Counted from the first letter of the stretch, positions 1-64,000 are shown. The stretch: 64,000 nucleotides of DNA from Candidatus Levyibacteriota bacterium (GCA_038254115.1 JBBSGK010000001.1:2713-66712), one strand, 5' to 3'. Translations and numbers: made by a program. The notes: generated from the letters alone by a model not told the origin.

Positions 1-118
1 TTTAGCGCACCGCAGTAGATCCATAGTATATGTTTTTACTTATGTTTTTAATTCTCTCCTTTTCTTAGCCTTTATAAGAGGAGTATTTTCAAAAAATAGT
101 TCGCTTGGCGGTTGGACA

Positions 119-754
119 TTGTCAACGGTTACGAGTTATTATTTTTTACTAATTCTTGCTCCGGCTTTATTAATGACTCATCCTGAGATGCCAGTTCTTA
201 GGGATGATATTGAAAAAGGCGAGCTTGCCGGGCGCCTTCTAAAACCCTTCTCATATTACTGGCAAAGATTTTATCACGAAATTCCTTACCGTATTTTTCA
301 AGGATTATTAGCAGTAGTAATTTATTTCAGTTTGTCAGCGATATTTGGAAACTTTTTAAGATTAAACTTGTCATTGATGCAAGTAGCTTTAATTATAATA
401 ATCTTTGTCCTTGCATATATGATTTCGTTTACCTTCAAAATGATCATTGCTATTGTAGCCTTTTGGACCACAGATACCCGAGGTCTACATGAATTGACTG
501 ATGTAATAATATTAATTTTTGCAGGTTTTATTGTGCCGGTAAATTTATTACCCGGTATTCTTGAAAAAGCAGCTTATTTATTACCATTCTCGTATATTAT
601 TTATTTTCCGGTAATTGCTATTCAGGGCAAGCTATCAGTACTGTCAATGCTCTCCGTCATTTCATCTCAGATAATTTGGCTCTGCATGTTGGTAATTTTT
701 TTTAGATTTCAGTGGAAAAAAGCATTAATACGATTTACGGATTTGGGACACTAA
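119..754 (+). CDS. ABC-2 family transporter permease-like polytopic membrane protein (paralog 1 of 4); the ORF track begins at TTG, so the true start is uncertain
   Basis: It is hydrophobic with about 6 predicted TM segments. It shares the G-[DE]-[LF]-x3-L-[LI]-[KR]-P-[LF] motif (GELAGRLLKPFS) and a C-terminal LIRFTDLGH-like tail with the three following ORFs. The family assignment is from memory of PF06182-like permeases. Confidence 0.5.
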   Translation: MSTVTSYYFLLILAPALLMTHPEMPVLRDDIEKGELAGRLLKPFSYYWQRFYHEIPYRIFQGLLAVVIYFSLSAIFGNFLRLNLSLMQVALIIIIFVLAYMISFTFKMIIAIVAFWTTDTRGLHELTDVIILIFAGFIVPVNLLPGILEKAAYLLPFSYIIYFPVIAIQGKLSVLSMLSVISSQIIWLCMLVIFFRFQWKKALIRFTDLGH

Positions 755-756
755 AT

Positions 757-1548
757 ATGAAACATTACTTTCAAATTTACCTATTACTTATCAAGCTTAA
801 TTACAGGCGCAGTATTGCAAATAGAGCAGACTTATTTACCGGTCTTTTCGGGAGTCTTTCCTGGGGAGTTTTTTCTATCGTATCAATTTATATCTTGAGC
901 GCCAGGAGTTCTTCGGTATTCGGTTGGAGCCGCGCAGAATTATTTATTCTAATCGGAGTTTTTAATATTATGGTCGGAAGTACATTCCGAATGTTGTTTT
1001 CCCGTAATTTTGAAAACTTTTCAAAATTGATGAGGTATGGAGAATTGGATGGTGTTCTTCTAAAACCGCTTGATACGCAGTTCGCTGTCAGTACGCAGCA
1101 TATAAGCCTCTATGTAATTATCCGCGCTGTTATTGCGTGCATTTACACTTATATCGTAATTGTCCAATCAAATGCAGTAGTTAGTTTTTTGAGTTTTTTG
1201 AGTTTTTTCATACTTGCAATCATTGGACTAATTCTATTGTATGCTTGTTGGTTCTTGGTAATGACATTAACGGTTTGGCTTCCGGATATCTACAATCTTG
1301 ATGAGATTCTATATTCAACAGATGCACTTACGCGCTATCCTCCCCAAATTTTAAACGCTATGAAGATACTTGTCTTTTATTTATTTTTCCCGTTCACACT
1401 TGTTGTGAGCACCCCTACTAAGGCCCTGCTCCATAAATTATCTGTACTCGATGTTGTTATCCTAGTGGGTTTTGCTTGCGGGTTATTATTTATATCCAGG
1501 AAATTTTGGAAATTTGCGCTTCGTTATTACACAAGCGCGAGCGGATAA
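757..1548 (+). CDS. ABC-2 family permease-like membrane protein (paralog 2 of 4)
   Basis: The ATG at 757 lies 2 nt after the stop of paralog 1, in the same frame as track ORF 712..1548. It carries the GELDGVLLKPLD motif and the C-terminal ...LRYYTSASG tail. Confidence 0.55.
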   Translation: MKHYFQIYLLLIKLNYRRSIANRADLFTGLFGSLSWGVFSIVSIYILSARSSSVFGWSRAELFILIGVFNIMVGSTFRMLFSRNFENFSKLMRYGELDGVLLKPLDTQFAVSTQHISLYVIIRAVIACIYTYIVIVQSNAVVSFLSFLSFFILAIIGLILLYACWFLVMTLTVWLPDIYNLDEILYSTDALTRYPPQILNAMKILVFYLFFPFTLVVSTPTKALLHKLSVLDVVILVGFACGLLFISRKFWKFALRYYTSASG

Positions 1549-1550
1549 AT

Positions 1551-2345
1551 ATGAAAAAATATATTTTGGTTGCAAGAAATATGACAATTGAGATATTTAC
1601 ATACCGTCTCAATTTTGCGATGTGGCGGGCCCGCGTAGTACTAAATCTATTGACTACATATTTTCTTTGGTCCTCGCTCATTCCATCTGGGAGACAATTT
1701 TTTGGCTATTCATCATCTATGATGCTTACATATATTTTGGGTTCATATTTTGTAAGCTCATTTGTTCTGTCCACCAGAAGTTTTGGTATGGGGCAAGATA
1801 TTATTCAAGGCGATCTTTCAAACTTTTTAATAAGACCATTAAATTATTTCGGTTACTGGTTCGCAAAAGATATAGGAGACAAGCTGATGAATATCATTTT
1901 TACAATTTGTGAATTTACTATAATAGTACTAATACTAAAACCTCCTTTTTTTCTGCAGCAAGATCCTAGCTTAATATTTTTTAGTATTACAGCAATTTTT
2001 TTTGGTATATTAATTTACTTTTTATTTAATATACTTCTTGCCAGCATTGGCTTTTGGAGCCAAGAGGTCTGGGCGCCACGTTTCATTTTTGCGGTTTTAA
2101 TTAATTTTTTAGCCGGGAATTTATTTCCATTGGATATTCTCCCCAAACCGATATTTGTCGTTTTTCAGGCTCTTCCATTTTCCTATCTTATATATTTTCC
2201 TGTAAAAGTGTATCTTGGAAAATTGGGTCAACAATCAATTTTGTTGGGCTTATCAATTTCAATCACATGGATTTTTATATTGTTATTTTTGGTAAATTTT
2301 GTTTGGAGAAAAGGACTAAGAGATTACGCAGCTTATGGCAAATAA
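1551..2345 (+). CDS. ABC-2 family permease-like membrane protein (paralog 3 of 4)
   Basis: The ATG at 1551 (MKKYILVARNMT) lies 2 nt after the paralog 2 stop. It carries the GDLSNFLIRPLN motif and the C-terminal LRDYAAYGK tail. Confidence 0.55.
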   Translation: MKKYILVARNMTIEIFTYRLNFAMWRARVVLNLLTTYFLWSSLIPSGRQFFGYSSSMMLTYILGSYFVSSFVLSTRSFGMGQDIIQGDLSNFLIRPLNYFGYWFAKDIGDKLMNIIFTICEFTIIVLILKPPFFLQQDPSLIFFSITAIFFGILIYFLFNILLASIGFWSQEVWAPRFIFAVLINFLAGNLFPLDILPKPIFVVFQALPFSYLIYFPVKVYLGKLGQQSILLGLSISITWIFILLFLVNFVWRKGLRDYAAYGK

Positions 2346-3120
2346 ATATTTTAAAGTTTGGTGGTTACTTACAATCAAATCAGCGCAAACTGCATTTGAA
2401 TCTCGTTTTGGATCTATTATATTTTTCTTGGGAAAAATAATCCGGATTGTTTTGATGCTAGTTTTTATTATTGTTGTTGTATCTAAAACTAAGCAAATTG
2501 CAGGGTATAATATCTGGCAGGTCATATTTTTCTATGCAACTTTCAATTTAATAGATACGATTCCACAATTATTGATGAGGGAAGTGTACCGTTTCCGATC
2601 ATACGTAATAACAGGGGATTTTGATTATTTTTTGATTAAGCCTTTGTCTCCGTTGTTCCGCGTAATGTTTGGAGGAGCTGACGTTCTTGACAGTTTTGTT
2701 ATTCTCATTGCGATTGGATTATTAATTTTTTCTTCATCTAATATTCCAGGGATTACGGCAACCGGAGTATTATTATATATCCTGCTCATCCTAAACACTA
2801 TGCTTATTGCCGGAGCTATTCATATAGCCATTTCCGCCCTTGGAATAATAACTACAGAAGTGGATAGTGCGCTATGGATTTATAGGGATCTAACAAGTAT
2901 GGGTAGATTCCCTGTCGAAATTTATAGAGATCCTGTATCATTTTTTATCACATATGTTGTCCCGGTCGGAATTATGATTTCATTTCCCGCCAAGGCAATT
3001 CTCGGAATTCTTTCTACAACAAGTTTTATAGCGGCCTTTTTAGTAGGGGGAGTATTATTGGTGTTAAGTTTGTATTTTTGGAGATATGCGCTTTCGCAAT
3101 ATTCAAGCGCGAGTAGTTAA
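2335..3120 (+). CDS. ABC-2 family permease-like membrane protein (paralog 4 of 4)
   Basis: It overlaps paralog 3 by 11 nt. It carries the GDFDYFLIKPLS motif and the C-terminal LSQYSSASS tail. Confidence 0.55.
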   Translation: MANKYFKVWWLLTIKSAQTAFESRFGSIIFFLGKIIRIVLMLVFIIVVVSKTKQIAGYNIWQVIFFYATFNLIDTIPQLLMREVYRFRSYVITGDFDYFLIKPLSPLFRVMFGGADVLDSFVILIAIGLLIFSSSNIPGITATGVLLYILLILNTMLIAGAIHIAISALGIITTEVDSALWIYRDLTSMGRFPVEIYRDPVSFFITYVVPVGIMISFPAKAILGILSTTSFIAAFLVGGVLLVLSLYFWRYALSQYSSASS

Positions 3121-3159
3121 GATTGTTTTTAATACTATTTTGGGGTAAAATATGACCGA

Positions 3160-3520
3160 TCCCAGGAAGAAGGATCGCTATACTGCATCAAGAGATGTAG
3201 TAAGGAAAGTCCAGACAGGTGTAAGGTCGGGGATGGAGTTTACGCTCCGATTAGTGATAACTAGTGTTCAAGCTTTTATTCCACTAAACGAAGCTTGAAA
3301 CAGATCTTGAATTGACAAGATTTGAGAGCAACAGAGACGAGTGGATATGAAACGGGCAATCCCACCTGCTGCAACCTCCGAATTGGTACGTTTGAGGCGC
3401 TTTACCCGAGTACCTAAAGCTTGAGGGCACCTCGCCGAATAGGCGGGCAAGATGAGTTATATCATCATTGAGATAAATTGCGATTGAGAAACAGAATCTG
3501 GCTTACTCTCTTCCTGGGGT
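3160..3520 (+). ncRNA. rnpB: RNase P RNA (bacterial type)
   Basis: The P4 halves AGGAAAGTCCAGAC (about 3203-3216) and ACAGAATCTGGCTTA (3491-3505) covary, CAG with CTG, relative to the E. coli GGAAAGUCCGGGC / ACAGAACCCGGCUUA. The P1 helix pairs CCAGGAAGA (3162-3170) with TCTTCCTGG (3509-3517). The track ORF 3268..3450(-) lies inside this RNA and is therefore spurious. Confidence 0.8.
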
Positions 3521-3641
3521 TATTTTTAAAGTCTAAGATCCTATAGTTTGATTATTCAATAACAGTATGTTATACTATTGACATATGCCTACTTCAGCAG
3601 AAGTACAATCAGGGCGAGATTTAGAAGGTAAAGAGGCACCG

Positions 3642-4919
3642 ATGCAAAAACTTTCTATAAAAGGTCATTTGCTTCCCGGTGCAGATATTAGCGCAACCCA
3701 TGTTAATAAATTTTTAGTCGGACTCGGACCTGTCTGCGGAATGAATATATTTAATGGTCCTCATGTAAAAACTCCTGATTCCTACGATTCGGAAACTTTC
3801 AAGCGGCTTGGCAATAGACCGCCGGAAGATGTAAACGGGGCTGTAATGTGGGATGATTCTGGCGCGCAGATGTATGTTTTTCCTGATAGAAATAATTGGT
3901 TTACTCTTGATATCTATACATGTAAAAAATTTGATCCTGCTAAGGCTTTGGGATATGTGTATCAAGAATTAGATCCCAAAGCTGACATGGATTTTGCAGA
4001 GCAAGATCACAAAGTTAACACTCCTTGGCAGAGGTTTACACAACCAGAAGGAAGAGTATTGGATCCAGAGAATAAATTTACCCCAGAGATGGATGAATTA
4101 TTTGATACTGATCTTACTAACGTAAATGAAGTTATTGCAGCTGGGAAACGGTTAGAAGGTATTGTGGGTCGAGCTGTTACAGAAGGGTCTGGTAAACGGT
4201 TAGCAGCGACCTATACAAGAGGGCAGAGGGAGCAGCTAAGAGCTCTGCACAGTGATTTTGAAATAGCGGTAGATGACCGGATGATGGATGATGTTCTTTC
4301 AGGAGTAGCAACAAGCCCTGACGATTATCCATTCCAGCCAACGTATGACAGATTATCCTTGATGGAAGGACAAGCTGTAGGTGCAGACAATAAAAAACCG
4401 ATTATGCATATTGGTACCGGATGGCCGGGCACAGCGATTGGATTGTATCGCCAATTTGGAACTCCGGTGAAGTGTATTGAAATTGTTCCGGTTGTTGCGG
4501 AAAAATCCAGAAAAGCTTTGGATAAGTTGGGTTTACTCGGAGAAGACAAATTGCAAGTAATCACTGCTGATGGGAGCATGGTTAACCCTGAAGATCATAA
4601 AGCAGTTATCATTTCTGCAATGGTCCCAAATGAATATAAGAAGCAGGTAATATACAACATGAGACATTTTGCAGTAGGAAATTCGGAAGATCCATTATTG
4701 GTCTTAAGAAAGCCGCAAGATTCTGCGAGAGCGTTTTTCTATCAAGATTTTGGTGATGAAGTAATAGGTGGGGATGCTTTAGTAGATGATACTGGTAAAT
4801 TATTAAAACCTGAAGATCCGCTCCGGTCTTTAGTATATAAGGTTAGAGGTTTTGCCTCTGTGCGAGAAGGACATGATTATAAGTCAGTTTCAGCACGCGC
4901 AAGGTTGCAAAAAGTATAA
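3642..4919 (+). CDS. Fusion protein with an N-terminal S-adenosylmethionine decarboxylase (AdoMetDC/SpeD-fold)-like domain and a C-terminal Rossmann-like GxGxxG domain, possibly aminopropyltransferase- or nicotianamine-synthase-like
   Basis: DDSGAQMYVFPDRNNWFTLDIYTCKKFDP matches the class 1 AdoMetDC core pattern SxSHxxxHTWPE...DxFTCGxxDP. The C-terminal half contains IGTGWPGTAIGL. A Shine-Dalgarno sequence AAGAGG sits before the ATG at 3642, while the track ORF starts at 3585. Confidence 0.5.
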   Translation: MQKLSIKGHLLPGADISATHVNKFLVGLGPVCGMNIFNGPHVKTPDSYDSETFKRLGNRPPEDVNGAVMWDDSGAQMYVFPDRNNWFTLDIYTCKKFDPAKALGYVYQELDPKADMDFAEQDHKVNTPWQRFTQPEGRVLDPENKFTPEMDELFDTDLTNVNEVIAAGKRLEGIVGRAVTEGSGKRLAATYTRGQREQLRALHSDFEIAVDDRMMDDVLSGVATSPDDYPFQPTYDRLSLMEGQAVGADNKKPIMHIGTGWPGTAIGLYRQFGTPVKCIEIVPVVAEKSRKALDKLGLLGEDKLQVITADGSMVNPEDHKAVIISAMVPNEYKKQVIYNMRHFAVGNSEDPLLVLRKPQDSARAFFYQDFGDEVIGGDALVDDTGKLLKPEDPLRSLVYKVRGFASVREGHDYKSVSARARLQKV

Positions 4920-4964
4920 TTCTTGTATTTCTATTCTTAAATTCTCAAGAAAGTGAGAATAGAT

Positions 4965-5195
4965 TTAAGAGATGCGCTTAAAGAGATTGATCAACATTAT
5001 TAATAGAATAACTCCGCCGAGGAGTTTGCGGAGCCAGTTTATTCCGCTAGTCATTTCCTGATAAGACCAGATGATGAGTGTTGCAGTAAATAGGGTAATT
5101 CCAATTTTGTGAAGGGTTCCAGCGGTAAATCTGCCAATAAGAAATCCAACTCCGGCAGCAATTAACGGGGGATTTGGTTTTTGAATAATTGTCAT
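4965..5195 (-). CDS. small hydrophobic membrane protein
   Basis: It is a 76-aa protein with two TM-like segments. Its start overlaps the rmuC stop by 4 nt (ATGA coupling). Confidence 0.4.
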   Translation of the reverse strand: MTIIQKPNPPLIAAGVGFLIGRFTAGTLHKIGITLFTATLIIWSYQEMTSGINWLRKLLGGVILLIMLINLFKRIS

Positions 5196-6196
5196 ATTTC
5201 TTCTACCGATTCCTCAATTTCTTTTTTAATCTCACTACTCAATTGTTTTGCTGATGTGAGTTTTTGGCCCATGCCGGTAAAGCCCTTATTAACATTCATA
5301 TATTGATTGGATGCATTGCCTATGTGTTTTCCCAGAGTATCGAGTGATTCATTAACTTTTTCATAATCAATTTGGAGGGCTCTTAGTAATTGAAAGACCT
5401 GGCGGGATTCAGACTCAATCTTTTTGCCTTCAAAAGAGAGAAGAATTGTCTGAAGATGAGCATAAAGTGTGCTTGGTGAGACAATATATATTCTTCTGTT
5501 TTTTGCGTACTCCAGTAGCGATTCCATATTGACCAACTCATAAAACACTGACTCCGATGGAACATACATAAGGGCAAAATCCATAGTGCCCTCATCTGGC
5601 AAGATATATTTTCTGGCAATTGAGTCAATGTGTTTTTTTATATCCCGCTCAAATTCTTTTCTATATAGCTTGGTATCTTCTTCTGTTTTTGATTTGGAAA
5701 GTTTTTGAAAATTTTCCATGGGGAACTTGGCATCGATTGGCAAAATCCCTGCATCTGTTTTGATGGCAGCATCAACTTTCTCCCCGGATTTAAATGTATA
5801 TTGCAAGTTAAAGCTGTTTTTTGGAAAAATTTGAGTAATCAAATCTTTAAGGACTTGCTCTCCGATATTGCCGCGGAGCTTTGGGCTTTTAAGAAAATCC
5901 TGAAGCTCCTTCATAGACCTGCCTATCTCACTCATCTGCCCGACTTCATGTCCGACGTCACGTATTACAGCTGCCGCTTTATCCAGCCTGTCATTTAATT
6001 GTTTGGAATTTTCCTGAAGCGTCCGGACTGTACTAACTGAGCTGGAATCAATCGATGCCTGCATTGATTTAAGCCATTCAAGTAGAGCAGTATCAGGTTT
6101 GTCACTTTTTATATCAGATAACTTTTTGTTGAGGAAATATATTATTGCAAAAAAACCAAGAATGATAACGGTTAAAATAGGCAGTAGATTATTCAT
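5192..6196 (-). CDS. rmuC: DNA recombination protein RmuC
   Basis: It has an N-terminal TM anchor, a coiled-coil region, then the conserved RmuC core (…LRGNIGEQVLKDLI…DAAI…PIDAKFP…). Confidence 0.75.
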   Translation of the reverse strand: MNNLLPILTVIILGFFAIIYFLNKKLSDIKSDKPDTALLEWLKSMQASIDSSSVSTVRTLQENSKQLNDRLDKAAAVIRDVGHEVGQMSEIGRSMKELQDFLKSPKLRGNIGEQVLKDLITQIFPKNSFNLQYTFKSGEKVDAAIKTDAGILPIDAKFPMENFQKLSKSKTEEDTKLYRKEFERDIKKHIDSIARKYILPDEGTMDFALMYVPSESVFYELVNMESLLEYAKNRRIYIVSPSTLYAHLQTILLSFEGKKIESESRQVFQLLRALQIDYEKVNESLDTLGKHIGNASNQYMNVNKGFTGMGQKLTSAKQLSSEIKKEIEESVEEI

Positions 6197-6267
6197 ATAT
6201 GTATTTTAGCATGAAATTGCAAATTGTACTCCTTGAAAAAATTCTTCCAGATAGCTAGTATATAGAG

Positions 6268-6663
6268 ATGGATAAACAAAAAATATTGTTGATTGAGGAC
6301 GACAGGTTCATACGGGAAATTTATACATTTACCTTGCAAAAGGCAAATTACAAGGTGCTTACGGCAGTAGATGGGCAGGAGGGAGTTGCGCTTGCAAAAA
6401 ATAATCCTGATGCGAACTTGATACTTCTTGATGTCATAATGCCCAATATGAATGGGGTTGAGGTATTGCAGCTGCTAAAGGCAGGTGCCGCAACACAAAA
6501 CATACCGGTGATTCTTCTTTCAAATCTTACTGATGAGAAATTAATAGATGAAGCTATGAAGCATGGCGCTTATGGATACCTGGTTAAAGCGCAGATTGTC
6601 CCAACTCAACTTGTCGAGAAGGTAAAAGAGATGATCAAGTTTCATGGAAAAAATAAATCCTAG
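6268..6663 (+). CDS. stand-alone response-regulator receiver domain protein (CheY-like)
   Basis: Motifs include LLIEDD, the D in LILLDVIMP and a conserved T/K position. It has no output domain and no adjacent kinase. Confidence 0.8.
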   Translation: MDKQKILLIEDDRFIREIYTFTLQKANYKVLTAVDGQEGVALAKNNPDANLILLDVIMPNMNGVEVLQLLKAGAATQNIPVILLSNLTDEKLIDEAMKHGAYGYLVKAQIVPTQLVEKVKEMIKFHGKNKS

Positions 6664-6678
6664 AAAAGTATAGATGAC

Positions 6679-7773
6679 CTATTGACTGAAATATAATTCG
6701 GGATCCGCACTTATCTCTCTCCAGGATACAGGGTGATAGTTATAAAACCCGCAGGCAGCAATCATCGCTGCATTGTCAGTACAGAGAGATTTTTGAGGTG
6801 CAAAAATCTTAACTTTTAACTTTTCACTTTTAACTTTCAACTCGTTTCGGAGTGACTGATTGGCTGCCACACCACCCGAAATTAGAATTGATCTTACATT
6901 ATATTTTACTGCTGCTTTTAAAGTTTTTTTAATTAAAACATCAACTATTGCATCCTGGGTTGCAAATGCCAGATCTCTTACTGTTTGCGGATCAGGCTTA
7001 ATATTCTTTAAGCTTTGAGAACGGTTTAATTCCTGAACTTTCCGAAGGACTGCAGTTTTTAATCCGCTAAAACTAAAATCCAGATCAGTCGAGCCGACAA
7101 GCGGACGGGGGAACCGGAAACGTTTGGGATTACCTTTTTTGGCTTTTTTCTCAATTGCCGGTCCGCCAGGATAGGGAAGACCAATAAGTCTTGCAATTTT
7201 ATCAAATGCTTCCCCGGCCGCGTCATCCCGTGTGCCGCCGAGGAGTGTAAATATTCCATGTCCTGTCATAAGAAGTAAATCCGTATGACCTCCTGATACA
7301 ACTAAAGCAATTGCCGGAAATTCAATTTTAGCGTCTAGCATATAGCGTCTAGCGTTTAGTTTTGAGTTTGCACTAATAAAATTAGCGTAGATGTGACCCA
7401 CCATATGGTTAACTGGAATGATAGGCTTATTCAATACATATCCGATTGTTTTGGCTGTTTCAACCCCAACAAGAAGTGAACCAATCAGACCTGGTCCGTA
7501 AGTCAGCGCAATTGCATCAATTTTGTTTAAAGTAGCAAAAGTATCAAAGGTATCAGAAGTATCAAAAGCTTTTTTTAGAGCATCTTCAATAACCGGAAGG
7601 ATAAATTTTATTTGTTCCCGCGCTGCGTTTTCAGGGATAATTCCGCCTGTTTTAGTGTGAAGTGCAAAAGATGAAGCGATGACACTTGATTTAAGTATCA
7701 CATTGCTTCCTTGTCCTTCTATGATTGCAGCTGAAGTTTCGTCACAGCTTGTTTCTATTCCGAGGATTATCAT
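6679..7773 (-). CDS. tsaD: tRNA N6-adenosine threonylcarbamoyltransferase TsaD (Kae1/Gcp family)
   Basis: It starts MIILGIETSCDETSAAI and has the HMVGHIYA and VSGG signatures. Confidence 0.9.
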   Translation of the reverse strand: MIILGIETSCDETSAAIIEGQGSNVILKSSVIASSFALHTKTGGIIPENAAREQIKFILPVIEDALKKAFDTSDTFDTFATLNKIDAIALTYGPGLIGSLLVGVETAKTIGYVLNKPIIPVNHMVGHIYANFISANSKLNARRYMLDAKIEFPAIALVVSGGHTDLLLMTGHGIFTLLGGTRDDAAGEAFDKIARLIGLPYPGGPAIEKKAKKGNPKRFRFPRPLVGSTDLDFSFSGLKTAVLRKVQELNRSQSLKNIKPDPQTVRDLAFATQDAIVDVLIKKTLKAAVKYNVRSILISGGVAANQSLRNELKVKSEKLKVKIFAPQKSLCTDNAAMIAACGFYNYHPVSWREISADPELYFSQ

Positions 7774-7810
7774 GAGGTCAATTATAGCCGATTGGTGAGG
7801 CTTATCAAAA

Positions 7811-8314
7811 TTATAGATTTATTTCCAAGTTATCGCCTTTTTTGATATTGTATTTGTCTGAGAGTCCTGCGTTAATTTCAAGAACCTTATTTACATCTCC
7901 TCCTGATTTTATAATGGGAGGGTTGGATTCTCCAGATGGAGGAGTGGCATTTTTCTCAATTGATATGATTTTATCATCTTTGATAAAAATAATATCAAGC
8001 GGAAATTTCATGTTTTTCATCCAGAAATTATAATAGTCAGTTTTATCAAATACAAAGAGCATTCCGTGATCAGCAGGCAGTGAGTTTCTTCCGGACAGAC
8101 CTGCTTGCTGTTCTTTTGAAGATTTAGCCGTTTCAATTTTAAAAGTATGGTTATTTATGGTTACTGTATTCGCCGCATTTGTCGTAGTAGTGGAAGTTGT
8201 GACATGCTTGGCCGGCGTTTTTTTGGTAGTTTTGGAACTGAATTGGAAAAATACAACTCCCGCAAAAATAACCAGGATAATTCCAAAAATTATGATAAGT
8301 TTATTAATACTCAT
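7811..8314 (-). CDS. DUF192 (COG1430) family protein, membrane anchored
   Basis: It has an N-terminal TM segment and the DUF192-like core …HGMLFVF…FWMKNMKFPLDIIF…. Confidence 0.6.
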   Translation of the reverse strand: MSINKLIIIFGIILVIFAGVVFFQFSSKTTKKTPAKHVTTSTTTTNAANTVTINNHTFKIETAKSSKEQQAGLSGRNSLPADHGMLFVFDKTDYYNFWMKNMKFPLDIIFIKDDKIISIEKNATPPSGESNPPIIKSGGDVNKVLEINAGLSDKYNIKKGDNLEINL

Positions 8315-8351
8315 TGTGATAAGTTAAAATTTCAAAATGCAAAGTGCAAAA

Positions 8352-8834
8352 TTATAATTCATTTAATATGTTTACTAATCTTGTCGTCGAACTATTGCTG
8401 ACTGTTTCAACAACTTCAACAACTCTTGCTCCGATTAGCCTAGATTGGCGTTCTTTATGCGTTTTACTAGAATCTCCTTTTGTAGTAGCGATTATAGCAG
8501 GTTTTAGGGAAATTACCAGTCCGTCGTAGTCTTTGTCTTTTTTAAAGACCGGCAATGGAATAATGTAATCTACCATTTGGAGATTAGACAAAATCAGTGC
8601 GCGGTCCTTTTGAGCATTTATCGGGCGGTTCGGGCCTTTAATTTTTTTGATATTTTCATCTGATTCCAAAAACACAAAAAGGACATCTCCCTCTTTTTTT
8701 GCATTTGTGAGATATGCGATGTGTCCGGCATGGAGAATATCAAAACACCCCCCGGCAAGGACTATCTTTTTCCCTCCGGATTTTAGTTTGTTGCTAATTT
8801 GAGTTGCTTGAGGTGGATTAATAATCTTTCCCAT
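8352..8834 (-). CDS. cytidylyltransferase-like nucleotidyltransferase (HldE domain II / RfaE / TagD-like)
   Basis: It carries the (H/T)xGH nucleotidyltransferase signature GGCFDILHAGH. Confidence 0.65.
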   Translation of the reverse strand: MGKIINPPQATQISNKLKSGGKKIVLAGGCFDILHAGHIAYLTNAKKEGDVLFVFLESDENIKKIKGPNRPINAQKDRALILSNLQMVDYIIPLPVFKKDKDYDGLVISLKPAIIATTKGDSSKTHKERQSRLIGARVVEVVETVSNSSTTRLVNILNEL

Positions 8835-8839
8835 AAATT

Positions 8840-11080
8840 TTATATCTTCGTAACAGTTCCATTGTTGGTATTAAGCTTTATTGTATCACCGTTTTTTAGA
8901 ATCTCTGTTGCTGATTTCGTCCCAACAATGCAAGGAATACTTAGTTCCCGGCTTACAATTGCAGCGTGAGAGGTAAGTCCACCGGTATTGGTTATGATAG
9001 CTAATGCTTTACGCATTAATATAACGAATTCAGGACTTGTCGTCGGGCTGACAAGTATAGATCCTTCTTCAAAATCATCTTGGGGATCAAAAACTATGCT
9101 GACTTTTCCTGTAGTTATATTTTTTTTACCCTTACTTGCTACGATGCCTAATAATTGATTTTTTTCTGAGGTGCCTATTTGTTCCTTTGCGAAATTATTC
9201 CATGCAACTTCTGCTTCATCTAGCATTAAATTATTTTTTATAGTTGTTCCAATATATGCATGACTACTATTAGTATCCAGCTTCCCTGATTCTAAGGCTG
9301 TTATTATATCTTTGTAAAAATAATTTTCAAGAATATCGATATTTATATTTAGCAGAACTGATGCCCTCTTAAGTAGAGTGAATCTATAGAAATGGGTGAG
9401 AAGCGAAAGCCCTTTTCTTTTATCCTGCCAAATTATATTTTTCCAAATAAGATTGGACATTTTGACAATATTACCGGGTAAATTATATTTATCTATAATT
9501 TTTTTCTTTTCCTCCTTCGACATTTTAATTTTTTGTTTTACCTTTTCTTTTAAGTTCTTATCCAATTCTTTTTTTCTTTTCTCAAAAAAACTTAAGTTCA
9601 AAATTTTGGACCCTGAATAATTGTTCTGCAACCAAAAATAATTATTCAGATGTTTTTCCAAATCTGTTGCATTTGATAAATCAATTTCTTCCTGCTGGTT
9701 GTATGAGATCTCTTCAGGGGTTGTTAATATCTGGATTGCATCAGTAAGTTCTTTTTTATTTTTAATTATTCTTGAGAGATTTTCTTTTAACACTTCTGTT
9801 GACCCGTAATTTCCTAACTCAGCAGGAATTGTCGGCAGCCAAAAATTAACGGCCAACTTATAAAATTCCTGTATGATATTTTTTAAATCAGTTTTGGAAA
9901 GTGTATCTATTTTATTAGTCTCTAATTTATTTTGGAAATTCTCAAGTCTCGCAACTGCCATATCAAATTCTTGATGCCACTTAATCATATTTTTGTTCTT
10001 TAAAACATAGTCTGTGAATATTTTCATTCCTGATTCTGTCATTTCTTTTTGAACGCAGATCCATACCATTTGTACATTATGAAAAAGTAATAATGTTCCG
10101 GGAAAACTTGTACCCAGATATTTTTTAAGCTGTGAGGCAGCATCTACATAATCTGAAAGATAGAATATTTTCCCAGGCATTGGTCCCCAGCGAAAAAGTA
10201 TTTCGTTGTCCCACGGCGGGAGATTAGTTTTTTCTTTAACGTTTGATGGATCCGGAAGTGTAGTGATTGGTCTTGATTGGGTGATATAAAATCTACCTTT
10301 TTCAAATGCCCATTCGATGTCACATGGAAATCCATAATGATCTTCAATTCTTTTACCCAATTTAGTCAATTCTATAACCTGGTTATCATTAAGTGAAAAT
10401 TTATCTCTTAATTTTTCTGAAACATTAATAGATTTGTTTTTCTTGCCATCAAAAGCGTACATTTTATCTTTACTTCCCAAGTCTTTATTTAGGATTGAAA
10501 GTTTATTTTTGTCAACAATGTAATTATCGGGGGTAATTATTCCCTGTACAATATATTCGCCCAGTCCATATCCTGACTCAATTACTATTTCATCTTTATT
10601 TCCCGTTACTGGGTTTGCTGTGAATATTACTCCTGACACCTCACTATTAACCATCTTCTGGACAACAACAGCAACTGCCAGATCATCCTTTTTTGTTTTG
10701 TTGTCTTTTGCATATGCCTTTGCGCGGTCGGATTTGATAGAGCCAAAACATAGTATAATATTTTCCAGCAAATTTTCCCGGCTTACATTTAAATAACTCT
10801 CGAGTTGTCCGGCCCATGAGGCGCTTGAGGAATCTTCGGCAACAGCAGATGATCTGACTGCCACTCTTCCTGTTTTTAATTTATCGAAGGCAGATAAGAC
10901 TTCTTTTTTAAATGTTTCTGAAAAAGTTTTATCGCTAAAATCTTTAAATGCTTTAGTAGTTACGACAAATCCGGATGGAACAGGTATACCTGCATTTATC
11001 ATTTCTCTCAAAGATGCGCCCTTGCCTCCCGCTGTTGTAACATCATTTTTTGAAATGTCTTCAAATTTTTTTATATACAT
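8840..11080 (-). CDS. PEP-utilizing enzyme family protein (PpsA-type N-terminal nucleotide-binding domain plus a C-terminal swivelling phosphohistidine domain; rifampicin-phosphotransferase-like architecture)
   Basis: The N-terminus is …TTAGGKGASLREMINAGIPVPSGFVVT…. The C-terminus is …GGLTSHAAIVSRELSIPCIVGT…, with no TIM-barrel PEP-utilizers_C domain after it. Confidence 0.7.
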   Translation of the reverse strand: MYIKKFEDISKNDVTTAGGKGASLREMINAGIPVPSGFVVTTKAFKDFSDKTFSETFKKEVLSAFDKLKTGRVAVRSSAVAEDSSSASWAGQLESYLNVSRENLLENIILCFGSIKSDRAKAYAKDNKTKKDDLAVAVVVQKMVNSEVSGVIFTANPVTGNKDEIVIESGYGLGEYIVQGIITPDNYIVDKNKLSILNKDLGSKDKMYAFDGKKNKSINVSEKLRDKFSLNDNQVIELTKLGKRIEDHYGFPCDIEWAFEKGRFYITQSRPITTLPDPSNVKEKTNLPPWDNEILFRWGPMPGKIFYLSDYVDAASQLKKYLGTSFPGTLLLFHNVQMVWICVQKEMTESGMKIFTDYVLKNKNMIKWHQEFDMAVARLENFQNKLETNKIDTLSKTDLKNIIQEFYKLAVNFWLPTIPAELGNYGSTEVLKENLSRIIKNKKELTDAIQILTTPEEISYNQQEEIDLSNATDLEKHLNNYFWLQNNYSGSKILNLSFFEKRKKELDKNLKEKVKQKIKMSKEEKKKIIDKYNLPGNIVKMSNLIWKNIIWQDKRKGLSLLTHFYRFTLLKRASVLLNINIDILENYFYKDIITALESGKLDTNSSHAYIGTTIKNNLMLDEAEVAWNNFAKEQIGTSEKNQLLGIVASKGKKNITTGKVSIVFDPQDDFEEGSILVSPTTSPEFVILMRKALAIITNTGGLTSHAAIVSRELSIPCIVGTKSATEILKNGDTIKLNTNNGTVTKI

Positions 11081-11081
11081 C

Positions 11082-11654
11082 TTATCTAAACGGTTCTTCC
11101 GGATTGAGACCTAATTCTGCCCTCACTTTTTTTATTCGCTTTAAATACTCTTCAAAAATATCTGCTTGTTTATGTATTCTATAAAATCCTTCGGCATTTT
11201 TATAAAGTGAAGAATCAAGTACGTCAACATCTTTGACTATTTCTACATACGGATCATCCGAAATAATTTCTTTTTCGCTGTGATGGGCAACAGAATTTGA
11301 AATTGTTTTTATTTCCTCTTCCGTAAATCCTCCAACATCTCTTAAAATTTTTTCAGCAATTGGGGCACCCTTCGGTCCGTGATTTTTGTACGATCCGGTC
11401 GTAATTACATATATGTCATGAAGAGTGGATGCTGTTTCAGTAATTTCTACATTTAGATTTCTTTTTTGGGCGAGGATTCTTGCAATCTGCGTACATCCTG
11501 CAGCATGTTTTAATTCAAAGATTATTCCATTCTCCCTTTCTGAATCAGGAATTTTTGATTCAAGTATCATTTGAATTACTTTTCTCTCAACCTTTTCAAA
11601 TTTTGTTAAATCATTACCTTTATAGTGATGGAAATCTTTATATTGTTTGCTCAT
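11082..11654 (-). CDS. HD-domain phosphohydrolase
   Basis: It has the HD signature …LKHAAGCTQIARILA…LHDI…. Confidence 0.7.
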   Translation of the reverse strand: MSKQYKDFHHYKGNDLTKFEKVERKVIQMILESKIPDSERENGIIFELKHAAGCTQIARILAQKRNLNVEITETASTLHDIYVITTGSYKNHGPKGAPIAEKILRDVGGFTEEEIKTISNSVAHHSEKEIISDDPYVEIVKDVDVLDSSLYKNAEGFYRIHKQADIFEEYLKRIKKVRAELGLNPEEPFR

Positions 11655-11665
11655 TTATGTGAATA

Positions 11666-13123
11666 TTACTCTTTTGTGCCCCGTAAGTAAACCGCTTTCC
11701 AAGGGCGGTAGTTGGAGACAAATTTATCATCTGCAATTGTTTTTCCGTCTTTTTTGACACTCCGCGTGAAGTATACATTGGCTCCGCCTGCTGCAAAGTC
11801 AATTTGTTTGGTCTGTCCTTTTGGAAGAGTTGGGTCATCCTGGTATTCCGTCTCAGGCGCTGCGGATTGGCTCAAAATTACAGGTTTATTAATTATTGTT
11901 TCCCGAGTATCCCTGGTACCAAATAGCTGAAAAGTCAGACGCTGCTCCTGTAAATCTATAACGGTCTGGATCAATATATAATGACCTGTGTCATTTTTAA
12001 ATTTCAAATCAACACTGGGGGAATAAATCGCTGCATCAATCCCGGGCGGTGAGTCCTCTTCGTAATAACCGACTCTGTAGGCATGCTGATTGCGCTCGAC
12101 AATAGGCAAGCCTGCATTAAGCGCAGCACGAAAAAGAGTTGTTGAGACTTGGCAGACTCCTCCTCCATCTCCCAAAACAGTTTTCCCGCCAGATATAACA
12201 TACGCCTGCTTGTATCCGGTAAGAGACGTGATATCTCCGACTGTTTTGACAAAAGAAAAAGTTGCACCTGGTTTAATTAACGCTCCGTTGATTCTGGATG
12301 CTGCGAGGTTAACATTGTAAATCCTATTTTCTATCGAATGCCCAAAAAGCGATGTCCCCTCGGCAACAAGCTCTTTAATGCCGTAGTTATTAAGCTTCTC
12401 AGTTGAGACTTTTGGCTCAATTATTTTTATAGGGATATTTAATACAAAAACATGAGGTTTACCTGACGCGGCAATAGTATTCATTTCTGATAATATTTCA
12501 CTCTTCAGTTTTTCTTTATCAAGACCTTTCCCATTTTTGGAGAGCTTGAATGCTACAACACGTCCGTTTTCAAAGTTAAAGAGTCCTTCTACGGGATCAG
12601 TATTAATTTTTTTAGATAGGGGTGAAATTAGTTGATCCAATCTTTCTTCCTTATAATGGGTAGCCGGTGGAAGATGTATTCCTCCTACATATGCTTGCAG
12701 AACAATACTAATGTCGGAAAGGAGATTTCCCGATCTGCCGATTGTATATGCCTGCTGAGACAAAAGATCCTCATCGTAACCGAAATCTATTTGTTTTGCA
12801 GAAATTGTTGCTACTGTGTCATCTGAACTAAGGGTAAAAACGCTTTCCTGAATGTCTTTATTTTTTTTGGCAAAGTAGTTTTTTATTTTTTCCCGACTAT
12901 CACCCCCGAATTCGGTCCCGTTTACGTAAACACCTTCATAAATCTTGTCTGTATAATTTGTACGGTATGAAAGATAAATAAAGCTCACAAAGAAGAAAAA
13001 ACCTATTATTATTCCCAATGCAAACCAAAATGTAATTTTTGCAAACCTCTTGAATGGTTTTTCCTTTGCTGGAGGTGCTTTTTTAACTTTTATCTTCTTA
13101 GGCTTTGATGAAACCGTTTCCAT
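11666..13123 (-). CDS. VanW family protein
   Basis: It has an N-terminal TM anchor and a C-terminal VanW core …GGGVCQVSTTLFRAALNAGLPIVERNQHA…. Confidence 0.75.
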   Translation of the reverse strand: METVSSKPKKIKVKKAPPAKEKPFKRFAKITFWFALGIIIGFFFFVSFIYLSYRTNYTDKIYEGVYVNGTEFGGDSREKIKNYFAKKNKDIQESVFTLSSDDTVATISAKQIDFGYDEDLLSQQAYTIGRSGNLLSDISIVLQAYVGGIHLPPATHYKEERLDQLISPLSKKINTDPVEGLFNFENGRVVAFKLSKNGKGLDKEKLKSEILSEMNTIAASGKPHVFVLNIPIKIIEPKVSTEKLNNYGIKELVAEGTSLFGHSIENRIYNVNLAASRINGALIKPGATFSFVKTVGDITSLTGYKQAYVISGGKTVLGDGGGVCQVSTTLFRAALNAGLPIVERNQHAYRVGYYEEDSPPGIDAAIYSPSVDLKFKNDTGHYILIQTVIDLQEQRLTFQLFGTRDTRETIINKPVILSQSAAPETEYQDDPTLPKGQTKQIDFAAGGANVYFTRSVKKDGKTIADDKFVSNYRPWKAVYLRGTKE

Positions 13124-13162
13124 ATTTGTGGTAAAGGTATTATACTATAAATATCGACTATT

Positions 13163-14677
13163 ATGGACGAGAATGTAGTATTTGATCCTGAAAATAAAAA
13201 CGCTCAAGAGTCTTCACAGGCGAATGTTGTTGTGAAGCAGCCAGTAGACACAGTTCCTCAGCAAACGACAGCTGACACGCCTCAGAATGTTGAGGTAGCC
13301 CCCGTTACATCAGCAAATCCGGGACGAGATACGGGTGATGTTCCACCCAGTGATCCGCCGCCGATAAGATCAGGTATATCTGGAGGCGGAATTTTGAAAA
13401 AAATTATTATTGGCGTAATTATTTTAATAATTCTAATTGTTATTATTTTCATTTTTATCCCTAAAGGAAATGGCAATAAAAAAGCAAAACTGGTTTGGTG
13501 GGGATTGTGGGAGGATCAGGCAACCATGCAGCCTTTAATTTCAGATTTTCAGAAAGCACACCCCAACATTACTGTTGAATATATCAAACAAGACCCAAAG
13601 CAATATAGAGAAAAACTTATGACACGGATTAAAAATGGAACAGGTCCGGATATTTTCCGTTTTCACAATACCTGGGTTCCAATGCTTTCTGATGTATTAT
13701 CGCCGTTATCCTCAGATGTAATAACTGCCTCTGAATTTAAAAAGAATTATTATCCTGTTATGCAAAAAGATTTAACCCAAAATGGGGGAATTTATGGGAT
13801 TCCATTGGGTGCAGATTCTCTAGCACTTTTTGTTAACACAGATATTTTAGAGAAAGCAGGAGTCTCACCCCCCCCAAATTGGGTCGATTTTATAACAGTA
13901 GCCCGCGCTCTTACAGTAAAAGACCCGGAAACAAAAAAAATAAAAACTGCCGGGGCAGCCCTGGGTACATATGGGAATATAACGCATGCGCCAGATATTA
14001 TTTCTCTTCTTTTTATCCAACAAGGTGTTGATATAAAGAAATTTCCATCTTCAGGAGCTAACCAAATTGAAGCTCTTGATTTTTATACTAAATTTGCCAA
14101 GGGAGATAATACCGTTTGGGATAGCACGCTTGATGAATCTATTCTCGCTTTCGCCCGGGGAAATCTTGCTATGTACATTGGTTTTTCATGGGATATATTT
14201 AGAATCAAAACTCTCAACAAGGACCTTTCATTTAGTACTCATCCGGTCCCGCAACTTGTCGGTCAAAAAGCAACTCTTGCAAGTTATTGGGTTGAGGGTG
14301 TATCCGCAAAAAGCCCAAATCAAAAAGCGGCATTGCAGTTTATGCAGTATTTGAGCAAGAAAGAAACAGCCCAAAAGTTTTATAGTACAGTTAGCAAAAC
14401 CCGCCCATTTGGAGAACCTTTCCCGAGGCGCGACTTGGCAGCCTCATTAAAAGATAATAAGCTGGTATATCCATTCGTAACTCAGCTTGAAAGCGCTTCA
14501 TCTTCGTATTTTGCAAGCGATACAAATGATGGAGAAGGAGGTATAAATTTTCTTGTGAATACTTATCTTGGAAACACTGTGAACGCAATGGTCAGTGACA
14601 ATAGTTCGCCTCAAACGGTTGTTGAGACACTAGACAAGGGAGTTGGACAGGTTTATCAAAAATATGGAATACAATAA
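13163..14677 (+). CDS. ABC transporter extracellular solute-binding protein (family 1, sugar/MalE-like) with a Pro-rich N-terminal region and a TM anchor
   Basis: …LVWWGLWEDQATMQPLISDFQKAHPNITVEY… is typical of SBP_bac_1. It is membrane anchored rather than a lipoprotein. Confidence 0.75.
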   Translation: MDENVVFDPENKNAQESSQANVVVKQPVDTVPQQTTADTPQNVEVAPVTSANPGRDTGDVPPSDPPPIRSGISGGGILKKIIIGVIILIILIVIIFIFIPKGNGNKKAKLVWWGLWEDQATMQPLISDFQKAHPNITVEYIKQDPKQYREKLMTRIKNGTGPDIFRFHNTWVPMLSDVLSPLSSDVITASEFKKNYYPVMQKDLTQNGGIYGIPLGADSLALFVNTDILEKAGVSPPPNWVDFITVARALTVKDPETKKIKTAGAALGTYGNITHAPDIISLLFIQQGVDIKKFPSSGANQIEALDFYTKFAKGDNTVWDSTLDESILAFARGNLAMYIGFSWDIFRIKTLNKDLSFSTHPVPQLVGQKATLASYWVEGVSAKSPNQKAALQFMQYLSKKETAQKFYSTVSKTRPFGEPFPRRDLAASLKDNKLVYPFVTQLESASSSYFASDTNDGEGGINFLVNTYLGNTVNAMVSDNSSPQTVVETLDKGVGQVYQKYGIQ

Positions 14678-15626
14678 TCAAGCACAGGTTTTGAAAGCCA
14701 TTGACTCAGCGTGGCGTGCCCGCCTTGCTGCGAGGCGAGCAATCCTAAAAACCCTTTTATATAGCGATATTTTTGATTTTCCACTGAGTCGTATTGAGCT
14801 GTGGGAGTTTTTAGTAGCAGATAGAGATATAAGAAAAGATGTCTTTGAGCAAGCACTGGATAATTTATTACAAGTTGGATCCATTAGTCGCCGCGGTCAG
14901 TACTATTGCTTAGATGGAAAAATAAAAAATATTGAAAAGAGACTGAAAAATCTTCCGGAGGTTTCGAAGAAGTTGTTGATTGCGCAAAAAGCCGCGCGTT
15001 TCTTATCTTTTGTTCCGACAATCCAATTTATTGGAATAAGCGGGGGGCTCGCTATGCTAGACGCTGGAGAACAGGATGACATTGATTTTTTCGTAATTGT
15101 AAAAAGAAAAACAATTTTTATTACCAGGATTTGGATATTGGGGATACTTCAAATGCTAAAACTTAGAAGGACAAGGACAGATAGTAATCCGGCAGATAAA
15201 ATTTGCGTTAATTTTATGCTTGATGAGGACAACCTAAACTTTTCTAAAGAAAAGCGCGATATTTATATAGCTCACGAGATTGTTCAAGTAAAACCGCTTT
15301 TTGAAAGAGATAATACATATTCAAAATTTCTGAGAGCAAATACTTGGGTAAAAAAATTTTTTCCAAACTCTCAGCCACAACACTCTTACCTTTTGCGCAA
15401 AAACTCCGCGCTTCATGACTGTTTTAAGACATTTACTTTTCTTCTCCAGTTCAAGCCGTTTACCAATTTATTAAAATGGGCTCAGATCAGGTATTTAAAG
15501 AGGCATCAAACTATTGAAAAAGTCTCAGATCGCAGCATTGCATTTCACCCAAATGATTATAGGGTACAAACCATTAGGAAAATGAACCTAAAGCTTCGGC
15601 AATTAGGTTTATTGACAAACTTCTGA
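14664..15626 (+). CDS. hypothetical protein with a possible minimal nucleotidyltransferase-fold motif
   Basis: GISGGLAMLDAGEQDDIDFFVIV fits hG[GS]-x(9-13)-Dh[DE]h. A start at 14664 avoids a long overlap; the track ORF starts at 14643. Confidence 0.35.
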   Translation: MEYNNQAQVLKAIDSAWRARLAARRAILKTLLYSDIFDFPLSRIELWEFLVADRDIRKDVFEQALDNLLQVGSISRRGQYYCLDGKIKNIEKRLKNLPEVSKKLLIAQKAARFLSFVPTIQFIGISGGLAMLDAGEQDDIDFFVIVKRKTIFITRIWILGILQMLKLRRTRTDSNPADKICVNFMLDEDNLNFSKEKRDIYIAHEIVQVKPLFERDNTYSKFLRANTWVKKFFPNSQPQHSYLLRKNSALHDCFKTFTFLLQFKPFTNLLKWAQIRYLKRHQTIEKVSDRSIAFHPNDYRVQTIRKMNLKLRQLGLLTNF

Positions 15627-15671
15627 ATATTATTTATACTTTCACAGAATTAGCTTAGCTATTCATTTATT

Positions 15672-15702
15672 CCCTCCATCATTCAGTGTTGAGGGATTTT
15701 TT
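15672..15702 (+). terminator. rho-independent terminator candidate
   Basis: TCCCTC … GAGGGA forms a 6-bp stem with a long loop, followed by a T6 run. Confidence 0.45.
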
Positions 15703-15716
15703 ATAAATAATTTAAT

Positions 15717-16193
15717 ATGAGCTTGAGCAATAAAAAAATTTATTTGACTCCAAAGGGTTTGGAGGATCTTAAAAAAGAATATGACCAGCTAGTCACGACA
15801 CGGCGTAAGGAAGTTGTTGAAAGACTTTCCTCAGCCCGCGAGATGGGGGATCTGTCGGAAAATGCAGAATATACTGCGGCCCGTGAGGAGTTGGCATTTA
15901 TTGATGGGAGAATTGAGGAGCTTGAGATGCTTTTGAAACAAGCTGTTGTTATAACTGATGCAGGTCACCACGGTGGAAAAATTGTTGATCTGGGTTCAAA
16001 AGTGACTGTAAAGGTAAAAGATAAAGAAGAAATCTTCACTTTGGTGGGTGAGTGGGAAGCTGATCCTACTGATAAAAAGATATCTCACGAATCACCACTT
16101 GGGAAAGCGCTGATTGGGAAAACTGTTGGGGATGATATTGAAGTCGAAGCTCCTGCTGGCAAAATGGTCTACACAATTGTTGAGATAAAATAA
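15717..16193 (+). CDS. greA: transcription elongation factor GreA
   Basis: …LSSAREMGDLSENAEYTAAREELAFIDGRIEELE… matches GreA/GreB. Confidence 0.9.
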   Translation: MSLSNKKIYLTPKGLEDLKKEYDQLVTTRRKEVVERLSSAREMGDLSENAEYTAAREELAFIDGRIEELEMLLKQAVVITDAGHHGGKIVDLGSKVTVKVKDKEEIFTLVGEWEADPTDKKISHESPLGKALIGKTVGDDIEVEAPAGKMVYTIVEIK

Positions 16194-16253
16194 TATATTT
16201 TTTTAAACATTGACCTCATAACTCCTAAGATTTATAATACAAACACCTAAAAT

Positions 16254-19028
16254 ATGGACCGTGATATTGAAAAAATCAAAGCCTATACCCGCGCCGCCAA
16301 TTATTTGACGGTGTCACAAATTTATCTCAAAGATAATTTTCTTCTCGATAGGCCTCTAAAACCTGATGATATCAAGCCGAGACTTGCCGGACACTGGGGG
16401 ACTTGTCCCGGGGTTAATTTTGTTTATGCGCATTTGAATCATCTTGTCAAAAAGCACAAGCAATCATCAATTTTTGTTCTGGGGCCGGGCCATGGAATGG
16501 GAGGGCTTCAGGCAAATTTATTTCTTGAGGGAACACTGCAGAAGTACTACAGTGAGGCTAAGCGGGATGAAAAAGGAATTGGATACATTTCAAAGCGGTA
16601 CACATGGCCATATGGATTTTCAAGCCACAGCAGTCCTGAGACTCCAGGATTAATACTTGAAGGCGGGGAATTAGGCTACTCGTTATCTAGCGCTTATGGT
16701 GCTATTCTGGACAATCCCGATTTGCTTGCTGCATGTTTGATAGGGGATGGGGAAGCCGAAACAGGCGCAATTGCGGGAGCGTGGCATATCAACAAACTGA
16801 TTGATCCTGCAACCAATGGCGCTGTCTTACCGATCCTTCATGTTAATGGGTATAAAATTTCAGGTCCTACAATCTTTGGCCGGATGAGTAATAAAGAGCT
16901 TGAGGAATTATTTAGCGGATATGGGTATGAACCATTTTTTGTTGAAGGCAAAGATTTGGATGAGCAAATGTATAAAACTCTTGAGATATGCTATCAACGT
17001 ATCAAAAATATCCAACAAGTTGCCCGGGGTATTAATCCACCATTTAAGCCCCGTTTCCCAATGATTGTTATGCGGACTCCAAAAGGGATGACAACTGTTA
17101 AAGAGTTAAGGGGGCAAAAAATAGAAGGAACTATTCTTTCACACCATGTTGTAATGCCTACTGTTAAAGGCGATGAACACGAACTTCAAGCGCTTGAGGC
17201 ATGGCTTAAGTCATATCATTTCGAAGAATTGTTTGATAAAAAGAAAGGCTTTTCACAAGATATTCTGGACAACATTCCACCAGACAAATTTTTAATTGGT
17301 GACAATCCTCATATGTTCGGAAAAAAATACAAGCCTCTTATTTTGCCAAAAAGTAAAGAATTAGAAAAGGCGGTTGCAACACCAGGTGAGATACAGTCAA
17401 ATTCCATGCGTATGGCAGGAGTTTATCTGAAAGAGATTTTTACGCTTAATAAAAAAGAAAACAATTTTCGCCTGATGTCACCTGATGAGACTTATTCCAA
17501 TCGGCTTGATAATGTATTTGAAGTGACTGGGCGGGCATGGGTTTGGCCGCATGAGGAAGGGGATCGCGATATGACTAGGTCGGGTAAGGTCATGGAAATG
17601 CTTTCTGAGCAAAACTTACACGGGCTTGCTCAGGGATATACGTTAACTGGAAGACATGTTGCATTCACTACGTATGAAGCTTTCGCGCAAATTTTTGCCA
17701 GCATGGCACACACTTATCAAAAGTTTCTTAAATATGTAAGGAAAATGCCATGGAGACAGGATATCCCCAGTCTTAATTATTTTATAACCTCAACCGTTTG
17801 GAGGCAGGAACGAGATGGTTATTCTCACCAGAATCCGGGGTTTATCTCCGGCATGCTTGAGAAGCATAATGATTTTATCAAAGCCTATTTTCCGGTTGAT
17901 GATAATAGTATGCTAGCAACACTTGACGAAACAATGGCTTCAAAAAATCAGATAAATATTATAACTGCCGGTAAAACACCAGAACCCCGTTGGTTGACAT
18001 ATGCACAAGCAAAAAAATCACTTGAGCAGGGTCTTTCTACGTGGGAATTTGCGAGTGATGAGAATCCACACATTGTTTTGGTTGGAGTTGGAGATTATGT
18101 GACCAAAGAGGCAATGGCTGCAATTGAGACGATTAAGTTGGATGCTTCAGAGATTAGAATTCGATTTGTAAATATTGCCCGCCTGCAGGCTGCTTGTGAA
18201 TGCGAGGATGAATTTCATCCTCAAATTCCTGAGGCTGAAAAATACTTCACAGTTGATAAGCCGGTGATTGTCAACTTTCATGGATATCCTGAAGCCATGC
18301 AGTCAATATTGTTTGGTGTCAAGAATCCTCAGCGTTTTTCAGTTCATGGATATAACGAATGGGGAGGAACAACGACGCCTTTTGATTTGTTAGTCCGAAA
18401 CAGGACAGACAGATATCATTTGGCAATTGAAGTTGCTGAGACTATGGCAAAAGAGGAAGTCATAACGCATGAGAAAAAAGAAGTGTTGATTAATAAATAC
18501 AAAAAAGCTCTGTCAGATCACCATGATTATATTGTGAAAAATGGTTGTGAGCCAGCAGAAATTGAAAATTGGCAATGGTTAGGAAAACAGTCAGAAAAAG
18601 TGACAGTAAGTGAAATAAATCATAATGAAATTTTAAAAAGTGCCCGCACAATTGCATTTATTGGTTTGTCAGATAATCCCGAGAGACACAGTAACCGGGT
18701 AGCGAAATATTTCCAAAATAAAGGATATCGGATCATTCCGGTTAATCCAAATGTTGAGGAGGTACTGGGTGAGAAATCATACAAAACTTTTACATCAATT
18801 CCGATAGATACTCATATTGATATAGTAGATATTTTCAGAAAGCCTGCGGATGCAATAGCGCATATGAGGGAAATTGTTGAGCGGGGAGGCATAAAAACGG
18901 TCTGGCTTGCAGATGGTGTAAATAGTCCGGAAGCTGAAGATTTCGCAGAGGATTATGGTCTTTCTATGGTTACTAATTATTGTATAATGGATGCATACAA
19001 GGATCTGGAAAAACAAAAAATTATATGA
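16254..19028 (+). CDS. xfp: xylulose-5-phosphate/fructose-6-phosphate phosphoketolase fused to a C-terminal CoA-binding (YccU/CoA_binding_2-like) domain
   Basis: The N-terminal roughly 800 aa match XFP (…AGHWGTCPGVNFVYAHLNHL…, thiamine-diphosphate enzyme). The extra roughly 120 aa (…IAFIGLSDNPERHSNRVAKYFQNKGYRIIPVNPN…VDIFRKPAD…IKTVWLADGV…) match the stand-alone CoA-binding domain. Confidence 0.85.
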   Translation: MDRDIEKIKAYTRAANYLTVSQIYLKDNFLLDRPLKPDDIKPRLAGHWGTCPGVNFVYAHLNHLVKKHKQSSIFVLGPGHGMGGLQANLFLEGTLQKYYSEAKRDEKGIGYISKRYTWPYGFSSHSSPETPGLILEGGELGYSLSSAYGAILDNPDLLAACLIGDGEAETGAIAGAWHINKLIDPATNGAVLPILHVNGYKISGPTIFGRMSNKELEELFSGYGYEPFFVEGKDLDEQMYKTLEICYQRIKNIQQVARGINPPFKPRFPMIVMRTPKGMTTVKELRGQKIEGTILSHHVVMPTVKGDEHELQALEAWLKSYHFEELFDKKKGFSQDILDNIPPDKFLIGDNPHMFGKKYKPLILPKSKELEKAVATPGEIQSNSMRMAGVYLKEIFTLNKKENNFRLMSPDETYSNRLDNVFEVTGRAWVWPHEEGDRDMTRSGKVMEMLSEQNLHGLAQGYTLTGRHVAFTTYEAFAQIFASMAHTYQKFLKYVRKMPWRQDIPSLNYFITSTVWRQERDGYSHQNPGFISGMLEKHNDFIKAYFPVDDNSMLATLDETMASKNQINIITAGKTPEPRWLTYAQAKKSLEQGLSTWEFASDENPHIVLVGVGDYVTKEAMAAIETIKLDASEIRIRFVNIARLQAACECEDEFHPQIPEAEKYFTVDKPVIVNFHGYPEAMQSILFGVKNPQRFSVHGYNEWGGTTTPFDLLVRNRTDRYHLAIEVAETMAKEEVITHEKKEVLINKYKKALSDHHDYIVKNGCEPAEIENWQWLGKQSEKVTVSEINHNEILKSARTIAFIGLSDNPERHSNRVAKYFQNKGYRIIPVNPNVEEVLGEKSYKTFTSIPIDTHIDIVDIFRKPADAIAHMREIVERGGIKTVWLADGVNSPEAEDFAEDYGLSMVTNYCIMDAYKDLEKQKII

Positions 19029-20779
19029 GTGACAAAGGAAAAATTATAACTAAAGATCTTAAAAAATTTGCTAAATCCCCCAATCTTTCCGATTACGATA
19101 AAACTTATAAATCCTTTTCCTGGGAAAACGCAGCAAAAGAAGAAATAGAATTTTTTCCGGACGGCACTCTAAATATTGTCTACAATTGCATTGACCGTCA
19201 TGCAAAAGGCAAGCGGAAAAACAAGGTTGCTTTACTTTTTGAAGGAGCAAAAGGTGAGAAAGAAAAATACACGTTCTCTGATTTAAAAAAACTTATAGAT
19301 AAATTTGCAAATGTTCTTGTTTCAAAAAATGTTAAAAAGGGAGATAGGGTTTTTATCTTTCTTCCTCCAATTCCTGAGCGCTATGTTGCATTCCTCGGGA
19401 TTTTAAAAATGGGGGGAGTTGTCGGTACTATGTTTTCAGCTTTTCAGGAAATGGCGCTTTTGGACCGTCTATCAGACAGCGGTGCAAAAGTAGTGATCAC
19501 CAACTCCGCTTTATATCCACGCATTGAAAAGATCTGGAAGGACTTGCCTGATTTAGAGAAAATAATTATCGTTGACCGGGGGGGGGATGACCTGCTGGAG
19601 GGAAAAAATATTGTTCATTATAAAAAAGAAATGGATGCTGCACCGGATGATTTTGAGATAGCGCATATGAAAAAAGATGATTATTCATATATGTTATATA
19701 CATCTGGCACTACAGGGACGCCAAAGGGAGTAATGCACTCTCACTATGATATTCTTCAGGCAATTGTTACTACAAAATATGTTCTGGATGTTCAGGAAAA
19801 TGATATATATTGGTGTACTGCCGACATCGGTTGGGTTACAGGTGTTGTTTATGCAACCCTTGGACCTTGGGGATTGGGGGTAACTCAGGTATTGTTTGAA
19901 GGAAGATTTAGCCCTGATGCATGGTACAAGATTATGCAGGATTATAAAGTTACCCTGTGGTATACAGCTCCTACTGCCGTTCGGATGCTGATGGGATCAG
20001 ATGTGTCTCCCAAAAAATATAATTTATCGAAATTAAGAGAAATTTTTAGTGTAGGTGAACCTCTAAATCCTGAAGCGATTTGGTGGGGACTTGAAGCTTA
20101 CGGTTTGCCATTTCATGACACTTGGTGGCAGACAGAACTCGGGGGAATATCAATCACTAACTATCCGGTTATGGATGTAAGACCGGGTTCTATGGGCAAA
20201 CCTTTGCCCGGGATAAAAGCTGCAATTATTGATGATAATGGGAAAGAACTTGAAGATGGTGAGGAAGGGCATCTGGCACTTTTGTCATCCACAATCTCTT
20301 CGCTTATGAAAACAATCTGGAACAACAAAAAAAAGTTTGATTCCTATTTTATTGGCAAATGGTACATCTCAGGAGATAAAGCATTCCGGGATAAAGATGG
20401 TTATTATTGGTTTGTCGGCCGTGCCGATGATGTGATCAAAACATCAGGTGAGCGGGTCGGGCCATTTGAGGTTGAGAGCGCTCTCGTTTCCCACCCTCAT
20501 GTAATTGAGGCCGGAGTTATCGGAAAGCCTGATGAGGTAAGGGGCGAGATAATCAAAGCTTTTGTTGTTACAAAGCCCGGAGTTGAGCAGACTGAAGAGC
20601 TGAAGGAAGAGCTGAAACTGCATGTAAAAAAACATCTTGCGGGACACGCATATCCGCGGGAAATTGATTATATTGATAAACTGCCGAAGACAAGATCAGG
20701 AAAAATCATGAGACGTGTTTTGAAAGCAAAAGAACTGGGACTTCCAGTTGGTGATACCTCAACGCTTGAGGATTATTAA
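19025..20779 (+). CDS. AMP-forming acetyl/acyl-CoA synthetase
   Basis: It has the YTSGTTGTPKGV AMP-binding motif and a C-terminal …PKTRSGKIMRR…. Its ATG overlaps the xfp TGA by 4 nt (ATGA). Confidence 0.8.
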   Translation: MSDKGKIITKDLKKFAKSPNLSDYDKTYKSFSWENAAKEEIEFFPDGTLNIVYNCIDRHAKGKRKNKVALLFEGAKGEKEKYTFSDLKKLIDKFANVLVSKNVKKGDRVFIFLPPIPERYVAFLGILKMGGVVGTMFSAFQEMALLDRLSDSGAKVVITNSALYPRIEKIWKDLPDLEKIIIVDRGGDDLLEGKNIVHYKKEMDAAPDDFEIAHMKKDDYSYMLYTSGTTGTPKGVMHSHYDILQAIVTTKYVLDVQENDIYWCTADIGWVTGVVYATLGPWGLGVTQVLFEGRFSPDAWYKIMQDYKVTLWYTAPTAVRMLMGSDVSPKKYNLSKLREIFSVGEPLNPEAIWWGLEAYGLPFHDTWWQTELGGISITNYPVMDVRPGSMGKPLPGIKAAIIDDNGKELEDGEEGHLALLSSTISSLMKTIWNNKKKFDSYFIGKWYISGDKAFRDKDGYYWFVGRADDVIKTSGERVGPFEVESALVSHPHVIEAGVIGKPDEVRGEIIKAFVVTKPGVEQTEELKEELKLHVKKHLAGHAYPREIDYIDKLPKTRSGKIMRRVLKAKELGLPVGDTSTLEDY

Positions 20780-20785
20780 CCACAC

Positions 20786-21237
20786 ATGAACTTTATCCAC
20801 GAAAAAGCAATATTGAAGGTGATGTAACTCTCGGAGAAAATGTCAGCGTTTGGCCCTTTGCATCAATTCGTGGGGACGAAGGGCAAATCATAATTGGGGA
20901 AAATACAAGCGTTCAGGATAATGTCACAATTCATGGAAAAGTAAAGATTGGAAAAAATGTGACAATCGGTCATGGCGCAGTAATTCACGGAGCAAAAATA
21001 GGCAGCAATGTGCTGATCGGTATGAATAGTACTATTCTTGATGGAGTTGAGATTGCGGATTGGTGCATAATCGCTGCAGGAAGTGTCCTAACACCCAAGA
21101 CAAAAATTGAAACAGAATCGCTCGTCATGGGAATTCCGGGCAAAGTCACCAGAAAACTCGAGCAAAAAGACAAAGACCATATAGTCTCCGCATACAAAAA
21201 TTACCTAACCAAAATCAAAGTGACACAAAACTATTAA
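20786..21237 (+). CDS. gamma-class carbonic anhydrase / hexapeptide-repeat (LbH) family protein, disrupted by an apparent 1-nt frameshift near its 5' end
   Basis: Frame 1 (20770-21237) encodes …NIEGDVTLGENVSVWPFASIRGDEGQIIIGENTSVQDNVTIHG… with no start codon. Frame 2 has ATG 20786 MNFIHEK followed by a stop. One extra A in the A5 run at 20803-20807 would join the two frames. Confidence 0.55.
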
Positions 21238-21282
21238 ATATCTCCATTGTATCTCATTGTATGACATGGTATAATCCATTTC

Positions 21283-22380
21283 ATGCCTAAACAGATACTT
21301 ACCATCAAACAAGCGGCGAAATTACTTCAAGTTGATCCCAACACTATTTATCGCTGGGCAAGATCCGGAAAATTTCCGGGATCCAAGATTGGAAAAGAAT
21401 GGAGGGTCCTGCACTCGGATGTAATCAAGTTTATCGAGTCCAACAAAAAGAGAACGCAATTTCTTTCAGAATCCCAAGAAGCAGAGCTGATAACAGCACT
21501 TGTCGGAAGACGCGAGATTCCTCTCAAATTTGAGTATATTGGCATAGGAGCCGAAAGATATGTTTCACTGTCATTTCCCAATGTTGGAGGCGGATCAGAG
21601 TTTGATATTATCCTAGATAATAAGAAAAAGCTCTCATCATTTTTGGGAAAAAGACCCTTCAATTTATTAGATCTTGGTTCAGGGGATGGAAAAAAAGCAG
21701 CATTTTTTATAAATAATATAAATAAAAGTACCTCAGGATATTTCGCATTGGATATAAGTTCGAGAATGCTTGCGATTGCAACAAGTAATATAGAGTTGTC
21801 ATTTCCAAATTTACCCCATGAAACATTCATAGGGGACTTTGAAAACGGGAATATTGCACAGCAGACATATTATCTGCAAAGGAGATATCAAAATAATAAT
21901 CTTATTTTATTTTTGGGAAATACGATCGGTAATCTTCCAGATGCACATAGGGTACTTATGAATTTACGGGATAGTATGACTGAGGAGGATTATCTATTAG
22001 TTGGTCTTGCTTTCTATAACCCAAACAATATTCCTTTGGAATCATATAACAGTGAGAGGGTTAAAGACTGGTTATGGAGTGTGCCTCAAAAAATAGGAAT
22101 AACTTCAAAAGATGCAAAAATTTATGCATCATACAACAAGCAAAGACGTCAAATTGAAATGCAACTTGAATTCGATAGAGATTGGGGACAGACTTATGGA
22201 TTAAATCTCCTATCGTTTAATGAGGGACAAAGAATAAGGTTGGCTATTTCGAGGCGATTCACAAAAGATGATATTTTTGAGTTGTTTGCCGGGGCTGGAT
22301 TTAAAATAGAGCTATTAACACACGATAAAGATAACGCGCTTGTTCTTGTCCGCCCCCACACATGGGAGAAGAAAATTTAG
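21283..22380 (+). CDS. N-terminal excisionase/MerR-type HTH DNA-binding domain fused to an EgtD-like (Methyltransf_33/DUF2260) SAM-dependent methyltransferase
   Basis: The HTH is TIKQAAKLLQVDPNTIYRWARSGKFPGSKIGKEWRV. The methyltransferase motifs LDLGSGDGKK, GDFENG and LFLGNTIGNL resemble the EgtD motifs ELGSG…, GDFE…, FLGSTIGNF. Confidence 0.55.
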   Translation: MPKQILTIKQAAKLLQVDPNTIYRWARSGKFPGSKIGKEWRVLHSDVIKFIESNKKRTQFLSESQEAELITALVGRREIPLKFEYIGIGAERYVSLSFPNVGGGSEFDIILDNKKKLSSFLGKRPFNLLDLGSGDGKKAAFFINNINKSTSGYFALDISSRMLAIATSNIELSFPNLPHETFIGDFENGNIAQQTYYLQRRYQNNNLILFLGNTIGNLPDAHRVLMNLRDSMTEEDYLLVGLAFYNPNNIPLESYNSERVKDWLWSVPQKIGITSKDAKIYASYNKQRRQIEMQLEFDRDWGQTYGLNLLSFNEGQRIRLAISRRFTKDDIFELFAGAGFKIELLTHDKDNALVLVRPHTWEKKI

Positions 22381-22400
22381 TATAATTAGATACATTCCTT

Positions 22401-23372
22401 ATGCAAATTCAAAATGATTTTCCTCTTAAAGACGTTCTATTTTATAAAATAGGCGGTATTGCAAAGTATTTTATAACTTGCGAGAATAAACAGGACATAA
22501 TTGACGCTCTTGAGTTTATAAAAACAAAAAATATTAACAAAGTTTTCGTTCTAGGTCTTGGGTCAAACTTGATTTTTACAGATGATTATTTTGATGGGGC
22601 GGTTATCCAGATAGGGCAAGGGCGCAATAGTGCAAATGAGATTAAAGTTAACCCAGATGGGTTGGTTGAGTGTTTTGCCGGTGAAATTTTGGATAATGTT
22701 ATAAAGTTTGCGCTTGACAATAATTTGCTGGGTCTTGAGTGGGCAGGGGGACTACCCGGAACTGTGGGCGCTGCAGTACGCGGGAATGTCGGCGCATTTG
22801 GCGGGGAGATAAAAGATAGCATCGTATCTGTTGATGTTTTGGATTACTCAACTGAACAGCCGGTTCTCAAAACATTAACCAATCAAGAACTGCAATTTGT
22901 TTACCGCGGAAGCATAGTCAAGACACACAAAAAAATGGTAGTCATTACCGCCTATTTTAAATTACAAAAAGGTAGTAAAGAAGACACAGAAAAAGCGCAG
23001 GAAGTTTACGATAAAAATAAGCAATTCAGAAAAGATCACCATCCTCTTGAATATGCCAACTGCGGATCTGTGTTTAAAAATCTGAGAGATAAGGAGCAAA
23101 TAAAAAAAGTTTTGTCAATCTATCCTGATCTACGCGAAAATGTTGAAAAAAAATGGTATGGAAAAGTGGCAGTTGCAAGTCTGATTGAAAAATTAGGTTT
23201 GAAGGGTTATCAAATAGGAGATGCACAAGTTTCAGAAAAGCACGCGTTATTTATTGTAAATTTAGGCAAGGCAAAGTTTGATGACGTTCTCCAGATAATT
23301 GCACATGTTCAGCAAAAATTCCAAGATACTTTTGGATTCGAGCTCGAGATTGAGGTTGAGATAGTAAATTAA
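22401..23372 (+). CDS. murB: UDP-N-acetylenolpyruvoylglucosamine reductase MurB
   Basis: It has an FAD-binding PCMH-type N-terminus (…YKIGGIAKYF…LGLGSNLIF…) and a MurB C-terminal domain. Confidence 0.85.
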   Translation: MQIQNDFPLKDVLFYKIGGIAKYFITCENKQDIIDALEFIKTKNINKVFVLGLGSNLIFTDDYFDGAVIQIGQGRNSANEIKVNPDGLVECFAGEILDNVIKFALDNNLLGLEWAGGLPGTVGAAVRGNVGAFGGEIKDSIVSVDVLDYSTEQPVLKTLTNQELQFVYRGSIVKTHKKMVVITAYFKLQKGSKEDTEKAQEVYDKNKQFRKDHHPLEYANCGSVFKNLRDKEQIKKVLSIYPDLRENVEKKWYGKVAVASLIEKLGLKGYQIGDAQVSEKHALFIVNLGKAKFDDVLQIIAHVQQKFQDTFGFELEIEVEIVN

Positions 23373-23502
23373 AACTTGTCACGAGCACATGTATCTGATA
23401 AAATAGTAAGTAATATGATAAGAAAAATACAATTCAGCTCAGAAACAAAGAAGCGCCTTTCTTAGGGGGTTTTCTTTGCGTATCAAAATTCACAAGAAAC
23501 AC

Positions 23503-23522
23503 CCCTCTCCGGAGGGTTTTTT
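23503..23522 (+). terminator. intrinsic terminator or attenuator hairpin immediately upstream of dapL
   Basis: The stem CCCTC / GAGGG with loop TCCG is followed by a T6 run, 13 nt before the dapL ATG. An upstream GGGGG (23465-69) could pair with CCCCT as an antiterminator. Confidence 0.4.
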
Positions 23523-23534
23523 AATAAAAAATTT

Positions 23535-24758
23535 ATGGCAAAAATTAATAAAAACTTTCAAAAATTAAAATCTAGCTATCTTTCTGTTCAAATTAACAAA
23601 AGAACAAAAGCTTTTCAAGTAAAACATCCGGGTAGCCAGATATACAAACTGGGCATAGGCAACACAACCGAGCCATTGCCAGGGAGTGTTATTAGTGGGC
23701 TTCAGGCAGGTGTTGATAAGCTTTCTGATGTCAAAACATATACCGGTTATGGAGAGGAAACAGGGGATAATAGACTTAGGGAAGCGCTTTCGGAAAAGTA
23801 TTCTAAAAATGGTATTATACTTGATTTTCAAGAAATATTTATAAGTGATGGCGCAAAGCCGGATACCGCAAACATTCAATCTATTTTTTCAATTGACAGT
23901 GTAGTGGCAGTTCAAGATCCGGTTTACCCTGTGTATGTTGAGACAAATGTAATTGCCGGAAGAACCGGAGAGTATGAAAATGGGAAATACAAAGGCCTTG
24001 TTTATCTTCCATGTACGAAAGAGAATAATTTCGTACCTTACCTACCGGAAATAAAAGTTGATCTTATGTATTTGTGTAGTCCCAATAATCCAACAGGTGC
24101 AGTTCTTACAAAAGAACAATTAAAAAAATTTGTTGATTATGCGCTGAAAAATAAAGCAATTATCATTTATGATGCAGCTTATGAGGCATTCATCAGGAAT
24201 AATGATTTGCCACATAGTATTTATGAAATTGAGGGAGCTAAAGAATGTGCAATTGAGGTGGGTAGCTTTTCAAAATCTTCCGGCTTTACCGGTGTCCGGG
24301 TTGGCTGGACAGTTGTACCAATGGATTTGGTTGGAGAGGATGCAAAAAAAGGTGAAGTAAATGCTTTGTGGGCTAGAAGACAGGTGACAATGTTCAATGG
24401 AGCATCAAATATCGCGCAGGAAGGAGCACTAGCAGTGTTATCAGATAAAGGACAGAAAGAGTGTAATAAAATAGTTGCGTATTACATGGAAAATGCACAA
24501 ATTATAAAAACCGCTTTTGACAATCTGGGATTTGAAGTTTTTGGCGGAGAAAACGCTCCTTATATATGGATTAAAACGCCGGGAAAACTAACATCATGGG
24601 AATTTTTTGATAAATTGCTGGATGAGGCACATGTCGTCGGAACACCGGGCTCTATTTTCGGCCCTCACGGCGAAGGCTACTTCAGACTTTCGGCATTTGG
24701 ACATAGGGAAGACATAGAAAAAGCGGTAAAAAGTATAGAGGAGAAATTAAAAATATGA
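23535..24758 (+). CDS. dapL: LL-diaminopimelate aminotransferase (DapL-type class I aminotransferase)
   Basis: …LGIGNTTEPLPG…YTGYGEE…PVYPVYVETNVIAG…LCSPNNPTG…SFSKSSGFTGVRVGW… matches the DapL family. The PLP lysine lies in SFSKS. Confidence 0.75.
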   Translation: MAKINKNFQKLKSSYLSVQINKRTKAFQVKHPGSQIYKLGIGNTTEPLPGSVISGLQAGVDKLSDVKTYTGYGEETGDNRLREALSEKYSKNGIILDFQEIFISDGAKPDTANIQSIFSIDSVVAVQDPVYPVYVETNVIAGRTGEYENGKYKGLVYLPCTKENNFVPYLPEIKVDLMYLCSPNNPTGAVLTKEQLKKFVDYALKNKAIIIYDAAYEAFIRNNDLPHSIYEIEGAKECAIEVGSFSKSSGFTGVRVGWTVVPMDLVGEDAKKGEVNALWARRQVTMFNGASNIAQEGALAVLSDKGQKECNKIVAYYMENAQIIKTAFDNLGFEVFGGENAPYIWIKTPGKLTSWEFFDKLLDEAHVVGTPGSIFGPHGEGYFRLSAFGHREDIEKAVKSIEEKLKI

Positions 24759-26008
24759 AAAAAACAATTCCTTTTACAAAAGCGCAAATTGAAGAAGTTA
24801 TAAAAAAATATCCCACGCCATTTCATATTTATGATGAAGAAGCGATCATTAACAATGCTCGCAAACTTTATAAAGCATTTGATTGGGTTGAGGGATTCAA
24901 GAATTATTATGCTGTAAAAGTTAATCCAAACCCTCATATAATTAAAATTCTTAAAGAAGAAGGTATGGGACTGGATTGCAGCTCCCTGCCGGAGCTTATC
25001 TTAGCTGAAAAGCTCGGTTTTAAAGGTGATGAAATTATGTTCAGTTCCAATGACACGGCTTATGGGGAATTTAAGAAAGCATATGACATGGGAGCGATAA
25101 TAAATCTTGATGATATAACTCACATTGAAATTTTGGAAAAATATGCAGGTATCCCTAATATTATTTGTTTTAGGTACAATCCTGGACCACTTAGAAAACA
25201 TAAAGGTAATGTTATTATTGGCAATCCTGAAGATGCGAAATTTGGTATGACGCGTGAACAATTATTTGATGCATATAAAATAATGAAAACAAAAGGGGTA
25301 AAGAGATTTGGTTTGCATGCGATGATTGCATCAAATGAATTGGATAAAAACGCGTTCGTTGAAACAGCTGAGCTTCTTTTGGATCTGGTCGTTGAAATAT
25401 CAAAAAAAGTAGGAATAAAATTTGAATTTATTAATTTAGGAGGGGGAATAGGAATTCCTCAAAAGCTTACAGAAAATCCAGTGGATCTAGAATTTGTTTC
25501 ACAAGGTATAAAAAAATTATATCAGCAAAAAATCGTTAAAAATAAATTGGCGTCGCTTAGCATGGTTATGGAAAATGGTAGAGTAATTGCAGGGCCATAT
25601 GGATATTTAGTAACAAAAGTTATACATCAAAAAAATATATACAAAAAATATATAGGAGTGGACGCTTCAATGGCGAATTTTATGCGCCCTGCAGTATACA
25701 AAGCATATCATCATGAGACAGTGCTTGGTAAAGAAAATAGCCCCAGTACAGAGACATATGATGTTGTCGGATCGCTATGTGAGAATAATGATAAATTTGC
25801 TATTGATAGAAAGCTTCCAAAAATTGAAATTGGAGATCTTATCGTGATTCACGACACAGGTGCTCACGGACACGCAATGGGATTTAATTATAATGGCAAA
25901 CTTCGATCAGCTGAATTATTGCTCCGTCCTGATAAAACAGTAAAACTGATAAGAAGGGCAGAAACCATAGATGATTATTTCGCAACATTGGATTTTAAGA
26001 ATTTATAA
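24755..26008 (+). CDS. lysA: diaminopimelate decarboxylase
   Basis: It has the fold-III PLP decarboxylase motifs (…YAVKVNPNP…, …GGGIGIP…, …EPGR-like…CENND…). Its ATG overlaps the dapL TGA. Confidence 0.8.
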   Translation: MKKTIPFTKAQIEEVIKKYPTPFHIYDEEAIINNARKLYKAFDWVEGFKNYYAVKVNPNPHIIKILKEEGMGLDCSSLPELILAEKLGFKGDEIMFSSNDTAYGEFKKAYDMGAIINLDDITHIEILEKYAGIPNIICFRYNPGPLRKHKGNVIIGNPEDAKFGMTREQLFDAYKIMKTKGVKRFGLHAMIASNELDKNAFVETAELLLDLVVEISKKVGIKFEFINLGGGIGIPQKLTENPVDLEFVSQGIKKLYQQKIVKNKLASLSMVMENGRVIAGPYGYLVTKVIHQKNIYKKYIGVDASMANFMRPAVYKAYHHETVLGKENSPSTETYDVVGSLCENNDKFAIDRKLPKIEIGDLIVIHDTGAHGHAMGFNYNGKLRSAELLLRPDKTVKLIRRAETIDDYFATLDFKNL

Positions 26009-26013
26009 AACAT

Positions 26014-27345
26014 ATGATAGTTGCAAAATTTGGAGGAAAATCAGTCGGGAGCGCGAAAAGCGTTGAGACAATTTGTCGGATAGTAAAATCGGAAATAAAA
26101 AAAAATCCGGTGATTGTTGTTTCTGCGGTTAGTCAGGTAACCAATATGCTTGTCGCGCTTGCTGATGCCGATTTCGGGACATTTGATGAGATATTTAACA
26201 AAATCAAGGCAGCGCATTTTGATTTGATAGCTTCTTTGTGGGAAATAAGTCCAACAGAACTTACGGGATATATTGATAGCTGTCTAAACAGTCTAAAAGC
26301 TATTGCATCTCAAGAAAGTAAAACAAAAGCAGATATGGATTCTCTTCTGATGCATGGGGAGATGATGTCTTCATATATTATCGCGCATTATTTAACCGAA
26401 TCAGGGATAAAGTCCCAACAAGTACTTGCAACGGAGTTGATTGTTACTGATCGGGAATTCGGATCTGCAGAGTTTATCCCTGATCTAACCGCCAAAAAAA
26501 CTAAAACAATAATCGAACCGTTACTTAACGCGGGCATTGTACCGGTGATCACCGGTTTTCTCGGAGCAACAGAAAAGGGAGAGCCGACAACTTTGGGACG
26601 CGGAGGATCTGATTACAGCGCTTCAATAATAGGGTTTGCTCTCAACGCCTCAGAAGTTCAGATTTGGTCAGATGTTGACGGGATTTTTTCGGCTGATCCG
26701 CGTGCCGTATCTAAAGCAAAGCTTATAAAAAACATATCTTTTAAAGAGGCATCAGAGCTTGCTTATTTTGGGGCAAAAATACTTCATCCAAGTACTCTTC
26801 GTCCAGCAATGAAAGCAGGTATTCCTGTCCGGGTTATGAATACAATGAATCCCAAAAATTCAGGGACAACTATTCAAAAAGATTCCCTATCCGTGAACGA
26901 AATTAAAGCAATAACCTCAAAAAAAAATATAAAGCTTATCAATCTTTATTCAGCAGATATGCTTTTTGGTAAAGGATTTTTGGCTCGTATTTTTGCAATT
27001 TTTTCAAAACATAATGTATCTATTGATTTGGTGAGTGTTTCGGAAGTAAGTGTTTCTGTAACTATGGATAATCAGGATAACCTAAAATTGGCGCTACAGG
27101 AGCTTTCAGAATTTACATCTGTTGCAAATCTGCCAGACTTTGGTATAGTATCTCTAGTCGGGGATAGAATCGTAAAAATTCCCCATATCATGAAAAATAT
27201 ATTTACTATTCTAGATGCACAAAAAATTGGAGTTAAAATGATCTCACTCGGAGCAACGGATATTAATATAAGTGTGGTTATAGAATCTTCTAAAATTGAG
27301 ACAGCAGTTGAAAGTTTGCACAATGAATTATTATTAAAATTATGA
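26014..27345 (+). CDS. lysC: aspartate kinase
   Basis: MIVAKFGGKSVGS…, the amino-acid kinase fold and C-terminal ACT domains. Confidence 0.85.
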   Translation: MIVAKFGGKSVGSAKSVETICRIVKSEIKKNPVIVVSAVSQVTNMLVALADADFGTFDEIFNKIKAAHFDLIASLWEISPTELTGYIDSCLNSLKAIASQESKTKADMDSLLMHGEMMSSYIIAHYLTESGIKSQQVLATELIVTDREFGSAEFIPDLTAKKTKTIIEPLLNAGIVPVITGFLGATEKGEPTTLGRGGSDYSASIIGFALNASEVQIWSDVDGIFSADPRAVSKAKLIKNISFKEASELAYFGAKILHPSTLRPAMKAGIPVRVMNTMNPKNSGTTIQKDSLSVNEIKAITSKKNIKLINLYSADMLFGKGFLARIFAIFSKHNVSIDLVSVSEVSVSVTMDNQDNLKLALQELSEFTSVANLPDFGIVSLVGDRIVKIPHIMKNIFTILDAQKIGVKMISLGATDINISVVIESSKIETAVESLHNELLLKL

Positions 27346-28079
27346 AAATAGCATTAATAGGTTACGGAAAAATGGGACAGGAAATTGAGCAAGTTGTTCG
27401 CGCGGGGAAAAAACATGAGATTGTTTCTGTGAGTTTTAGAACGACCAGCGATACTCTTGATATCGACAGAATAAAAAATGCGGATGTGGCGATTGATTTT
27501 ACGTCACCGGAAATAGTTCTAAAAAATATTCAACAAGTTTCAGGACTGGGCATAAATATGGTCGTTGGAACAACAGGTTGGTATGATCAATTATCGGAAG
27601 TTGAAAAACTTGTTGAAAAAGCAAATATTGGATTAGTATTCGGACAAAATTTCTCAATTGGCGCAAATATCTTTTTTGATATTATAAAATACGCAAGTAA
27701 TCAGATTAACAGGTTTGAAGGATATGATGTATTTGGTGTTGAAACTCATCACACTGGTAAAAAAGATAGCCCGAGCGGTACGGCAAAAAAGCTTGGGGAA
27801 ATTATACTCAAGAATTATCCGAGCAAAAAAATATTGCAAACTGAAAAATTGGATAGACCTGTTAAACCCGAAGAACTGCATTTCGCATCAGTTAGGGGTG
27901 GAAGAAATCCCGGGCGTCATGAAATCGCATTTGATAGTAAGGCAGACGAGATAAGACTTATTCATCAAGCTTGGGGAAGAAAAGGATTTGCTGAAGGAGC
28001 AGTTGTCGCGGCAGAATTTATAAAAGATAAAAAGGGCTTGTATGATTTTAGTGAGATATTTAATGAGGTAAATAAATAA
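27342..28079 (+). CDS. dapB: 4-hydroxy-tetrahydrodipicolinate reductase
   Basis: MKIALIGYGKMGQ… is a Rossmann N-terminus, with a DapB C-terminal domain (…FEGYDVFGVETHHTGKKDSPSGTA…). It overlaps the lysC stop (ATGA). Confidence 0.8.
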   Translation: MKIALIGYGKMGQEIEQVVRAGKKHEIVSVSFRTTSDTLDIDRIKNADVAIDFTSPEIVLKNIQQVSGLGINMVVGTTGWYDQLSEVEKLVEKANIGLVFGQNFSIGANIFFDIIKYASNQINRFEGYDVFGVETHHTGKKDSPSGTAKKLGEIILKNYPSKKILQTEKLDRPVKPEELHFASVRGGRNPGRHEIAFDSKADEIRLIHQAWGRKGFAEGAVVAAEFIKDKKGLYDFSEIFNEVNK

Positions 28080-28080
28080 T

Positions 28081-28965
28081 ATGAAAAAAATTACAGGCAC
28101 ACTTACAGCGCTTGTTACTCCATTTCAGGAAAATGGAGAGATTGACGTACAAGCGCTTAAAGATTTGGTTTCCTGGCAAATAGAAAGCGGAATCAATGGT
28201 TTGGTTCCTTGCGGTTCAACAGGGGAGGCAGCGACAATGAGCTTTGCCGATTATAAACTGGTGGTCTCAACTGTCGTTGAGGAAACAGCGGGCCGCGTGC
28301 CAGTTATAGCAGGCGCAACAAGTAATGACACGGAAAAAGCTATAGAGTTTTCAAAAATAGCAAAAGAGGCCGGAACCGACATGCTTCTTCATGCAACTCC
28401 TTTTTACAATAAACCCACTCTAAACGGACTTATAGCACATTATAAATCAATTGCAAACAAGGTAAATCTCCCAATACTTATTTATAATGTGCCAGGCCGT
28501 ACAGCTTTGAATGTTACAGCTCCGATGCTGTTTGAAATAATAAAAAAAGTTCCAGAAGTTGTAGGTGTGAAAGAGGCAGCGGGGGATATCAAGCAAGCAA
28601 TGAATATCCTAAAAGGAGTGCCAGATGATTTTTCTACACTTGCGGGAGATGACTTTATTACTCTTCCCATGATGGCACTTGGGGGACAGGGAATTATATC
28701 TGTTGTATCAAATGAGATACCTGCGGAAATGACACAACTTTCTCAGTCAGCGATGGCTGGGTACTGGGAGAAAGCAAGAAAATTGCATTTTGAATGGCTT
28801 GATCTCATGAACGTTAACTTTATCGAGTCAAATCCTCAACCCGTCAAAACAGCTCTTTCAATGATGGGAAAAATAAAAGAGGTTTTTCGTTTGCCTCTTG
28901 TAAAAATGGAAGAATCAAATAAATTAATCCTCAAAAAAATTCTTCAGGAGCACAAATTGATATGA
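28081..28965 (+). CDS. dapA: 4-hydroxy-tetrahydrodipicolinate synthase
   Basis: …GTLTALVTPF…GLVPCGSTGE…; the Schiff-base lysine context is …VVGVKEAAGD…. Confidence 0.85.
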   Translation: MKKITGTLTALVTPFQENGEIDVQALKDLVSWQIESGINGLVPCGSTGEAATMSFADYKLVVSTVVEETAGRVPVIAGATSNDTEKAIEFSKIAKEAGTDMLLHATPFYNKPTLNGLIAHYKSIANKVNLPILIYNVPGRTALNVTAPMLFEIIKKVPEVVGVKEAAGDIKQAMNILKGVPDDFSTLAGDDFITLPMMALGGQGIISVVSNEIPAEMTQLSQSAMAGYWEKARKLHFEWLDLMNVNFIESNPQPVKTALSMMGKIKEVFRLPLVKMEESNKLILKKILQEHKLI

Positions 28966-30035
28966 AAATTTCCGTTGGAATCTTGGGTGCAACAGGTATG
29001 GTCGGACAGAGGTTTATCGAGCTTCTTTCCAATCATCCCTGGTTTGAAATAAAAGCTTTGGCTGCATCACCCCGCTCTGCCGGTAAAACATATGAAGAAG
29101 CAGTATCCGGAAAATGGTTTTCAAAAAATCCAATCCCCCAAAATATTTCATCGATAAAGGTTTTAGCAGTTGAGGATGATATAGACACTATCAGTAAAGA
29201 TGTACAGCTCGTTTTTTCGGCCCTTGATTTGGATAGTGAAAAAGTTAAAAAAATTGAGGAGGATTATGCATCTAAAGGCGTTTTTGTTGTTTCAAATAAT
29301 TCCGCAAACAGGTGGACTCCAGATGTTCCTATGATAATTCCTGAGATAAATCCTGAGCATTTAGAAATTATTAATACGCAAAGAACAAACAGAGGATTGA
29401 AAAGCGGAGGAATAGTAGTAAAGTCCAATTGCTCGATTCAATCTTATGTTCCGGTTCTTCATGCATGGTCCGAGTTTGAACCAACTGAGGTTATAGTGAC
29501 GACAAATCAAGCGATTTCGGGTGCTGGAAAAACATTTGAGACTTGGCCCGAAATAATTGACAACGTAATTCCATACATAGGTGGAGAGGAAGAAAAAAGT
29601 GAGAAAGAGCCTTTGAAGATTTGGGGAGAAATAAAAAATGGAAAAATTGAAAATGCAAAACTACCTGTTATTTCAGCAACATGTATTAGGGTCGCTGTAA
29701 CGGACGGTCACATGGCAGCGGTTAGTGTGAAGTTTAAAAATAAACCGACTAAAGATCAATTGATAAGCGCACTAGTAAATTATAAAAATCCAATTGCGGA
29801 TCTTGATCTGCCATCATCCCCAAAGATATTTCTAAAATATTTTGAAGAGGAAGATAGACCTCAGACCAATCTAGATCGCAATACCGGAAGAGGAATGACA
29901 ATATGCATTGGAAGAATAAGAAATGATCAAGTTCTTGATTATAAATTTGTTGCGTTGTCCCACAATACAATAAGGGGTGCAGCAGGCGGCGCAGTATTGG
30001 CAGCAGAGTTATTAAAAGCAAAAGGTTATATATAA
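28962..30035 (+). CDS. asd: aspartate-semialdehyde dehydrogenase
   Basis: MKISVGILGATGMVGQRF…, with the active-site Cys in …KSNCSIQSYVP…. It overlaps the dapA stop. Confidence 0.85.
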   Translation: MKISVGILGATGMVGQRFIELLSNHPWFEIKALAASPRSAGKTYEEAVSGKWFSKNPIPQNISSIKVLAVEDDIDTISKDVQLVFSALDLDSEKVKKIEEDYASKGVFVVSNNSANRWTPDVPMIIPEINPEHLEIINTQRTNRGLKSGGIVVKSNCSIQSYVPVLHAWSEFEPTEVIVTTNQAISGAGKTFETWPEIIDNVIPYIGGEEEKSEKEPLKIWGEIKNGKIENAKLPVISATCIRVAVTDGHMAAVSVKFKNKPTKDQLISALVNYKNPIADLDLPSSPKIFLKYFEEEDRPQTNLDRNTGRGMTICIGRIRNDQVLDYKFVALSHNTIRGAAGGAVLAAELLKAKGYI

Positions 30036-30038
30036 ATT

Positions 30039-31340
30039 ATGGCAAAAGAAAAAAAGCAAGTTAATGTTGGATTAATTGGTTTTGGTAATATCGGAAAAGG
30101 CGTTGTAAGATATTTCCAAGAAGGACATGGAAAAAACTTCAATATCCATCTCAAGCGGATTGCAGTCCGGGACCTTACTAAGCAAAGAGAAATAGATGTT
30201 GAGCTGACGGACAAAGTTGATGATATTTTTAACGATCCGGAAATAGACATCGTCGTTGAGTTGATTGGAGGGCTGGATCCTGCAAAGCAATATATAATCA
30301 AATCCATAGAAAAAGGAAAAAGTGTAGTTACTGCCAATAAAGCAGTTATGTCGCGTTTTACTAAAGAATTATTTGACGTTGCACGGGAAAACAATGTGGA
30401 TCTTGCTTTTGAAGCGGCTGTTGGAGGTGGAATACCCATAATTAATACCCTTAACCGTTACAAGGGAGAAAAAATTGAGCGGGTTCTAGGAGTATTAAAT
30501 GGAACTACAAATTTTGTTCTTACGCAAATGGAACAGGGATTGGACTTTAATACCGCTATAAAAATAGCACAAGAAAAAGGATTTGCCGAAGCTGATCACA
30601 TTCTCGATACAGGCGGGTTTGATACCAGGGACAAGTTGGCACTTATCGCCTCCCTTATTTTTAATTCGCAAGTTGATCCCGAAAAGATCCAAACACACGG
30701 AATAACAGAAATTACTCCTGTGGATATTGACTTTGCGGATAAATATAAAGTAGCGGAAGGAGGACGGGGATATGCGATAAAACTCCTTGCAATAGCCGAG
30801 CGGCGAGACGGTGATGTTGAGTTAAGTGTTGGTCCTGCTTTGATAAGCCGTGATCATCCGTTGGCATCAATAAGGGATGAGGTCAATGCAGTTTACGTTG
30901 AGGGAGAGCTTGCCGGTCCTCAAACATTCTCCGGTAAAGGTGCCGGTACAAATCCGACTTCAAGCGCAGTTGTTTCAGATATTCTCCGGTTGGCAAACAA
31001 TATGCAAAGGGGAGTTGTGGATGAATTGCCGGATCTTAATTCAAAAGTCAGCTACATAAAACACGAAAAGATGGAACAAAAGGGTTATATACGTGTTAAT
31101 CTCAAGCATCAACCCGGCAGCCTTTATGCGGTTACAGGGATTCTGTCTCAGCATGGACTAAATATTGATGATTCAATTCAGAGAGGAGATTACGGTTACG
31201 ATATAGGAAAGGTCAGGTTTGTTCCTGATATTATTACACTCGAACCGGCCCCGGTCAAGGTCATAGAGAAAGTATTAGCCGAGTTGAGTAAATCGGATAG
31301 AGTGGACGGGGATCCGCTTTTTATGAATATTGAGGAGTAA
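30039..31340 (+). CDS. hom: homoserine dehydrogenase with a C-terminal ACT domain
   Basis: …VNVGLIGFGNIGKGV… and …LNGTTNFVLTQME… are the Hom catalytic domain. The C-terminus is ACT-like. Confidence 0.8.
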   Translation: MAKEKKQVNVGLIGFGNIGKGVVRYFQEGHGKNFNIHLKRIAVRDLTKQREIDVELTDKVDDIFNDPEIDIVVELIGGLDPAKQYIIKSIEKGKSVVTANKAVMSRFTKELFDVARENNVDLAFEAAVGGGIPIINTLNRYKGEKIERVLGVLNGTTNFVLTQMEQGLDFNTAIKIAQEKGFAEADHILDTGGFDTRDKLALIASLIFNSQVDPEKIQTHGITEITPVDIDFADKYKVAEGGRGYAIKLLAIAERRDGDVELSVGPALISRDHPLASIRDEVNAVYVEGELAGPQTFSGKGAGTNPTSSAVVSDILRLANNMQRGVVDELPDLNSKVSYIKHEKMEQKGYIRVNLKHQPGSLYAVTGILSQHGLNIDDSIQRGDYGYDIGKVRFVPDIITLEPAPVKVIEKVLAELSKSDRVDGDPLFMNIEE

Positions 31341-31354
31341 GTTATTGAAAATCT

Positions 31355-32875
31355 ATGTTTTGGGCTGATGAAGTTGCTGAAAAATTAAAAAAAAGAAAAT
31401 TGCCTCTTGAATGGGTTGATGATATGAAGACGCCTTCGGGAAGAATTCACGTTGGGTCTTTGTTTGGCGTTGTTTTTCATGACTTAGTCTATAAAGCCTT
31501 GAAAGACCAAGGTGTTAAAGCAAAGTACACCTACGTTTTTGAAAATCACGATCCGATGGATGATATCCCATCATATTTGCCCCGGGAGAAATTTGAGAAG
31601 TATCTCGGTATGCCTCTTTTTAAAATTCCATCACCTGTAAAAGGTTTTGAAAACTTCGCCCAATATTATGCCTTTGAATTTAAAGAAACGTTTAATAAGC
31701 TCGGGTCTGATCCCGAAATAATCTGGACAAAGGATTTGTATACATCAGGCAAAATGAATAAAGGAATTAAACGCGTTCTGGATAGTTCAGAAGAAATTAG
31801 GAAAATCTATAAAGAAATGTATAAAAAAGAGATTGCAACTGATTGGTATCCGTTTCAGGTTTATTGTGAGAAATGCGGAAAAGTTTCAACAACCCGGGTT
31901 TATAATTGGGACGGGGAATTTGTTTATTACCGTTGTCCTGTTGCCGCAACAAAATGGACTAAAGGATGTGGAAATGAGGGGAAAACATCACCATTTAGTG
32001 ATGAAAAAGGTATGAAAGGAAAAATGCCTTGGAAAGTTGAATGGCCGGTAAAGTGGCAGGCAATTGGTGTGACGGTTGAGGGAGCGGGTAAAGACCATAT
32101 GAGTCGTGGGGGGTCGCACGATTTGGCAACGCAAGTTGCAGAACGAGTGCTGAAGTGCCCTGTTCCATATCCGGTCAGTTACGAATTTATGTTGATAGGT
32201 GGCCGGAAAATGTCTTCATCAAAAGGTCATGGTTTTGCGGCAGGAGATATATTGGAAATACTTCCTCCTGATTTAGCCCGGTTCTTGATAGTAAAAATGG
32301 ATATTAAACAACAGACAAATTTTGATCCGACTGAAAAAGATACTGTGCCAAAATTATTTGATGATTACCAAAAAGCAGCAGACGCTTACTTCGATAAGAT
32401 TGATAAGAATTTGGCAAGAGTTTTTGAACTGTCGCAAGTTGGTGAAATTAAAAAACCGCCAACTGTAAGATTTTCCGTTCTTGCCCAGTGGGTGCAGATG
32501 CCAAATATGGCGGATAAGATTAGGGAAGAGGGTTTGGAAGAGTGGGTAAAATATGCAAAAGTATGGCTTGAAAAATACGCGCCTGAATCGGAAAAGTTTG
32601 AGCTGCAAGAAGCTTTGCCAGAAGCAGTAAAAGACTTAACAAATAAGCAAAAAGAATTATTAAAAAAAATCTCAGCAGAGATTGATAGAAAATGGGATCC
32701 TGAAGAATTTCAGACACGGATTTATGAGATAGGTAAAGAATTGGGATTAAACGGTAAGGAAACATTTGCCGCAATCTACTTATCGCTTCTTGGAAAAGAC
32801 CACGGACCAAAGGCAGCATGGCTTATTTTGTCAGCCGGCAAAAAGTTTATAAAAAAAAGATTTAATGAATTTTAG
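31355..32875 (+). CDS. lysK: lysyl-tRNA synthetase, class I (archaeal-type LysRS-1)
   Basis: It has the HIGH-type motif …SGRIHVGSL… and the KMSKS-type motif …KMSSSKG…. Its length and overall pattern match class I LysRS rather than class II. Confidence 0.8.
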   Translation: MFWADEVAEKLKKRKLPLEWVDDMKTPSGRIHVGSLFGVVFHDLVYKALKDQGVKAKYTYVFENHDPMDDIPSYLPREKFEKYLGMPLFKIPSPVKGFENFAQYYAFEFKETFNKLGSDPEIIWTKDLYTSGKMNKGIKRVLDSSEEIRKIYKEMYKKEIATDWYPFQVYCEKCGKVSTTRVYNWDGEFVYYRCPVAATKWTKGCGNEGKTSPFSDEKGMKGKMPWKVEWPVKWQAIGVTVEGAGKDHMSRGGSHDLATQVAERVLKCPVPYPVSYEFMLIGGRKMSSSKGHGFAAGDILEILPPDLARFLIVKMDIKQQTNFDPTEKDTVPKLFDDYQKAADAYFDKIDKNLARVFELSQVGEIKKPPTVRFSVLAQWVQMPNMADKIREEGLEEWVKYAKVWLEKYAPESEKFELQEALPEAVKDLTNKQKELLKKISAEIDRKWDPEEFQTRIYEIGKELGLNGKETFAAIYLSLLGKDHGPKAAWLILSAGKKFIKKRFNEF

Positions 32876-32883
32876 AGACCTCA

Positions 32884-33483
32884 ATGCAAAAACTTCTTAT
32901 CGCCACTTTTAACAAAGGAAAACTTGAAGATTATAAATTTTTTCTAAAAAATTTACCTTTTAAATTAGTAACCCTTGAAAATTTGGGTATCACAGAAGAT
33001 TTTGAAGAAGTTTGCGAAACATTTGAAGAAAATGCTTCTGCAAAGGCAGAATTCTATGCTAAACTCTCAGGTTTGACTACCCTTGCAGATGATAGTGGAG
33101 TCGAAATTCCTTTTTACAAAATGGCGCCTGGGGTACATACGAAAAGGTGGGACGGAGTTGGGAAAAATGATGAGCATTATCAAAAATTCATCCTCGAGAA
33201 AATAAAAGCAATTCCTAAGGATCAAAGAAAAGCACAGTTGCGGGCAGTCCTAGCATTATCTATTAATGGAGAGACTCACATGAGCGAAGGAATAATAAAA
33301 GGAATTTTAACAGAGAAGGTATATCCAAATTCAGACACTCAAGGATATCCCTGGGACCGAGTGTTTATTATTCCGCAATTAAATAAGTATTATGAAGAAC
33401 TTAGCGACAAGGAAAATTACAAATATAATCACCGCCGGCGAGCTCTTGAAAATCTCAGATCAGTAATTGAAACAGCTTTATAA
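32884..33483 (+). CDS. rdgB: non-canonical purine NTP pyrophosphatase (RdgB/Ham1, dITP/XTP)
   Basis: …ATFNKGKLEDY… , …TFEENASAKA… and …LADDSGVEI… are Ham1 family motifs. Confidence 0.75.
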   Translation: MQKLLIATFNKGKLEDYKFFLKNLPFKLVTLENLGITEDFEEVCETFEENASAKAEFYAKLSGLTTLADDSGVEIPFYKMAPGVHTKRWDGVGKNDEHYQKFILEKIKAIPKDQRKAQLRAVLALSINGETHMSEGIIKGILTEKVYPNSDTQGYPWDRVFIIPQLNKYYEELSDKENYKYNHRRRALENLRSVIETAL

Positions 33484-33586
33484 TTGATTAATTTTGTCTA
33501 TTGCATTTGGGGAGAAGTTTATTTGATAATTAAATCAGTTCGAGCCCGCTTTACAAGAATTTGGCGGTTAAAGGAGGTGATTAATT

Positions 33587-34036
33587 ATGGTACATGAATC
33601 AAAAAATAGCTTTATAGACACACTGGAAGATTTTTTCAAAAAAGCACCTGCGCTTCCTACAAATGGACGTGAAGGAATTGTTAAGATCACTCCTGCTCTT
33701 TGCCTTATCTTTGGAATACTAGGTATCATTGTTGCAGTCGCAGGTTTGGGAGTATTTACATTCTTAGCACCTTTTGCAGCAATAGGCGGAGCACATGAAG
33801 TTTCATCACTGGGCAGCGGTTATATTACAGTTTTATTTTCGCTGGTAGCAGCAGTATTTTTGCTCGCAGCGTATCCTGGTACAAAGGCCCGTAAAGCGAG
33901 TGGATGGAAAATGCTTTTTTGGAGTGAGGTAGTGAATATTATTAGCTCACTAGTAGCAGGTGCAATCGTATCTGCAATAATAGGAGCTCTTATCGGATTT
34001 TACTTATTATTCCAGATTAAATCTTATTACAAGTAG
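33587..34036 (+). CDS. hypothetical polytopic membrane protein
   Basis: It is Gly/Ala-rich with 3-4 TM segments. A strong Shine-Dalgarno sequence AAAGGAGGTG lies 7 nt before the ATG. Confidence 0.5.
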   Translation: MVHESKNSFIDTLEDFFKKAPALPTNGREGIVKITPALCLIFGILGIIVAVAGLGVFTFLAPFAAIGGAHEVSSLGSGYITVLFSLVAAVFLLAAYPGTKARKASGWKMLFWSEVVNIISSLVAGAIVSAIIGALIGFYLLFQIKSYYK

Positions 34037-34059
34037 GTCTTTTTCGAATTTATTTATAT

Positions 34060-34095
34060 AAAAATCCACCTCAGATAAATGGGGGTGGATTTTTG
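34060..34095. terminator. bidirectional intrinsic terminator hairpin
   Basis: AAAAATCCACC-[loop]-GGTGGATTTTT is a 7-bp GC-rich stem flanked by A and T runs. Confidence 0.55.
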
Positions 34096-34191
34096 GTGCA
34101 TGATTACTCCGAACTTTTTGTCTTCTTAATAAAAATTTGGTTTGTCAATTTTATACCTGTTTGATAAGATGAAAGGTACATTGTTATACTC

Positions 34192-35034
34192 ATGAAAAAA
34201 ATATTTATTATCCTTGTCTCAGCTCTTATTCTTGGAATTTTGTTTTTTGTTCTTTTTCAATATTTTATTAAATCCCATTCTCAAAAAGGCGCTTTGCAGG
34301 TAACATCCGCTCCTGAAAGTAAAGTTTATCTGAACGATAAATATTTGGGACAGACTCCGCTTTGTAAATGTGAGGCAGTGGACATGCAGCAATCAGGCGA
34401 TTATATCATCCGTTTGGTGCCAAAAGATAAAAATTTATCAGAGTTTCAGGAGAAAATAAAAATTTCAGAAGGAGTTTTGACAGTGATTGACAGAAAATTT
34501 GGCAAGGACTCTGATTCTTCAGGAAGTGTAATTTCATTGACACCACTTGATGACAAGAAGGCAACAGAGCTTCTGGTTGTTTCAATTCCTTCTAAATCAA
34601 ATATTTTTCTTGATAATAATCAGATTGGAGATACCCCAATACTCTACAAAAATCCTACAGAATCAGACCACGTTTTACAGGTGGGCAAGGAAGGATATAA
34701 AGAAAAAACGGTTAGGATCCGCACACCGCTTGGTTATAAGCTTACAGTTACAATATATTTAAGTACAAGTGGGGAGCCGGTGGAAGCATCAAAATCAGCA
34801 TCAGCTGCTCCAACCGCTTCTCCACCTCCGGCACTTGGCAAGGTAGCTATTCTTGAGACGCCAACAGGCTTTTTACGGGTAAGAGATAGCGCGTCAATTG
34901 GTTCCTCGGAGATTTCAAGAGTGGCGTCACCCGACGTATATGAAGTGGTCAGCGAGCAGGCAGGGTGGTTTCAAATCAAACTGAAAGATGGGAAAGTAGG
35001 CTGGATCAGTAGTCAGTATGCGAGGAAGCAGTAA
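34192..35034 (+). CDS. membrane-anchored protein with two PEGA domains and a C-terminal SH3b (SH3_3) domain
   Basis: It has an N-terminal TM anchor. The PEGA-like segments are …SKVYLNDKYLGQTP… and …SNIFLDNNQIGDTP…. The C-terminus …GWFQIKLKDGKVGWISSQYA… is SH3b-like. Confidence 0.6.
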   Translation: MKKIFIILVSALILGILFFVLFQYFIKSHSQKGALQVTSAPESKVYLNDKYLGQTPLCKCEAVDMQQSGDYIIRLVPKDKNLSEFQEKIKISEGVLTVIDRKFGKDSDSSGSVISLTPLDDKKATELLVVSIPSKSNIFLDNNQIGDTPILYKNPTESDHVLQVGKEGYKEKTVRIRTPLGYKLTVTIYLSTSGEPVEASKSASAAPTASPPPALGKVAILETPTGFLRVRDSASIGSSEISRVASPDVYEVVSEQAGWFQIKLKDGKVGWISSQYARKQ

Positions 35035-35036
35035 AT
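34984..35036 (+). repeat. direct repeat copy 1 (3' end of the PEGA/SH3b gene, including its stop codon)
   Basis: A 26-nt exact core GGCTGGATCAGTAGTCAGTATGCGAG (34999-35024) has imperfect flanks repeated at 35445-35507. Confidence 0.8.
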
Positions 35037-35078
35037 GAAAGCATTAATTGATTAATTCTGACAAACTTTAAATTGCTT

Positions 35079-35378
35079 CTATTTTTGTTGTCTTTCTGGC
35101 TGGCCAACTTGGACTCTGTATAGTTGTAGCTTTACGGGAACGCCTTCTTCTAATTTGCCGCCTGCTGAATTTCTATCTCTTCTACCTCTTCGAGAAAATT
35201 TAGATATTAATCGAGGCAGTATATTATTTGCTTCTAACACACCTTTTCCGTTGGGTTCTAAGCCTACTTCTTCATCGTTGTCACTATTTGCAGGTTTCGC
35301 TAAATATTCTGCTCGCGGTATCGGTGGAGAGAAAAGTCCAGGAAAACCAAAAATTGGATTGGCGTGTTCACGTCCCAT
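35079..35378 (-). CDS. hypothetical ORF inside the repeat-flanked segment, possibly a remnant
   Basis: It is a 99-aa ORF with no recognisable motifs. An 81-aa plus-strand ORF overlaps it. Neither is convincing. Confidence 0.2.
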   Translation of the reverse strand: MGREHANPIFGFPGLFSPPIPRAEYLAKPANSDNDEEVGLEPNGKGVLEANNILPRLISKFSRRGRRDRNSAGGKLEEGVPVKLQLYRVQVGQPERQQK

Positions 35379-35444
35379 AATGATATTATATCATAACTAA
35401 AATGAAAAACAATAGACAATATCGTAATAACTAGGGTTAAAATA

Positions 35445-35507
35445 AATTAAAATTGAAAGAAGGTAGAACAGGCTGGATCAGTAGTCAGTATGCGAGAAAG
35501 CAATAAT
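35445..35507 (+). repeat. direct repeat copy 2; a relic reading frame encodes NKLKLKEGRTGWISSQYARKQ-stop, a diverged duplicate of the upstream gene's C-terminus
   Basis: The exact 26-nt core lies at 35471-35496. Translation of 35441-35506 matches the last 20 aa of the 34192..35034 product, with synonymous or conservative changes outside the core. Confidence 0.75.
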
Positions 35508-35550
35508 TCTCATAGCTATTTGATTTGCTGTCTGATGATATAATTCCCAC

Positions 35551-36105
35551 GTGAGAAAAGAAACAGAGCATCCATTTGTTGAACCAAGGTCTTTTTTAGA
35601 GAGGCCATATGAAAAAATAGAGATAGGACGAATGCCGATTCCGCCGGAAATAGGTTTTCTTCGGTGGTTAACCACGAGAGTGGACGAAACTGGTTTAGTT
35701 TTAATAAAACCTGCTTGGTATATTATTAAAGCAAGCGATCGAGGTGTGCCTACATGGACAATGCCTCATTATGCTGATGTATTAGTTCATTCTCATCCTC
35801 AAGAAGAAGATGAAAAACAGAATGATAGCTCCGTTCCAAGTCTTCGAGATTTTATTAATAGTTCACCTACAGCAAAGAATTTCATAGTCTCTTATAGAGG
35901 TATTACTCAGTACGGTCCAATAGAAGAAGAAGTAGCGAGATATGTTCGAGATGTTGTGATATTTCAAGAGCATTACAGATTTGGCAGAGGCAAGGAGAGG
36001 GAATATCTAAAGTACTTAGATGAGATTAATGCAGAATTTATAGTTCACCGATGGGAGGACATAAACGAAACAAAATTAAATAAATTGTTTGATAATAAAA
36101 TCTAG
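35551..36105 (+). CDS. hypothetical protein with a possible JAMM/MPN+-like metal-binding motif
   Basis: VLVHSHPQ…SVPSLRD resembles HxH…SxxD, but the spacing is longer than the canonical motif. Confidence 0.4.
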   Translation: MRKETEHPFVEPRSFLERPYEKIEIGRMPIPPEIGFLRWLTTRVDETGLVLIKPAWYIIKASDRGVPTWTMPHYADVLVHSHPQEEDEKQNDSSVPSLRDFINSSPTAKNFIVSYRGITQYGPIEEEVARYVRDVVIFQEHYRFGRGKEREYLKYLDEINAEFIVHRWEDINETKLNKLFDNKI

Positions 36106-37046
36106 GCTTTGATGAAGTAGATTATAAGCACTACAAGTAATCCCCAGATGACAACAGAGGTTAGAAGTGCGCGGTCTGAGAAAAGAACCCGCTCAGGTGA
36201 CTCTCCTTCATGCTTTTCATAGATCCGCTGCAGGTAACGCATTATTCCATACACAACAGGTATGATAGTGATCATAAGCCATTTGCGCTGTAGATATGTC
36301 CCCAGAATATCTGCGGGAAGAAGATCTGTTGTGAACTGGCGCCCACGTGGATTTTCAATAAAGGTAAACAAGGAATAAAAGACGAATGCGGATGTTGCAA
36401 ATATAGAAATATAAGCATCTAGCAATTTTTCTGTATAGTGTGAAAGTGTTTTTCTGGTTGTTGAAATTTTTAAAGCGGTATAATTCGCCAATAGTGTAAG
36501 CTCTGATCTGCGTTTGCCGATAGCCAGAAAGAGAGAGAGCGCAATTGTGGTCATAAGAAGCCAGGCCGAGATATGAAAACCGCTTACAACTTCTCCAGCC
36601 AGAACGCGGAGAATATATCCCCCGGCAAGTGTCAGGATGTCGATAATCTCAATTTGCTTTAGAAAGGCCGAATAGGACAGGTGTAATAGGAAATATACGA
36701 CAGTTATTACAAAAAATGCAGGTGCAATGAAATAGCTCAAAAAGATGGAACTTAATGCCAGTAAAGCAGCGATGAGCACGGCTGTTTTTATGGATATATT
36801 TTCTTGAGCAAGAGGCCTGTATTTTTTAAACGGATGAAGTCTATCTTTTTTAACGTCAAAAATATCGTTAGTTACATAAATAGCGCTACTCATCGCGCAA
36901 AACACAATAAAGCCATAGAAAACTTTTTGAAAGATCAGAGGATTGAAGAGCTGCCCGCTAAATATCAAGGCAGCAAAAATAGCAAAATTTTTTATCCATT
37001 GACGAGGACGTAGAAGCCGTAAATTTTCACGAAACATGTTATTCAT
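36102..37046 (-). CDS. UbiA-family prenyl/phosphoribosyl transferase (decaprenyl-phosphate phosphoribosyltransferase/DPPRS-like)
   Basis: It has about 8 TM segments and the first Asp-rich motif NDIFDVKKD (NDxxDxxxD) in …YVTNDIFDVKKDRLHP…. Confidence 0.7.
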   Translation of the reverse strand: MNNMFRENLRLLRPRQWIKNFAIFAALIFSGQLFNPLIFQKVFYGFIVFCAMSSAIYVTNDIFDVKKDRLHPFKKYRPLAQENISIKTAVLIAALLALSSIFLSYFIAPAFFVITVVYFLLHLSYSAFLKQIEIIDILTLAGGYILRVLAGEVVSGFHISAWLLMTTIALSLFLAIGKRRSELTLLANYTALKISTTRKTLSHYTEKLLDAYISIFATSAFVFYSLFTFIENPRGRQFTTDLLPADILGTYLQRKWLMITIIPVVYGIMRYLQRIYEKHEGESPERVLFSDRALLTSVVIWGLLVVLIIYFIKA

Positions 37047-38121
37047 TTGTATCTCCCGGATCCCCGATAACAGAATGCAGGAATAGTAATATTCCGCCTG
37101 TAACCACAGTTAACATAATAAGAGCAAATACCTTACTTTTTGCATCAAGAGTTAACGAAATTAATCCCAATATAGCAGAAAGACACCAATAAAACAACGC
37201 AACTTGCCGCTGAGTGTAGCCAAGTTTTAGCAGATTGTGATGAAGATGCTTATCGTCACCATGAAATGGAGATTTTTTATCGGCAATTCTTCTTATTATA
37301 GTAAAAACAAAGTCTACAAGAGGAACCCCCATGACAAGAACTGCTGTTGCCAGTTTTGCGCTCGAAAGAATAGATACGACTCCCAGTAATAGATATATAC
37401 TTGTCGCTCCGTAGCCCGGAAAAATTTTGGCAGGGTAGAAATTGTACAAAAGAAATCCCATAGAGGCTCCTGCTATAATAAATGACAGTTGCGCATCAAT
37501 TGAATGGCCTTGCCCCGTAGGGTTTAATTTGAGGCTTAAAATTCCAATTACAATTGCTGATATGGCAACAATTCCCGGCATTTGACCATCAACGCCTTTA
37601 CTCCAATTTATCATGTTCATAACCCAGATAAGCCATAGGACTGACAATACATCCGAGAGTAGAAAGTTTAAGATTGGAAGCCTCATAGCGTCTAAATGCA
37701 GGATTCCGCCGCCAAAAGGATTGGTGATAAAATGAATACTTACTCCACTCCCAACAATGATAATAGCTGTGGCAATATTTATCAGAAAACGGAAGTATGG
37801 CGAAACATCTCTCGACTTAGAGTTAAGTTTGTCATCAATTACACCAATAAAAAGGGCAAGAAAAGAGGCCGTGAAAAGAGAAATAGTAATTTTTGTGATT
37901 GGGAGAAAAAATAGTCCCGCAATAAGAATTCCTATGAAAAGCGGTATGCCTCCTCCTCTGGGAACAGCTTTTTTGTGAATCATTGCCGGGTGTTTGTGAA
38001 GTTTTGGATCATCAACAATACCTAGTTTTTTAAGAAAAAAAATAGCAATTGGGGTCGCAAGAGCTGTTCCCGCAAGTGCAGTTAAAAATGGCAGAAAAAA
38101 GAAATCATTGGGAAATGTCAT
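37039..38121 (-). CDS. polyprenyl-phosphate N-acetylhexosamine-1-phosphate transferase (WecA/MraY/TagO family, Glycos_transf_4)
   Basis: …FIGVIDDKLN… is the DD motif. It has 10-11 TM segments, and …VMGVPLVDFVFTIIRR… is typical of the family. It overlaps the UbiA gene by 8 nt. Confidence 0.8.
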   Translation of the reverse strand: MTFPNDFFFLPFLTALAGTALATPIAIFFLKKLGIVDDPKLHKHPAMIHKKAVPRGGGIPLFIGILIAGLFFLPITKITISLFTASFLALFIGVIDDKLNSKSRDVSPYFRFLINIATAIIIVGSGVSIHFITNPFGGGILHLDAMRLPILNFLLSDVLSVLWLIWVMNMINWSKGVDGQMPGIVAISAIVIGILSLKLNPTGQGHSIDAQLSFIIAGASMGFLLYNFYPAKIFPGYGATSIYLLLGVVSILSSAKLATAVLVMGVPLVDFVFTIIRRIADKKSPFHGDDKHLHHNLLKLGYTQRQVALFYWCLSAILGLISLTLDAKSKVFALIMLTVVTGGILLFLHSVIGDPGDTNE

Positions 38122-38537
38122 TATATTAGTAAATATACTGTCCTGACGATAAAAATAAAAGACAAAAGGGATGCTAAAAGTGTAGTGATGCTTAACATGC
38201 GGGAAAGAAGCGGGGTTTTTTTATACAATCGCGCTGATGTTATAAAGTTAATAATTAAAAATAAAATTGCCAGAAGAACAGGAATAAATATTTCCGGTCT
38301 GCTACCAAGTCTTTTTTCTCCCCAGGGTAATTGATTAAAAAGGGGCAGCAGAGGAGGTAGAGAGAAATAATAAATTCCAATAGATATAATTCCAAGTACC
38401 AAAAAAATACCTGAAAGTATCAAGCCCCATCTGGTAATCTTATCTTCTAAAATTAATTTATAAGGTCCTTTCATAAATAACGACGTCATTAAAAACAAAC
38501 CTAGCACCATATTGTGACAGAGAGAAAGGAATTGCAT
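38121..38537 (-). CDS. small polytopic membrane protein; start uncertain, with internal Met candidates at 38510, 38489 and 38474
   Basis: It is hydrophobic with 3-4 TM segments and overlaps the 3' end of the upstream GT39 gene. Confidence 0.4.
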   Translation of the reverse strand: MQFLSLCHNMVLGLFLMTSLFMKGPYKLILEDKITRWGLILSGIFLVLGIISIGIYYFSLPPLLPLFNQLPWGEKRLGSRPEIFIPVLLAILFLIINFITSARLYKKTPLLSRMLSITTLLASLLSFIFIVRTVYLLI

Positions 38538-39960
38538 GGGATTCCGGAAAAGTAATAATATATTTAGGATTTGCAGTATTTAGATCTGATTGAGTTTGTG
38601 AAAAAGCCATTTGAGATTGAGTTATGTGATAGGCAACTGTATATTTGCCAGGAGGAATTTTTCCGGATAGGGCATATATTTGTGCACTGTCTCCCCAAAT
38701 AAATACATTATCCGTGGATGATGTGTGGGTTCTTATGAAGGAGGCAATGTCATAATCACGTGGTGTCTTGTGATCAAAAAAAGTTTGGTAAGAAATTACA
38801 TCTTTTTTGTTCATTAGGAAAGATACGGCATTCTCATAATAACTAACCGATTTTTTTACATTTGGTTTAAAAGTCACGCATAAAATAATGGTTGTAAAGA
38901 TAAGGATTAATAAATAAATAAATTTTTCTCTCTGTTTGTTCACCGTGACCATTAGTCCGATCAGAAGACACAAGCTAGGCGCAGTCACAAGAGTATAGTG
39001 AGTGTATGGACGTCCGGAAAAAAAAGTATTGAAAAGAGAAAAAGCAAACCATATGATAATAAATATTGAAGCCTCGCTCATAAATTTTCTCTTCAAGAAA
39101 ACAAAAAAAGTAACTGATGCAAGCACAAGTAATTTGAGTATTAAAAGCCCCTGAGGAATAATCAATTTATTACCATACCCAACATATCCAACGTTGCTAA
39201 AAAATACAGCGCGTGTAAAATCCGAAAAAGCATGATTGATCAAAAAATATAAAACAGTAACAGATAGAGGAATAATAAAGCCAAATAATAATATGAGAAT
39301 AGGTTTTAGATCTTTTTCAATAAAAGATTTTATTTTAGAAAAAGAATTTGAAAATTTATCCGGGAAACTAACAATGATTAAGAAAAGACAAAATGCTGCC
39401 AGGTCAAAGACAGCAACTATTTTAAACAAAAATGAAACTCCCAATAGTAACCCAGCAAGTATTAGCGTATTGCGAATAGCGTATACCGTATAGTTTTTTA
39501 TTGAAATTTTATAAACTAGGTATCCAGCGGCTATGATTGGTAGCAGCATAAAATTTTCAGCATTGGCAATGTTTCCCTCAAGAAGCGGAGTCCCAAAAAG
39601 TAAAACAAAAAGAATTGTTGAGATTATACTAACTTTTAATTGTTTAAATAGTAATTGGGTAAGTTTAAAAAATACTACTACCGCAAGAAGGCCGCTGATT
39701 AAAGAAAAAAGTCTTACCTGAAATTGGTCACCGTGAAAAAATGCGTAGACGATATATAGAAGAGGGGGTTTGTTGTCCCAAATTTGGGAATAGAGCATAC
39801 GGTTTCTATTCATAGCAAGTCCAATTACCTGATATATTCCTTCGTCGCCATACCAGTTAGGTTCTATAAGAGAGGGAAGACGCAGTATGAAAAAGAATAA
39901 AGATAAAGATAGTAAGTACCAGAAGGATTTGCTTTTTTCTAGAATTTTTAGGGCTTTCAT
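38458..39960 (-). CDS. GT-C fold glycosyltransferase (family 39/83, ArnT/PMT-like), polytopic
   Basis: It has an N-terminal …RLPSLIEPNWYGDEGIY… loop with a DE motif and about 12 TM segments, typical of lipid-linked-sugar-dependent GT-C enzymes. Confidence 0.7.
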   Translation of the reverse strand: MKALKILEKSKSFWYLLSLSLFFFILRLPSLIEPNWYGDEGIYQVIGLAMNRNRMLYSQIWDNKPPLLYIVYAFFHGDQFQVRLFSLISGLLAVVVFFKLTQLLFKQLKVSIISTILFVLLFGTPLLEGNIANAENFMLLPIIAAGYLVYKISIKNYTVYAIRNTLILAGLLLGVSFLFKIVAVFDLAAFCLFLIIVSFPDKFSNSFSKIKSFIEKDLKPILILLFGFIIPLSVTVLYFLINHAFSDFTRAVFFSNVGYVGYGNKLIIPQGLLILKLLVLASVTFFVFLKRKFMSEASIFIIIWFAFSLFNTFFSGRPYTHYTLVTAPSLCLLIGLMVTVNKQREKFIYLLILIFTTIILCVTFKPNVKKSVSYYENAVSFLMNKKDVISYQTFFDHKTPRDYDIASFIRTHTSSTDNVFIWGDSAQIYALSGKIPPGKYTVAYHITQSQMAFSQTQSDLNTANPKYIITFPESHAIPFSLSQYGARFVFNDVVIYERTL

Positions 39961-40006
39961 TTTATTAGGTATCCGACTAAATCAATTTGGCTATAAATAA
40001 AATTCT

Positions 40007-41500
40007 TCAAACCTTTTCAGTTACCTTGTATTCAAGTCTCTTATTAAACATCAACTGAGTATGTGAGATAAGTGCAGGGAGTGAGGAGAGAAAAAATCCA
40101 ACAACTGGCATAAGAAGAAATTCAAAGGGGAAAAGAATCTTTTTGTACAGTGGTAAATGTTCATCTGCAGGTCTATTTTTGTACTCCAAATACATCATCG
40201 CCAATAACGCAACAAGACAAAAATTGAGAATTAAACCAGCCATTCGGGGAAGACTAAACCCCAGTGCAGTCCGTGAATATACGGGATTTATAATTGCCAT
40301 AAGATTTGCTGCAATCGTGATTATAAACCAATTGGCCGGCCAGAGAATGTGATCCAGCAAAACGTGATAAACAATCGCTGTTTTTCTCATAAACGGCATT
40401 TCAGGTACCGTAAACCACCATTTGATAAAAAGGGGATTGTCTGATACGCCCCATGACCAGCGACGTTCCTGGATGTATTTATTTTTGAGGCTTTTCATGT
40501 AGCTGGTTGACTGGGCCGCATCCATAGATGTTTTTAAGAATATCGGCTCTACCCATATATTACCTTTTTTCATAAAAAATGATTTAAAAAATATTCGGTA
40601 ATCCTCAGGAATTACGTCAGTATCCCAATAGCCAACCTCGCGTAAAAGCTTGAATGAAAGCGAATATGTTGATTGCGTGATGAGTCTATCTCCTTGGACT
40701 AAGAGAGCTATGCGCCAGAGACTTCCAAAGAATGAAAGGATTCGGGTGGGGGCCGGAATCTGCCAGGTGTTATTGTAAAAAACAACCGCCGACTGCCAAA
40801 ATTTATTATAACGCTTGTTATCACCAAGAAATTTATAAGTTAGATAGGAAAAATATTCTTTGTGAAACAAAGAATCAGCGTCAACCGATGAAACAGTTGT
40901 ATAATCCAAATCAAGGCTGCCATTGTGAAATAATTTTTCATATGCGGCCCGTCCAGCGTATGCTTCATTTGATGATTTACCTTTTGTTTCACCTGCAACA
41001 TCCGGATGATAGGTTGCGAAGATACTTCCAAAGATATGACTGAATTCTTTGATTAAAATTGCTGCCCGTTCTTTTGCCTCCGGTTCCCGTTCCTCCATTG
41101 CCAGCACTATATGTAAATTTTTTCTTGGGAATGATTGATTAGCAAGTACATTAAGTGTCACTCTTACTTTTTCGGCCTTTTCTTTGTAGTTGGGAATTAT
41201 TAGTACATGATGTACCTTTAGGACATCTGGAAACTTTTTTGCTCTCTCAAACCAATTTTCTTTTTCTGCAACTTTAATTCTTTTTGATGCCAAATAAGCA
41301 GTACGTACCAAAGAGAAAGACTTAAAAAGCCAGTAAACATCAAAGAAAAGAATGAAGTAGGCAAGAAGCGTTGGGATAAAAAAAGATCCCCAAAGAGGGA
41401 AAAGAATAACTGTCCAAGCTATAAATCCCGGAAAGACTTCCAAAGCTCTCCGCGTTTTTATTGGATATTTTGTAAATATCTTATTGAAGAAGTTTGTCAT
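40007..41500 (-). CDS. membrane glycosyltransferase family 2 (processive cellulose/chitin-synthase-like)
   Basis: It has TM helices at the N- and C-termini, a GT-A catalytic core with …VDADS… and the Q-x-x-R-W motif (QERRWSWG). Confidence 0.7.
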   Translation of the reverse strand: MTNFFNKIFTKYPIKTRRALEVFPGFIAWTVILFPLWGSFFIPTLLAYFILFFDVYWLFKSFSLVRTAYLASKRIKVAEKENWFERAKKFPDVLKVHHVLIIPNYKEKAEKVRVTLNVLANQSFPRKNLHIVLAMEEREPEAKERAAILIKEFSHIFGSIFATYHPDVAGETKGKSSNEAYAGRAAYEKLFHNGSLDLDYTTVSSVDADSLFHKEYFSYLTYKFLGDNKRYNKFWQSAVVFYNNTWQIPAPTRILSFFGSLWRIALLVQGDRLITQSTYSLSFKLLREVGYWDTDVIPEDYRIFFKSFFMKKGNIWVEPIFLKTSMDAAQSTSYMKSLKNKYIQERRWSWGVSDNPLFIKWWFTVPEMPFMRKTAIVYHVLLDHILWPANWFIITIAANLMAIINPVYSRTALGFSLPRMAGLILNFCLVALLAMMYLEYKNRPADEHLPLYKKILFPFEFLLMPVVGFFLSSLPALISHTQLMFNKRLEYKVTEKV

Positions 41501-41510
41501 AAGTAAAAAT

Positions 41511-42317
41511 TTATTTTAACCGGTTAAAGAAACTAAAAATATTTTTGTCTGTTTGCTCAACCAATTTTTCAAACGATATACCTTTTAATTTGCTCAAGAA
41601 TTCTGCTGTAATTATAGCATGTTTGGGCTCATTACGCTTTCCGCGAAAAGGAATGGGTGTGAGATAGGGACTGTCTGTTTCAATAACGATCCGCTCAAGA
41701 GGGGTAAGTTTGGCCAGCTCGGAAAGAGAAACGGTTTCACCCGGCGCTAAGCCTTTATACGTTATGTTCCCGTCAAATCCTATACAAAAACCCATCTGCA
41801 AAGCCGCTTTTAGAGTTTCCGTGTCTCCTGCAAAACAATGGAACATACCTGGTTTATTCAGCAACAAATGTTGATGAGATTTTAAAATTTCAATAATATC
41901 GTGCCCTGCATGGCGGTTATGAATTTGAAGAGGCAATTTTAGTTGATGCGCTAGCTCTATCTGATCAATAAACATTTTTTTCTGTAAAACTGGATCTACA
42001 ATGTCGTTTGATTGATACGAATAATAATCCAATCCTATCTCCCCAATTGCCAAGACTTTTTTGTTTTGGGCGAGTTTTTTTAGTCTTTCGATCCAATCTG
42101 ATTCGAGGTTGTGTTTGTCTGCATGATGCGGATGGACGCCAACAATTGCGTAAAGCTCAGGATATTTTTCAGCAAATTCTACCGCTTTTTGGCTTGATTC
42201 TACGCGGGTTCCGACATTAATTATTCTTGTAATTCCCGCCGCGAATGCATCTTGAATAACTTTCTTGTAATCATTTTCAAAAGCCTCAAACTGAAGGTGG
42301 CAATGAACGTCGATCAT
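41511..42317 (-). CDS. tatD: TatD family metal-dependent hydrolase / DNase
   Basis: MIDVHCHL…, …VGVHPHHA… and …IGEIGLDY… are TatD motifs. Confidence 0.85.
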   Translation of the reverse strand: MIDVHCHLQFEAFENDYKKVIQDAFAAGITRIINVGTRVESSQKAVEFAEKYPELYAIVGVHPHHADKHNLESDWIERLKKLAQNKKVLAIGEIGLDYYSYQSNDIVDPVLQKKMFIDQIELAHQLKLPLQIHNRHAGHDIIEILKSHQHLLLNKPGMFHCFAGDTETLKAALQMGFCIGFDGNITYKGLAPGETVSLSELAKLTPLERIVIETDSPYLTPIPFRGKRNEPKHAIITAEFLSKLKGISFEKLVEQTDKNIFSFFNRLK

Positions 42318-43756
42318 GTTATTCTTGGAAATAGCGGAGTTTGACTTTTGATTTTTGGGCCTTTGAATTGTTCGATAATACTTTCCGAAGTTGCGGGCAT
42401 AAAAGGTTGAAGAAGAATTGCAATTTCCTGAATCTGGTCAACGCAGTGGGCAAGTACACTTTTTGTCCGCTCCGGGTCTGTTTTTAATAATTGCCACGGT
42501 TTTTCACTTTGTATGTATTGATCGACCTTTGTGATTTTTTTCCACAGAAAGGAAAGCGCATCATTAAATTTATATTCAGAAAGTGCTTTTATATAAGTAT
42601 CATCCGTCAGTATATGTTCAGTTGTTTTGTTTTTTGATCCAGTTTCTGTGTAGTCAGTTGTTTCGCACAATTTGGCAACACGGGCGACAAGATTTCCCAG
42701 CCCATTGGCAAGATCTGCGTTATAAACTTCTTTAAAGCGTGAAAGAGTAAAGTCTCCGTCATCAAATGCGGGAATCTCGCGAAGTAAATAATAACGCAGC
42801 GCATCTGTTCCATATTCTTTCACAAGATCAAATGGATTAACTACATTTCCAATACTTTTACTCATTTTTTGGCCCCCGCTATTTATAAAACCATGAATCA
42901 ATATTTGTCTTGATGGTTCAATTCCGGCTGACATAAGCATTGCCTGCCACATGGCGGACTGTTGCCTGAGATTATCTTTTCCTGCGAGCTGAATAACCGG
43001 CCAATATTGCCCGAATCTTTCTAAATCCTCAGGCCAGCCGATTGCCGAAATATAATTAACCAGCGCATCAAACCACACATACATTACATGGTCATCATCA
43101 CCAGGAACAGGTACGCCCCATGGCATCTTGTTTTTAAGTCTTGAGATACTGAAATCTTCAAGGCCTCGTTTTACAAATGATTTTATTTCATTGAAACGGA
43201 AATCAGGAAGTACAAAATCCGGTCTTTTTCTATATAGTTCCAAAAGAGGTTTTTGGTATTTAGAGAACCGGAAAAAATAATTCTCCTCATCAATTATTTC
43301 TATTTCAGCATTTGGATGTATCGGACAGCGTCCCTCAACAAGTTCGGAGTCTGTTTTTTCCAGTTCACAGCCAACGCAGTATTTTACTTTATACGCCTTT
43401 TTATAAATATCGTCACTTTCAAGGCATCTTTTCCAGAACTCCTGTGCTGCTTTCTTGTGAAATGGAGCAGTAGTTCTTATGAAATTGACATCCTCTACCA
43501 ATCCCAAAGCGCCTTTGAGATCTTTAAATTTTTCTGCATACTCATCAACATATTTCTGTGTATCTTTTTTACTTTCCTGGGCCTTTCTGTGGATTTTGAG
43601 TCCGTGTTCATCAGTCCCTGTATTGAAAAAAACATCATTTCCAAGAGATCTTAAGTAACGGACATTTGTATCTGCTTGGACCAACTCAAGCGCAAAACCA
43701 ATATGGGGCTCAGCATTGACATATGGAAGAGTGGTGGTAATATAAAATTTACTCAT
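42314..43756 (-). CDS. metG: methionyl-tRNA synthetase
   Basis: …TTLPYVNAEPHIGFA… is the HIGH motif, with a CxxC knuckle and a KMSKS motif. Its stop overlaps the tatD start (ATGA). Confidence 0.9.
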   Translation of the reverse strand: MSKFYITTTLPYVNAEPHIGFALELVQADTNVRYLRSLGNDVFFNTGTDEHGLKIHRKAQESKKDTQKYVDEYAEKFKDLKGALGLVEDVNFIRTTAPFHKKAAQEFWKRCLESDDIYKKAYKVKYCVGCELEKTDSELVEGRCPIHPNAEIEIIDEENYFFRFSKYQKPLLELYRKRPDFVLPDFRFNEIKSFVKRGLEDFSISRLKNKMPWGVPVPGDDDHVMYVWFDALVNYISAIGWPEDLERFGQYWPVIQLAGKDNLRQQSAMWQAMLMSAGIEPSRQILIHGFINSGGQKMSKSIGNVVNPFDLVKEYGTDALRYYLLREIPAFDDGDFTLSRFKEVYNADLANGLGNLVARVAKLCETTDYTETGSKNKTTEHILTDDTYIKALSEYKFNDALSFLWKKITKVDQYIQSEKPWQLLKTDPERTKSVLAHCVDQIQEIAILLQPFMPATSESIIEQFKGPKIKSQTPLFPRIT

Positions 43757-43825
43757 AGGTTCATGAAAATTGTATCAGAGGCAGGGAAGTTAGACAAGGT
43801 TTATGCCGCAGTTTTTCTAGAAAAG

Positions 43826-44002
43826 TTACTTTGACTGTAATCTTCTATCTTGTTTTTGTAATTTATCCTCTAATTCTGCTCTGCGCTCAAATAAAACAGT
43901 TGGAACAGTTGCCCCAGTCCTTTTGAGGTTTCTTTCTCTTCTTCTGTTTTTTTTAAGCTCTTGTAATGTTTGGCTATATCTACGTCTCTCTTTGTCAGTC
44001 AT
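43826..44002 (-). CDS. possible small basic protein (58 aa), below the ORF-track size cutoff
   Basis: The translation is MTDKERRRYSQTLQELKKNRRRERNLKRTGATVPTVLFERRAELEDKLQKQDRRLQSK. It lies between a minus-strand terminator and metG and has no recognised family. Confidence 0.25.
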   Translation of the reverse strand: MTDKERRRYSQTLQELKKNRRRERNLKRTGATVPTVLFERRAELEDKLQKQDRRLQSK

Positions 44003-44070
44003 TTGTTATTTATTTAATTTTTTATAAGATTAAAAAATCTTCATCAAATTTGTTTGTTTTGAGATTAAGC

Positions 44071-44094
44071 AAAAAAACTCCCCAAAAGGGAGTT
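44071..44094 (-). terminator. rho-independent terminator (minus strand)
   Basis: The minus strand reads AACTCCC-TTTT-GGGGAGTTTTTTT: a perfect 7-bp stem with a T7 tail. Confidence 0.65.
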
Positions 44095-44343
44095 ATTAGT
44101 TATTTCCTTACGTATTTCTACGTGGCTAATCCTTCCCGTATGGGTTTGGGTTTAGCACCGTTTCCCGATTTAATCAGGATCGGTTGCTGGATGGGTCATC
44201 GAGCCAAAACTCTTACCATCACTCTTGATTAAATTTATAATATCATACACTTTGGTCTATGACAATAGGCTAAAGTATATGTTTTGATATTTGTTATCTG
44301 AAATTTGCAACAGTTGAGTTGCTTACTACTGAGTTCAAAAGTA

Positions 44344-44712
44344 TTAAATTTTTACTTCAGGATCATTGAGGGAGCTTGGCCACATAGCCGGATCGCCGTG
44401 GATATTTTGTGTCGTACTGACGAGGACAGCCTTTTCTGACGGATTGTGGTTTGATACCCGGAGCCGGTCTTCGTAGACTCTTCTCGCAAATTTTTGAAGC
44501 TGGTAAGCTTTTGGTTCACCTGTCATTCCATCAAAGTGTTTTTGTATCGCTTCCTTTGTAGCCCAAACCTCATAATTCCGGACAGGTTTATTGTCCTCGC
44601 CAACATGCCCAATGCTCATTTTGTATAGATTGCCTTTGGGACTGTACTTCATGCCACGGCTCACATTTATGGTTCCACGGGGCGGTAATGGTTGAAGAAC
44701 TCCAATATTCAT
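44344..44712 (-). CDS. hypothetical protein
   Basis: It is a 122-aa ORF divergent from hrcA with no recognised motifs. Confidence 0.45.
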   Translation of the reverse strand: MNIGVLQPLPPRGTINVSRGMKYSPKGNLYKMSIGHVGEDNKPVRNYEVWATKEAIQKHFDGMTGEPKAYQLQKFARRVYEDRLRVSNHNPSEKAVLVSTTQNIHGDPAMWPSSLNDPEVKI

Positions 44713-44752
44713 ACAAGTATTTTTCTTAGTTTAGCGTATCACATTATCTTGG

Positions 44753-44791
44753 ACTTGACAAGATTTGGCACTCATGGTATATTATTGCTAA
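44753..44791 (+). promoter_or_regulatory. sigma-A-type promoter (TTGACA-N17-TATATT) overlapping a CIRCE-like HrcA operator
   Basis: TTGGCACTC-N9-TATTGCTAA (44765-44791) resembles the CIRCE consensus TTAGCACTC-N9-GAGTGCTAA. The TTGACA at 44753 and TATATT at about 44776 would drive hrcA. Confidence 0.5.
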
Positions 44792-44805
44792 TCCAAATTA
44801 AGTTT

Positions 44806-45537
44806 ATGCATAATCTAACTCAACGCCAAATTGAAATTCTCAAAAGTATCATTGAGGAATACATCGAATCTGCAGAAGCGGTAGGATCTGAAACTATTGA
44901 GAAAAAACATAGTGTTAGCGCCAGTCCGGCAACAATCCGAAATGAAATGGTAAAGCTTGCAGAATATGGATACATCAAAAAACCGCATTCATCAGCTGGG
45001 CGTGTTCCGACAGGTTCGGGGCTTAAATTCTATGTACGTGAGCTGATGAAGGAAAAAGAGCTTTCAACCGTTGAAGAAGTTGCACTGAAAGAAAAAGTTT
45101 GGGATTACCGCGATAAAATGCAGCGTTTTTTGAAAGAAACAACAAAGTCTCTAGCTACCAAAACCAATGCCCTGGCAATAGCAACTACCAATGAGGGGGA
45201 TATATTTTGCTCCGGCTATGCAAATATTCTGGAAATGCCGGAATTTTTTGATATCGATGTCACAAAGAATTTACTCGAGGCGCTGGATGAATATGATTGT
45301 TTTGAAAATATTTTTGCAAATACACAGGGCGGTTCGGAGATTCATGTTTTGATTGAAGATGAGCTTGGAGATAGCCTGCAAGGACCTTATGGATTTATCT
45401 TCACCGAATATGCAACACCTTTAAATATTCAGGGCAGAATTGGAGTATTGGGGCCGGCTAGACTTGCATATACCTCGATAATTCCAACTGTGCGTTATTT
45501 TGGAGAAATGATTAGAGAGAGCGCTAAGGGGTGGTAA
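44806..45537 (+). CDS. hrcA: heat-inducible transcription repressor HrcA
   Basis: MHNLTQRQIEILKSIIEEYIESAEAVGSETI… is a winged-helix N-terminus. The ORF track's N-terminal extension 44692- covers the promoter and is unlikely. Confidence 0.85.
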   Translation: MHNLTQRQIEILKSIIEEYIESAEAVGSETIEKKHSVSASPATIRNEMVKLAEYGYIKKPHSSAGRVPTGSGLKFYVRELMKEKELSTVEEVALKEKVWDYRDKMQRFLKETTKSLATKTNALAIATTNEGDIFCSGYANILEMPEFFDIDVTKNLLEALDEYDCFENIFANTQGGSEIHVLIEDELGDSLQGPYGFIFTEYATPLNIQGRIGVLGPARLAYTSIIPTVRYFGEMIRESAKGW

Positions 45538-45570
45538 TTCTGCAAAGCAGAATACTAATAACTAATAACA

Positions 45571-46083
45571 ATGACAAAGAAAAATGAAAAGAAAATAGAA
45601 GATATAGATGGAGCAGACGAGATTGATTCAGACGCAATTGTGGAAGAAGCAGGTGAAGAAGGTGATTCGGAAAGTGAAGATTTAAGGGTAAAGCTTGTGG
45701 AATTTGACAATAACTATAAAAGAGCGCTTGCAGATTATCAAAATTTGCAGAAACGGGTAAGTGAGGAAAGACGGGATTTGATATTGGCAGCGAACAAAGA
45801 TTTGCTCTTGCGAATTTTATCAGTTTTGGATACACTAGTACTTGCAAATCATCACGACGGAAGTGAAGGTTTGAAAGTCGCTATCAAGCAATTTTTGGAT
45901 GTATTGAAAGCGGAGGGAGTAACACAAATAGAAACGGCCGGAAAAGAGTTTGATCCTCATCTGATGGAGGCAGTAGCAATTGACTCAGGAGAAGAGAATA
46001 AAGTCTTAGAAGAAATGCGCTCAGGATTTGTATTGAATGAAAAGGTTTTGCGTCCGGCGCAAGTAAAGGTAGGAAAGGAATAA
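45571..46083 (+). CDS. grpE: nucleotide exchange factor GrpE
   Basis: It has an acidic N-terminus, a coiled coil …YKRALADYQNLQKR… and a GrpE C-terminal beta domain. Confidence 0.85.
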   Translation: MTKKNEKKIEDIDGADEIDSDAIVEEAGEEGDSESEDLRVKLVEFDNNYKRALADYQNLQKRVSEERRDLILAANKDLLLRILSVLDTLVLANHHDGSEGLKVAIKQFLDVLKAEGVTQIETAGKEFDPHLMEAVAIDSGEENKVLEEMRSGFVLNEKVLRPAQVKVGKE

Positions 46084-46089
46084 AATAAT

Positions 46090-48012
46090 ATGGGAAAAAT
46101 AATTGGAATAGATTTAGGAACAACAAATTCATGCGTTGCAGTAATGGAGGGTGGAAGTCCCAAAGTTATCCATTCGGCTGAAGGACGTAACACAATTCCC
46201 TCAGTTGTGGATCCGATCTCACACATTGTCGGTGATGTTGCAAAGCGCCAGATGGCTCTTAAGCCAAAAAGAACAATTTTCTCAATCAAGAGATTAATTG
46301 GGCGAAAGTTTAGCGATAAAACAGTTAAGGAAGATATCAAATGGCTTCCATACACTGTTAAGGCCGGGCGCGACGACATGGCAGTTGTTGAAGTTGAGGG
46401 GAAAACATTTACTCCTCAGGAGCTCTCAGCCCAAATTCTCCAAAAAATCAAAGCAGATGCGGAATCGTATCTTGGTGATAAAGTAACACAAGCTGTTATT
46501 ACAGTTCCTGCATATTTTGATGACAGTGAGCGTCAGGCAACCAAGCAAGCCGGTGAAATCGCGGGTCTTGAGGTATTGCGTATCATTAACGAGCCGACTG
46601 CAGCCGCGCTTGCATACGGACTGGATAAGAAAAACGCCCACACGATAGCAGTTTATGACTTGGGAGGGGGAACATTTGATATTTCTATTCTTGAGCTTGG
46701 AGAAGGCGTTTATCAAGTTAAATCAACCAATGGTGATACGCATCTTGGAGGAGATGATTTTGACCAAAAGATAATTAATTATCTCGCGGATGAATTCCAA
46801 AAAGAAAACGGAATTGATCTGAGAAAAGACCCCCAAGCGCTTCAAAGACTGAAAGAATCAGCAGAAAAAGCAAAAATTGAACTTTCAAGCAGTCAGGAAG
46901 CATCAATAAATCAGCCGTTTATTACCCAGGGAAAAGACGGACCGCTTCATCTTACCTTGAGTTTGTCCCGCTCAAAGCTTGAGCAAATCGTTGATGATCT
47001 GATCCAAAAAACACTAATTCCTTTAGAAAAAGCAGTCAAAGATGCTGGAGTTAAAGTGTCAGATGTCGAGGAAATTATTTTAGTTGGTGGAATGACCCGC
47101 ATGCCTAAAGTGGCTGAAGCAGTTGAAAAATTCTTTGGTAAAGAAGCCAACCGTTCAGTCAATCCTGATGAAGTTGTCGCAATCGGAGCCGCCGTACAGG
47201 CAGGAGTTTTGGGCGGTGAGGTCAAAGACGTATTGCTTTTGGATGTCACACCTTTGACTCTCGGGATTGAAACTCTCGGCAGTGTTTCAACTCCTTTGAT
47301 TGAGCGCAATACAACAATCCCGACCTCGAAATCTCAAACATTTTCAACGGCTGGTGATAATCAGACACAGGTTGAAATAAATGTTCTGCAGGGAGAGAGA
47401 CCAATGGCAGCAGACAATAAATCTTTGGGCCGATTTGATCTGCAAGGTATTCCTCCTGCTCCCCGTGGCGTCCCACAAGTAGAGGTCACGTTTGACTTGG
47501 ATGCCAACGGGATTTTGAATGTGTCCGCAAAAGACAAGGCAACCGGTAAGGAGAACAAAATCCAAATTACTGGGTCAACGGGGCTTTCAAAAGAAGAAGT
47601 TGAGAAAATGACCAAGGATGCTGAGGTAAATGCCAAAGAGGATGAGGAGAAAAAAGGAAAAATAGAAGCACGCAATCACGCGGATTCACTTATCTTTACT
47701 TCTGAAAAATCGCTGAAGGACGCAGGCGATAAATTAGCAGAAGATATCAAAAAAGAAGTTGAGGAAAAGATCAAAGCCCTAAAAGATATTTTGGATAGTG
47801 GTGCAAAAGAGGAATTGGAATCAAAAACCAACGAACTTTCAGAATCACTTCAAAAAATAGGGCAGGCTACATATCAAGAGGGACAAAAAGCGCAAGAAGA
47901 GCCGGAAATTGAGACAGAGGAAAAAGAGGGCAAAACGGAGACAGATGGTACAAAAGAGACAAAGGACAAAAAGGATAAAGACGAACCTGTTGAAGGGGAA
48001 GTTGTAGAATAA
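46090..48012 (+). CDS. dnaK: molecular chaperone DnaK (Hsp70)
   Basis: [14 protein letters not shown]…, …[12 protein letters not shown]… and …[11 protein letters not shown]… are Hsp70 motifs. Confidence 0.95.
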
Positions 48013-48077
48013 AGTTTGGAGTAAGTTGATCGCATTAATTTTTAGGCGCGGAAGCGTTTTTTTAGTATAATAGGCAT

Positions 48078-48941
48078 ATGGCAGACAAAGATTATTACAG
48101 TGTACTTGGAGTTTCCAAATCGGCATCGGCCGATGAGATAAAAAAGGCCTACCGCAAACTTGCCTTGGAATATCATCCTGACCGGAATAAAGGTAAAGAG
48201 GCAGGAGCTAAATTCAAAGAAGTGACCAAGGCCTACGAAGTCTTATCCAACGAGGAAAAAAGGAAAACTTATGATCAGGTGGGACATTCAGGTTTTGAGC
48301 AAGGAGGATTTGGCGGAGCAGGAGGACCAGCTGGCGGGCAGCAGGGCGGACAATATGGGCCATTTTCATATACCTATTCGGCAGGTGGAAATGGAGCAAA
48401 TTTTGACTTTGGAGGATTCTCGGATCCTTTTGAAATATTTGAGCAGTTTTTTGGCGGAGCGTCTCCATTCGGTTCGCATGAAAGACGGGATTCTTATTCT
48501 ATGAGAATTAGTTTTGATGAAGCAGTCCATGGCGCAGAAAAACAGGTAAATATAAAAGGAAAAAGTCAGAAGATAAAAATCCCCCAAGGCGTAGACCGCG
48601 GATCTCGCATAAGATTTGGTGATTACGACGTAGTAATAGATGTAGGTCAAAGTGATAAATTTGGACGTGAAGGATATAATATAGTTTCAGAAAAAGAGAT
48701 TTCTTTTCCTCAGGCAGCACTTGGTGGTGAGATGAAGGTTGAGACAATTGATGGGGAAGTAAAAATCCGGATACCTGCCGGTACACAGCCTGAGACTGTA
48801 ATCCGCCTCGCGGGTAGGGGGGTAAAGCATGTGCAGGGAAATGGGCGGGGAGATCACTATGTCAGGATAAAGATAACAATCCCCAAAAAACTAACACGTC
48901 AACAAAAAGAACTCCTGGAAAAGCTCCAAAACTCCACATAA
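48078..48941 (+). CDS. dnaJ: J-domain co-chaperone (type II DnaJ/CbpA-like, lacking the Cys-rich zinc-finger region)
   Basis: It has a J-domain with HPD (…YHPDRNKG…) and a G/F-rich linker. There are no CxxCxGxG repeats, but the C-terminal substrate-binding domains are present. Confidence 0.8.
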
Positions 48942-48992
48942 AAGTAATCCTATAATTGACAAAAGGCTCATAGTATGATATAAAACAGTTCT

Positions 48993-49691
48993 ATGGCAAT
49001 GGAAATGGAGGACTTAGCAGGAAGAGGTCGGGGTACACATCCTGTTTGGGCGAAAGAACTCGCAAGACTTGCCCGTCTTTTTAGAGAAGCAGGTGGGCCT
49101 GAACGCTTTCCTGTAGAGGAAGAGTTGGGCGCTAGGCAATTTTCTAAAGAGCAGATGGTAGGGTTAAAAGGAGTAGGTTTTGATTTTTTTGTAGACATAG
49201 AGTCAAAAACCGTTGAGCAGTTATTGGAGGAAGCGCCTGGACGCATTAAAAAAGGTGATAAACGTATGAAGTTGCCGGCCGGATCGCCTAAAGTTCGTAA
49301 TGTTGCCGTACGAACAGCAGGGTTAGTTATCCCTGGTAGCAATAACTTGTCATTCCACCAGCAAAGTGAGAAATTAGCAGAGTGGGAGCAGGAAATTAGG
49401 AGTAGGCAGTTGGAAAGAGGAACTCTTGATGGAGTTGGTTTTGGAATTGGACACCCTTCAGAGCATTTGCAGATTGATCTTGCCTATCAAAATGCAAATA
49501 GTGGGCTGCCTCTTTATTCAGAAATATTTGCATGCAGCGATTCCCCGGATGAGCCCAATGCTGATAATGCGATAATTATTGGGCGGATTGATCCTAATGA
49601 TCCGCCGACAATTTATAATGATCCCGGTGTAGCTCACCGCCGGGTTTATGTGGCTCCAGTTGCTTATCCACTCCCAGTATTAAGAAAATAA
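48993..49691 (+). CDS. hypothetical protein in a compositionally distinct, GC-richer segment
   Basis: It is a 232-aa ORF rich in Gly/Arg/Pro (…IDPNDPPTIYNDPGVAHRRVYVAPV…). The sequence is visibly more GC-rich than its flanks, which also produces a spurious antisense ORF at 48968..49342. Confidence 0.45.
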   Translation: MAMEMEDLAGRGRGTHPVWAKELARLARLFREAGGPERFPVEEELGARQFSKEQMVGLKGVGFDFFVDIESKTVEQLLEEAPGRIKKGDKRMKLPAGSPKVRNVAVRTAGLVIPGSNNLSFHQQSEKLAEWEQEIRSRQLERGTLDGVGFGIGHPSEHLQIDLAYQNANSGLPLYSEIFACSDSPDEPNADNAIIIGRIDPNDPPTIYNDPGVAHRRVYVAPVAYPLPVLRK

Positions 49692-49842
49692 TTACTTTTA
49701 TTTTTAGGTTTAAGATAGTTATTACACTCACAAAACTAAGAACTTCTGGAAAAATTCACTGATTAGTTACAAGGCGGATTTACCTCAATATTTATGTTAA
49801 GCATGCTTGTTTATTGAAGTATTTTTGTGCTACTGTTAAAGT

Positions 49843-50139
49843 ATGGCACTTTGCGGAGTAAACGAGGTAAGTACTGACTTTGGTTGTTTTAAAAATGATC
49901 CGATCGGATTTGTTCAGCAATTCTATGGTATTGGTTTGGCATTTGTAGGAGCTGTGTCCCTAATCGCAATCATCATCGGCGGTTATACTATCATGACATC
50001 GCAAGGTGATCCTCAGCGCGTGCGGTCAGGAAAATCCTGGATTTTTTACGCTATTGGGGGATTACTTCTTGCAATTTTTGGATTTGTTATTATTCAGACA
50101 ATTGCAGGGGGTATATTGAAGGTTCCAGGTTTTCAATAG
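49843..50139 (+). CDS. small two-TM hairpin protein with TrbC/VirB2-type pilin-like topology (tentative)
   Basis: It is 98 aa: hydrophobic helix YGIGLAFVGAVSLIAIIIGGYTIM, short polar loop TSQGDPQRVRSGKS, hydrophobic helix WIFYAIGGLLLAIFGFVIIQTIAGGIL. It lies 6 nt upstream of the giant membrane protein. Confidence 0.4.
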   Translation: MALCGVNEVSTDFGCFKNDPIGFVQQFYGIGLAFVGAVSLIAIIIGGYTIMTSQGDPQRVRSGKSWIFYAIGGLLLAIFGFVIIQTIAGGILKVPGFQ

Positions 50140-50145
50140 TTAGAT

Positions 50146-53100
50146 ATGAAAAAATTTCTGCCCGCTTTTTTATTAAGTATTAGTTTTTTTGCTATACTTT
50201 TCATTTTTCCGCATAAAGTTCATGCTGATCCCGTTACGATAGATAAAGCACCTGTTACTGCTGATGACAAATGGGTTATAGATCCTGAGGTCACATTTAT
50301 CGGTAAAAACGCAGCAAGGTCGGGTAATCTATTAAACTTCACACTTCTAAATTATCATTGGGTCTGCGTAAAACAGCTTCCTAGCGGACAGTGTGATGAT
50401 AGTAAAAATCCTATTGCCGCGGTCTGGTTAACAACCGTTACATATATCGTTGTACCGCTTCTTTTTGTAGTTATTCTTGCAACGGCAATCATAATTATTG
50501 TGACCCGCGGACGCAGTATTACCGTTATGCGTTTTCTGCCGCGGTTTGTTGCGGTTATCATATTGATATTTTTCTCTTTTGCGCTTCTTCAATTTTTCTA
50601 TCAATTTGTAGATGTAATTCAGGGATTTTTCCTGCGGTCTCATTCAGGAGCTTGCCCTCCTGACTGTATTTCGAATGCTGATTTGCTGTATGTAGGATGG
50701 AAATATCAGGATTTCCAAGGCCTTAGGTTATTGGGGGATAAAAATACAGAATCGGCTTTTATCACTCTACTTCTTACCAAATTAACAGCCCTTACTTACT
50801 TTGTGATGGTTGGATTACTTTTTCTTAGAAAAGTAATTCTTTGGCTTTTTATAATTGTATCTCCAATTTTTCCACTTCTTCTACTATATTATCCAGTTAG
50901 AAATACCGGTAAAATCTGGATTGGAGAATTCTTCCGCTGGTTACTTTATGCTCCACTATTTGCCATTTTTCTAAAAGGGCTCGTATCGTTATGGAGAGCA
51001 GGAATTCCACTAGTATTTACAACGGTTTCCCATAGCGACCCAAACCTTATTGTATACCCGACAGCCGTTAATATTCTTTTGGGCGGACCCAAAGAATTTG
51101 TAACCCTCGGCAATAGCATCAATCTCACAGAAACATTTGCTTTGTATGTCGTATCCCTCCTTATGTTGTGGGGAGTAATAATATTGCCATGGATACTTTT
51201 GCAGATTTTTCTTGATTATGCATCCAATTTGGGAGTTGGAGATAGCGCAGTAATGAAGAACATGATTAATATGGTTAATAATAGGCAGGGAGTGCCACCA
51301 TCTCCATCATCACATCCTCCTGCAGGCGGGGGAGCGACTATAAATCTTCCATTCACCAAGAAATTCAGTATGCCGGTTCCACCGAGCGCTCCGACCGGTA
51401 CAGCCCGGGAAATTCCTGTGTCTTCCTCTAAATTCTCAACAACCGCATTTATGCCATCGGCGCAGGTCAAGGCTCAGGTATTAACTCTTACGAACATGTC
51501 TCTTCCAACGATGCGCGATATTGCCAAATATGATACATCCCTCATATCCCGCGATAGCTCTACTAAGAAAGAAGCTTTGACTATCAGGGACAATCTTATC
51601 AAGATCGGCAATCCGGAATCGGCAACGTCAACCAGCGATAAGGAAAGATATGTTGAAATCCGGGAAAAACTAACACAGGAAAGTACTAAGGGAAATACTC
51701 TGGCAACATCTATTCTAAGCGCTGCGAGTACAGTTTCAAGACGAAGTAGTCAGGCATCAACATCTCAGATTAAGAGTATGCTTACTCAGATTGCCAATCC
51801 ACAAGCCGCGTCTGCTGCGGGAGCAACATCTGTTATCAACAGGGAAAAACTATCGAAGTTGAATGAATCCCTGACGAAAGAGAAAAAAGAAGGCAACACT
51901 TTGGCTGCTTCTATCCTTTCGGTAAACGAAAAAACATCCTCAGCCGAAATCGAAAAACTCCAAGAGAAGATATTGGATGCAAAGACAAAGGGAGAACCTG
52001 TTGGAGTACAGCTTGCAAATGCGTTACAGAAGAAAGAAGCATTGCCTCTTGCAAACAGAGTCCAAACTGTAAGTAAAGAAGACTACCAAGCAGTAAAGGA
52101 TATGTGGAAAGAGAATTACAAAAATCTTGAGGTTCCTCAAGGAATGGCAGGGACAAGGGAAGAATGGGTAAAGGATGATATAGCAAAGATAGACAGTATT
52201 ATCGGACTTTTGGATTCAAAGGATGATGAAAAGATTGCTCAGGGAATGGAAGAGGTCTCAAGCATTTTGCCTTTCCTTTTGGTTGGCGGTTTCTCACAGA
52301 CGGAAATTATTTCTTATCTTAAAGCCAAACAGGATGCTGCAAAAGAGGTAACTGTGGAATTGACGCAGGAAGAAGAAGATAAAGTTTCGGTTTCGGTAAA
52401 AAAGACCGCAACTGCCCAGCAGACTATGTCAGCAACTATCCCGGAGTCATCAGAAGATGATACAGATGGTTCGGATTTGAGTAACGCTTCTGCAAAAGCT
52501 GGCTCCAAGGTCATTCCTAATGCGTCGGTTGATATTTTAAATATGGCCAATCTTGAGCTGCCCAAATTAACAGACATCGTGAAATACGAAATGAGGCATC
52601 TTACAAAAGATAAAACCGAGTCTGAAAGAATAGAAAAAATGCACGGAGTGCTCGAGAGAATTGGAAATCCTGCATCTATTCAGTCTGAAGCGGAGCGGAA
52701 TCAATACGAGACTCTCCGTGAAAAGCTTGGGGAAGAAAGCCTAAGTGGCAATGCTACGGCATCCACAATTCTTTCTGCTGTTTCGAGGTTAACTCAGACA
52801 ACATCGGACATTGATGCGACTCTTGTTGAACTAAAAACAATCCTCAAACAAATTGCGAATCCACAAAACTTAGAGTCTAGTGAAGACCGTGATTATTACA
52901 CCCGGCTTCACCAATATCTTGAAAATGAAATTAAACAAAATAGTAGTACCGTTTCCCAAAGTATTCTTTCGGTAAACGACACCACCAAGATGTCAGATAT
53001 TCAAAATATTAAGGAACAACTGAGCATAGGTAATAATGCAGGAAGTCCCGCGCTTCCGCAATTGACGTCCGCAGTAAATGATGTTTCAAGAGCAAGGCAG

Positions 53101-53793
53101 TTGAGATCAGTGATCTCACAGATTCTTGCACCTGCTGAAATAAAATCGCAAGTTGATAAAAAGACCTATACAACTATCAAAAAATCAATAGACGATGCAA
53201 GTAAAAAGGGCGATTCTTTAGCTGCCTCATTACTATCAATCAATTCTAAAACTCCGGACATTGTCCTTACTCAAATGCACAAAAAACTTGTAGATGCAGG
53301 AAATAAAGGTGACGAAACGGCAAAGACAATTCTTGCGCAAGTTTCAGAACCACTCGCTTTATCCAGCGTAAGCCGTTTGCAGGAAGTAAAGCCTGAAGAA
53401 TACGAAGAGGCAAAAGAGCTATGGAAGAAAGCATATATGCAGTATTTTGTTCCCTCAGGATTTACAGAAGATGTTAAAGGAAGACTAGAATGGATAAATA
53501 ACGATGCCCTCGATATTGAAGACACAATTGGGCTCTTGCAGTCACCGGACGCAGAAAAGAAAAACACGGGACTAAAAAAAGTTTCAAGTATATTGCCATT
53601 CCTTCTTCTAGGAGGTTTCTCAACTTCTGAAATGATTCAATATCTTCAAACTAAACTGGATGCGGCAAAGGAAGCAATTACAGCTATAAATGCGGAGGAA
53701 GATAAATCAGTCCAGGTTGCTGTAAAAAAAGATGAAAAGGCTGAAGATAAAGCAATGAGTGAGGAAGTTCCTGATGAAGAAGAAAAGAAATAA
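50146..53793 (+). CDS. giant membrane protein with a signal peptide, an N-terminal polytopic (about 6-7 TM, VirB6/TrbL-like topology, tentative) domain and a roughly 830-aa hydrophilic C-terminal region built from repeated helical modules
   Basis: The signal peptide is MKKFLPAFLLSISFFAILFIFPHKVHA, followed by TM clusters through about aa 370. The C-terminal region contains two roughly 300-390-aa super-repeats, each with 2-3 copies of a roughly 75-aa module (…NP…K[DE][KR]Y…L…KGN.LA.SILS[VI]N[DE].T…) and a conserved roughly 90-aa end module (…WK..Y…VP.G…IGLL.S.D.EK…VSSILPFLL.GGFS..E.I.YL..K.DAAKE). Confidence 0.5.
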   Translation: MKKFLPAFLLSISFFAILFIFPHKVHADPVTIDKAPVTADDKWVIDPEVTFIGKNAARSGNLLNFTLLNYHWVCVKQLPSGQCDDSKNPIAAVWLTTVTYIVVPLLFVVILATAIIIIVTRGRSITVMRFLPRFVAVIILIFFSFALLQFFYQFVDVIQGFFLRSHSGACPPDCISNADLLYVGWKYQDFQGLRLLGDKNTESAFITLLLTKLTALTYFVMVGLLFLRKVILWLFIIVSPIFPLLLLYYPVRNTGKIWIGEFFRWLLYAPLFAIFLKGLVSLWRAGIPLVFTTVSHSDPNLIVYPTAVNILLGGPKEFVTLGNSINLTETFALYVVSLLMLWGVIILPWILLQIFLDYASNLGVGDSAVMKNMINMVNNRQGVPPSPSSHPPAGGGATINLPFTKKFSMPVPPSAPTGTAREIPVSSSKFSTTAFMPSAQVKAQVLTLTNMSLPTMRDIAKYDTSLISRDSSTKKEALTIRDNLIKIGNPESATSTSDKERYVEIREKLTQESTKGNTLATSILSAASTVSRRSSQASTSQIKSMLTQIANPQAASAAGATSVINREKLSKLNESLTKEKKEGNTLAASILSVNEKTSSAEIEKLQEKILDAKTKGEPVGVQLANALQKKEALPLANRVQTVSKEDYQAVKDMWKENYKNLEVPQGMAGTREEWVKDDIAKIDSIIGLLDSKDDEKIAQGMEEVSSILPFLLVGGFSQTEIISYLKAKQDAAKEVTVELTQEEEDKVSVSVKKTATAQQTMSATIPESSEDDTDGSDLSNASAKAGSKVIPNASVDILNMANLELPKLTDIVKYEMRHLTKDKTESERIEKMHGVLERIGNPASIQSEAERNQYETLREKLGEESLSGNATASTILSAVSRLTQTTSDIDATLVELKTILKQIANPQNLESSEDRDYYTRLHQYLENEIKQNSSTVSQSILSVNDTTKMSDIQNIKEQLSIGNNAGSPALPQLTSAVNDVSRARQLRSVISQILAPAEIKSQVDKKTYTTIKKSIDDASKKGDSLAASLLSINSKTPDIVLTQMHKKLVDAGNKGDETAKTILAQVSEPLALSSVSRLQEVKPEEYEEAKELWKKAYMQYFVPSGFTEDVKGRLEWINNDALDIEDTIGLLQSPDAEKKNTGLKKVSSILPFLLLGGFSTSEMIQYLQTKLDAAKEAITAINAEEDKSVQVAVKKDEKAEDKAMSEEVPDEEEKK

Positions 53794-53870
53794 ATTTACA
53801 AGTCAGTTTATGTAAATATGTTGACTTGTTATTTATCGGAATTTAGTATTTAATAGAAGATAATTGTATT

Positions 53871-56800
53871 ATGTTTGGAACTTTTTTTAATTCAAAAAAG
53901 CCGGACGAAGCAGATGCAAGCAATATTCCTGCCCAGCCGATAACGGATCAGAATCCACCGGTTGTCGGATTAGCGCAAGCTCCTGCTTCGGCGCCTTTAT
54001 CTCAAGAGCCTGTTTCCCCAAGTCCTGTGTCAACGCAAGCGCCCAATCATGATCTCAGTATTCAGAATTCAGCAGTTAACCAACAACCAGTGAGTGTCGC
54101 ACCTCAATCTATAAATAATCCGGCCGTGCGGGCTGATACATCGGCTCTTTCTCATCTCGATCCAAGGGCGGGACAAGTCCTAACACATGCGCAGGAGGAG
54201 ACAAAAAGGATTAAGCAGCAATTTATAGAGCCTTCTCAAATTATATTTGGTCTATTGTATGATGAGCAGGTTTATAAGCTTCTCTCCGAATTCCAAGCTG
54301 ATGGTGGAGCTCTTTCCAAAGAAATACAGTCGAAGGAAGTAATGGGAGTTTTTCGAAGCCAGCCGGCTCTCAGTAAAGTAGCGATGGCTGTTTTTGATCA
54401 GGCGTATAAAGATGCCAAAATGCGTGGATCAAACTTCGTAACACCTGAGGATTTATTGATAGTATTATTTGATCCGCAGTTTGGCGTATCCGGCTCTTTG
54501 GAGTCCCGCGGTCTTAAGAAAGAAGCAGTTGTTGAAAAAGTTTCAAAAAATCCCAATCTAAATTTTGGCAAAAAAACCATTCTTGAAAAATACGGAGTCG
54601 ATCTGAATGAAGAAGCAAGAGCGGGTAAACTTGATCCAATCGCCGGCCGTGACGAAGAAATTGACAGAATCATTCACATCCTTTTGCGTAGGACAAAAAA
54701 CAATCCGATTATAATTGGTGAGACGGGGGTTGGTAAAACCGCAATTGTTGAAGGATTAGCACAAAAAATAGTAGCAGGACAAGTTCCAAAAGATTTGGCC
54801 GAAAAAAGAGTTTTTCAGCTCGATGTTGCCTCTTTGGTGGCCGGGGCCTCTCACCGCGGAGAATTTGAAGAAAGACTAAGAGGAGTTATCAATGAAGTGC
54901 TGGGATCAGGCAACAAGATAATTCTTTTTATTGATGAAATTCACTCCCTCATGGGAACAGGTGAGGAGGGGATGAATGCTGCGAACATTATAAAACCCCA
55001 TCTTGCCAGAGGCCATTTACAGTTAATTGGCGCTACAACAACTATTGAATACAGAAGAAATTTTGAAAAAGATAAAGCTTTTGAGCGCCGTTTTCAGCCC
55101 GTTACAGCCGAGGAACCATCTGAGGAACACGCTTTTGAGATGCTTAAAGTTATTAGACCAAAGTATGAAAAATTTCACAAGATTACTATTTCTGATGATA
55201 CTCTGATGGAATGCGTGAAACTCTCCAAAAAATACATTGGGGAACGCTATCTACCAGACAAAGCTGTGGATTTGCTTGATGAAGCAGGGTCTGAGGTACA
55301 CCTTCAGGCGGATGAAGGTAAAAGAGGCGATAATCAGGTTAAAAAAACTGATATTGAAAAAGTGGTTAGCGGATGGACAGGAATTCCAATTACCAAATTG
55401 ACTGAGGATGAATCGGAAAAGCTTCTAAAATTGGAAGACAGAATACACCATAGATTGATAGATCAGATGGAGGCAGTTGTTGCTGTATCAGAAGCAGTCC
55501 GGCGCGGACGGATTGGTTTGGCTGCTGCTAACCGGCCGATTGCATCGTTCGTTTTCCTAGGCCCTACTGGGGTCGGTAAAACAGAGCTTGCTAAAACACT
55601 CGCCGAGCTTCTCTTTGGCCGTGATGATGCAATGGCAAGGCTTGATATGTCAGAGTATATGGAGAAGCATGAAGTGGCGAAGCTTATCGGAGCGCCTCCG
55701 GGGTATGTCGGATATGAAGAGGGAGGTCAATTGACAGAGGCGGTCAGGAAAAAGCCGTATTCCATTGTTTTGTTTGACGAGATAGAAAAAGCTCATCCTG
55801 ATGTTTTCAATATTTTGCTCCAGCTTCTTGAGGACGGACGGCTTACGGATAATAAAGGAAATACAATATCATTTAAAAACACTATTGTCATTTGTACATC
55901 AAACATCGGGAGCTCGCTGATTCAGGAAAAGCTTAGCCAGGTTGATTCCAAGGAGAAAAAATCAGCTGAAGAATCCGCAAAGACATTTAAAGAGCTCTCA
56001 GAAGTTGTCAAGCAGGAGCTAATCAAATTTTTCCGGCCTGAATTACTTAACCGTTTTGACGATGTTGTGATTTTCAAACCCCTTCTTCAGGAGCATATGG
56101 CAGGAATTGCCCGATTGGGAATTGCCAAAACAGCAGGTCTTCTAAAAGAGCAGGGATTTACTCTTCAGATTACCGAAAAAGGTGTCGCGCAACTCGCAAA
56201 AGACGGTTATGATCCGGTATATGGCGCCAGACCTCTTAGGCGTTTGATCCAGACAGCTATAGAAAATCCAATTGCTCTTGAGATCATTTCCAAAAAATTT
56301 GAGGCCGGGGATACTATCGTTGTTGATTACAATGATACCAACAATGAATTTACATTTTCCAAGGGTCAGGATAGTGTGAATGAATCGGAAAATCTAAAAA
56401 AGACACTCCTTGAGATAAATAACCCCGGCGCCATATCAGATACTGCCAAGAAAGATAAGTATACAAGACTTCATGATGAATTGGTTCCAGCAAGTAAACA
56501 GGGAGATAAACTTTCGGAAGCAATCCTTTCGGTAAACGAAGGCACATCTGATGAAGTGATTAAAAAAATATTGGAAGATCTGAAAATAGCGCAAAATAAA
56601 GGGAATCAGCTTGCGTCCGATATAATGGCCATAGTGGGTGCGGAAAATGTCAAAGAAGCTGAGATAACTCACGATGCAGCTCCGGTTACAAAATTTAAGA
56701 AAACCCTGCAACAGGTAATAAATCCTCTCTACCTTGCGGCACCGGGCAATAAAGATAAGTTTAGCGCATTATATGATAAGCTCACTACTGCAAATCAGGA

Positions 56801-57557
56801 AAATAATGCATTGGCAAAACCAATCTTATCAATCACAGACATAACTCCTGACTCGGATATACAGCAATTGAAAACTCAGCTTGAAAGTGCAAAGGCGCAA
56901 GGTGATCCTTTGGCGATTGAAATTTTAGATACTATTGAGGCAGGCATAAAAACAGAAGAGGTGGCAAAACTCAAAGAAACATTGCTTCTAATAGTTAATC
57001 CAATTAGCGCACAAATACCAATTGAGAAGGAGAAGTTTATTGCCTTGCATGATAAAATTTCTCAGGCCAGCGAAAAAGGCAACGCTCTGGCGGCATCAAT
57101 TCTGGCCATTAACGATACAACTTCAGACGATGCTTTGATTCAGCTTAAAAATCAGTTGGAGGCTGCATTGGCTCAGAATGATGAAGTAGCATTATTGGTA
57201 TTAAATGCCGAATCTGCGCCGGGTGTTGTAGATCAACCAACGCAGGAAAATCCTGAACAGGCTTATCCTTTTGGTATGGGTCAGCAAGAAGAGGCAGCTG
57301 CCACTCAATTAACTCCGGATCCCGCCGCTCAAGGGGCGGTTTTACAGGAAGGCACAGTTCCTCAACCAGTACCGGTTACTCCGTCTCTTAGCACGCCTAC
57401 AGTAGAACAACCAAGTGGTGGATCTGCTTTTCAGCCCCCATCTTCTACGCCACAGGCTGGTGTAAGCGCCGGGATGAGCGCGCTGAACGAGATTTTACAA
57501 AGAGACGCCGATCCTTTTGGTAATCCAGTTGAGCCCGAGGAGGAAAGGGTCAGATAA
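53871..57557 (+). CDS. atypical Clp/Hsp100 AAA+ ATPase with a low-complexity N-terminus, two Clp_N repeats, D1 and D2 domains, no M-domain, no ClpP-binding IG[FL] loop, and a roughly 400-aa C-terminal extension carrying the same repeat module as the upstream membrane protein
   Basis: The D1 Walker A is [16 protein letters not shown], the D2 Walker A is [16 protein letters not shown], and the sensor region …[10 protein letters not shown]… is present. The D1-D2 linker is only about 35 aa. The C-terminus has three copies of …I.NP……K[DE]K[YF]..L.D.L…..GN.LA..ILS[IV]N[DE].T.D…I..LK.QLE.A…GD..A..IL…. Confidence 0.8.
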
Positions 57558-57671
57558 GCTGCAGATCTAGTAAATAAATAAACCCCTTGTTATCAATACA
57601 ATATTTATGTAATATTAGCGCATACAAACCGCCTAAGTTTAATCTCTTGGTCGGTGAAAGGAGGTGAGTAT

Positions 57672-58130
57672 ATGAATAAAAATATTTTAATCGCATTGGT
57701 AGTTATCGTTTTACTCGTCTTGGGATTTGTAATTGTCAAAGGCAGCTCAAATAAAGCTGTTACGCCAACAGTTACACCTAGCGCAACGACTGAAAAACCA
57801 TCCAGCTCTCCATCTGCGATGGAAAAATCACCATCCAAGGAACCAGAGGCAATGTCTCAAAAAGAAGACACAGTTACATTGAGCGCAAGCGGTTTTGAAC
57901 CTGCAACAATCACAGTTAAAAAAGGAGATAAAGTTGTATGGGTAAATAAGAGTGGAGATAGCGCAACTGTTGATTCAGACAATCATCCAACTCATCTTCT
58001 TTATCCGCCCTTAAACATGGGTACTTTTGATGATGGGGCTAAGCATGAGTTAGTTTTTGATAAAGCAGGAACTTACACATACCACGACCATTTCCATCCA
58101 TCCAGACGAGGGAAAGTGGTTGTAGAGTAA
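57672..58130 (+). CDS. membrane-anchored cupredoxin-like domain protein lacking the canonical type-1 copper Cys
   Basis: A Shine-Dalgarno sequence AAGGAGGTG precedes the ATG at 57672. It has a TM anchor and a Pro/Ser/Thr linker. The C-terminal …TITVKKGDKVVWVNKSGDSATVDSDNHP…GTYTYHDHFHPSRRGKVVVE is a cupredoxin fold pattern with His but no Cys. Confidence 0.5.
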   Translation: MNKNILIALVVIVLLVLGFVIVKGSSNKAVTPTVTPSATTEKPSSSPSAMEKSPSKEPEAMSQKEDTVTLSASGFEPATITVKKGDKVVWVNKSGDSATVDSDNHPTHLLYPPLNMGTFDDGAKHELVFDKAGTYTYHDHFHPSRRGKVVVE

Positions 58131-58151
58131 AAAGCGTGCTAAAATGGGGCA

Positions 58152-61109
58152 ATGGCAGAGTACAAGTTAAATCCGGAGCAGCAGAGAGCTGTAAGTCATG
58201 GTAGTGGTCCTCTTCTTATAATAGCCGGTGCCGGAACCGGCAAAACAACTGTTATTACAAAGCGCATCCAAAATCTGATTCTTGAAAAAAAGGTTCCTCC
58301 CTCCAATATTCTTGCCCTTACATTTACTGAAAAAGCAGCTGCCGAGATGGAAGCGAGGGTTGATGAGATAATGCCTTTTGGCTATACACAGATGTGGATT
58401 GAAACGTTCCATGCGTTCTCAGATCGGATTTTGAGGCAAGAAGCAATACATATTGGTCTAAATCCCGGATTCCAGTTGTTAACTGAAGCTGAAAGTTTGC
58501 TTTTCCTAAGAAAACATTTATTTGAATTTGATCTGGAGTATTTCCGACCTCTTGGGAATCCGATGAAATTTCTACAGGGAATGCTCAATCACTTCGCCCG
58601 CCTTAAGGATGATGATATTAACCCTCAGCAGTATTTAAAGTATGCTGAGGAAATCCGAAATCCGAAATCCGAAATCCGAAATGATGATGAGATTAAGAAA
58701 ACACTGGAGCTGGCAAACGCATTTAAAAAATATGAGGATTTAAAGGCTAAAGAAGGCGTGATGGATTTTTCAGATTTGATAAGTAATACGCTTAAGCTTT
58801 TCAGAACACGTAAAAATATTTTGGCCGAATATCAAGAATTGTTCCAATACATTTTGGTTGATGAATTTCAGGATACAAATTACGCGCAGAATGAACTTGC
58901 AATACTTTTAGCCGGCGAAAAGAAAAATATAACTGTTGTAGGCGACGATGATCAAAGTATTTATAGATGGAGGGGGGCTGCTATATCCAACATGCTTCAG
59001 TTCAAATCTCATTTTTCTGATGCGGCAATAGTCACTCTTAATAAGAATTACCGCTCAACCCAGAATATATTGGATGCATCTTATAAATTAATTCAAAATA
59101 ACAACCCGGATAGGCTTGAGGTTAAAGAAAAAATTGATAAAAAGCTTGTGTCAGAACGCGAAATTAAAGGCACAGAACCAGAGTTTATCTATACAAATAA
59201 AGCAGAGGATGAGGCAGAGGAGGTCGCAAAAAAGATTATCGAACTTTCAAAATCCAATTACAAATATAGTGATTTTGCAATTTTAGTCCGTGCCAATGAC
59301 CACGCAACTCCTTTTCAGCGCTCTCTTGAGAGGCGGCGCATTCCTTATCAATTCTTGGGGCCTGGGCATTTATTTCAACAGTCGGAAATTAAAGATCTGA
59401 TTGCATATCTTCACAGTCTGGCAAATTTTGAAGATACAGCTTCTTTATATAGAGTAATTACCCTTCAGATTTTTGCTATAGAAGCGCGGGACATTGCCGC
59501 TATGCTTAACTTTTCCAAGAAAAATAATCTTTCTCTTTTTGAAGCTATGGAAAATGTTGAAGATTCCAGTTTGACCGCCAACGGCAAAGAGAAAATCAAG
59601 CGGATTACAGATATGATGAAACGTCATCTTGCTAAGGTTCCGAAGGAAACAGCCGGGCAAATTCTTTACTATTTCTTTGAAGATTCAGGTCTTTTGGGTC
59701 ATTATCTTGATCCGCAGTCTCAAAGGACTGAAAAAGAGGCACAAAATGTAGCCAAATTATTTGAAAAGCTACAAAATTTTGCAAGTAACCGGGATGATGC
59801 ATCTGTTTTTGCGGTTGTTGATTGGATAGATCTATCAATGGAGCTTGGTGAGAGTCCGCTTGCAGCTGACATCGACTGGACACAGAATAACGCAGTAAAT
59901 ATACTAACTGTCCATTCAAGTAAAGGTCTTGAATTTCCGGTTGTATTTGTCGTGAATCTTGTTATACAGCGCTTCCCATCACGTGACAGAAAAGAGCAAA
60001 TTCCGGTGCCGACTGATTTGATCAAAGAAATTCTCCCGACAGGCAATGAATCGCTTCAAGAAGAAAGACGGCTCTTTTATGTCGCAATTACACGGGCAAA
60101 AGATAATTTGTTTCTCGCGGCTAGTAAGTTTTATGGAGAAGCCAAAAGAGAGCGGAAACTTTCACCGTTTATCGCCGAAGCATTAGGTGAGGATGTAGTC
60201 AAAAGCATTATAAATAAAAAAATTAATCAGCCGCCTGTGCAACAGCTATCCCTTCTTGAGATTGTTAACGCAAACATTCAAAATACCTCTGAAAAACAAC
60301 AAGAACTATCAGCAATTAGACATCAGCCATTAGCAATTAATTATATTTCCTATTCACAAATTGCAACTTTTCTGACTTGTCCTCTTCATTACAAACTCCG
60401 CTATATTCTCAATTTTCCATCGCCTCCGGCGCCTGCATTAAGCTATGGAATTAGCGTTCATAGCAGCCTTCGTGACATTTTACTTTCTCAGAGAGCAGGG
60501 AGTAAGATTAACGACACAGAAGTAAAAAGTATTCTTAAAGAGAACTGGATAAATGAGGGCTACAGCAGCAAAACTCATGAGCTGCAAACATATGCACAGG
60601 CCGGAAAAATACTCGGTGAGTTCTGGAAAAATTATAAGAGCGATAAACCAAATACTGTGGGTATCGAAACACCATTTAGTTTTTGGTTAAAAAGCCTGCC
60701 TAACGGACAGGCAGGCCTGCCTGCCGGTAGGCAGGTAAAAGTTGGGGGCCGGATCGACCGTATTGACGCTTTAACTGACAAAAAAATTGAAATAATTGAT
60801 TATAAAACAGGAAAAAACATGTTGGATCCCAAAAAAGCAAAAGATGATTTGCAGTTGTCATTTTACGCGCTGGCGGCGACAGAAGTGCATGACTCAATTT
60901 TTGGAAAAGCACCTGATGAGGTTGTTTTGACTCTTCACTATCTAGAATCAAATCAGAAAGTATCAACCACCCGCTCAAAAGAAGAGCTTGAAATGGCAAA
61001 AGAAAAAATCTTGAAAATAGTTTCAGAGATTGAAACAAGTGACTTTAAGTGTACAGGGGGAATGTTCTGCAAAAATTGTGAATACAAGATGATCTGTCAG
61101 ACAGTTTAA
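58152..61109 (+). CDS. UvrD/PcrA-type superfamily 1 helicase fused to a C-terminal PD-(D/E)XK (RecB/Cas4-like, Cys-cluster) nuclease domain
   Basis: The Walker A is GAGTGKTTVIT. Helicase motifs include …VDEFQDTNYAQ… and …TVHSSKGLEFPVVFVV…. The C-terminus has …GRIDRID…IIDYKTGK… plus C-x-n-C…CxxC (CTGGMFCKNCEYKMIC). Confidence 0.8.
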   Translation: MAEYKLNPEQQRAVSHGSGPLLIIAGAGTGKTTVITKRIQNLILEKKVPPSNILALTFTEKAAAEMEARVDEIMPFGYTQMWIETFHAFSDRILRQEAIHIGLNPGFQLLTEAESLLFLRKHLFEFDLEYFRPLGNPMKFLQGMLNHFARLKDDDINPQQYLKYAEEIRNPKSEIRNDDEIKKTLELANAFKKYEDLKAKEGVMDFSDLISNTLKLFRTRKNILAEYQELFQYILVDEFQDTNYAQNELAILLAGEKKNITVVGDDDQSIYRWRGAAISNMLQFKSHFSDAAIVTLNKNYRSTQNILDASYKLIQNNNPDRLEVKEKIDKKLVSEREIKGTEPEFIYTNKAEDEAEEVAKKIIELSKSNYKYSDFAILVRANDHATPFQRSLERRRIPYQFLGPGHLFQQSEIKDLIAYLHSLANFEDTASLYRVITLQIFAIEARDIAAMLNFSKKNNLSLFEAMENVEDSSLTANGKEKIKRITDMMKRHLAKVPKETAGQILYYFFEDSGLLGHYLDPQSQRTEKEAQNVAKLFEKLQNFASNRDDASVFAVVDWIDLSMELGESPLAADIDWTQNNAVNILTVHSSKGLEFPVVFVVNLVIQRFPSRDRKEQIPVPTDLIKEILPTGNESLQEERRLFYVAITRAKDNLFLAASKFYGEAKRERKLSPFIAEALGEDVVKSIINKKINQPPVQQLSLLEIVNANIQNTSEKQQELSAIRHQPLAINYISYSQIATFLTCPLHYKLRYILNFPSPPAPALSYGISVHSSLRDILLSQRAGSKINDTEVKSILKENWINEGYSSKTHELQTYAQAGKILGEFWKNYKSDKPNTVGIETPFSFWLKSLPNGQAGLPAGRQVKVGGRIDRIDALTDKKIEIIDYKTGKNMLDPKKAKDDLQLSFYALAATEVHDSIFGKAPDEVVLTLHYLESNQKVSTTRSKEELEMAKEKILKIVSEIETSDFKCTGGMFCKNCEYKMICQTV
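58651..58682 (+). repeat. heptanucleotide microsatellite (AAATCCG)x4 plus a partial copy inside the helicase-nuclease CDS, followed by (GAT)3
   Basis: aaatccg aaatccg aaatccg aaatccg aaat encodes EIRNPKSEIRN. The unit length is 7, not a multiple of 3. Confidence 0.85.
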
Positions 61110-61642
61110 AGGCACTGGGTAGTTGCGATAAGCCATGCACCATTTATTTTGTCAAGCTCAACTGCATAAAGTTGTTTGCCGCCTTGCGCACTTTCCCGGA
61201 TTGTGACGTATGCTACATTCCCGTCTACACTGTATTCCGGGGTATCAACAATAAAATCTTTTACTCTATTGGCAGGACAAAAAATGGGATCATTTTTCCC
61301 ATCGTATTGGGCTTGTACAAAATTTATGAGTTCCTGTGAAACGCGTTTATCCTTTTTATAACCGCCAGATGACAATAAGTCTGGAGATGATTTGTAAGAT
61401 AAATAAAAGTTTTTAACCACTTGGTCGGGTGTCAAAGAATTGTTTCCAGGCGAAGATTGATTAATGTCTGCTTGGGTTTTGTTTGTATTTAAGTTTTGTT
61501 CAGTATTAGATTCAGGAGACGTTGGCGTTATTTGTTTTTGTTCAGATGCTTTTTCTGATGCAGATTGTATTGCCACAAGTATCACGAAAACAACCACAAC
61601 AAATCCACCGGCTATTGCTAAATATATATATTGCTTTTTCAT
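61106..61642 (-). CDS. hypothetical membrane-anchored (N-terminal TM) secreted protein
   Basis: It is a 178-aa ORF with a TM anchor, a low-complexity Ser/Thr/Asn linker and a C-terminal globular part. It overlaps the helicase gene stop by 4 nt on the opposite strand. Confidence 0.5.
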   Translation of the reverse strand: MKKQYIYLAIAGGFVVVVFVILVAIQSASEKASEQKQITPTSPESNTEQNLNTNKTQADINQSSPGNNSLTPDQVVKNFYLSYKSSPDLLSSGGYKKDKRVSQELINFVQAQYDGKNDPIFCPANRVKDFIVDTPEYSVDGNVAYVTIRESAQGGKQLYAVELDKINGAWLIATTQCL

Positions 61643-61680
61643 ATACGCTTAATTCTAACTATAAAAGAACTTTGTCCCAT

Positions 61681-61696
61681 GTGTCAACAAGTTGAC
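61681..61696. promoter_or_regulatory. perfect palindrome TGTCAAC-AAG-TTGACA in the divergent intergenic region, providing a TTGACA -35 hexamer on each strand
   Basis: TTGACA-N18-TATACT points rightward and TTGACA-N17-TATAGT points leftward on the complementary strand. This is a possible shared operator. Confidence 0.3.
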
Positions 61697-61730
61697 AAAA
61701 TTTTTTAAAAATCTTTATACTGGTATAGAT

Positions 61731-62579
61731 ATGAAAATTAGTTGGGAAGATAAAGGAAGCGCAGGAGGCGGTACGCTTTATGTAGTTCTTATCATGCTGA
61801 TAGTTGGCGCATTGGCATTTGAGATGATGGGTGGAAAGTTGCCAACCGCTCAACCTGTGCCACCTCAATCAGATTCATCTCAATTGTCTCCGGCACCTTC
61901 TCAGGGTTGGCAAGAAGTGATAATTGATCCTTTTGTGCCGCAATCAGATAAGAAAAATCTTCAACTGTATACGTTTTCAGGACACAAGCCTGTTCCCACT
62001 ACTCCGCTTCCGACCACAACTCCCACCACCTGTGAACATAGCGCTATTAACCAAGAGGATACGATGATTATCGGGTTTGATCCCGGATATGATAAATCAG
62101 TTGGGGCAGGAGGAGATATCAGAGTATGGTTTACCGATGAAAATCCCCCAATGGTTTCAATAGGTGAAGTTGTTGATCCGGCAACCGGAGAAATAACAAA
62201 AAAAGGAAACACTGGTATCTTGGATACCTGCTCAACAGGAAAAAGTTTAAACATTCCGTTTGAGCCATCGCTTACTATTGGAGACAAAGTATCTTACCCG
62301 AATAAAATTAAAGGAATATTTTATCCTTCCTCTACTTGTACCTATGATCCTAAGCGAAAGGGTCCCAATGGTCCATCCATCGATGATTTCAAGCCTTATC
62401 AAGCCGGCACTCCGGGTTTTAAGCACTACGGCGCTGGAAAAAAAGACAGCTACGTAGCAGAGTATATTTGGCACGTAAGTTCGCTGTCATTGTCTTCGGG
62501 AAACTACAAGGCCAGAATTATTGCACACGATGGAGATAGGGAGATAGGCATGCTTTGCGCAAATATTACAATTCAATGA
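61731..62579 (+). CDS. hypothetical membrane-anchored secreted protein (Thr/Pro-rich linker, Cys-containing C-terminal domain)
   Basis: The start is chosen at MKISWEDKG (61731), downstream of the putative -10 TATACT. The track ORF begins at 61692. Confidence 0.5.
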   Translation: MKISWEDKGSAGGGTLYVVLIMLIVGALAFEMMGGKLPTAQPVPPQSDSSQLSPAPSQGWQEVIIDPFVPQSDKKNLQLYTFSGHKPVPTTPLPTTTPTTCEHSAINQEDTMIIGFDPGYDKSVGAGGDIRVWFTDENPPMVSIGEVVDPATGEITKKGNTGILDTCSTGKSLNIPFEPSLTIGDKVSYPNKIKGIFYPSSTCTYDPKRKGPNGPSIDDFKPYQAGTPGFKHYGAGKKDSYVAEYIWHVSSLSLSSGNYKARIIAHDGDREIGMLCANITIQ

Positions 62580-62634
62580 TCCCTCAGTTGTAATTTAAAA
62601 ATATACCAAATATACTAGAATTACGCTTAGTCAC

Positions 62635-62964
62635 ATGAATAACTATCTTTTTCTGCCTTTTGTTTTTTTGAAATTTTGGTATATCGAAAGCCCCCGCGAA
62701 ATCATCGGTTTTTTCGTATCACTCAATAAAGCTTTTTTTCAGATGTTTGCACTTCCCTTATTTCTAAGGACATTCTTCAAACCTTTAAAAAATGAATATA
62801 GACAAGGATTGGTCGGATTTTCAAGGGCTATGGGCATGATAATTAAAACTTTTTTTATCATAGCCGATGTTATTCTATTAATTCCCCTTTTGGTATTTGA
62901 AATCGTGGTATTAGTTTTATTTCTTGCCTTTCCGATATTAACGGCGGGTTTGTTATTTTATTAG
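62635..62964 (+). CDS. small hypothetical membrane protein
   Basis: It is 109 aa with 2-3 hydrophobic segments. Confidence 0.35.
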   Translation: MNNYLFLPFVFLKFWYIESPREIIGFFVSLNKAFFQMFALPLFLRTFFKPLKNEYRQGLVGFSRAMGMIIKTFFIIADVILLIPLLVFEIVVLVLFLAFPILTAGLLFY

Positions 62965-62971
62965 ACAAAAC

Positions 62972-64000
62972 ATGATTGATCACGTAAAAATATATCTTTA
63001 CTACCGCAGAGCCCTAATACGGAGCATACGGCTTGTTGTTTTTGCAATTTTACTCTTTACCATTCTTAATCTATTTGCGCAGAATATTTCTCCTAAATTT
63101 CCATTATTTCTTTTTAATCTATTTGTTATGTTTGAAGTCTTTTTTCACTTCAAGATAAGCAAAAGCAGGCCAACTCTTCTTATTTCTAAAAACTCAGGCA
63201 AGGACCTTCCTGCCGGCAAGGCAGGTATCTATCAATCTTTTACCATGCATGCATTGTCCCCATTTGTTACAGATCAAAAAACAAGCGGAATTATTAAAAA
63301 GTTAATTAAATATCCTCAGGTAAAACTATTTCTGCAAAAAGCCAACATAACCCAAAAGGATTTGCCGTTTGTGGATTTGGATAAAGAAACTCTCGCAAAA
63401 AGCGCGTTTGATACAGCAAGTACATTTAAGGGTAAATTTGTCACAACAGTTGATATACTCGTTGCTTATCTTTTTCTGATTGAACCCGAGAAAAAATTGC
63501 TTTTTGCAAAGCAACTTAAATCTGAAGACTTATACAATATTTCCGAATGGATCAGACTTGAATATCCTGATGAGGAAAGCCCCAAAAAGTTCCGTGTACG
63601 TTTTGAGGGAGGAGGAATCGGGGAGAGTCTCGTTTCCGGGTGGACACCTGAAACAAAAAAATACACAGCGTTATTTACCTCTTTTGCGCTTAAATATACT
63701 CCACTTATACGCGGGCGGGAAAATGAATTCAAGACAATGATTGAAGCTTTGATAAAAGTAGAAAATAATAATGTGCTTTTGGTTGGGGATATCGGGGCTG
63801 GAAAAGAGAATTTGGTACGCGCTCTTGCCTACTTCAGTTTCGAGGGAGAATTGGGAGCGTATCTTAATTACAAACGGATTTTGGAACTTTTGGTCGGCGC
63901 ATTGACAGCGGGTGCTACCAATAGGTCAGAGTTGGAGGAAAGGCTTCAATCAATAATCGCTGAAATTTCCCATGCGCAGGATATCTTGCTGTATGTTCCT
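62972..64000 (+). CDS. membrane-anchored Clp/Hsp100-like AAA+ ATPase, 5' portion; the ORF runs off the window end and is absent from the ORF track
   Basis: The open frame from ATG 62972 has no stop through 64000. It encodes two N-terminal TM helices, Clp_N-like repeats (…LAKSAFDTASTFKGKFVTTVDILVAYL…, …LKSEDLYNISEWIR…) and a ClpB D1-like …NNVLLVGDIGAGKENLVRALA…RSELEERLQSIIAEISHAQDILLYVP…. The Walker A is atypical, GAGKE instead of GVGKT. Confidence 0.7.
   Translation, partial: MIDHVKIYLYYRRALIRSIRLVVFAILLFTILNLFAQNISPKFPLFLFNLFVMFEVFFHFKISKSRPTLLISKNSGKDLPAGKAGIYQSFTMHALSPFVTDQKTSGIIKKLIKYPQVKLFLQKANITQKDLPFVDLDKETLAKSAFDTASTFKGKFVTTVDILVAYLFLIEPEKKLLFAKQLKSEDLYNISEWIRLEYPDEESPKKFRVRFEGGGIGESLVSGWTPETKKYTALFTSFALKYTPLIRGRENEFKTMIEALIKVENNNVLLVGDIGAGKENLVRALAYFSFEGELGAYLNYKRILELLVGALTAGATNRSELEERLQSIIAEISHAQDILLYVP

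Follow-up and report, generated by a model that had tools for sequence, protein, structure and literature searches.

A predicted Hsp100 ATPase of Levybacteria that has a repeat in common with a VirB6-like neighbour, as a candidate membrane-targeted unfoldase

The open reading frame at 53871..57557 of the window analysed here, a single stretch of 64,000 nucleotides from a Candidatus Levyibacteriota genome, encodes a double-ring Hsp100 protein of 1228 aa, hereafter Clp (all coordinates are on the + strand of the window). Judged by its sequence, Clp belongs to the ClpB/ClpC clade of Hsp100 ATPases as a lineage-specific member, and its family, typical of ultrasmall bacteria like the Levybacteria, ranges over these and other, related Microgenomatia (Patescibacteria). 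On balance, Clp probably threads proteins independently of ClpP, as an ATPase peculiar to this lineage, and works together with a VirB2/VirB6-like membrane module and with the DnaK system. The main functional clue is the homology of its C-terminal repeats to the upstream gene.

Hsp100 proteins are sorted by two add-ons, an M-domain that couples them to Hsp70 and an IGF-type loop that couples them to ClpP. The Clp family, with more than 100 homologues, has neither, and it has a repeat known otherwise only in the adjacent T4SS-like membrane protein; it may therefore offer a concrete example, open to experiment, in which an AAA+ unfoldase of Patescibacteria has been redirected to a membrane module. 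T4SS-like and pilus systems are believed to underlie the host-dependent lifestyle of these bacteria, whose proteostasis machinery is, to our knowledge, essentially unstudied. Literature searches found no published description of this Clp family, and the database names 'ClpC', 'ClpB' and 'AAA family ATPase' that these proteins carry are not function-level assignments.

Results

The initial annotation, made from the same DNA, had given exactly these coordinates for the ORF and had described Clp_N repeats and intact D1 and D2 Walker motifs, on which the Pfam matches and the motif positions agree. The Pfam matches are Clp_N, AAA, AAA_lid_9, AAA_2 and ClpB_D2-small, that to AAA_lid_9 covering 70 of 104 profile positions only. 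The N-terminal tail (53871..54170) carries a conserved M[FL]GxxF[NST]QKK motif and then a Pro/Gln/Ala/Ser-rich linker; the low-complexity composition of residues 1-100 (Pro, Ala, Ser, Gln) confirms the tail of ~100 aa that had been reported there. The double-repeat N-domain (54171..54620) is recognized by Pfam Clp_N, by the ClpB profile and by alignment, and the ClpB profile spans it entirely, with residues 99-481 corresponding to profile positions 4-401. Walker A and Walker B are intact in the D1 AAA+ module (54633..55328; GETGVGKT at 283 and ILFIDE at 351) and likewise in the second ring (GPTGVGKT at 564 and IVLFDE at 632), where the D2 AAA+ module and the D2-small domain occupy 55428..56324. 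The arginine fingers AFERRF and LLNRFD and the Sensor-2 motif GARPLRR are also intact. The D1 pore loop (54840-54869; [10 protein letters not shown]) has His at the canonical Tyr position, reading SHRG as against KYRG, and the same replacement of Tyr by His is found in 118 of 120 homologues. By motif, both AAA+ modules are catalytically complete, and the GYVG pore loop of D2 (55689-55727) is intact. Clp would form a hexamer, in which polypeptides would be threaded mainly via D2.

The best-scoring profile for both halves of the protein is ClpB (395 and 483 bits), and no curated family cut-off is reached. The scores obtained were 858.2 bits for TIGR03346 (ClpB; cut-off 1232.1), 695.5 bits for TIGR02639 (ClpA; cut-off 993.15) and 651.8 bits for TIGR03345 (ClpV/TssH; cut-off 884.95), while the ClpG/ClpK and ClpL profiles, with 657 and 628 against 1900, remain far under their cut-offs.

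Several alignments bear on the M-domain, which the initial annotation had found to be missing. The ClpB profile, aligned to Clp, jumps from position 401 to position 526, so that positions 402-525 (124 positions) are skipped, and the ClpA profile is contiguous across the D1-D2 junction (415 to 418), which has ClpA length and no M-domain (55281..55391). ClpA chains from the PDB align to Clp over one continuous stretch and, when Clp was aligned by MAFFT with ClpA and ClpB of E. coli, ~120 aa proved to be cleanly deleted at the M-domain. The spacing between LPDKAxD and WTGIP is 34 or 36 aa in the 100 of 120 homologues in which both anchor motifs were located. The alignment of the junction shows no cryptic M-domain, and hhalign against the ClpB M-domain (probability 1.7%) rules out that the C-terminal repeats are a relocated M-domain.

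The D2 loop (55911-56030) is charged, without Gly, and about as long as that of ClpC. Compared with ClpB, the loop carries 13 extra residues (55947-55985), and this charged insertion, '[13 protein letters not shown]', stands at the position of 'SIGLI', the IGL loop of ClpA. The D2 module has no hydrophobic tripeptide, and none of the 72 homologues whose D2 loop was delimited has an [ILVM]G[FLM] in it; a cryptic ClpP loop is thus absent from the query and from the homologues examined. Both peptides that had been quoted as evidence are present, at residues 471-507 (junction) and 681-720 (D2 loop), and the two absences claimed from them stand. With the M-domain lost, canonical DnaK docking and repression are unavailable to Clp and, with the ClpP-docking tripeptide absent, it is not a protease partner. 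Neither canonical mode is therefore open to it, in line with the initial view that it is neither a DnaK-coupled ClpB disaggregase nor a ClpP partner.

Residues 819-1228, a third of the protein, comprise three repeats and a second low-complexity tail. As defined by HMM, the C-terminal extension (56385..57209) consists of three all-helical repeats of ~85 aa, at 56385-56642, 56682-56945 and 56958-57209, that are homologous to the tail repeats of the VirB6-like protein encoded upstream (blastp of the extension against that ORF, E 9e-26). The Pro/Gln-rich C-terminal tail (57210..57554) contains short motifs ([17 protein letters not shown] and an acidic end), which reappear in some relatives only. 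The AF2 model of the repeats is a confident helical fold (pLDDT 89.3) with no fold match in the PDB, and the window sequences of the repeat and of the VirB6-like protein gave no match in Pfam or NCBIfam. By HMM there are 3-6 copies per Clp homologue and 2-10 or more per VirB6-like partner. An exhaustive search of 1.84e9 representatives with the repeat profile returned 142 proteins, made up of 121 VirB6-like proteins, 2 Clp proteins and 19 short, fragment-like proteins that match neither probe. At the level of sequence, the repeat is private to the Clp family and the adjacent VirB6-like family. Twenty of the 120 Clp homologues (~890-980 aa) are without it; P0106, the one repeat-less homologue checked, still adjoins a VirB6-like gene, which indicates that the repeat is not the sole link between Clp and the VirB6-like protein.

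The two genes that precede clp are assigned on family-level evidence. The first (49843..50139) encodes a VirB2-like T4SS pilin family protein of 98 aa with two TM segments, both hydrophobic helices; the window copy matches PF18895 with E 2.4e-4 and 21.6 bits, below the 26.6 cut-off, and the same family is matched by nine of ten orthologues, two of them above cut-off. The second (50146..53793) encodes a VirB6/TrbL-like polytopic membrane protein of 1215 aa. PF04610 (TrbL) is matched by 12 of 28 members of its family (best E 8.3e-7), and three of the six members tested exceed the 25.9-bit cut-off; the window copy gave no PF04610 match at E <= 0.1. One homologue is annotated as 'type IV secretion system protein'. 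When the AF2 model (pLDDT 66.8) was compared with 350,542 PDB chains, the best two were the TrwI/VirB6 chains 7o3v_F and 7o3v_G (probability 0.96 and 0.85, target TM-score 0.49), but with an E of 0.16. No VirB4 or VirD4 family match was found in the window ORFs, nor does either occur in the contexts listed for four relatives.

In the VirB6-like protein, a signal peptide and TM domain (residues 1-361) are followed by a long tail of two tandem modules, each with ~85-aa repeats and a conserved C-module of ~130 aa; by HMM, the repeats lie at residues 480-531, 541-625, 829-888, 895-968 and 985-1066. By hydropathy, the signal peptide is followed by six hydrophobic segments, and the AF2 model has five long helices; hydropathy together with positive-inside counts fits five or six TM segments alike. 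Six segments would place the tail outside the cell and five inside, where the tail of A. tumefaciens VirB6 lies.

The gene order in the window is hrcA-grpE-dnaK-dnaJ, then the pilin-like gene, the VirB6-like gene and clp. It begins with hrcA (44692..45537; TIGR00331, E 3e-55), grpE (45571..46083; NCBIfam GrpE models) and dnaK (46090..48012; PRK00290, 961 bits, above cut-off), after which comes a short J-protein of 287 aa (48078..48941), whose Zn-finger region is probably absent, since its best full-length match is a DnaJ model of 291 positions. The hrcA profile match starts at ORF residue 43, and the real start is probably near 44818. Directly 5' of it is a promoter-like site, TTGACA-17-TATATT with an extended -10 (44755..44791), which overlaps a CIRCE-like inverted repeat, the only one in the 64-kb window and located at the front of the cluster. 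Of 57 related loci, 34 have a CIRCE-like site (<=3 mismatches) at the same position, and in none of the 57 does one precede the pilin-like, VirB6-like or clp genes. A separate heat-shock operator before clp is ruled out, as CIRCE-like sites were found only at or near hrcA. The 77 nt that separate clp from its VirB6-like neighbour show no terminator-like site; they contain a promoter-like one, TTGACT-17-TAGTAT, so that clp may also have its own transcription.

Synteny was assessed in 80 species-representative loci of 10-21 kb each. Clp is encoded 3' of the VirB6-like gene and on the same strand in 57 of the 61 informative loci, with two more showing split matches, and the pilin-like gene adjoins the VirB6-like gene in 72 of 75. 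In 53 of 58 loci dnaK lies upstream, and in 14 loci the trio of pilin-like, VirB6-like and clp genes is found between dnaK and dnaJ. The complete Levybacteria chromosomes OY970292.1 and OZ246394.1 are among the sequences with this locus. This conserved order speaks against the initial description of clp as standing next to the hrcA-dnaK operon without being part of it. A second Clp-like ATPase starts at 62966 and leaves the window (62966..64000; tblastn, 57% identity to the L002 copy). Its orthologues are membrane-anchored proteins of ~800 aa in which D1 is degenerate and the pore-loop Tyr of D2 is missing, and in relatives the gene is usually located directly downstream of the first clp.

Discussion

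In the reading that we favour, the specificity and the location of Clp would be set by the family-specific parts at its D2 (exit) end, which are the charged 13-aa insertion at the position of ClpA's ClpP loop and the C-terminal extension of ~85-aa helical repeats. Since the tail of the adjacent VirB6-like protein is the only other place in which the repeat was found, the repeats may tether the ATPase to this membrane protein, either directly or via a common partner. Once at the T4SS-like membrane module, Clp would unfold, extract or remodel proteins, and it would be co-expressed with HrcA-controlled GrpE, DnaK and DnaJ; these chaperones would pass clients on or refold them. Its role could then be channel feeding or membrane quality control.

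Rather less probable, although deserving of attention, is that Clp is a cytosolic disaggregase, stand-alone or DnaK-assisted, that replaces ClpB in this lineage, and that adjacency to the VirB6-like gene has no mechanistic meaning; the C-terminal repeats and low-complexity tails would in that case bind aggregates or regulate, as the extra domains of ClpG and ClpL do. Such a role would suit a protein whose nearest sequence relatives are ClpB and ClpC, but it would have to operate in a mode other than the DnaK-coupled one after the loss of the M-domain, and the D1 pore-loop Tyr is lost as well. ClpB without its M-domain is known to have its DnaK-coupled disaggregation abolished. The position of clp in a cluster of hrcA, grpE, dnaK and dnaJ that is headed by a CIRCE-like operator also fits a disaggregase; however, in 57-59 of 61 loci the gene is found 3' of that for the VirB6-like protein, even where dnaJ has moved. 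Similarly, the repeats are absent from 20 of 120 homologues and match no known interaction fold, yet among the 1.84e9 representatives they are restricted to Clp and the neighbouring VirB6-like family.

A sub-case of the membrane-module reading goes further, and we regard it as improbable. Here, the Clp hexamer would dock by its D2 face on the VirB6-like channel, through the private helical repeats and the remodelled site of the ClpP loop, and thread unfolded proteins through the channel and through a VirB2-like conduit, in the manner of HSP101 on EXP2 in the Plasmodium PTEX, as an Hsp100-powered, T4SS-derived export system. The family-specific additions (the 13-aa insertion of the D2 loop, the repeats of the C-terminus) are all at the D2/exit end, which is the docking side for ClpP in ClpA and ClpC, but the VirB6-like tail is predicted inside or outside depending on the method. 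The pilin/VirB6/Clp trio is conserved and PTEX HSP101 (6e10, 6e11) is among the structural relatives; on the other hand, the cluster also holds the second, membrane-anchored Clp-like protein without a pore-loop Tyr, and known T4SSs run on VirB4- and VirD4-type ATPases. A survey of T4SSs in Patescibacteria (PMC12102498), in which Clp, AAA, DnaK and chaperone are not mentioned, offers no such link either. There is thus only a small chance that the ultrasmall CPR bacteria possess a counterpart of PTEX, driven by a ClpB-derived hexamer, to which DnaK, DnaJ and GrpE of the same operon deliver clients and which has no VirB4-type motor; if true, this would be a new type of secretion system.

That Clp is an unfoldase of the ClpA/ClpC type, dependent on ClpP through a non-canonical docking surface, is very improbable. 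The D1-D2 junction of ClpA length and a D2 loop about as long as ClpC's would be compatible with it, but the loop is charged and without Gly, no [ILVM]G[FLM] occurs in the D2 loops examined, and with a score of 695 Clp falls short of the ClpA equivalog cut-off of 993. Moreover, tblastn with E. coli ClpP gave no match in the 64-kb window or in the 80 related loci of 10-21 kb, and no ClpX was found in the window. As for a ClpV-like unfoldase that recycles a contractile sheath, a reading that follows the statement of the initial annotation that the architecture is closest to dedicated unfoldases such as ClpV, it can hardly be maintained: the ClpP loop is absent from both proteins and the D1 pore loop resembles ClpV AGASVKGEFE in having no Tyr, the sole ClpV-like trait, but the sequence is ClpB/ClpC-like, the junction is ClpA-like, the long M-like insert of ClpV is missing (the TssH profile skips positions 415-527, 113 positions, and the alignment with ECs_0223 agrees), which makes the architecture not ClpV-like, Clp scores 652 on TssH and so misses the cut-off of 885, N-domain identity to ClpV ECs_0223 is 15%, and no Pfam T6SS family matched the window ORFs >=150 aa that were scanned, nor were T6SS genes present in the contexts listed for four relatives.

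Comparison with known systems

ClpB (E. coli b2592) is the closest sequence, with identities of 54.5% in D1 and 56.7% in D2. Clp_N, two active AAA+ rings, the GYVG pore loop of D2 and the absence of a ClpP loop are common to both, and ClpB is, like Clp, genomically linked to the DnaK system; Clp differs in having no M-domain, a His for the D1 pore-loop Tyr and a 13-aa insertion in the D2 loop, and in its additional N-terminal tail of 100 aa and C-terminal repeat extension of 400 aa. ClpA (E. coli b0882) has a short D1-D2 junction without M-domain, as Clp does, but Clp lacks the IGL loop and the identities are lower (45.7% and 38.8%). ClpV/TssH is a dedicated ClpP-independent unfoldase and resembles Clp in this respect, in having no ClpP loop and in a D1 pore loop without an aromatic residue (AGAS..GEFE); the M-like insert of ClpV from E. 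coli O157 (ECs_0223) is, however, longer than that of ClpB, whereas Clp has none, and the N-domains of ClpV and Clp are unrelated in sequence.

ClpG/ClpK and ClpL, like Clp, are Hsp100s that carry extra domains specific to a lineage and do not depend on ClpP; these stand-alone disaggregases do not need DnaK either. Their profiles keep the middle region, of which Clp skips 63-65 profile positions, and the extra domains, placed at the N-terminus, have no relation to the Clp repeat. In PTEX, HSP101 and EXP2 form an assembly in which a ClpB-type hexamer, with its D2 face docked on a membrane pore, drives protein export. HSP101 (PDB 6e10, 6e11) is a sequence relative of Clp that, unlike Clp, retains the M-domain, and its partners PTEX150 and EXP2 are unrelated to VirB6.

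The VirB6-like ORF has a polytopic membrane domain, as do VirB6/TrbL proteins (R388 TrwI, PDB 7o3v), and the adjacent VirB2-like pilin gene is a further likeness to VirB6 systems. Its long hydrophilic C-terminal extension resembles the 'extended VirB6' proteins, such as those of the Rickettsiales, in which an extension of this kind is also found. Unlike VirB6/TrbL, the window copy reaches no Pfam threshold and has no VirB4 or VirD4 nearby, and it carries a cleavable signal peptide, an N-terminal extracellular domain and a tail repeat that it has in common with the Clp ATPase.

Domain Architecture of the Clp ATPase

The ORF at 53871..57557 (+) encodes a 1228-aa Hsp100 ATPase (Clp), in which Pfam recognizes Clp_N (residues 107-154), the D1 AAA domain, a truncated AAA_lid_9 covering only 70 of 104 profile positions, AAA_2, which corresponds to D2, and ClpB_D2-small, ending at residue 818. 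Motif inspection of the sequence found the full catalytic set: Walker A (GETGVGKT at 283 and GPTGVGKT at 564), Walker B (ILFIDE at 351 and IVLFDE at 632), arginine fingers (AFERRF and LLNRFD) and sensor-2 (GARPLRR). These motifs leave each AAA+ ring catalytically complete and confirm the intact D1/D2 Walker motifs described in the initial annotation. The two peptides it quoted were located at residues 471-507 and 681-720, and its low-complexity N-terminal tail corresponds to the first 100 residues, rich in Pro, Ala, Ser and Gln. It had overlooked the extreme N-terminus, M[FL]GxxF[NST]QKK, which is kept across the family and precedes this low-complexity linker, and the D1 pore loop, which reads [10 protein letters not shown] where AGAKYRGEFE is expected. 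The pore-loop change from Tyr to His occurs in 118 of 120 Clp homologues; the D2 pore loop GYVG is invariant among the homologues and intact here.

The two halves of Clp (residues 1-486 and 487-830) were scanned separately against NCBIfam. With the ClpB profile, the match of the first half ends at position 401 and that of the second starts at 526, so that 124 positions are skipped; the corresponding gaps are 113 positions for TssH/ClpV (414 to 528), 63 for ClpK (511 to 575) and 65 for ClpG (488 to 554), and the ClpA profile is contiguous (415 to 418). PDB chains of ClpB and ClpC align to the query as two stretches, those of ClpA as one. A MAFFT alignment with E. coli ClpA and ClpB and the T6SS ClpV ECs_0223, taken from RefSeq genomes, shows that the middle domain is cleanly absent from the query, and that a charged, Gly-free stretch occupies the position of the ClpA 'SIGLI' loop. 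This stretch exceeds its ClpB counterpart by 13 aa and that of ClpC by about 5 aa. Neither a cryptic M-domain nor a docking loop emerged from this alignment; Clp is thus without the M-domain and without the ClpP tripeptide, as had been claimed from the sequence.

The accompanying proposal that the architecture is closest to ClpV did not hold, because the query reaches none of the curated family cut-offs (ClpB, 858 bits against 1232; ClpA, 695 against 993; ClpV, 652 against 885), its identity is highest to ClpB (54.5% in D1 and 56.7% in D2), and the insert of ClpV ECs_0223 is even longer than that of ClpB, whereas the query has none. ClpV does share the missing D1 pore-loop Tyr. Clp is best described as ClpB/ClpC-like in sequence with a ClpA-like D1-D2 junction. 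The same architecture is found in all of more than 100 homologues (59-81% identity), named 'AAA family ATPase', 'ClpC' or 'ClpB' in their sources, and full-text literature searches found no published description of this family.

A Repeat Shared by Clp and a VirB6-Like Neighbour

Residues 819-1228 form a C-terminal extension, also overlooked initially, with three repeats of about 85 aa (839-924, 938-1025 and 1030-1113) followed by a Pro/Gln-rich tail. The 1215-aa ORF upstream (50146-53793) has a homologous tail (blastp E 9e-26); with a repeat HMM, Clp homologues show 3-6 copies and the proteins encoded upstream of them 2-10 or more. When the repeat profile was searched against all 1.84 billion cluster representatives, only 142 proteins were retrieved. 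Sorted with Clp-core and VirB6-like probes, 121 of these were VirB6-like, two were Clp, and 19 were short proteins matching neither probe that resemble fragments of one or the other; a low number of Clp representatives is expected, because the family collapses at 50% identity. By this search the repeat is therefore confined to these two neighbouring gene families. It is missing from 20 of 120 Clp homologues, and the one of these 20 that was checked (P0106) still adjoins a VirB6-like gene, so the repeat cannot be all that connects Clp to the VirB6-like protein.

In AF2 the three Clp repeats fold with good confidence into helical bundles (pLDDT 89.3, pTM 0.67), for which Foldseek found no relative in the PDB (best E 1.2). 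A relocated M-domain was rejected as the identity of the repeat (hhalign probability 1.7%). In the disordered C-tail (57210-57554), short motifs recur among relatives, AYPFG-type in 47 and GMxALNE in 22 of 120 homologues, and may serve for docking. The tails finish in an acidic motif, which is ...EEIE among the longer members examined and ...E(S/D)(D/E)GExI[SA] for several closer relatives; in the window the end reads EPEEERVR.

The upstream ORF carries a signal peptide and a polytopic domain. Hydropathy counts six hydrophobic segments, which would place the tail outside the cell, and the AF2 model shows five long helices, which would place it inside. Its homologues are Patescibacteria proteins; one bears the name 'type IV secretion system protein', and precomputed PF04610 matches exist for several. 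PF04610 (TrbL/VirB6) is matched by 12 of 28 family members, and exceeds the gathering score in three of six tested. For the AF2 model of residues 1-400, of moderate quality (pLDDT 66.8), the PDB offered no meaningful match beyond a pair of TrwI/VirB6 chains from the R388 T4SS, with probabilities of 0.96 and 0.85 but an E of 0.16. The tail of this protein is an internal duplication of two tandem modules, each made of repeats and a conserved C-module of about 130 aa (residues ~640-770 and ~1075-1200; motif SSILPFLL[VL]GGFS.[ST]E[IM]I.YL), and among its relatives lengths run from about 700 to 2790 aa and the number of matched repeat stretches reaches 22 (P0241).

Directly before it lies a 98-aa, two-TM ORF (49843-50139). 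Nine of ten orthologues match PF18895 (T4SS_pilin), two of them above its cut-off of 26.6 bits; the copy in the window reaches 21.6 bits. Among the scanned window ORFs of at least 150 aa there was no match to VirB4, VirD4, ClpP or T6SS families, nor did tblastn with E. coli ClpP match the window. A 2025 survey of Patescibacteria T4SS genes remarks that VirB6 is hard to detect in Microgenomatia and makes no mention of Clp, AAA or DnaK (PMC12102498).

Gene Order and Regulation

Four distant relatives have the common order hrcA-grpE-dnaK-dnaJ-[pilin-like]-[VirB6-like]-[Clp]-(small gene)-[second Clp-like ATPase]-nusA-infB. With the VirB6-like alignment as query, 143 relatives were detected among species-representative genomes, and in the 80 best, kept for synteny counts, nearly all informative record titles were Levybacteria, Levyibacteriota or Patescibacteria. 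In this set, clp follows the VirB6-like gene on the same strand in 57 of 61 loci, with split matches in two more, dnaK lies upstream, again on that strand, in 53 of 58, and the pilin-like gene is adjacent to the VirB6-like gene in 72 of 75; the order is dnaK-dnaJ-[pilin-VirB6-Clp] in 39 loci and dnaK-[pilin-VirB6-Clp]-dnaJ in 14. A CIRCE-like operator overlaps a strong promoter 5' of hrcA in the window and precedes hrcA in 34 of 57 relatives, and in no case does one stand ahead of clp or of the pilin-like or VirB6-like gene. Between the VirB6-like gene and clp there is no terminator-like site, although the 77-nt gap before clp contains a promoter-like TTGACT-17-TAGTAT. The view that the ATPase is next to, but not part of, the hrcA-dnaK operon is contradicted at the level of gene order by this conserved synteny; by that measure, clp would belong with the cluster.

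Many MAG records with a Levybacteria-type locus (L011, L013-L015, L019-L022 and others) carry the title 'uncultured Gammaproteobacteria', 'Lysobacterales', 'Limnocylindrales', 'Sulfotelmatobacter' or 'Acidiferrales'; their taxonomy is probably wrong, or the bins contaminated. The cluster J-protein (48078-48941) is short, at 287 aa. Over its full length it is matched best by a DnaJ model of 291 positions, and the standard model aligns to it in two pieces, which suggests a CbpA-like class B protein with no zinc-finger domain. Between dnaJ and the pilin-like gene, a 232-aa Arg/Gly-rich ORF (48993-49691), with no Pfam or NCBIfam match, sits where the window is richest in GC (0.42); it is missing at that position in all four relatives inspected and may be an insertion.

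Second Clp-Like ATPase and Other Features of the Window

The same conserved cluster encodes a second Clp-like ATPase of about 800 aa (62966-64000), which runs off the window end. A full orthologue at a related locus (L002:14323-16743) has a hydrophobic, membrane-anchored N-terminus, D1 Walker motifs that look degenerate (GDIGSGKE, ILYIPEF), no M-domain, and a D2 pore loop, GAPPGAGTE, that lacks Tyr. This second ATPase may serve the first Clp as a partner that does not thread, or as its membrane anchor.

Elsewhere, at 16254-20779, a 924-aa phosphoketolase (XFP_N, XFP, XFP_C) carries a fused CoA-binding domain at its C-terminus, and its ORF overlaps the beginning of one for an acetyl-CoA-synthetase-like AMP-binding enzyme. 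A full aspartate-family block (23535-32875; aminotransferase, diaminopimelate-type decarboxylase, aspartokinase, DapB, DapA, Asd and homoserine dehydrogenase), followed by a class I lysyl-tRNA synthetase, represents biosynthetic capacity above that usually credited to Patescibacteria. The stretch 119-3120 encodes four membrane-protein paralogues of the ABC-2 family (ABC2_membrane_6), arranged in tandem and overlapping at their ORF ends.

Proposed Mode of Action

We propose that Clp would be a hexameric, D2-driven threading ATPase acting without ClpP and without canonical M-domain control, that its repeats would tether it to the VirB2/VirB6-like membrane module, either by direct contact or through a shared partner, and that it would work together with DnaK, DnaJ and GrpE. 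Clp could alternatively be a purely cytosolic ClpB replacement, a reading that its place among the DnaK-system genes would also fit; the exclusive repeat common to Clp and the adjacent VirB6-like protein argues against this and favours the tethered ATPase. The family-specific additions are located at the D2 or C-terminal end and, because polypeptides exit Hsp100 rings at the D2 face, such additions fit delivery towards a partner. A known precedent for delivery from this face is Plasmodium PTEX, where HSP101 sits on EXP2.
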